Source: Mobula hypostoma
Taxonomy: Eukaryota
DNA length: 64,000 nt
NCBI RefSeq assembly: GCF_963921235.1
Contig: NC_086107.1
Location: forward strand, 114,144,001-114,208,000
Reading direction: 5' to 3'
Shown here one piece after another: positions 1-64,000 of this stretch (within the stretch, counting starts at the first letter, position 1; every line of letters begins with the position of its first letter). The position numbers and the translations under genes were made by a program. Under the pieces are notes generated by a model. The model ran no database searches. It saw only the letters and a program-made list of their open reading frames with translations, and was not told where the DNA came from.

Positions 1-1072
1 AAGAAGCCAGAGAGTGGTGGTAGAAATTGCTTCTCTGAGTGGAGACCTGTGACTAGTGGTGTGCCACAGGGATCAGTGCTGGGTCCATTGTTATTTGTCA
101 TCTATATCAATGATCTGGATGATAATGTGGTAAATTGGATCAGCAAGTTTGCTGATGATACAAAGATTGGAGGTGTAGTAGACAGTGAGGAAGGTTTTCA
201 GAGCCTGCAGAGAGACTTGGACCAGCTGGAAAAATGGGCTGAAAGATGGCAGATGGAGTTTAATACTGACAAGTGTGAGGTATTGCACATTGGAAGGACA
301 AACCAACGTAGAACATACAGGGTTAATGGTAAGGCACTGAGGAGTGCAATGGAACAGAGGGATCTGGGAATACAGATACAAAATTCCCTAAAAGTAGCGT
401 CACAGGTAGATAGGGTCGTAAAGAGAGCTTTTGGTACGTTGATCTTTATTAATCGAAGTATTAAGTATAAGAGCTGGAATGTTATGATGAGGTTGTATAA
501 GGCATTGGTGAGGCCGAATCTGGAGTATTGTGTTCAGTTTTGGTCACCAAATTACAGGAAGGATATAAATAAGGTTGAAAGAGTGCAGAGAAGGTTTACA
601 AGGATGTTGCCGGGACTTGAGAAACTCAGTTACAGAGAAAGGTTGAATAGGTTAGGACCTTATTCCCTGGAGCGTAGAAGAATGAGGGGAGATTTGATAG
701 AGGTATATAAAATTATGATGGGTATAGATAGAGTGAATGCAAGCAGGCTTTTTCCACTGAGGCAAGGGGAGAAAAAAACCAGAGGACATGGGTTAAGGGT
801 GAGGGGGGAAAAGTTTAAAGGGAACATTAGTGGGGGCTTCTTCACACAGAGAGTGGTGGGAGTATGGAATGAGCTGCCAGACGAGGTGGTAAATGTGGGT
901 TCTTTTTTAACATTTAAGAATAAATTGGACAGATACATGGATGGGAGGTGTATGGAGGGATATGGTCCGTGTGCAGGTCGGTGGGACGAGGCAGAAAATG
1001 GTTCGGCACAGCCAAGAAGGGCCAAAGGGCCTGTTTCTGTGCTGTAGTTTCTATGGTTCTATGGTTCTATGG
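1..1072 (+). mobile_element. CR1-type LINE, 3' part (RT C-terminus, 3' UTR and tail); runs off the window start
   Basis: ORF 49..1047 has CR1 RT motifs ([48 protein letters not shown]) and ends in a (TTCTATGG)3 tail at ~1049-1072. Confidence 0.95.
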
Positions 1073-3682
1073 ACACTGGTTAGTGTACAGATCTCCCTCT
1101 GAGGGAGAGGGACTGAGAGACACCGGTCAGTGTACAGATCTCCCTCTGAGAGCGAGGGACTGAGAGACACTGGTCAGTGTACAGATCTCCCCCTAAGAGA
1201 GAGGGACTGAGAGACACCGGTCAGTGTACAGAACTCCCCCCAAGAGAGAGGGACTGAGAGACACTGGTCAGTGTACAGATCTCCCCCTGAGAGAGAGGGA
1301 CTGAGAGACACCGGTCAGTGTACAGAACTCCCCCCAAGAGAGAGGGATTGAGAGACACTGGTCAGTGTACAGATCTCCCCCTGAGAGAGAGGGACTGAGA
1401 GACACCGGTCAGTGTACAGATCTCCCCTGAGAGAGAGGGACTGAGAGACACCGGTCAGTGTACAGATCTCCCCCTGAGAGAGAGGGACTGAGAGACACCG
1501 GTCAGTGTACAGATCTCCCCCTGAGAGCGAGGGACTGAGAGACACTGGTCAGTGTACAGATCTCCCCCTGAGAGAGAGGGACTGAGAGACACCGGTCAGT
1601 GTACAGAACTCCCCCCAAGAGAGAGGGACTGAGAGACACTGGTCAGTGTACAGATCTCCCCCTGAGAGACACCGGTCAGTGTACAGAACTCCCCCCAAGA
1701 GAGAGGGATTGAGAGACACTGGTCAGTGTACAGATCTCCCCCTGAGAGAGAGGGACTGAGAGACACCGGTCAGTGTACAGATCTCCCCTGAGAGAGAGGG
1801 ACTGAGAGACACCGGTCAGTGTACAGATCTCCCCCTGAGAGAGAGGGACTGAGAGACACCGGTCAGTGTACAGATCTCCCCCTGAGAGAGAGGGACTGAG
1901 AGACACCGGTCAGTGTACAGATCTCCCCTGAGAGAGAGGGACTGAGAGACACCGGTCAGTGTACAGATCTCCCCCTGAGAGAGAGGGACTGAGAGACACC
2001 GGTCAGTGTACAGATCTCCCCCTGAGAGAGAGACTGAGAGACACTGGTCAATGTACAGATCTCCCCCTGAGAGAGAGGGACTGAGAGACACCGGTCAGTG
2101 TACAGAACTCCCCCCAAGAGAGAGGGACTGAGAGACACTGGTCAGTGTACAGATCTCCCCCTGAGAGAGAGGGACTGAGAGACACCGGTCAGTGTACAGA
2201 ACTCCCCCCAAGAGAGAGGGATTGAGAGACACTGGTCAGTGTACAGATCTCCCCCTGAGAGAGAGGGACTGAGAGACACCGGTCAGTGTACAGATCTCCC
2301 CTGAGAGAGAGGGACTGAGAGACACCGGTCAGTGTACAGATCTCCCCCTGAGAGAGAGGGACTGAGAGACACCGGTCAGTGTACAGATCTCCCCCTGAGA
2401 GCGAGGGACTGAGAGACACTGGTCAGTGTACAGATCTCCCCCTGAGAGAGAGGGACTGAGAGACACCGGTCAGTGTACAGAACTCCCCCCAAGAGAGAGG
2501 GACTGAGAGACACTGGTCAGTGTACAGATCTCCCCCTGAGAGAGAGGGACTGAGAGACACCGGTCAGTGTACAGAACTCCCCCCAAGAGAGAGGGATTGA
2601 GAGACACTGGTCAGTGTACAGATCTCCCCCTGAGAGAGAGGGACTGAGAGACACCGGTCAGTGTACAGATCTCCCCTGAGAGAGAGGGACTGAGAGACAC
2701 CGGTCAGTGTACAGATCTCCCCCTGAGAGAGAGGGACTGAGAGACACCGGTCAGTGTACAGATCTCCCCCTGAGAGAGAGGGACTGAGAGACACCGGTCA
2801 GTGTACAGATCTCCCCTGAGAGAGAGGGACTGAGAGACACCGGTCAGTGTACAGATCTCCCCCTGAGAGAGAGGGACTGAGAGACACCGGTCAGTGTACA
2901 GATCTCCCCCTGAGAGAGAGACTGAGAGACACTGGTCAATGTACAGATCTCCCCCTGAGAGAGAGGGACTGAGAGACACCGGTCAGTGTACAGAACTCCC
3001 CCTGAGAGAGAGGGACTGAGAGACACCTGTCAGTGTACAGATCTCCCCCTGAGAGAGAGGGACTGAGAGACACCGGTCAGTGTACAGATCTCCCCTGAGA
3101 GAGAGGGACTGAGAGACACCGGTCAGTGTACAGAACTCCCCCCAAGAGAGAGGGATTGAGAGACACTGGTCAGTGTACAGATCTCCCCCTGAGAGAGAGG
3201 GACTGAGAGACACCGGTCAGTGTACAGATCTCCCCCTGAGAGAGAGGGACTGAGAGACACCGGTCAGTGTACAGATCTCCCCTGAGAGAGAGGGACTGAG
3301 AGACACCGGTCAGTGTACAGATCTCCCCCTGAGAGAGAGGGACTGAGAGACACCGGTCAGTGTACAGATCTCCCCTGAGAGAGAGGGACTGAGAGACACC
3401 GGTCAGTGTACAGAACTCCCCCCAAGAGAGAGGGATTGAGAGACACTGGTCAGTGTACAGATCTCCCCCTGAGAGAGAGGGACTGAGAGACACCGGTCAG
3501 TGTACAGATCTCCCCCTGAGAGAGAGGGACTGAGAGACACCGGTCAGTGTACAGATCTCCCCTGAGAGAGAGGGACTGAGAGACACCGGTCAGTGTACAG
3601 ATCTCCCCCTGAGAGAGAGGGACTGAGAGACACCGGTCAGTGTACAGATCTCCCCCTGAGAGAGAGACTGAGAGACACTGGT
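1073..3682 (+). repeat. 47-bp minisatellite array A (~55 units), consensus CCGGTCAGTGTACAGATCTCCCCCTGAGAGAGAGGGACTGAGAGACA
   Basis: Head-to-tail units directly visible, with 46/43-bp variants and GAACTCCCCCCAAG variants; no spacers. Confidence 0.98.
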
Positions 3683-4359
3683 GAATGTTTGGTAGTCTAA
3701 GTGCTGCCAGTCGCCGCTGGGATTTCTCCATCACTTTTCATTTTTGAAAGGCTTTGTCTTTAAAATTGGTGTCTCATGTGGAGCCATTTCATCTTTAAAG
3801 CAGGCTCACAGTTTCTGGATGGGTAGAGGTGGATTCTGTAGGAGTTCCGGATAGAACAATGTCTTCTTTCATTGGGATTCTTAATGTGGGAGGCGTCTCT
3901 TTAAATGGGGTCTCTGTTAATGAGAGTTCTCATCTTTAATCGGGATATCTTCTGATGTGAAGCCCCGGCTAAACAGGGTTTGTTACTGAGTTTAAACCTC
4001 TGTGCAAGGGGTTTGATGTGGAGATTGTTTCAATCAAGAGTTTTCTGATCTTTCAGCCAGGACACTGATGTGTGATACTTTGAGTGTTGTGATACAAGAA
4101 CCCAGTCTGTACAGAGTCCAGGCAAGTGTGATATCTCATCACAATCTCTATCGCTCACTCTCTGTGGTCTAACACTGCTCTTGGTAACAGGAGCACATCT
4201 CTTCCCTAGAATGTTTTTTGAATTGAACATTGAAATATAATTTTCATAAGGACCCAAAAAGTACACATTCACTCAGATTGAGAGCTCCAGAGAGACCTGG
4301 GTATACAAACTCAAACATTGGCAGAGAAATGTGTGTAGATGTTCAAACACACTGACACA

Positions 4360-4392
<33 letters not shown>
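3683..4392 (+). repeat. ~700-bp minisatellite-associated module, copy 1, ending in (CA)n
   Basis: Direct homolog of 31569-32306 and inverted homolog of ~29940-30687; ORF 4030..4272 matches ORFs 30111..30467 and 31788..32144. Confidence 0.92.
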
Positions 4393-4395
<3 letters not shown>

Positions 4396-4549
4396 GAAGG
4401 TGATGAGAAGCAGCTCATCACAAAGTACAACTCTGGGCTGTGACGACTGCTGCTACCACGTCCCCATCAACACTCTGTACGTTATATTTACTCTGCAATC
4501 TTCAAAATTCAACAGGAAATACAAAATTCAACAGGAAATAGAAAAGGCT

Positions 4550-6245
4550 TGTAGCATTTTTCATACATATAAAGAGTGAAAGAGCAGATATTGGACCACC
4601 GGAAAATAATGCTGGAATATTGGTAATGAGAGACAAAGAAATGGCTGACAAACTTAATAAGGATTTTGCATCAGTCTTCACTGTGGCAAACACTAGCAGA
4701 ATGCCAAAAATGCAAGTGTCAAGGGACAGAAGAGAGTGCTTGCGAAGCTGAAAGTTCTGAAGGTAGGTAAGTCACCTGGACCAGATGGACTTCATCCTAG
4801 GGTTCTGAAAGAATTTAGTGAAAAGTTTGTGCAGGCATTAATAATGATCTTTCAAAGACCACTGGCATCTGGAATGGTTCTGGAGGACATGAAAATTGCA
4901 AATGTCACTTCACTCTTCAAGAAGGGAGAGAGGCAGAAGAAAGGAAATTATAGGCCCGTTAGCCTGACTTCAGTGGTTGGTAAGATATTTGAGTCTGTTA
5001 TTCAGGGCGAGGTTTCGAGGTACTTGGAGGCACATGATAAAATAGACCAAAGACAGCATGGTTTCCTTAAGGGGAAATCTTGTCTGACAATTCCATTAGA
5101 ATTCCTTCAGGATATAACAGGCAGGATAGACAAAGGAGAATCAGGTTTATTATCACTGGTATATGTCACAAAATTTTTTAACTTAGCAGCAACAGTACAA
5201 TGTAAAACATGACAATTCAGAGAAAAATAAGTACATCAATGACAGTAAGTATATAATTTATACTTTATACTTTATTGTCGCCAAACAATTGATACTAGAA
5301 CGTAAAATCATCACAGCAATATTTGATTTGGTGCTTCTCACTCCCTGGAGTACAAATCGATAGTAAATAATAAAAATTTAAATTATAAATCATAAATAGA
5401 AAATAGAAAAATGGGAAGTAAGGTAGTGCAAAAAAACTGAGAGGCAGGTCCAGATATTTCGAAGGTACGGCCCAGATCCGGGTCAGGATCCATTCAGCAG
5501 TCTTATCACAGTTGGAAAATATCTTTTCCCAAATCTGGCCGTATGAGTCTTCAAGCTCCTGAGCCTTCTCCTGGAGGGAAGAGGGACGAAAAGTGTGTTG
5601 GCTGGGTGGATCGTGTATAGATGTATATTAAACAAATTTAAAATTTAAATTTAAAATAGTGCAAAAACAGAAATAATATGTATTTTAAGCAGTGAGGAAC
5701 TGTTCATGGGTTCAATGTCCATTTAGGAATCAGAGAGCAGAGGGGAAGAAGTTGTCCCTGAAACTCTGAGTGTCTGCTTCAGGCTTCTGTATCTCCTTCC
5801 TGACAGTAACAATGAGAAGAGGAAATGTGTTGGGTGATGGGGGTCCTTAATAATGGACACCGCACCTCGATACCACGGAGGCCTGTGCCCAAGGTTCCAC
5901 ACATGAGGCTGCTTAACAAGGTAAGAGCCCATGGTATTACCCGTAAGATATTAGCATGGATAGAACATTGGCTGCCTGGCAGGAGGCAAAGAGTTAGAAT
6001 AAAGGGAGCCTTTTCTGGTTGGCTGCTGGTAACTGATGATGTTCCACAGGGGTCAGTGTTGGGACAGCTACTTTTCACATGTTATGGCAATGATTTGGAT
6101 GAAGGAATTGATGGCTTTGTGGCCCAGTCTGCAGATGATATGAAGACAGGTGGAAGGGCAGGTAGTGTGAAGGAAGCAGGGTGTCTGAAAAAGGTCTTAG
6201 ACTGATTGGGAGAATGGGCAGAGAATTGGCAGATGGAATATAATA
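4550..6245 (+). mobile_element. Degraded CR1 LINE (RT region) interrupted by nested repeat insertions at ~5141-5880
   Basis: ORFs 4736..5212 ([28 protein letters not shown]) and 5825..6205 ([16 protein letters not shown]) are consecutive RT pieces. Confidence 0.85.
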
Positions 6246-6806
6246 AGAACATAAGATATAGGAGCAGAATTAGGCCATTTGGCCTATTGAGTCGCCTCCA
6301 CCTTTTCTTCATGGCTCATCCATTTTCCCTCTCAGCCCCAATCTCCTGCCTTCTCTCCGTATCAATTCATGCCCTGACCAGTCAGGACTCTGTCAACCTC
6401 TGCCTTTGATATACATAAAGACTTGGCTTCCACCGCTGCCTGTGCCAACAAATTCCACTGTTTCACTCACTCTCTGGCTAAAGAAATTCCTCTTCATCTG
6501 CATTCTAAATGGATGTCCCTCAATTCTAAGACTGCATCCTCTGATCTTACACTCAAACACCAGAGGAAATATAGAAAGCCTTGGTTTGGCCACATTTGGT
6601 GTGCTGTGCTGGTGCCCCAATTTTCAGGAAGTGTGTGGAGATTTTGGAGAGGTCGCTGAAGAGGTTCCCCAGAATGCAGCCTGGGTTGGCGAGATCAGGT
6701 TAGACAAACTGAGTTGTCTTCTATGGAGTGTAACAGGCTGACAGGTGACCTGATAGAAATATATAAAATCATCGGAAGAGTAGGTGGGATACATGGTCAG
6801 AGTCTT

Positions 6807-7240
6807 TCTTACTTACCGACTGCCCGTTACACCACTGGTGTTTCAGGCAGCAATGAAGATTCTCCATCTCTGGTGGTGTTCAGGGCTTCCTTCATCATGC
6901 CGGTGGCTTCCTCTCGGTTTTCACTACTGTCACTCATGCAAGTCCCTGGGTGGAGACTCAGGAATACCGTCGCACTCAGATGTAGAAGGATTCTTCATTG
7001 CTGTTTCTGCAACAATTTTGTTTTGCCCATCAGGGTTGTTAGCCCTGAGCTGAACCCCCGAACCAGGAGGAGCTGTGGACCACTCTTCATCTGGTCTCTA
7101 CCCTTTGACCTGTTTGGCATGGGCGACCCTATCAAGATCAAAGCATCCAGCCCTGACCCCAGCCAACATAGCCCTCTCGATCATTGAGGCATGCATCCTC
7201 CAAACCCTACAACGTGGTTGTGGTCCGCTTGAATGGACCA
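6807..7240 (-). mobile_element. Short RTE-clade-like element at the left outer palindrome boundary (counterpart ~60995-61405 +)
   Basis: GTTGTTAGCCCTGAGCTGAACCCCCGAACC...CTACCCTTTGACCTG...GGCATGGGCGACCCTA resembles RTE 5' ends; TAAG-type tail; family call from recall only. Confidence 0.55.
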
Positions 7241-7504
7241 CTGGGCTTGGAGAACCTTTTCCCATCAACATCATAGATATGTGGAGTATGTTATACAGTA
7301 CTAAAACAGGCCATTCAGCCCAGCACATCGTTCCTAACCAAGTTACCTGCACAACTTAATCCCATTTCCCCTCAATTGGCCCATGTCCCTCTAAAGTTTT
7401 TGGATCCTTATTCCTGTTCAAATATCCTTATTTGTTATAATTGTACCACCTCGACCACTTCCTTTGCAGCTCGTTCCACCACCCTCTGCAGGAAAATTTG
7501 ACCC

Positions 7505-10390
7505 TATTAGGCTATTTGGCTCATCGACTCTATTCCACCGGTCCATCGTGTCTGATCCAATTTTCCACTCATCCCCAATCTCCTGCCTTCTCCCTGTGTT
7601 CCTTCATGCCCTGACCAATCAAGAATCTATCAACCTCTGTCTTAAATATACATACAGACCTGAACTCCACATCTGCCTGTGGCAAAGAATTCCACAGATT
7701 CACCACTCTCCGATGGCAGAAATTCCTCCTCATCTCTGGTCTTATATTTACTCTGTGATGGTCTTTCACCATTCAATAGGTTTCATTTAGGTCACCCCCC
7801 ATTCTTCTGAATTCCAGCGAATACAGGCCCAGAGCCATCCATCGCTCTTCAAATGACAAGCCATTCAAACCTGGAATCATTTTTATGAACCTCATTTGAA
7901 CCCTCTCCAATTTTAGCACATCCTTTCTAAGCCAATGGGCCAAAAATTGCTCACAATACACCAAGTGAGGCCTCACTAGTGCTTTATAAAGTTTCACAAT
8001 ACATCCTTGCTTTTATATTCTAGTCCTCTTCAAATGAATGCTAACATTGCACTTGCCTTCCTCACCACAGGCTCAACCTGCAAATTAACCTTTAGGGACT
8101 CCCAAACCCTTTGCACCTCAGATGTTTGTATTTTCTCCCCATTGAGAAAAAAGTCAACTCTTTCACTTCTTCTACCAAAGTGCATGATCGTATATTTCCC
8201 GACACTGTATTCCATCTGCCATTTCTTTGTCCATTCTCTTAATCTGTCTAAGTCCTTCAGTAGCCATTCTACTTCCTCAGAACTACCTGCCTTCATATCT
8301 ATCTTCATATCATCTGCAAATTGTGCAAAAAAAACATTAATTCCATTATTCAAATCATTGATATATAACAGAAAAAGAACCGGTCCCAACACAGACCCCT
8401 GTGAAACACTACGACTCACTGGCAGCCAACCAAAAATGCTTCCTTTATTCCTACTCTTTACCTCCTGTTAATCCAAGTACATGACAACAACTGATTCTCC
8501 TTTGTCTATCTTGCATGTTATTTTTTCAAAGAATTCCAAGAGATTTGCCATACAAGATTTTCCCTTGAGGAAACCATGCTGACTGCTGCCTATTTTGTCA
8601 TGTGCCTCCAAGTACCCTCAGACCTCATCCTTAATGATCAACTCCAACATCTACCCCCTCCTGGAATCCAGCACCAACCTGATTTTCCCAATCTACCTGC
8701 ATATTGAAATCCCCCATGACTATTGTAACATTGCCCTTTTGGCGTGCATTTTCAATCTCCCATTGTAATCTGTAGGCCACATCCATACTACTGTTTGGGG
8801 GCCTGTATACAATTCCCATGAAGGTCTCTTTATCCTTACAGTCCCTTAGCTCTATCCACAATGAATTAATACCTTCCGACCCTACGTCACCTCTTTCTAA
8901 TGATTTGATTTCATTTTTCACCAACAGAGCAATGTCACCCTCTCTGCCTTCCTGCCTGTTCTTTTGACACAATGTGTGTCCTTGAAGCTTAAGCTCCCAG
9001 CTGTAATCTTCTTTCAGCCTTGATTCAGCGAGCCTACAACATCATAACCACCAATCTGCAGTTGTGCTGCAAGTTCATCCAGCTTATTCCGTATACTGTG
9101 CAATTCAAATATAACACCTTCAGTCCTGTATTCATCCTTTTTGATTTTGTCCACCTTTTATGTTGCAACTCATCCTGTTGTCTGCAATGTTGCCCTATCA
9201 ACAGCCCCTCCTCACTACACATCGCCACTGTTTGTAAACCAGCTACCTCATCTTCAGCACTATCATCTGCCTTTCCTACGATACTTTTTGCATTGAAAAA
9301 TAGGCAGCTCAGAATACTAGTCACACTGTGCACAACCTTTTGATCATAACTTTGCCTGAGGTCTTACCAACATCTGCTTTCAAAACCTCTCCACTAACTG
9401 TTCTGGCCCTCTGGTTCCCATCCCCCTGCAACTCTAGTTTAAACCACACCACGTAGCATTAACAAACCTTCCTACTAGAATATTAGACCCCCTCCAGTTC
9501 ATTTGAAAACCATCCCTTCCGTACAGATCCCACCTTCACTGGAAGAAAAACCAATGATCCAAAAATCTTACCCCCTCGCTCTTAAACCAACTCCTTAGCC
9601 ATGTATTAAACTGTATAATCTTCCTCGTTCTGGCTTCAGTAGCACGTGTTATGGGTAGCAATCCTAAGATCACAACTCTAGAGGACCTGCCTTTCAACTT
9701 CGCACCTAACTCCCTGAGTATCTGTGCAGAACCTCATCACTCGTCCTAATCATGTCATTGGTACCTACATGAACCACAACTTCTGGCTGTTCACAATCCC
9801 ACTTAAGAATACTGACGACTGGATCTAAGTATCCCAAAACCTGGCACCTGGGAGGCAACAAACCATCCAGGAATCTCGTTCTTGCCCATGGAACCTCCTG
9901 TCCATTCCCCCAACTAGCAAATCCCCTTTCACCACAGCGTTCCTATTCTCCCCCTTTTCCCTCTGAGTCACAGAGTCAGACTCAGTGCCAGAGAACTGAC
10001 CACTGTGACTTTCCTCTGATATGTCACCACCCCTGACCCCCGACAGTATCCAAAGTGTATTACCTGTTTTTGAGGGAGATGCCCACAGGGATACCCTGCA
10101 TTGGCCCCCTTAACCCCTTTCCTCCTCCTGACTGTCACCCACTTTCCTGTGTCCCGCACCCTGGGTGTAGCTACCTATCTATCTCCCCTTCAGCCTCCCG
10201 GATGATCCGGAGTTCATCCGGTTCCAGATCCAACTCCTTAATGCGGATTGTTGGAAGCTGCAGCTGGATGCTCTTCTCATAGTTGTAGTCGTCAGCGACA
10301 CTGGAGGTCTCCCTGCCTTCTCACCTCCCGCAAGAGGAGCATTCCACTATCCTACCTGGCATCTGTACTGTCCTAGCTGAGCAGATATAA
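7505..10390 (-). mobile_element. Old, internally deleted CR1 (ORF1, endonuclease and RT remnants); mirror pieces at ~55140-55720 and ~59666-60700
   Basis: ORFs 8631..8972 (GIVYRPPNS, IVMGDFN), 8030..8419 (FADDMK), 7773..7997 and 9968..10159 (GKWVTVRRRKG, ORF1-like). Confidence 0.88.
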
Positions 10391-11329
10391 AGATTGCCAT
10401 CCTTTGCCTTCTAGGGGCAAGCTAATCCTGAATCCAAATGACCAAGTCACAGTGGAGACCTCAAAGTTCAAAGTAAATTTATTATCAGAGTACATATGTG
10501 TCACCATAGACAACCTTAAGATTCATCTTCTTACTGGAATACTCAATAAATCCGGAGAATACCTACATCTTAATCTTCTGAATATCATGAGGGACTTTGG
10601 CAAATATCTTACTGAAATCTATTTTGACAACGTCCACTGCCAACAATCACCATCGCAACCACCTCAAAAGTCACAGTCAACTGACCTGTATTTGTGACTT
10701 TCTCCAAACCTACTGTCCGGCCCTCGATATCACTGCCATCCAGGGATATTCGGTCCACTGACTGGTGTCTCATGCCTCAGTTCCTTGCAGTTGGTGTTTT
10801 GATCTTGCTGTGCACTGACGTGTGGGTGGCCGGAACAGTCTGTTTATGTTCTCCTCCTCAACTCTCTTTGCAAAGGCCGGGGCTCATGATTCATCGAACT
10901 GTGTTTAGACTCTCACCAGCAATCTCACCCCCAGTGTGGAATCTGTCTGTGGTTTGTCCAGATGTTGATGAACTTACTGTGTGCCCCTCTGAGTGACTGA
11001 CATTGACTTGGGGCCCCAGGGTAACAGGGCAGATCAAGCAGGTCCTGACCCGGTTGGAGAAGATCAAGCCTACCCTGGTAGGCCTCGGCCTACTCTTGCC
11101 TTTTCAACAGGATGTCTGCACTGTTTCCTGCCCAAGCTCAGCTGGTTTAGTGGTCACAGTCCACCAGGATGGTGTGAGACAAGGTATGAGATTCTCAGTT
11201 GGAGAGTGTCAAGGCTGGTTTTTGATGTGATAATTCTTTGACCCCAGGTTTTTGTGTCTCACATATACAAGCTGTTTCTGGAGTTGAGACACAATGCAGG
11301 GGAGAGGCAGTGAGGTTTTTCAGATCATA

Positions 11330-12700
11330 AAACCATAAGATATAGGAGTGGAATTAGGCCATTTGCCCCATCAAGTCTCTGTCATCATTTCATCATGTCT
11401 GATCCAATTTTCCTCTCAGCCCCAATCTCTCTTGCCTTCTCCGTGTATCCCTTCAGGCTCTGACCAAGAATCAAGAATCTATCAATCTCTGTATTAAATA
11501 TACATAAAGACTTGGTCTCAGCAGCTGCCTTGGCAAAGAATTCCACAGATTCACCACGCTCTGGCTAAAGAAATTCTTCATCTCCATTCTAAAAGGACAT
11601 CCCTCTATTCTGAGTCTGTGTCCTCTGGTCTTAGACTCTCCCACCATAGGAAATGTCCTCTCCACATCCACTCTATCAAGCTCTTTCACCATTCTATAAG
11701 TTTCAATGAGGTCACCCCTCATTCTTCTGAATTCTAGTGAATACAGGCCCAGAGACATCAAGCTTTCTTCATATCACAAGCCATTCAATTCTGGAATCAT
11801 ATTTGTGAATCTCCGGAAAAGGCTCCCTTTATTCCCAGTCTTTGCCTCCTGCCAGTCAGCCAGAATCTTTCCTCTAATCCCATGGGCTCGGAGCTTGTTA
11901 AGTGGCCTCATGTGCGGCACATTGTCAAAGGCCTCCTGAAAATCCAAGTACACAAATCTGTCAGGCTAGATTTTCCCTCGAGGAAACCATGCTGACTACG
12001 GATATTTCCTGAGACCCTCAGACCCCGTCATTAATAATCGACTTCAACATTTTCCCAGCCACTGAGGTCTGACTAACTGGCCTATAGTTCCCTTTCTTCT
12101 GCTTCTCTCCCTTCTCGAAGAGTGGACTGGCAACTTTCCAATCTTCCAGAACCATTCCAAGAATCTAGTAAATATTGAAACATCATTACTAATGCCTCCA
12201 AGACCTCTTCAGTCACCTCTTTCAGAACCATGGGGTGTATATCATCTGGTCCAGGTGACTTATCTACCTTCAGTTCTTTCAGTTTCCCAAAGAACCTTTT
12301 TCCTAGTTATGGTAAATTCACACATTCAAGACCCTGACACCTGGAACTTCCATCATACTGCTAGTGTCTTCCACAGTGAAGCCTGATGCAAAATTCTTAT
12401 TCAGTTCATCAGGCCTTTCAATATCCCCCATTACTAACTTTCCAGCATCGTTTTCCAGCGGTCCGATATTCACTCTCACCTCTCTTTTACACTTTATGTG
12501 TCCAAAGAAACTTTTGGTATTTTCTCTGATATTATTGGCTGGCTTACTTTCATATTCCATCTTTATCTTCTTAATGGCCTTTTTAGTTGCCTTCTGTTGG
12601 TTTTAAAAGCTTCCCAGTCCTCTAACTTCCCATTAATTTTTGCTCTATTATGTGCTCTCTCTTTCGATTTTATGTTGGCTTTGACTTCCCTTGTTATCAG
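11330..12700 (-). mobile_element. Degraded CR1 fragments (mirror ~53480-54300)
   Basis: ORFs 11471..11761 (LYSLEFRRMRGDLIETY) and 12318..12560. Confidence 0.82.
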
Positions 12701-12974
12701 GTAGAGACATAGCATTCAAATCTCAAGCAGTCTCCAGAGTGACAGATGACAGGGCTGGATGGAGACACCTCGTCCCCCTCTCACAATCCAGAGAGATACC
12801 AGTCTTGGGCATTGATGTGTTAGGCAATCCTTCCCTTATCCCTTCCCTCCCCTCCTTCTCCATCTAGCACACTCCACTCCTCAACTCACCAACATCCTCC
12901 CATCCATCTCTTGTGCTGTCCCGTGATTTCGACCCCTCTCCCCTTTCCTCAACATCCAGACACTCCTGCATCTC

Positions 12975-13250
12975 ATCCTCAATTCTCTCTCTCTCTATCT
13001 CTCACTGCCTCCCTTTCTCGTCTCCCTGCCTCTCCATATCCCTCTCTCGCTCTCCCTCCACTGTCCCTCCCTCTCTCTCCCTTTCTCTCTGCCTCTGTCT
13101 CTCTCCTTCCCTCTGGCTCTCCTCGTCTCCCTTCTTCCCTTTCTCCCTCTCCTTCTCCCCGTCCCTTCTTCCCCCTTTCTCCCCTTCCCTCTCTCTCTCC
13201 CTCACCCTCACCTCTTTCTCCCACTCCCCTCCCTCTCTCTTTCATCCATT
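12975..13250. repeat. CT-rich low-complexity tract upstream of the putative perforin promoter (mirror ~52930-53190)
   Basis: Nearly pure pyrimidine strand. Confidence 0.9.
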
Positions 13251-13348
13251 TTACCATTCCATCCATTTTATAAAATGCTGCTTGAAACCAACAACTCTTA
13301 GATCCAACACCTCATCTTCCCCATGTTCCCACCTTTCTCTCCTTTCCA

Positions 13349-24699: not shown

Positions 24700-26520
24700 A
24701 TCCCAAGACCATAAGACACAGGAGCAGAATTAGGCCATTCCACCCATCGAGTCCATTCCACCCATCGAGTCCACTCCACCATTCCATCATGGCTGATCCC
24801 GGATCCCACTCCATCCCATAACACCTGCCTTCTCGCCCTATCCTTTGATACCCTGACCGACCAGGAAACAATCAATTTCACCCGTAGACTTGGCCTCCAC
24901 TGCAGTCTGTGGCAGAGTATTCCACAAGTTCACTACTCTCTGGCTAAGAAAGTTCCTCCTTGCCTCAGTTCTAAAAGGTCACCCCTCAATTTTGAGGCTG
25001 CGTGCCCTCTAGTTCTGGATACCCCCACCATAGGAAACATCCTCTCCACATCCACCCTATCTTGTCCTTTCAACATTTGGTAGGTTTCAATGAGATCCCC
25101 CCACATTCTTCTAAATTCCAGTGAGTACAGGCCCGAAGCTGCCAAACACTCCTCATATGTTAATCCCTTAATTCCCGGAATCGTCCTCATGAACCTCCTC
25201 TCGACCGTCTCCAATGACAACACATTCTTTCTGAGCACAAAATACTCTGCAGATGCTGGGGTCAAAGCAACACTCACAACACGCTGGAGGAACTCAGCAG
25301 GTCGGGCAGTATCCGTGGAAATGATATTACATTCTTTCTGAGATATGGGGTCCAAAACTGTTGACAATACTCGAAGTGCAACCAGCATTATCTCTTCACT
25401 TTTATATTCTATTCCCCTTGAAATAAATGGCAACATTGCAGTTGCCTTCTTTACCACAGACTCAAACTGTAAATTAACCTTCTGGGGGTCTTGCACGAGG
25501 ACTCCTAAGTCACTCTGTACCTCTGATGTTTGAACCTTCTCCCCTTTTATATAATAGTTCGCACTCTTGTTCCTTTTATCAAAATGCATTATCGCAACAT
25601 TTCCCAACATTGTATTCCATCTGTCACGTTTTTGCCCATTCTTCCAAATTGACTAGGACCTGCTGCAATTACATTGCTCCTCAGCACTACCTACCCCTCC
25701 ACCTATCTTCATATCATCCACAAACTTGACCACAAAGCCATCAATTCCATTACCTAAACCATTGACAAATAATGTGAAAAGTAACAGTCCCAATACTGAT
25801 CCCTGAGGAACACCACTAGTCACTGGCAGCCAAACAGAAAAGGCCCCTTTTATTCCCACTCACTGCTTCCTGCCTGTCAGCCATTCCTCAATGCATGCCA
25901 GTATCTTTCCTGTAACGCCACAGGATGATATCTTGTTAAGCAGCCCCATGTGTGGCACCTAGTCAAAAGGCCTTCTGAAAATCCAAGTCAATGACATCCA
26001 CTATCTCTCTTTTGTCCACCCTGCTTGTTACTTCCTCGAAGAACTCTAAGAGATTTGTCAGGAAAGATTTCCCTTCACAGAAACCATGCTGACTTTAACT
26101 TATTTTGTCATTACCTCCAAGTCCCCCAAAACCTCGTCCTTAATAATAGATTTAATAATAATAATAGCCCTTAATAATAACAGCCCTCATAGTTCATGTT
26201 TTCCCTTCTTACAACATTTTTATTTGCCTTTTATTGGATTTTAAAAGCTTCACAATCATCCAACTTCCCACTCATTCAAAAGGACAGGCAGGTAGGCAGA
26301 GTGGGTGTGTGGCCCTGTTGGTAAATAAAGAAATCAAATCCTTGGAAAGCGGTGACATAGAATTGGAAGGTGTAGAATCCTTATGGGCAGAGTTAAGAAA
26401 CTGCGAGGGTTAAAAGAACCTGATGGGAATTATATACAGGCCTCTGAACAATAGCCAGGACATGAGCGTCAAGTTGTAGCAGGAGATAGTAAGGGTATGT
26501 CAAAAAAGTAATGCTATTGA
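24700..26520 (-). mobile_element. Degraded CR1 (mirror ~35610-35860 and ~37477-38850)
   Basis: ORFs 24933..25610 and 25653..25859 ([18 protein letters not shown]). Confidence 0.85.
25236..25328. mobile_element. 93-bp Penelope-type short insertion with 14-bp TSD, left arm only
   Basis: ACATTCTTTCTGAG at 25222-25235 and 25329-25342; empty site near 38330-38345. Confidence 0.8.
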
Positions 26521-26529
26521 ACTGAAAAT

Positions 26530-27460
26530 AAACGTGGACTAAGGTGTTAACTGTCCTGTGCTATCACCCGCGGTATCATCAGTTGATTGCACTTCTCCTA
26601 GGAAACGCTGTCTCATTCTGCCCTGCAGAGCTGAAGTACGGTTAGAATGATAATAAAGTTTTTTGAATCTTGAATCTTGAATCTTGAATCTGCCACCCGT
26701 CTTCAGGAGTTTCAGCCTGCTTATGATCAAGACTCCCTCGAGGTGGTGGGCCAGCAGTGCTAAAGCACCACCTCCCACTGATGAGCTTAAAAACTTGGCA
26801 TCTGCCTCTATCAGAGTTGTTGGTCACTTCCCTCCAACAGATAGTCTACTCTTCAGGTGTCTATGCAACTGCTGAAGGGTTTGCAAAAGCTGGATACACT
26901 GTCCGACTAACTGCCCCTCTGGACATACTTGGTCACACCGATGCTGATCCTGTCTCTGCTGTCTCTGCTGCCTCAGCTACAGCCCTGCTGGTTGATGCTA
27001 ACTTTATTCAACAATGCTCCCGGAGATCAGCAAGCCCTGGTTTGTCACCCTCACTTGCTACCTTCCACCTCTGTCTCAACGATCTAAGCTCTCTCCTCAA
27101 CCTACTAATCTCCTTCTGGTGCCTGCTTGGTTACTGTGTAGGCTTTGCTTTCTTCAGCTCAACCAAGCCAGACTTGTACTTTCCAACATCGTAAATCATA
27201 TCGCCCATCACTTCCAACTGTCTCCTCGATGTTCCCCTGAGAGTGTTCTCCAACATCATACTGATATCCTCATCAAACACACACCAAGCCTTCTCATCTG
27301 CCATTGCTGTCCACTTGACCTTCCTCTTCTTCTCTACCTCCTCACCACCGCCATCATACGAAGGATCTGCCTGGGTACTGTGGTCTGAAACCTGACCTGG
27401 ATTATCTCTTGTCTGACCTGGAGTGTGATGACTCTCTCCAGAGCGAATCGCTGCGGCTTG
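26530..27460 (-). mobile_element. HERO/R2-superfamily non-LTR retrotransposon remnant, internally deleted (mirror ~34780-35610 +)
   Basis: ORF 27131..27481 (KRKVKWTAMADEKAWCVFDEDI..LENTLRG) resembles the pre-RT region of HERO-clade ORFs; family call from recall. Confidence 0.6.
26588..26689 (+). mobile_element. ~100-bp LINE 3' end with AATAAA and (TTGAATC)n tail, left arm only
   Basis: The mirror site near 35550 reads AGTTGAT|CTGCCACC with no insert. Confidence 0.75.
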
Positions 27461-27464
27461 TGAA

Positions 27465-29900
27465 ATGATGGGGGATTTCAATATGCAAGTAAATTGTGAA
27501 AATTCAGTTGGTGCTGGATCCCAAGAGAGGGAATCTGTAGAAATCCTATGAGATGGTTTTTAGAGCAGCTTGTGCTTGAACCTACTAGGAGAATGACAAC
27601 TCTGGATTGAGTGTTATATGATGACCCAGATTTAATTAGGGAGTTTAAGGTAAAGGAACCTTTAGAAGTCAGTGATCATTATATAACAGAATTCACTCTG
27701 CACTTTGAGAAGGAGAAGCTAAATTCTGATGTATCAGTATTACGGTGTAAAGGGAATTTCAGAGGTATCAGCAAGGAACTGACCGAAGTTGATTGGAAGG
27801 GGACACGAGCAGAGATGTTGGCCGAACAGCGATGGTTGGAATTTCTAGGGGAAATTCAGAAGGCTCAGGAAAGATTCATCCTAAAGAAGAAGAAGTATTC
27901 TAAAGGGAAGATGAGGCAAGCATGACTGAGAAGTAAAGCCAAAAACAGCATAAAAGCAAAAGAGGGGGCATATAATATAGTAAAAATTAGTGGAAAAGTA
28001 GAGGATTGGGAAGCTTTTAAAAACCAACAGAAGGCTACTAAAGAAGCCAAAAAGAGAGAAAAGATTAAATATGGGGGCAAGCTAATAATATAAGAGAAGT
28101 TACAATTTTTTTTCGGAGATATAAATTGTAGAAGACAGATGAATGTGGATATTGGATCGCTGCAGAGGTAGTAACAGGGACAAAGAAATGGTGGATGAAC
28201 TGAATAAGTATTTTGCATCAATCTTCATTGTGGAACAGACCAGCTAAATGCCAGAAATGGAGTGTGAGGGGACAGAAGTGAATGTAGTTACTATTACTAA
28301 GGAAAAGGTACTTGGAAAGCTAAAATGTCTGAAGGTAGATAAGTCACCCGAACCATCTGGACTACACCCAAGGTCCTGAGAGAGGTAGCTGAAAAGATTT
28401 TGGAGGCATTAATAATGATCTTTCAAGAATCACTAGATTCTGGAATGGTTCTGGATTACGGGAAAGTTGCAAATGTCACTCCAGTCTTTAAAAAGAGAGG
28501 GTGGCAGAAGAAAGGAAAAAGGAGGCAGTTAGTCTGAATTCAGTGGTTGGAAAGATGTTGAAGTCAATTATTAAGGACGAGATTTTGGTGTACTTGGTGG
28601 CACATGATAAAATAGGTGAAAGTCAGCATGGTGTCTTTAAGGGGAAATCTTGCCTGACAAATCTGTTGGAATTTGAGGAAATAACAGGCAGGTTAGACAA
28701 AGAAAAATTAGTGGATGTGGTGTACATTGATTTTCACAAGGCCTTTGACAACGTACTGCACATGAAGTTGCTTAACGAGATAAGAGCCCGTAGTACTAGC
28801 ATGGATGGAAGATTGGCTGACTGGCAGGGGACAAATAGTGGGGATAAAGAGAACCTTTTCTGGTTGGCTGCTGAATTGATCAGTGTTGGGACTGCTTCTT
28901 TTCAGGTTACTTGTCAACAATTTGGATGATGGAATTTGAAAGACAGGTACCGAAGGTGATGAATGTCTGCATACGGACTTTAAAAAGAGCCATCAAAATG
29001 GTCACAGAGACTGCTGAGCAAGCCTCCAGGTGTCTATGGATCAAGAGGTAAGATCCGTGGACCAGTGCCACTGGGACACAAGCCAGGTCTGATCACCCCT
29101 GTCTGGGTCACCTGGGCAGGGGTGTCTGATGTTGAAAGACCCAACACAAATGATAACCCCAGATTACATCACTGTTGATAGGTCCCAGCACATCCCAGGA
29201 TGTATCTCAGTGTCAAACAGCTTGGATGAATACACAAAGAAGTGAGAGATGGAATATAACGTAGGGAAGTGCGTGGTCATTCACTTTGGCATAAGGAATA
29301 AAGGCAAAATGGAGAGAAAATTCCAAACTCAGAATTGCAAAGGAACTCGGGAGTCGTCGTGTAGGGTTCCCTAAAGGTTAACTTGCAGGTTGAGTCAGTG
29401 GTGAGGAAGGCAAATGCAATGTTAGCATTCATTTTGAGTGGACTGGAATATAAAAGCAAGGATGTAATGTTGAGGCTTTATAAGGCATTGGTCAGACCAC
29501 ACTTGGAATACTGTGAGCAGTTTCAGCCCCCATATCTAAGAATACATTTGCTGGCATTGGAGAGGGTCCAGAGGAGGTTCGTGAGAATGATCTCAGAAAT
29601 GAAAGGGTTAACAGATGAGGAGCATTTTGTAGATCTGAGCCTGTACTTGCTGGAGTTTAGAAGAATGAGGGGGGATCTCTTTGAAGTCTATCAAATATTA
29701 AAAGGTTTAGAGAGAATGGGTGTGTTTCCTACTGCGGGAACGTCTGGACCAGAGGGCACAGCCTCAGAATTGAGGGATGTCCATTTACAACAGAGATGAG
29801 GAGAAATTTCTTTAGCCAGAAGGTGCCGAATCTGTGGAATTCATTGCCGCTCACAGCAACGGGAGCCAGTTTATTGGGTGTATTTAAGATGGAGGTTGAT
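27465..29900 (+). mobile_element. Degraded CR1 (mirror ~32340-34775 -)
   Basis: ORFs 27611..27925, 28501..28929 and 29383..29799 with endonuclease, linker and RT motifs. Confidence 0.88.
28975..29210 (+). mobile_element. HERO-like 3' end nested in CR1 (mirror ~33030-33265)
   Basis: Translates KRAIKMVTETAEQASRCLWIKR*DPW; 3' UTR similar to 41158-41458. Confidence 0.6.
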
Positions 29901-29934
29901 ACGATGAGTGTGGTTGTGATCTTTTGCACATCTC

Positions 29935-29939
<5 letters not shown>

Positions 29940-29985
<46 letters not shown>

Positions 29986-30687
29986 GTCTGTCTGTCCGTC
30001 TGTCTGTGTATTTGAACATCTACACACATTTCTCTGCCAGTGTTTGAGTGTGTACACCCAGGTCTCTCTGGAGCTCTCAATCTGAGTGACTGTGAACATT
30101 TTGGGTCCTTATGCATCCTTATGCAAATTATATTTCAATGTTCAATTCAAAGAACATTCTAGAGAAGAGATGTGCTCCTGGTACCAACAACAGTGTTAGA
30201 CCACAGAGAGTGAGCGATGGAGATTGTGATGAGATATCACACTTGCCTGGACTCTGCACAGACTGGGTTCTCGTATCACAACACTCAAAGTATCACACAT
30301 CAGTCTCCTGGCTGAAAGATCAGAAAACTCTTCATGAAAGCAATCTCCACATCAAACCCCTTGTACAGAGGTTTATCCTCAGTAACCAAACCTTTTTAGG
30401 CGGGGCTTCACATCGGAAGATACCCCGATTAACGACGGGAACTCTCATTAACAGAGACCCCATTTAAAGAGACGCCTCCCCACATTAAGAATCCCAATGA
30501 AAGAAGACTTTGCTCTATCCAGAACTCCTACAGAATCCATCTCTCCCCATCCAGAAACTGTGAGCCTGTTTTAAAGATGAAAGGCCTCCGCACGAGACAC
30601 CAAATTTAAAGCTGAAGCCCTTTGAAAATGAAAAGTGACAGAGAAATCCCAACAGTGACTGGCAGCAATTAGACTACCAAACATTCA
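29940..30687 (-). repeat. ~700-bp minisatellite-associated module, copy 2, with (TG)n
   Basis: Reverse complement of 3683-4392 and of 31569-32306. Confidence 0.92.
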
Positions 30688-30895
30688 CCAGTGTCTCTCA
30701 GTTTCTTTCTCAGGGACAGATCTGTACACTGACCGGTGTCTCTCAGGGGGAGATCTGTACACTGACCGGTGTCTCTCAGTCCCTCTCTCTCAGGGGGAGA
30801 TCTGTACACTGACCGGTGTCTCTCAGTCCTTCTCTCTCAGGGGTGATCTGTACACTGACCGGTGTCTCTCAGTCCCTCTCTCTCAGGGGGAGACC
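30688..30895 (-). repeat. 47-bp minisatellite array B (~4 units, inverted)
   Basis: TGTCTCTCAGTCCCTCTCTCTCAGGGGGAGATCTGTACACTGACCGG units. Confidence 0.95.
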
Positions 30896-31144
30896 TGTGC
30901 CCTCACTGCTGTCTATGTTACTCTGCAGTGGGCTATTTTGATCTTTCTGTGCCCTGGTTATTGTTGTGGCCAGGGCTGTTTCGCCCCACACTCTCTCCTC
31001 TCCCCTCTTGCTCGTTTTTGTTGATTTATAACTTTTCTGGTGTCACGCTGTAGTTTTTGTGACTTCAGACCTGCCTCTGAATTATCGCACCCTCAGCACT
31101 GACACTGATGCTGGTAGAGTTTAGTTTGAGGCTGTGCAAATAAC

Positions 31145-31224
31145 TTGTTTTATTTTGAATTTTGTTTTTAAGTCAACCGTTGACTACAAGCTGGTTCTGG
31201 GCCCAGGTCACAGGCTTCGGCTGT
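31145..31224. other. 80-bp spacer at the palindrome centre
   Basis: Lies between GGCTGTGCAAATAAC (ends 31144) and GTTATTTGCACAGCC (starts 31225); contains AGTCAAC-C-GTTGACT at 31171-31185. Confidence 0.93.
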
Positions 31225-31480
31225 GTTATTTGCACAGCCTCAAACTAATCTCTACCAGCATCAGCGGCAGTGCTGAGGGGCGCGATAATTCAGAGGCAGT
31301 GGTTAGCAGGTCTGAAGTCACAAAAACTACAGCGTGACACCGGAAAAGTTATAAATAAACAAAAACGAGCAAAAGGGGAGAGGAGAGAGTGTGAGGCGAA
31401 ACAGCCGTGGCCACAACACTAACCAGGGCACAGAAAAATCAAAATAGCCCACTGCAGAGTAACATAGACAGCAGTGAGGG

Positions 31481-31568
31481 CACAGGTCTGCCCATGAGGC
31501 AGAGAGGGACTGAGAGACACGGGTCAGTGTACAGATCTGTCCCTGAGGGAGAAACTGAGAGACACCGG
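31481..31568 (+). repeat. 47-bp minisatellite array C (~2 degenerate units)
   Basis: AGAGAGGGACTGAGAGACACGGGTCAGTGTACAGATCT.. Confidence 0.9.
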
Positions 31569-32262
31569 TGAACGTTTGGTAGTCTAAGTGCTGCCAGTCA
31601 CCACTGGGATTTCTCTGTCACTTCTCATTTTCAAAGGGCTTCTGCTTTAAATTTGGTGTCTTGTGGGGAGGCCTTTCATCTTTAAGACAGGCTAACAGTT
31701 TCTGGATGGGGAGAGATGGATTTTGTAGGAGTTCCGGATAACACAATGTCTTCTTTCATTGGGATTCTTAATGTGGGAGGCGTCTCTTTAAATGGGGTCT
31801 CTGTTAATGAGAGTTCTCATCTTTAATCGGGATATCTTCTGATGTGAAGCCGTGCTTAAAAAGGGTTTGTTACCGAGGTTAAACCTCTGTACAAGGGGTT
31901 TGATGTGGAGATTGCTTCCATGAAGAGTTTTCTGATCTTTCAGCCAGGACACTGATATGTGATACTTTGAGTGTTGTGATACAAGAACCCAGTCTGTACA
32001 GAGTCCAGGCAAGTGTGATATCTCATCACAATCTCCATCGCTCACTCTCTGTGGTCTAACACTGTTCTTGCTACCAGGAGCACATCTCTTCTCTAGAATG
32101 TTCTTTGAATTGAACATTAAAATATAATTTTCATAAGGACGCATAAGGACCCAAAATGTACACGGTCACTCAGATTGAGAGCTCCAGAGAGACCTGGGTG
32201 TACACACTCAAACACTGGCAGAGAAATGTGTGTAGATGTTCAAACAGACAGACAGACAGACA

Positions 32263-32306
<44 letters not shown>
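31569..32306 (+). repeat. ~700-bp minisatellite-associated module, copy 3, ending in (CAGA)n(CA)n
   Basis: Direct homolog of 3683-4392. Confidence 0.92.
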
Positions 32307-32310
<4 letters not shown>

Positions 32311-35300
32311 CAGAGATGTGCAAAAGATCACAACCATACTCATCGTATCAACCTCCATCTTAAATACACCCAATAAACTGGCTCCCGTAGCTGTCAGCGG
32401 CAATGAATTCCACAGATTCGGCACCTTCTGGCTAAAGAAATTTCTCCTCATCTCTGTTGTAAATGGACATCCCTCAATTCAGAGGCTGTGCCCTCTGGTC
32501 CAGACTTTCACACAATAGGAAACACGCCCATTCTATCTAAACCTTTTAATATTTGATAGGCTTCAAAGAGATTCCCCCTCATTCTTCTAAACTCCAGCAA
32601 GTACAGGCTCAGATCTACAAAATGCTACTCATCTGTTTCATTTCTGAGATCATTCTCACGAACCTCCTCTGGACCCTCTCCAATGCCAGCAAATGTATTC
32701 TTAGATATGGGGGCTGAAACTGCTCACAGTATTCCAAGTGTGGTCTGACCAATGCCTTATAAAGCCTCAACATTACATCCTTGCTTTTATATTCCAGTCC
32801 ACTCAAAATGAATGCTAACATTGCATTTGCCTTCCTCACCACTGACTCAACCTGCAAGTTAACCTTTAGGGAACCCTACACGACGACTCCCGAGTTCCTT
32901 TGCAATTCTGAGTTTGGAATTTTCTCTCCATTTTGCCTTTATTCCTTATGCCAAAGTAAATGACCACGCACTTCCCTACGTTATATTCCATCTCTCACTT
33001 CTTTGTGTATTCATCCAAGCTGTTTGACACTGAGATACATCCTGGGATGTGCTGGGACCTATCAACAGTGATGTAATCTGGGGTTATCATTTGTGTTGGG
33101 TCTTTCAACATCAGACACCCCTGCCCAGGTGACCCAGACAGGGGTGATCAGACCTGGCTTGTGTCCCAGTGGCACTGGTCCACGGATCTTACCTCTTGAT
33201 CCATAGACACCTGGAGGCTTGCTCAGCAGTCTCTGTGAGCGTTTTGATGGCTCTTTTTAAAGTCCGTATGCAGACATTCATCACCTTTGGTACCTGTCTT
33301 TCAAATTCCATCATCCAAATTGTTGGCAAGTAACCTGAAAAGAAGCAGTCCCAACACTGATCAATTCAGCAGCCAACCAGAAAAGGTTCTCTTTATCCCC
33401 ACTATTTGTCCCCTGCCAGTCAGCCAATCTTCCATCCATGCTAGTACTACGGGCTCTTATCTCGTTAAGCAACTTCATGTGCAGTACGTTGTCAAAGGCC
33501 TTGTGAAAATCAATGTACACCACATCCACTAATTTTTCTTTGTCTAACCTGCCTGTTATTTCCTCAAATTCCAACAGATTTGTCAGGCAAGATTTCCCCT
33601 TAAAGACACCATGCTGACTTTCACCTATTTTATCATGTGCCACCAAGTACACCAAAATCTCGTCCTTAATAATTGACTTCAACATCTTTCCAACCACTGA
33701 ATTCAGACTAACTGCCTCCTTTTTCCTTTCTTCTGCCACCCTCTCTTTTTAAAGACTGGAGTGACATTTGCAACTTTCCCGTAATCCAGAACCATTCCAG
33801 AATCTAGTGATTCTTGAAAGATCATTATTAATGCCTCCAAAATCTTTTCAGCTACCTCTCTCAGGACCTTGGGTGTAGTCCAGATGGTTCGGGTGACTTA
33901 TCTACCTTCAGACATTTTAGCTTTCCAAGTACCTTTTCCTTAGTAATAGTAACTACATTCACTTCTGTCCCCTCACACTCCATTTCTGGCATTTAGCTGG
34001 TCTGTTCCACAATGAAGATTGATGCAAAATACTTATTCAGTTCATCCACCATTTCTTTGTCCCTGTTACTACCTCTGCAGCGATCCAATATCCACATTCA
34101 TCTGTCTTCTACAATTTATATCTCCGAAAAAAAATTGTAACTTCTCTTATATTATTAGCTTGCCCCCATATTTAATCTTTTCTCTCTTTTTGGCTTCTTT
34201 AGTAGCCTTCTGTTGGTTTTTAAAAGCTTCCCAATCCTCTACTTTTCCACTAATTTTTACTATATTATATGCCCCCTCTTTTGCTTTTATGCTGTTTTTG
34301 GCTTTACTTCTCAGTCATGCTTGCCTCATCTTCCCTTTAGAATACTTCTTCTTCTTTAGGATGAATCTTTCCTGAGCCTTCTGAATTTCCCCTAGAAATT
34401 CCAACCATCGCTGTTCGGCCAACATCTCTGCTCGTGTCCCCTTCCAATCAACTTCGGTCAGTTCCTTGCTGATACCTCTGAAATTCCCTTTACACCGTAA
34501 TACTGATACATCAGAATTTAGCTTCTCCTTCTCAAAGTGCAGAGTGAATTCTGTTATATAATGATCACTGACTTCTAAAGGTTCCTTTACCTTAAACTCC
34601 CTAATTAAATCTGGGTCATCATATAACACTCAATCCAGAGTTGTCATTCTCCTAGTAGGTTCAAGCACAAGCTGCTCTAAAAACCATCTCATAGGATTTC
34701 TACAGATTCCCTCTCTTGGGATCCAGCACCAACTGAATTTTCACAATTTACTTGCATATTGAAATCCCCCATCATTTCACAAGCCGCAGCGATTCGCTCT
34801 GGAGAGAGTCATCACACTCCAGGTCAGACAAGAGATAATCCAGGTCAGGTTTCAGACCACAGTACCCAGGCAGATCCTTCGTATGATGGCGGTGGTGAGG
34901 AGGTAGAGAAGAAGAGGAAGGTCAAGTGGACAGCAATGGCAGATGAGAAGGCTTGGTGTGTGTTTGATGAGGATATCAGTATGATGTTGGAGAACACTCT
35001 CAGGGGAACATCGAGGAGACAGTTGGAAGTGATGGGCGATATGATTTACGATGTTGGAAAGTACAAGTCTGGCTTGGTTGAGCTGAAGAAAGCAAAGCCT
35101 ACACAGTAACCAAGCAGGCACCAGAAGGAGATTAGTAGGTTGAGGAGAGAGCTTAGATCGTTGAGACAGAGGTGGAAGGTAGCAAGTGAGGGTGACAAAC
35201 CAGGGCTTGCTGATCTCCGGGAGCATTGTTGAATAAAGTTAGCATCAACCAGCAGGGCTGTAGCTGAGGCAGCAGAGACAGCAGAGACAGGATCAGCATC

Positions 35301-36596
35301 GGTGTGACCAAGTATGTCCAGAGGGGCAGTTAGTCGGACAGTGTATCCAGCTTTTGCAAACCCTTCAGCAGTTGCATAGACACCTGAAGAGTAGACTATC
35401 TGTTGGAGGGAAGTGACCAACAACTCTGATAGAAGCAGATGCCAAGTTTTTAAGCTCACCAGTGGGAGGTGGTGCTTTAGCACTGCTGGCCCACGACCTC
35501 GAGAGAGTCTTGATTATAAGCGGGCCGAAACTCCTAAAGACAGGTGGCAGATCAACTGATGATACCATGGGTGATAGCACAGGACAGTCAACACCTTAGT
35601 CCATGTGTATTTTCAATTCAATAGCATTACTTTTTTGACATACCTTTACTATCTCCTGCTACAACTTGACGCTCATGTCCTGTCTATTGTTCAGAGGCCT
35701 GTATATAATTCCCATCAGGTTCTTTTTACCCTTGCAGTTTCTTACCTCTGCCCATGAGGATTCTACACCTTCCAATTCCATGTCACTGCTTTCCAAGCAT
35801 TTGATTTCATTTTTTACCAACAGGGTCACCCACTCACTCTGCCTACCTGCCTGTCCTGTTGATACAAGGTGTATCCTTGGATGTTAAGCTCCCAACGATG
35901 ATTTTCTTTTAGCCACAACTCAGAGATACCTAAAACATCATACTTGCCAATCTCTAACTGCACTACAATATCATCTACTTTATTCTGACAATTGCGTGCA
36001 TTCAAATATCACACTTTCAGTCCTGTATTCCTTACCTTTTTTGATTTTTTCCCCCTGTTGCACTTTAACTCATCCAACTGACTGCAATTTTCCCCCTATC
36101 ACCTTCTTGTCCTTCCTCGCAGTCTCCCTACACACTGCATCTAATTGTATAGCAACTGCCTCATTCTCACACTTTTCACTTTGGTTCCCATCCCCTTGCT
36201 AAATTAGTTTAATCCCACCACATCACACATCCACAAAAACAGAAGAAAACCCCAAAGAATGAGTGACTGTAAAATCTGAGAGCCCCAAAGCCCCCTCTCC
36301 CCCTCCCTCACACAAACAGTGTCAAAGAATCAACCTTCCCCCTCCACCCCATCCACTTCAGCAGGAAGTATCAGCTCCCACCACCCACCAAGCAACAGCA
36401 AAGCCTCCAAAGAGAGACCAGCAGCTAAAACTACTGTTTACCTGACATGCCACAGGCTCTCTCTCTCACTAACAAGGGGCAGAGAGGCGTCTGCCATTTC
36501 ACAGCGACAGGGGAGACTTAACAGTCACTGTTCAATTGTTACAGTCTGCTGTGTTGCTTTTAAGTCCGAGACTCTCTGAGTTGAGAATATGCAGCA

Positions 36597-37476
36597 AACC
36601 AGGTGTGAGCCATGGTGGCAGGGCCTCCGGCACTGAGTCTGACCCCGTGGTGCAGAAGGGTGGGACGGAGAAGAGGAGAGCTGTCGTCATTGGAGACTCT
36701 ATAGTCAGGGGAGCAGACAGGAGATTTTGTGGACGTGAGAAGGACACCCGCATGGTTTGTTGCCTCCCGGGTGCCAGGGTGCCAGGGTCCAGGATGTCTC
36801 TGACCGGGTGCACGACATCCTGGTATGAGAGGGAAAGCTGCCAGAAGTCGTGATACATGTTGGTACCAACGACATAGGCAGGAAGAGGGATGAGGTCCTG
36901 AAGTGTGAGTTTTGGGGACTAGGCAGAAGGCTGAAGAACAGGACCTCAAAGGTGGCGTTCTCAGGATTGCTGCCAGTGCTACGTGACAGTGATGGTAAGA
37001 ATTGGAGGAGATGGCAGTTGAATGCGTGGCTGAGGAGTTGGTGCAGGGAGCAGGGTTTTAAATTTTTGGATTATTGGGATCTCTTCTGGGGAAGGTGGGA
37101 CCTGTACAGATGGATGGGTTGCACCTGAACTCGAGGGGGAGCAATATCCTTGCAGGTAGGTTTGCTAGCATGGTTCAGGAGGGTTTAAACTAATTTGCAA
37201 GGGGGATGGGACCCAGAGCGATAGAGCAGTGAAAGAAGTGCATGGAGTAAAGCCAGATCTAACATACAGAGAGGCTTCGAGAAAAGAGAAGCAGAATAAA
37301 CGGTGTAAAGACAGTAAGGTAGAAGGGCTGAAATGTGTGTACCTCAATGCAAGAAGCATCAGGAACAAAGGTGATGAACTGAGAGCTTGGATACATACAT
37401 GGAATTATGATATAGTGGCCATTACAGAGAATTGGCTGGCACCAGGGCAGGAATGGATTCTCAATATTCCTGGATT
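36597..37476 (+). mobile_element. Internal CR1 fragment (ORF1 esterase domain to start of ORF2 endonuclease), right arm only
   Basis: VIGDSIVRG, CLPGARV, IHVGTNDIG and YLNARSIRNK motifs; highly similar to ~58435-59290 inverted. Confidence 0.88.
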
Positions 37477-40329
37477 GTAAGAAGGGAAAACATGAAATAT
37501 GAGGGCTATTATTATTGTTAAATCTATTATTAAGGATGAGGTTTCGGGGTACTTGGCGGTAATGACAAAATCAGTCAAAGTCAGCATGGTTTCTGTGAAG
37601 GGAAATCTTTCCTGAAAAATCTCTTCGAGTTCTTCGAGGAAGTAACAAGCAGGGTGGACAAAGGAGAGATGGTGGATGTCATTGACTTGGATTTTCAGAA
37701 GGCCTTTTGACTAGGTGCCACACATGAGGCTGCTTAACAAGATATCATCCTGTGGCATTACAGGAAAGATACTGGCATGCATTGAGGAATGGCTGACAGG
37801 CAGGAGGCAGTGAGTGGGACTAAAAGGGGCCTTTTCTGTTTGACTGCCAGTGACTAGTGGTGTTCCTCAGGGATCAGTATTGGGAATGCTACTTTTCACA
37901 TTATTTGTCAATGGTTTAGGTAATGGAATTGATGGCTTTGTGGTCAAGTTTGTAGATGATATGAAGATAGGTGGAGGGGTAGGTAGTGCTGAGGAGCAAT
38001 GTAATTGCAGCAGGTCCTAGTCAATTTGGAAGAATGGGCAAAAAGGTGACAGATGGAATACAATGTTGGGAAATGTTGCGATAATGAATTTTGGTAAAAG
38101 GAACAACAGTGCAAACTATTATATAAAAGGGGAGAAGGTTCAAACATCAGAGGTACAGATGAACTTGGGAGTTCTCGTGCAAGACCCCCAGAAGGTTAAT
38201 TTACAGGTTGAGGCTCTGGTAAATAACGCAAATGGTATGTTGGCATTCATTTCAAGGGGAATAGAATATAAAAGCAAAGAGATAATGCTGGTCGCACTTC
38301 GAGTATTGTCAACAGTTTTGGGCCCCATATCTCAGAAGGAATGTGTTGTCATTGGAGACAGTCGAGAGGAGGTTCACGAGGACGATTCCAGGAATTAAGG
38401 GATTAACATATGAGGAGTGTTTGGCAACTTCGGGCCTGTACTCACTGGAATTTAGAAGAATGTGGGGGGATCTCATTGAAACCTACCAAATGTTGAAAGG
38501 ACTGGATAGGGTGGATGTGGAGAGGATGTTTCCTATGGTGGGGGGTATCCAGAACTAGAGAGCACGCAGCCTCAAAATTGAGGGGTGACCTTTTAGAACT
38601 GAGGCAAGGAGGAACTTTCTTAGCCAGAGAGTAGTGAACTTGTGGAATACTCTGCCACAGACTGCAGTGGAGGCCACATCTACGGGTGAAATTGATGGTT
38701 TCCTGGTCGGTCAGGGTATCAAAGGATAGGGCGAGAAGGCAGGTGTTATGGGATGGAGTGGGATCCGGGATCAGCCATGATGGAATGGTGGAGTGAAGTC
38801 AATGGGTGAAATGGCCTAAATCTGCTCCTGTGTCTTATGGTCTTGGGATAGGTTCAAGAGGGATGTGAGGGGTAAGTTTTTACTCAGAGAGTGGTGGATG
38901 CCTGGAATGTGCTGCCTGGTATGGTGGTAGAGGCAAATACATTAGAGGCTTTTAAGAGACGTTTAGAGAGGCACATGGATGTGAGGAAAACTGGTGGATA
39001 TGGATAGTGTAGGTAGGAGGGATTCATTTTGGGGTTTGTTTCAAATTACCTTTTAGCTGGTTCAGCACAAATGCGGGCTGAATGGCCTGTTCCTGTGCTG
39101 TAGTGTTCTATGTTCCATGCTCTATGTTTAATCAGAGAGACAGAAAGAGCTGGAGAGAGATGCAGCCAGAAAGAGTGAGACAATGAGAGAGGGAAAGAGA
39201 GAGACATGAAGAGGGAGATGAAGAGAAAGAAAGAAAGAAAGACAGAGAGCGAGACTGAACGGGAGAGAGAAACAGAAAGGGAGAGTCAGAGAGAGGGACA
39301 GAAAGAAAGAGGAAGGGACAGAAAGAGACCTCACCTGTAACTAATGATTTTTTTAAAAACCTCTTCCAAGTCCCCCGTAATTTCTGCACTTGCCTCCCGC
39401 ACAGTCCGAGGGAACATCTGGCCAGGCCCTGGGGTTTTATCCACCCTCATTTGCCTCAAGACAACAAGCTCCTCCTCCTCTGTATTCTGTATGTGGTCCA
39501 TGACCCCACTAGTGTTTTGGCTCAGTTCTATAAACTCTGCATCCACCTCTTGAGTAAATACAGATGCAAAAATCCATTTAAAATCTCCCCTCTGTCTTTA
39601 TTTTGTCCTTCCATGTTGTGGTTCCATCTGTTTCTCTCTCTGGTCATTGGGCAGCCGGAGTTGGGCAATCAGTTAGAACAACATTTGTGTCAGGGTGGAT
39701 GGGAAATTGGTTGACGGTTGAGAGAGAGAGAAAGAAAGGAGACACTAGAGAATGTAGGTCAAAAACTAAATAACGGAGGAGCTGTGAGAGGGAGGGAGAG
39801 ACGCGATAAGACCGGTTCTACACAGGTGTTACACAGTCCAAACGTGGAAACATCTCAATGGATGGGCAAGTGAGTGTAGTTATCCCCCTTTGTTCAAGAG
39901 CCTGATGGTTGAGGGGAAAAGAGCATGGCCTGGGTGGTGAGAATCTATGATGATGGATGCTGCTTTTCTACGGCACTATCCTTTGAGATAGTGACACCCA
40001 GGAATTTAAACTTACTGACCCTCTCCACACCTAAACCTCCGATGATTTCTGGCTCACGGACCATTGGTTTCCCTCTCCTGAAGTCTACAGTCAGTTCCTT
40101 GGTCTTATTGACATTGCGTGAGAGGTTGTTGTTTCAACACCTGAAGGCACACACTCAGCGATTCACGAACAACTTCTTCCCCTCTACCATCAGACTTCTG
40201 AATGGACATTGAACCCATGAAAACTATCTCACTGTTTTAAAAATTATTTCTGTTTTTGCACTATTTTCAATTTAACTATTTAATATACGTATAAATATGA
40301 ATAAACTTGAAGAATAAAACTAAAATAAA

Positions 40330-40575
40330 AATAAAACCAATGACGAAGACAAAACAAAGGTCTGGCTCTGCGTAAGAACTGGAATTTGATTGTAAAGAAG
40401 GTGAGAGAGCGGAAACCTGATTGGATGAGGACTAACCAATCGGGAGGGACAGACGAGGGGGTATAAATACCATCCGACTAGACATGCCCAGGCATCATCC
40501 CTGATGAAGATGGCAGAGTTTGTCATTGAAATGTTGGTTACAGTCGATACCTGGACCCAGCTGGAAACCCAACAA
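40330..40575 (+). mobile_element. Penelope-like element 3' end / pseudo-LTR with hammerhead-like core at 40501-40540
   Basis: CTGATGA-A-GATGGCAG-AGT-TTGTCATT-GAAA-TGTTGGTTA. Confidence 0.65.
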
Positions 40576-41157
40576 CAGTTTATTCATAATATATGCCAGA
40601 AAAACATTTTTTGCATACCTACTGTAATTGATTGACTTATTTATTTTTTTCTCTATTTTATCATGTATTGTGTTGTACTGCTGTCGCTAAGTTAACAAAT
40701 TTCACTACATATGCCGGTGATATTAAACCTGATTTTGATTGTGAGAGGCGAATGTATTGATAGATTTAGTGACACAAAAGGGAGGTGGGGAGACCATGGG
40801 TATCCATGAGGCAGACAATCAGCCATGATTGTATGAATTGTTGGAGCAGAACTGAAAGGGCTGACAGTCTGCTTCCCTGTCTATTTCTGCATATTTGTAT
40901 GTTCTCAATGTAAATGATAAACCTTTGGTTCTCACTTGAAGCACTTACAATAACACAGTTTAATTTGGTTCTTACATCAGGTAAATTTGATCAACGTCAC
41001 CGGCCAGTTTCAACGTCACCCTTCTGGCAATAATTTGACATCCTGACTGATGTATCCTTTATGCATTGAGCCTTTCCCAGTGCCCAGGCTCGCAATAAAA
41101 CAGAAGTGAAAGGGACACAGAGAAAGACAAAAAAAAATTATTATCCCTCAGTATTAA

Positions 41158-41458
41158 GTTACTTAGTTCCTTAGTTAGAGCCTTCAGCATTTTGGGCATC
41201 GAGGGAGAGAGGAAGAGGAGAGCCATCCGCAGTACCACCGATGCGGTAGAGAGGGCCTCAAGATGGCTGTGGCTCAAAAGAGGGGAGCCATGGAGTCATA
41301 AGTAGCTAGCCATCTGGACACAAGCTGGGGTCTGATCAGCCCCGGCTGGGTCACCTGGAGGAGGCTGTATGATGTTGAAAGACCCGAAACACCCGATGAT
41401 TCCAGGAACATCACTAAAGATGTGACCAGAAGCATCAACAGATGTATGTACACAGCTA
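41158..41458 (+). mobile_element. HERO-like 5'-truncated insertion, right arm only
   Basis: LVRAFSILGIEGERKRRAIRSTTDAVERASRWLWLKRGEPW plus 3' UTR; empty site GTATTAA|TCAACAAG at ~21488 in the left arm. Confidence 0.75.
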
Positions 41459-43758
41459 TCAACAAGCTTTAAAACCAGGGCCTGTGTACCTTGTAACGTA
41501 GAAGATCAAGAGTAATTTTGATAGAGGTATACAAAATTATGAGGGGTATAGATAGGGTAAATGCAAGCAGGCTTTTTCCACTGAGGTTGGGTGGGACTAT
41601 AACCAGAGGTAATAGGTTAAGGGTGTAAGGTGACATATTCAAGAGCAACAAGAGGGGAAACATCTTCACTCAGGGGGTCATGAGAGTGTGGAATGAGCTG
41701 CCAGCTGAAATGGTGGATGTGAGCTCGATTTCAATGCTTAAGAGAGGTTTGGATACGTACATGGATGGTAGGGGTGCGGAGGGCGATGGTCCCGGTGCAG
41801 GTTGATGGACGAAGGCAGTTTAAATGATTTCAGCATTGACAAGATGGGCCAAAGGGCCTGTTTCTGAGCTATACTTTTCTGAGACTCTATGCCTCTAATT
41901 TATTCTGTACTCAGGACTTAGTCTGTTACTTAATTAATTCGCTCTGTAGCCACCATTCTATTCTCAAAATGTAGTTTTACTGGAATGTAAAATCCATACC
42001 AAATTCATGCTCAGTGGATGAGCTTTGACTGGTCTCCTGGTGCACAGCAGTTTTTTTGATAAATCACCCGTTATCTCAAACACCAAGTCTGTGTGGCCTT
42101 TCAGTTTGGTTGTACAGGTGGTGACAGGAATGTCAGGCCTGTATAGGAATTGGTTATGACCCAGTTGGCTGATGTGATCTGTTTGTGACTGGGGAGAGGG
42201 GAGAGTGGGGGGTGGGCAACCAGGGAAGGGGGAAAGTGATGGACAGGTAACCAGGGACGGGGGAGTGTGAGGGGGCAGGTGACAGTTGGGGTGAGGGGGT
42301 GAGTGATGAGGGGAGAGTGAGGGGCAGACGACGAGGGTGAGTGGGGGTGGGGAGAATGAGGGGTGGGCGACAGGGGAGGGAAAAAATGAGCGTGCAACTG
42401 GAGCGAGAGAGAGGGAGAGAGTGAAAAGGAGGAATGAAAAGGTGAAGAGCAGGAATGGTGTGTGTAAAGTGACCGTCTCCCATCAGGGAGGGATTCTCTC
42501 TACCATCACAGATCGCTTTTAAAGAGTAAATCTCTCCCACTCACAGACCCGTGGTAAAGACGGTGTCTCTCCCCGACGGTCTCTGTGGTGTGTGTTGTGG
42601 TGCTGATCTCTGTCCCTGCAGATTCCTGCTTCTCCAATCTCCCATGTTCCTCCCATCAAACCGCACTGGGGACAATACCCTTCCTCCCCCTCCCCCTCTC
42701 CCCCCTCCCTGTCCCACGTTCCTGTCCTCACCACCCCGGAACGCCACATCCCAGATCACCACGGTAACCATTCACACCCAAAAGCTAAATGATGCTCAGT
42801 GATGTTTATTGCAAAAACACAAGTGGTACAAAGAAGGCAAGAGGCAATCAAACAATCTCTTCTGTCTCCAAAGCAGCTCTTTGCAAAGCTTCTCGTGCAC
42901 AGGGAGGCGTACGATGTTCCTGTGATGATGCTCGTGCTCCGACACAATCCACCCGTCCTGGGACACAGGTCAGCCGGAGACTCTCCAGTTGGTCCCTGTC
43001 AGCAACCGGATTGTGGGAAATGGAGCCTATGAGTCACCTCCCGCACGGGCCAAGTGGATCTGTAAATGACGTTACGCTCAAGCCGTTAAGCTGCCTGCAG
43101 TTTGGCAAGCTGGTTGGGCACCTTCTCTCCAACACAGGTCTTTGTTCGGGCGAGGGGGGTTTCCACTGGGGTGATACAGTAGCGATATGACAAATACAGA
43201 GTGGTTGGTTCCTCAATGGCCTTCCCACCCTGTACCCTTCCCCAGCCCCCAAACACCAGTGACTGAAAGCTTGGTGCAGTCAGGCAAGCCGGGACTCCCA
43301 TTCCCACTGGGAATTCCTAGTGCCCAGAGAATCCGAGGGATTGGGAAAGTGTCAGTGTTATGTGGGGTCTCTCACTGAGAGGCTGAGCCTGGGACTGGTG
43401 GGAGTGTGGGATATTGTGACCTGGACTATTAAGGGTGATAGTGCAAAGGTCGGGAGATTGGACTGAAGACAAGGTGACCTTGGCAACAGAGGATCATGGG
43501 AATGGATGTGAGGAAGGAGTCCTGGAGAGAATTGTTCCTTGGGCCAGAGTGGGTGAGAGGGGAAAGGTCAGGGCAATGGGACTGATGAGACACAGAGGAT
43601 GATGGGTACAGGGTCATGGAGAATGGGGGGAAAATATCTGGGCAATGGGAATGATGAACAGGGGGAGAGGGAAAGAGGGGAGGGGTGGTATGATAGCAGG
43701 ACTGGGGGGATGGAAAGCAGCGTTGGGCCTGGGAGTGAGGTTGGTGAGAGGTCAAGGG

Positions 43759-45474
43759 TTAGGGGTAGATAACTTTGAGGAGGGCATTCCCTGAAGGAAG
43801 GGCGGTGGGGGAGTCAGACGAGTGGGAGGAGTGGTTGGTCCTCAGGAGCCCGGTGAACCCACGGGCTCCTGGACTCGGGGCATACTGGCGGCAATGGCGA
43901 CCCTGCAAGTGGAGGCCACAGGTGAACGACAATTGGTAGGTGACCCTGCCATACTTAAGGTGGCAGGTAAGATCAGTGACACCAGAGATCAGAGGCACCT
44001 GGCAGGTCCCCAGTTTGCTATTTCAAAAGGTACCTTCATCATAGACATCCAGGGTGAGTTTCACGGTGCTCTGAGCAACCACCACCCCCAGGTCCAGTTT
44101 GGTGTTCCATTCAGGGTTGTTGTTGTTGTTTATCACCCTGGTCCGACCTTTGGCCTTACCATAAGAGACCACCACAAAACCGTCAGTGCGGGAAAAATAT
44201 TCGCTCCAGAGACCGAAGCCTCTCTTGACAGTGACAACCAGGTGCCCCATGCCCTTCTGCTTGGCGCAGCAGTGGTGGTTCACCCAGAAACTCTCCTGAC
44301 ATTGGCAGGAACGGGGATCGGATCTGCTTCTGCTCCCAGGAGTGGGGCAGGTGGTTTTGGAGCAGTCCCGTTTCATGGCGTTGGCCAAAATGTACTCGCT
44401 GAGGTAGAGCCTCAGCTGTTCCCGGCGGTGGTCAGTGCTAGCTAGCAGGAGATGGAGAGGGGCCAGCTGGTATTTTATGATACCTGGTGAGACCTCAAGG
44501 CTCTTCAGCCATCGGGTGAAGCTGGCAGGGTCAGAGGAAAAGGGGATGTCTGTGTCACCACTGGAATGTCCTCCCACGGCTTCTGTCAGCCTCTCGTTGA
44601 AGACCTGGTGGAAGCTTTCAGCCTGGTTGAGGGAAGAAGCCTTTTTCTTACAGAAACCTGTGCCCGCTCTGCCCTTGCTTACCACCACCACCTGATAACT
44701 GGCCTCTATCCCCAGGCAGTCCTTCACCTGCTCAGGGGTGATGCCCTCCACAGCAGCTTGGCAGGTGTGAATGGCTGTCACATCCTGGAAGGAGCCGCCC
44801 ATATCGACCGAGTGAATGAAGTGAGTTCCAAAAGTCTGCACTAGTTGGCGGTAGTGGTGCCGGGCTCCCTCGTAGGAGGTGTTGGTGATCTGGTTCAGAC
44901 GGGCAGAGAACTGGGGTGCCAAGGGGGGTTGGTCCTTCAGGCGGTAGCGGTAAAGACGACAACGGAACTCCTGTTTAGCGAAGCTGTAGCGGTCTGATTT
45001 GGCCTTCTGCGTGGCAAAATTAATGAGCTTGGATTTGGAACCGATTGACTGCGAGTGCTGGGTGGGTAGATTTAGGCCAGTGCTCCAGCTGTTGTCCACA
45101 CTGGAGCCGATTGACTTTATGAGCTCAGAGAGCGAGTGGAAGAGCTGACTGGAAACAGCCCGGGGACAATTACGCAGAGGCCGCCAGTCTATTGCGGCCG
45201 GGGGAGCCGCTGCCGCCTACGCCCCATCAGTGAGTTCCTGCAGAGGGTGCAGGCCCCATCCCGACGACTCCAACTCTCCACGTTCACCACGTACGCCCCC
45301 TTGCGTGACAGTGTCACCACATCGAAACCCTCTCCAGCCAGACTGGACCCTGGTACTGGGGGCGCACCTTGGCATTCGCTGGCACTGCCCGTCTCACAGA
45401 TGGCTCCCACCCCCCCCCAGGAACAGCAGCGCCCAGAGCAAAATCCCCACTCTCTCTCCCATCCTGGGATCCAT
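43759..45474 (-). pseudogene. prf1: Perforin-1-like pseudogene, mirror of 16262-17977
   Basis: ORF pieces 45189..45410, 44023..45099 and 43759..43998; G9 instead of G8 at 45410-45418, 1-bp deletion near 45200, TGG>TGA stop at 44023-44025. Confidence 0.92.
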
Positions 45475-46346
45475 CACAGCATGGACAGGGCTCTCCTCGG
45501 CCAGTGAAGGGTGGTCGGTCTGTAATGAGAATAGAAAATGATGTTACACATGATTTACGCCCTACGTCCACACCCAACCCTTCGCAGAGCATCCTTCTGT
45601 TGGACATGAATGCATTAGACATGACGACAGCTAACTCGAATGTGTCAAAGAAATTGGAAGTAGACAAAGCAAGTGTCTTTGACTTTGCTGTGTGACATTT
45701 GGATAAGTATGTGGTGGGTAGGAAAGGCTGAGAGGGATATGGACCAAATGGAGGGTAATGTCACCGTGGACAAAACCACCAGCAGGCTGAACAGGTAATT
45801 TCCCAGCACACGTTCTGGAGTGCGAAGAGCACGGTAAGACAGCTCGATCACCCTGGTCACCCATTGCATCCCGACCCATCTCCAGTCACCTTGACTCTCG
45901 TCTCGTCACTGGATCCAGATCGACGAGGGCGAGAGAGTGAGGCTGACGACCTGCGCATCTCTCCCTCACTTCACAAACTGACGTGCAAGTCAGTGTTTCT
46001 CATCGCTCGCGATGGACACGCACACTACAGACAACTTTGGCCAAAGGACCTGTTTCTGTGCTGATTCATTCAGTGACTTTATTAACAAAAGCAGCAGACC
46101 AGATCCTGACCCAGCTGAACTCCACCGCCCATCGCCCTCCAGTCCGAACTTCGACCTTCTACCACCGCTCTCTGTTTCCCATTACTAAACCACTTTCCCC
46201 TGCACGCTGCCACAGAATCTTTCATTCCATGAACTGCAAATAAGTCTGTTTTCAAGTGATGTAAACGAATACTTCATTAATACTTGATGTATTATATGAA
46301 CAAGGTTTGTGTTTTTTTCCTTTTCTCTTGTGCATTGGGTGTAATA

Positions 46347-49300
46347 ACCATATAAACATATAACAATTACAGCACAGAAACAGGCCATCTCAGCCCATCT
46401 AGTCCGTGCTGAACTCTTAATCTCACCTAGTCCCACCGACCTGCACTCAGCCCATAACCCTCCATTCCTTTCCTGTCCATATATCTATCCAATTTAACTT
46501 CAAATGACAACATCGAACCTGCCTCAACCACTTCTGCTGGAAGCTCGTTCCACACAGCTACCACTCTCTGAGTAAAGAAGTTCCCCCTCATGTTACCCCT
46601 AAACTTTTGCCCTTTAACTCTCAACTCATGTCCTCTTGTTTGAATCTCCCCCACTCTCAATGGAAAAAGCCCATCCACGTCAACTCTATCTATCCCCCTC
46701 ATAATTTTAAACACCTCTATCAAGTCCCCCCTCAACCTTCTGCGCTCCAAAGAATAAAAACCCAACTTGTTCAACCTTTCTCTGTAACTTAGGAGATGAA
46801 ATCCAGATAACATTCTAGTAAATCTTCTCTGTACTCCTTCAATTTTGTTGACATCCTTCCTATAATTCAGTGACCAGAACTGTACACAATACTCCAAATT
46901 TGGCCTTACCAATGCCTTGTTCAATTTCAACATTACATCCCAACTCTGATACTCAATGCTCTGATTTATAAAGGCCAGCATACCAAAAGCTTTCTTCACC
47001 ATCCTATCCAGATAAGATTCCACCTTCAGGGAACTATGCACCATGATTCCTAGATCCCTCTGTTCTATTGCATTCTTCAATGCCCTACCATTTACCGTGT
47101 ATGTCCTATTTTGATTAGTCCTACCAAAATGTAGCACCTCACATTTATCAGCATTAAACTCCATCTGCCATCTTTCAGCCCACTCTTCTAACTGGCCTAA
47201 ATCTCTCTGCAAGCTTTGAAAACCTACATTATTGTCCACAACACACATCAAAGTTGCTGGTGAACGCAGCAGGCCAGGCAGCATCTATAGGAAGAGGCGC
47301 AGTCGATGTTTCAGGCCGAGACCCTTCGTCAGGACTGACGAAGGGTCTCGGCCTGAAACGTCGACTGCGCCTCTTCCTATAGATGCTGCTTGGCCTGCTG
47401 CGTTCACCAGCAACTTTGATGTGTGTTGCTTGAATTTCCAGCATCTGCAGAATTCCTGTTGTTTATTGTCCACAACTCCACCGGTCTTAGTATCATCTGC
47501 ATACTTACTCCGCCAATTTACCACCCCATCATCCAGATCAATAATATATATGACAAACAACATTGGACCAGTACAGATCCCTGAGGCACACCACTAGTCA
47601 CCGGCTTCCAATCGGACGAACAGTTATCCACCACTGCTCTCTGGCGTCTCCCATCCAGCCACTGCTGAATCCATTTTACTACTTCAATATTAATACCTAA
47701 CGATTGAACCTTCCTAACTAACCTTCCGTGTGGAACCTTGTCAAAGGCCTTATTGAAGTCCATATAGACAACATCCACTGCTTTACCCTTGTCACCTTTC
47801 CTAGTAACCTCTTCAAAAAATTCAATAAGATTTGTCAAACATGACCTTCCCCGCACAAATCCATGTTGACTGTTCCTAATCAGACCCTGTCTATCCAGAT
47901 AATTATATATACCATCTCTAAGAATACTTTCCATCAATTTACCCACCACTGACGTCAAACTCACAGGCCGATAATTGCTAGGTTTACTCTTAGAACCCTT
48001 TTTAAACAATGGAACAACATGAGCAATACACCAATCTTCCGGCACCATCCCCGTTTCTAATAACATCTGAAATATTTCTGTCAGAGCCCCTGCTATTTCC
48101 CCACTAACTTCCCTCAAGGTCCAAGGGAATATCCTGACAGGACCCGGAGACTTATCCACTTTTGTGTTCCTTAAAAGTGCCAGTACTTCCTCTTCTTTAA
48201 TTATCATAGTTTCCATAACTACCCTACTTGTTTCCCTTAACTTATACAATTCAATATCCTTCTCCTTAGTGAATACCGAAGAAAAGAAATTGTTCAAAAT
48301 CTCCCCCATCTCTTTTGGCTCTACACATAGCCATCCACTCTGATTCTCTAAGGGACCAATTTTATCCCTCACTATCCTTTTCCTATTAGTATAACTAGAA
48401 ACCCTTGGGATTTATTTTCACCTTACTTCCCAAAGCAACCTCATATTTTCTTTTAGCTTTTCTAATTCCTTTCTTAAGATTCTTTTCACATTCTTTATAT
48501 TCTCGAGCACCTCATTTACTCCAAGCTGCCTATATTTATTGTAGATCTCTCTCTTTTTCTGAACCAAGTTTCCAATATCCCTTGAAAACCATGGCTCTCT
48601 CAAGCTTTTAACCTTTCCTTTCAACCTAACAGGAACATAAAGATTCTGTACCCTCAAAATTTCACCTTTAAATGACCTCCATTTCTCTATTACATCCTTC
48701 CCATAAAACAAATTGTCCCAATCCACTCCTTCTAAATCCTTTTGCATCTTCTCAAAGTTAGCCTTTCTCCAATCAAAAATTTCAACCCTGGATCGAGACC
48801 TATCCTTCTCCATAATTATATTGAAACTAATGGCATTGTGATCACTGGACCCGAAGTGCTCCCTAACACATACCTCCGTCACCTGCCCTATCTCATTCCC
48901 TAACAGGAGATCCAACACCCCTTCTCCAGTTGGTACCTCTGTGTATTGCTGCAAAAAAACTATCCTGCACACATTTTACAAACTCCAAACCATCCAACCT
49001 TTTACAGAATGGGTTTCCCAGTCCATGTGTGGAAATCAATCTCCCACAATCACAACCTTGTGCTTACTACAAATATCTGCTATCTCCTTACAAATTTGCT
49101 CCTCCAAATCTCGCTCCCCATTAGGTGGTCTATAATACACCCCTATAAGTGTTACTACATCTTTCCTATTCCTCAATTCCACCCAAATAGCCTCCCTTGA
49201 CGAGCCCTCTAATCTATCCTGCCAAAGCACCGATGTAATATTTTCTCTGACAAGCAATGCAACACCTCCCCCTCTTGCCCCTCCGATTCTATCACACCAG

Positions 49301-49665
49301 AAGCAACGAAATCCAGGAATATTTAGTTGCCAATCACACCCCTCCTGCAACCATGTTTCACTAATAGCTGCAACATCATATTTCCAGGTATCAATCCATG
49401 CTCTAAGCTCATCCACCTTTCTTACAATGCTCCCAGCATTAAAATAGATACATGTAAGAAACTCTCCACCTCTTACTCTCTGTTTATCCCTAATGGTGCA
49501 AACAACTTTGTTATCTTTTTCTTCCTTCTCCCCTACATCTTCGGTCTGAGTGCTCCCTTTCTCTGGCCCCTGCCTATCCTCCCTCACACACTGTCTACTA
49601 GCGTTCTCTATTTGTGAGCTAACCTCCTCTCTGCTAGTCTCTTCAATTTGATTCCCACCCCACTG
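46347..49665 (-). mobile_element. CR1 LINE covering nearly all of ORF2 (frameshifted), in the pseudogene intron, right arm only
   Basis: ORFs 49036..49689 (endonuclease), 48418..48972, 47518..48372 and 46427..47284 (RT); repeat tail near 46347-46368. Confidence 0.92.
47243..47462. mobile_element. Penelope-type fold-back insertion (94-bp hairpin) with 14-bp TSD, nested in CR1
   Basis: TTATTGTCCACAAC at 47229-47242 and 47463-47476; hairpin arms 47239-47332 and 47335-47428. Confidence 0.88.
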
Positions 49666-49789
49666 GTCTTTTAATTTTTTTTTCTTCACTTGGGTTCTTT
49701 CTTGTTTCTTGCTTCATGGCTGCCTGTGAGTAAATAAATCTCCAGTTGTGTAATTTATACTTTCTTTGATAATAATTGAACTTGGATCT

Positions 49790-50580
49790 TTGAATTTTCT
49801 TGTCAGTGTTTACTATGGGGATGCTCATGGGAGGCAGTGAGTTCAGGGAAGAGAACAATGATGAAAGGTTATTGATACTACAAAGGGAGGGGGAGATGTT
49901 GGGGGTCTTGAGACATATAAAGGTGAACCAATCCCCAGGACTGGACCAAGTGCATCCTAAGACACTGTGGGAAGCAATTGAAGAAATTACCGGCACTCTG
50001 CAGAGACTTTTTGTATTTTGCTTCGTCCCAGTTGAGGAAAGGACAGACTGAAAGGGGCTAATGTTGTGATTTTATTTTAGCAGGTCCGCCTGGCATCAGG
50101 GGCTGGAAATTTACTGGAGGGGGTTGAGAGACAGGAGCCTACCTGCATTTGGAAAGGGAAGGACTGATTTGGGAAAGTCGGCATGGCTTTGTACAGGGGG
50201 AATTGTGTCTCATCAGTTAGTCTGAGTGTTTAAAAGAGATGCCCAAGAGACCTGATGAGGGCAGGGTGGTGTAGCGTCAATGTGGATTTTAGTTTGGCTT
50301 TTGACAAGGTCCTGCACAGTTGTATGGTTGGGAAGGTGGGATCACGTGGGAAACAGGGTGAGCGAGCTACTTGGATCTAAAATCAGAGGTGGAAGAAGTC
50401 AGAGGTCTGTGGTCAGTGGTGTGCTCCAGGGGTCAGTGTTGTTTGTCATTTGTACAATCAACTTGGATGAGAATAGAGGTGCATGATCAATAAATTAGTA
50501 GGTGACACAAAAATTAGTGGTGTGGTGGGCAGTAAAGGAGGTTAGTGTAAGATTATAACAGGATCCAGATGGATCAAAGA
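49790..50580 (+). mobile_element. Old degraded CR1 RT fragment
   Basis: ORFs 49800..50051 (IKVNQSPGLDQVHPKTLWE) and 50280..50486 (SGVLQGSVLF). Confidence 0.75.

Positions 50581-64000: not shown

Follow-up and report, generated by a model that had tools for sequence, protein, structure and literature searches.

Does the identity between the two arms of an inverted repeat in the devil ray Mobula hypostoma reflect a single duplication, or has sequence since been copied from arm to arm? The original prediction was of a mosaic shaped by recent arm-to-arm gene conversion. We analyzed the 64,000-nucleotide stretch that holds the repeat (the window).

A degenerate palindrome around two perforin-like genes

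Self-BLAST revealed that most of the window is a degenerate palindrome of ~54 kb (6832-31144/31225-61382) surrounding a convergent perforin-1-like pair, far larger than the 26800..35440 first proposed. Self-BLAST and block alignment place the left arm at 6832..31144 (+ strand; ~24 kb) and the right arm at 31225..61382 (− strand; 30 kb). Between them lies a non-mirrored spacer of 80 bp (31145..31224; self-BLAST) whose fold is weak (only −9.7 kcal/mol). The left arm comprises 16 mirror blocks and ~5.7 kb of left-only sequence; the right arm carries ~11.5 kb of right-only sequence, mostly LINEs, and some arm-only insertions are flanked by short duplications. Of 18,547 aligned columns, 656 distinguish the arms (3.5%; 96.5% identity), with 403 transitions and 253 transversions. 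Self-BLAST also located a third central-unit copy at 3441-4393, which differs from the arms at 65/705 and 56/705 positions, compared with 45/705 between the arms.

Identity along the arms is uneven

Arm identity is indeed a mosaic, with divergence spanning 0 to ~12%. Rather than homogeneous, 92 windows of 200 columns proved strongly overdispersed (mean 7.05 differences, variance 39.9, chi2 533, p ~1e-63). The longest identical run is 2107 bp, against a maximum of 444 in 10,000 permutations. Nine identical runs reach at least 240 bp, where 0.1 were expected and at most 2 appeared in 2000 permutations. Besides the longest, the other eight (240–500 bp) are spread over the arms. They include a 500-bp run at 21879..22378 (+; mirror 40269-40768) within a 1.4%-diverged block, runs of 447 and 310 bp in 13550..14452 (+; mirror 51719-52621), runs of 240 and 313 bp directly 3' of the perforin-like gene (18177..19043, +; mirror 42694-43559), and one of 314 bp at 9040..9353 (+; mirror 59678-59991). 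Near-identical tracts are graded, at 0, 0.2, 0.7, 0.9 and 1.4% divergence. Log-likelihoods were −2837 for a single rate, −2665 for a two-state HMM and −2628 for a three-state one; both HMMs are much the better fit but over-segment the arms, and served as a guide only. Longer unbroken blocks show lower divergence (20 segments, rho −0.58, p 0.008; minus the focal block, rho −0.53, p 0.02), a correlation that is partly circular because indels too are erased by conversion.

Five translated ORFs had been reported as letter-identical to their mirrors at a constant coordinate sum of 62240. This holds for four (27002-27388, 27131-27559, 27611-27925 and 27865-28224; 0 nucleotide differences); the fifth, 28492-28929, has a single difference, at 28914, with its translation unchanged. 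Likewise, 22121-22327 equals its mirror (40526-40320) as claimed, at a coordinate sum of 62647 and not 62240. The frequent substitutions described in 30111-31144 and 24000-26200 were recovered (60/966, 6.2%, and 91/2082, 4.4%).

The youngest tract and its borders

The 2107-bp run with 0 differences lies at 26807..28913 in the left arm (+) and, by block alignment, at 33327..35433 in the right (−). Within it, tblastn identifies remnants of decayed LINEs beside another repeat, and the frames of these LINEs carry stop codons. The five ORFs are accidental reading frames of this decayed sequence: among the four scanned, three had no Pfam match and one a partial RVT_1. Apart from the mirror, the top within-window match of the tract is 86% over 64 bp, and longer matches are at 72-78%.

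Toward the spacer, 28914-29602 holds 5/689 arm differences. Four fall in an island of 88 bp (28914..29001, +) and one in a second near-identical tract of 601 bp (29002..29602, +; mirror 32638-33238). At 28999/29001, right-arm letters occur in contigs of one related organism (B) and left-arm letters in those of another (G); since both letter pairs are present in other organisms, the pattern fits arms older than the splits. The second tract stops at an 8-bp indel within one old LINE, and its inner end, 29602, is contained in one LINE coding stretch (29308-29730) and is therefore not an insertion boundary. The outer end of the youngest tract, 119 bp inside an aligned block, is likewise independent of an insertion boundary. 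Beyond it, the outer flank (24965..26806, +) is at background divergence (77/1459 in 24965-26584) and carries a 100-bp left-only insertion (26588-26687) and a 1.6-kb right-only insertion (35863-37474). The joint 26585-26688 is present in 4/4 sequencing runs compared.

Arms resemble each other more than outgroups within the tract

We compared contigs from 4 of 23 sequencing runs (X1, X2, X5, X20), based on the records listed: 36 difference rows (of 252) and 32 pieces (of 623,468). These records are incomplete, the left version being absent at 26493 in X1. Inside the tract, contigs of the two related organisms are ~4% from the window, whereas the arms are <1% apart. Across 26807-29602, outgroup and left arm differ at 38 of 947 bases (6 pieces) and the arms at 5 (B, 15/418 against 4/418; G, 23/529 against 1/529). 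Outside, the counts are 9 and 14 in 384 bases (3 pieces; outgroup-left 6/279 for B and 3/105 for G, arms 11/279 and 3/105). The contrast between inside and outside is significant (Fisher p 5e-5) and supports recent arm-to-arm conversion tracts. Because outgroup pieces diverge from the left arm within the tract, the region mutates normally.

This main count left out 7 of 16 X5/X20 pieces as probable off-locus repeat copies: four from X20 (25003-25540; depth 8-12, 8-9% different) and three from X5 (27109-27372; 8-10% different). With all 16 kept, the contrast persists (inside, 73 vs 5 with 10 in-tract pieces; outside, 44 vs 30; p 6e-7), and the four low-depth X20 pieces reverse the outside comparison. 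Outgroup pieces could also derive from other paralogous units. The shared derived variants suggested as a further check exist but are thin: among the 10 low-depth tract sites listed, two (29232 and 29309) have a letter common to both arms where both outgroups share another, and 29309 is the less secure of the two, as a B contig ends 5 letters away.

In the best-matching sample (X1, X2), contigs carry right-arm letters in both flanks. The sequencing data contain both arms: in X1 pieces covering 13 and 7 arm-difference sites, the other letter stands at all 13 and all 7. At the five listed tract sites (28098, 28115, 28974, 28981, 29232), X1 and X2 contigs contain no second version at least 90% alike, and total depth equals that of the one contig in both runs. 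Among the pieces listed, those with zero differences span 765 of the 2107 tract bases, leaving 1342 without one. Of five known arm differences in 28799-29388, popped bubbles recovered just one; because they miss known differences, hidden divergence near 1% is possible. In X1, depth is 50-77 for tract pieces vs 24-34 for two pure right-arm pieces, but a left-version piece at 58 and inner right-version contigs at 49-56 run contrary to this, making copy number ambiguous.

Two further pieces were set aside. X1 piece 26715-26856 has 11 differences vs 6 between the arms, and X2 piece 27234-27345 has 7 differences in 112 bases of the identical run, at depth 18.5. With coverage of that repeat in the thousands, both were taken for copies of the repeat family, although the X2 piece is hard to tell strictly from a hidden paralog. 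High-depth difference rows at 26522-27425 were left out as repeat-family consensus.

The centre behaves like other unconverted sequence

Conversion had been proposed to be excluded from a diverged zone ~1 kb nearest the loop. The inner zone extends over 1.5 kb instead (29603..31144, +; mirror 31225-32637), interrupted where the arms differ in the length of a (TG)n stretch and in the copy number of a 47-bp minisatellite. Its background divergence (78/1459, longest run 85) hardly departs from that at 24965-26584 (77/1459, longest run 90), which gives no sign of exclusion. The centre is internally homogeneous (permutation p 0.51), and divergence does not change systematically with distance along the arms from it (rho 0.07, p 0.78). 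Nor are transposon blocks more alike, as had been thought: outside the tract, LINE-coding sequence differs at 173/4366 (3.96%) and other sequence at 478/11385 (4.20%). We conclude that the best explanation of the centre is simply one unconverted stretch among others.

Of 12 equal windows, the centre nonetheless has the most substitutions and the shortest longest-run. Conversion that rendered the innermost arms identical would, given the 80-bp spacer, produce a near-perfect palindrome liable to hairpin or cruciform breakage, so chromosomes might persist only if their inner 1.5 kb is diverged. We regard such survivor bias as doubtful; since the centre leads the outer flank by one substitution and 5 bases, it is not demonstrable from one locus. 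If true, divergence beside the spacer would let a 54-kb palindrome last millions of years, with perforin domains further out still shuffled by conversion meanwhile. A literature search requiring all five of its terms together found no paper relating divergence to distance from the spacer.

The perforin-like paralogs

The left perforin-1-like gene (16262..17977, +) is an intact single ORF of 571 codons in one coding exon, with MACPF and C2 domains (PF01823, E 1e-35; PF00168, E 4e-12). It matches Mobula birostris P0001 at 91% and equals P0119. Its mirror copy (43759..45474, −) is broken: its first 92 codons contain two frameshifts and its C2 part a premature stop. For residue counts it was read with X at the breaks. 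Over residues 381-540, the right C2 part is nearer to the paralog P0003 (19 differences) than to the left copy (45); C2 residues of the left type also occur in M. birostris. The nearest relative of the left gene changes along its length, from P0003 to P0002 and then P0121, and trees of the N part and the C2 part of the paralogs conflict. Judged by their sequences, the perforin paralogs are themselves mosaic.

Alternative explanations

Error correction or polishing might have overwritten one arm with reads of the other. A perfect 2.1-kb run within dead repeats invites this suspicion, only 765 of its 2107 bases are confirmed by the listed pieces, and a nanopore-based assembly is among the mobulid ones published, so polishing is not dismissible beforehand. 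Against it, neither X1 nor X2 has a second version at the five listed tract sites, whereas right-arm versions appear in both flanks, where 5-7% divergence should let reads map uniquely; graded tracts and a 403:253 ratio of transitions to transversions also resemble evolution. Judged from the assembled contigs, collapse or polishing is unlikely, and we give overwriting very little credence. An identity reached with no transfer at all, through a low mutation rate, selection or one young transposon inserted in both arms, is scarcely credible: it is contradicted by outgroups ~4% different in the same block, by the block being made up of several decayed repeats that contain stop codons, and by its inner end lying inside an element.

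The history could also be read in reverse, the arms being a young duplicate into which conversion brought the diverged patches from older paralogous units elsewhere in the perforin cluster. At least three other close perforin-like genes (P0121, P0002, P0003) located on a contig equal in length to that of the window's own protein, the right C2 part that is nearer to P0003 than to the left copy, and the third central-unit copy all offer possible donors or traces, and the left-version piece at depth 58 could signal a further copy. Yet the diverged part makes up most of the arm length, at many levels, and the 5.7 kb of left-only and 11.5 kb of right-only sequence would all need importing. The third central copy is farther from both arms than they are from each other, and non-allelic conversion would still be required. 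We consider this history improbable. The explanation we favour, with good confidence, is gene conversion between the arms at several different times.

A proposed history of the locus

In this history of arm-to-arm conversion, a perforin-like gene unit would have been duplicated as an inverted segment before the split from the sampled relatives; support for the pre-split age comes from few differences (9 vs 14). Non-allelic gene conversion would later have re-homogenized part of the arms, a break in one arm presumably being repaired from the other by fold-back or from the sister chromatid. Each event may overwrite from hundreds of bases up to a few kb, substitutions and small indels alike, and events of differing ages, probably several, would yield the divergence mosaic. 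The newest would be 26807-28913, aged at most ~3% of background given an upper 95% limit of 0.14% vs 5.3%; 29002-29602 would be either a separate tract or an earlier one. Transposon insertions specific to one arm would have split the arms into blocks, of which long unbroken ones may still convert and short ones have mostly escaped.

Relation to known systems

A review, reportedly by Fawcett and Innan, covers gene conversion between duplicated loci. Converted tracts become identical, and conversion requires a few hundred similar bases and continues until pairing is disrupted by substitutions or transposon insertions (PMC3924837). The window would represent a late stage of that process, with no difference in kind, although it is in remains of non-coding repeats that its tracts are clearest.

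Mammalian X/Y palindromes share with the ray locus inverted arms above 10 kb, multi-kb tracts (the human P6 palindrome, with a 46-kb spacer, has a mean minimum conversion tract of 2068 bp, vs 2107 bp here; PMC3723533) and converted parts closer between arms than to orthologs. Their arms are >99.8% identical throughout (human P6, PMC3723533; primate X, PMC8327919; PMC8600007); unlike palindromes that exceed 99% throughout, the ray arms are at 96.5%, with arm-specific insertions, an 80-bp spacer and immune genes. Caenorhabditis inverted gene pairs have short spacers and are maintained by conversion, one of them degenerating (PMC1803023). They too are inverted, with arms closer within than between species, but those arms are sub-kilobase, intergenic and alike up to the spacer, whereas the ray arms of ~24-30 kb are patchy (PMC1803023). 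Cartilaginous-fish perforin-1 forms birth-and-death clusters; Chiloscyllium plagiosum, for example, has 17 genes and 8 pseudogenes (PMC7574235). Single-exon genes, amplification and pseudogenes are common to both, but the available portion of that account is without palindromes, conversion or rays of the Mobula group (PMC7574235).

By title and abstract, the papers listed by a search on elasmobranch palindromes and gene conversion in genome assemblies describe no such locus. The main text of a mobulid genome preprint has 0 mentions of perforin, gene conversion or "palindrom"; its supplements could bear on them. The process is known, textbook gene conversion between duplicates, and the place is new. 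The locus adds a cartilaginous-fish case of arm-to-arm conversion at a late stage, with insertions starting to free the arms. Because devil-ray perforin-like paralogs are sequence mosaics, whole-gene identity is unfit for building their trees or estimating copy ages.

Palindrome layout and arm-to-arm identity

The DNA is vertebrate and rich in decayed LINEs. Self-BLAST delineated a palindrome of about 54 kb, composed of 16 collinear mirror blocks running from 6832/61382 to 31144/31225, whose arms are separated by an 80-bp spacer and carry two convergent perforin copies; about 5.7 kb is specific to the left arm and 11.5 kb to the right. The left arm carries a perforin-like ORF of 571 codons (16262–17977, forward strand) with MACPF and C2 domains. 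Perforin-1-like proteins of M. birostris and M. hypostoma share 91% and 90% identity, respectively, with its product, and the protein of this gene groups with them. In the right-arm copy the reading frame is disrupted twice by frameshifts and once by a stop.

In the block alignment the arms differ by 656 substitutions (403 transitions, 253 transversions) over 18,547 aligned columns (3.5%). Yet 26807–28913 matches 33327–35433 with no difference over 2107 bases, and the adjoining 28914–29602 has 5/689, four of them packed into 88 bp. Homogeneous identity, which would have spoken against the original prediction, was ruled out by windowed identity, where one uniform rate was rejected (chi2 533 over 92 windows), and by permutation, after which the longest identical run was 444 bases versus 2107 observed. 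Nine runs of at least 240 were found versus 0.1 expected, the others being dispersed over the arms (starts at 21879, 13550, 29283, 9040, 18731, 14143, 29002 and 18177). Of five ORFs originally described as letter-identical to their mirrors, four have no difference and the fifth has one; the identity of 22121–22327 to its mirror was confirmed.

Age of the identical tract

Nine of 16 outgroup pieces were retained as locus-like. Inside the tract, organism B and the left arm disagree at 15/418 bases, where the arms differ at 4, and organism G and the left arm at 23/529, where the arms differ at 1. Outside, the outgroup differences are 6/279 (B) and 3/105 (G), versus arm differences of 11 and 3. 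On these nine pieces the inside/outside contrast between outgroup and arm differences gave p = 5e-5 pooled and p = 0.017 for B alone. With all 16 pieces kept, there are 73 outgroup versus 5 arm differences inside (10 pieces) and 44 versus 30 outside (the remaining 7, by the script's split; contrast p = 6e-7), and the outside comparison ceases to favour an old duplication. Shared arm states, as anticipated, were seen at 29232 and, more weakly, at 29309, where both arms have a letter absent from both outgroups; at 28999/29001, B has the right-arm letters and G the left-arm letters. From the outgroup distances and site letters we therefore conclude that the tract mutates normally and that its identity postdates the separation of the species.

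Both arms in contig data

Contigs from 4 of 23 runs were compared over 24450–29925: X1 and X2 (a single, best-matching sample of organism A, possibly the source), X5 (B) and X20 (G). All contig evidence comes from assembled contigs in a region swamped by repeat copies, and rests on 36 of 252 difference rows and 32 of 623,468 pieces listed. In the outer flank, one X1 piece shows 13 alternative letters against 13 arm differences in its span, and another 7 against 7; among the rows listed, right-arm letters occur at 29732–29737 and 29858 in both X1 and X2; and a joint bypassing the left-only insertion (26588–26687, 100 bp; its last part, (TTGAATC)4, is the 3' terminus of a very abundant repeat) is present in 4/4 runs. 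Both arms therefore exist in the sequenced DNA.

At 28098, 28115, 28974, 28981 and 29232, total depth equals one contig in X1 and in X2, and an alternative version of 90% likeness therefore did not align there. Zero-difference pieces, among those listed, cover 765 of the 2107 bases of the identical run. Weighing against this, the comparison drops some records (the left-arm version is absent at 26493), and only 1/5 known arm differences within 28799–29388 surfaced among the rows listed. One X2 piece has 7 differences at 27234–27345, within a deeply covered repeat, and depth is mixed (50–77 in the tract, 24 and 34 for pure right-arm pieces, 58 for one left-version piece). A hidden arm divergence of 5% within the identical run is unlikely; one of 1% is possible.

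Divergence at the centre and in LINEs

In the original prediction, conversion was apparently excluded from the ~1 kb nearest the loop. The data do not bear this out: the inner zone (29603–31144; 78/1459 substitutions, longest identical run 85) is matched by an outer flank outside the tract (24965–26584; 77 substitutions, longest run 90), divergence is greater at 6832–8460 (9.2%) and in the C2 part of the perforin gene (11.5%), and along the arms it is unrelated to how far a stretch lies from the centre (rho 0.07). Among 12 equal windows the central one has the most substitutions, with a lead of only one. Outside the tract, the junk-TE blocks are no more alike than the rest, LINE-coding columns differing by 3.96% and other columns by 4.20%. 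The longer the homology runs uninterrupted, the lower the divergence (rho -0.58 across 20 segments and -0.53 when the focal block is removed), a correlation that is partly circular; the centre is split into homology segments of 393, 735 and 257 columns. Nowhere do the arms differ more than in the perforin C2 part (17403–18005 vs 43731–44333; 69/600).

Repeats and small elements

A 47-bp minisatellite occupies 1072–3682 (~55 copies), 30708–30914, 31466–31569 and 61726–62386, with one and the same apparently unique sequence after each site. Copies in the same orientation begin ~30 kb apart (1072, 31466, 61689), which may be the sign of a larger repeat unit; the copy at 3684–4393 is 8–9% different from each of the two central copies. 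A nearly intact LINE on the right arm only (55777–59400, reverse strand) encodes a GDSL-esterase-type ORF1 (PF13472) and a 740-aa endonuclease/RT frame, and its truncated sister (36598–37476, forward strand, 95.8% alike) sits in another right-only insertion. A near-perfect 190-bp hairpin within a right-only LINE (47239–47428, 96.8% self-complementary) is apparently a short fold-back inversion.

Probable gene conversion and the perforin family

The observation is real. Given the identity mosaic and the outgroup distances, gene conversion between the arms, as originally proposed, is its most likely cause: one arm would repeatedly have served as template for repair of the other, over hundreds to thousands of bases at a time. 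The newest tract has diverged by no more than about 0.14%, roughly 3% of the background level of 5.3%. The neighbouring tract on its inner side stops at an 8-bp indel within one LINE, and 119 bp separate the newest tract's own outer end from an arm-specific insertion; these ends agree with the account, in a portion of PMC3924837, that conversion persists until pairing is disrupted by substitutions or transposon insertions. The tract is also similar in size to those of human palindrome P6, for which a portion of PMC3723533 gives a mean minimum of 2068 bp.

Among close paralogs, the one nearest to the left protein shifts from P0003 (residues 1–130, 3 differences) to P0002 (131–260, 2) and P0121 (381–460, 1); two partial trees of 8 perforin proteins, excluding the broken right copy, conflict; and the C2 part of the right copy is nearer P0003. 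These patterns make third-party conversion donors possible, and the perforin family appears to be mosaic in the same way as the arms. The right copy shares many C2 residues with stingray P0004/P0123 and the left with M. birostris P0001/P0118, and the pair seems to hold two old C2 types. P0001 and P0118, with adjacent accession numbers, differ at 4/571 residues and may form a pair that is very young or has undergone conversion in that species. In the named protein P0122, residues 1–33 match a fragment of a LINE reverse transcriptase (5825–5923) at 91%, so the N-terminus of that isoform looks transposon-derived or misannotated.

As far as the source excerpts describe it, arm-to-arm conversion in mammalian X/Y palindromes and nematode inverted pairs resembles what is seen here, but this palindrome falls short of the over-99% arm identity of the mammalian ones. 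Perforin amplification with pseudogenes is already known in sharks, according to a portion of PMC7574235. No published report of this locus was found among titles and abstract openings in a collection with few subscription papers. The process is known, and the locus is a new instance, most likely of gene conversion.
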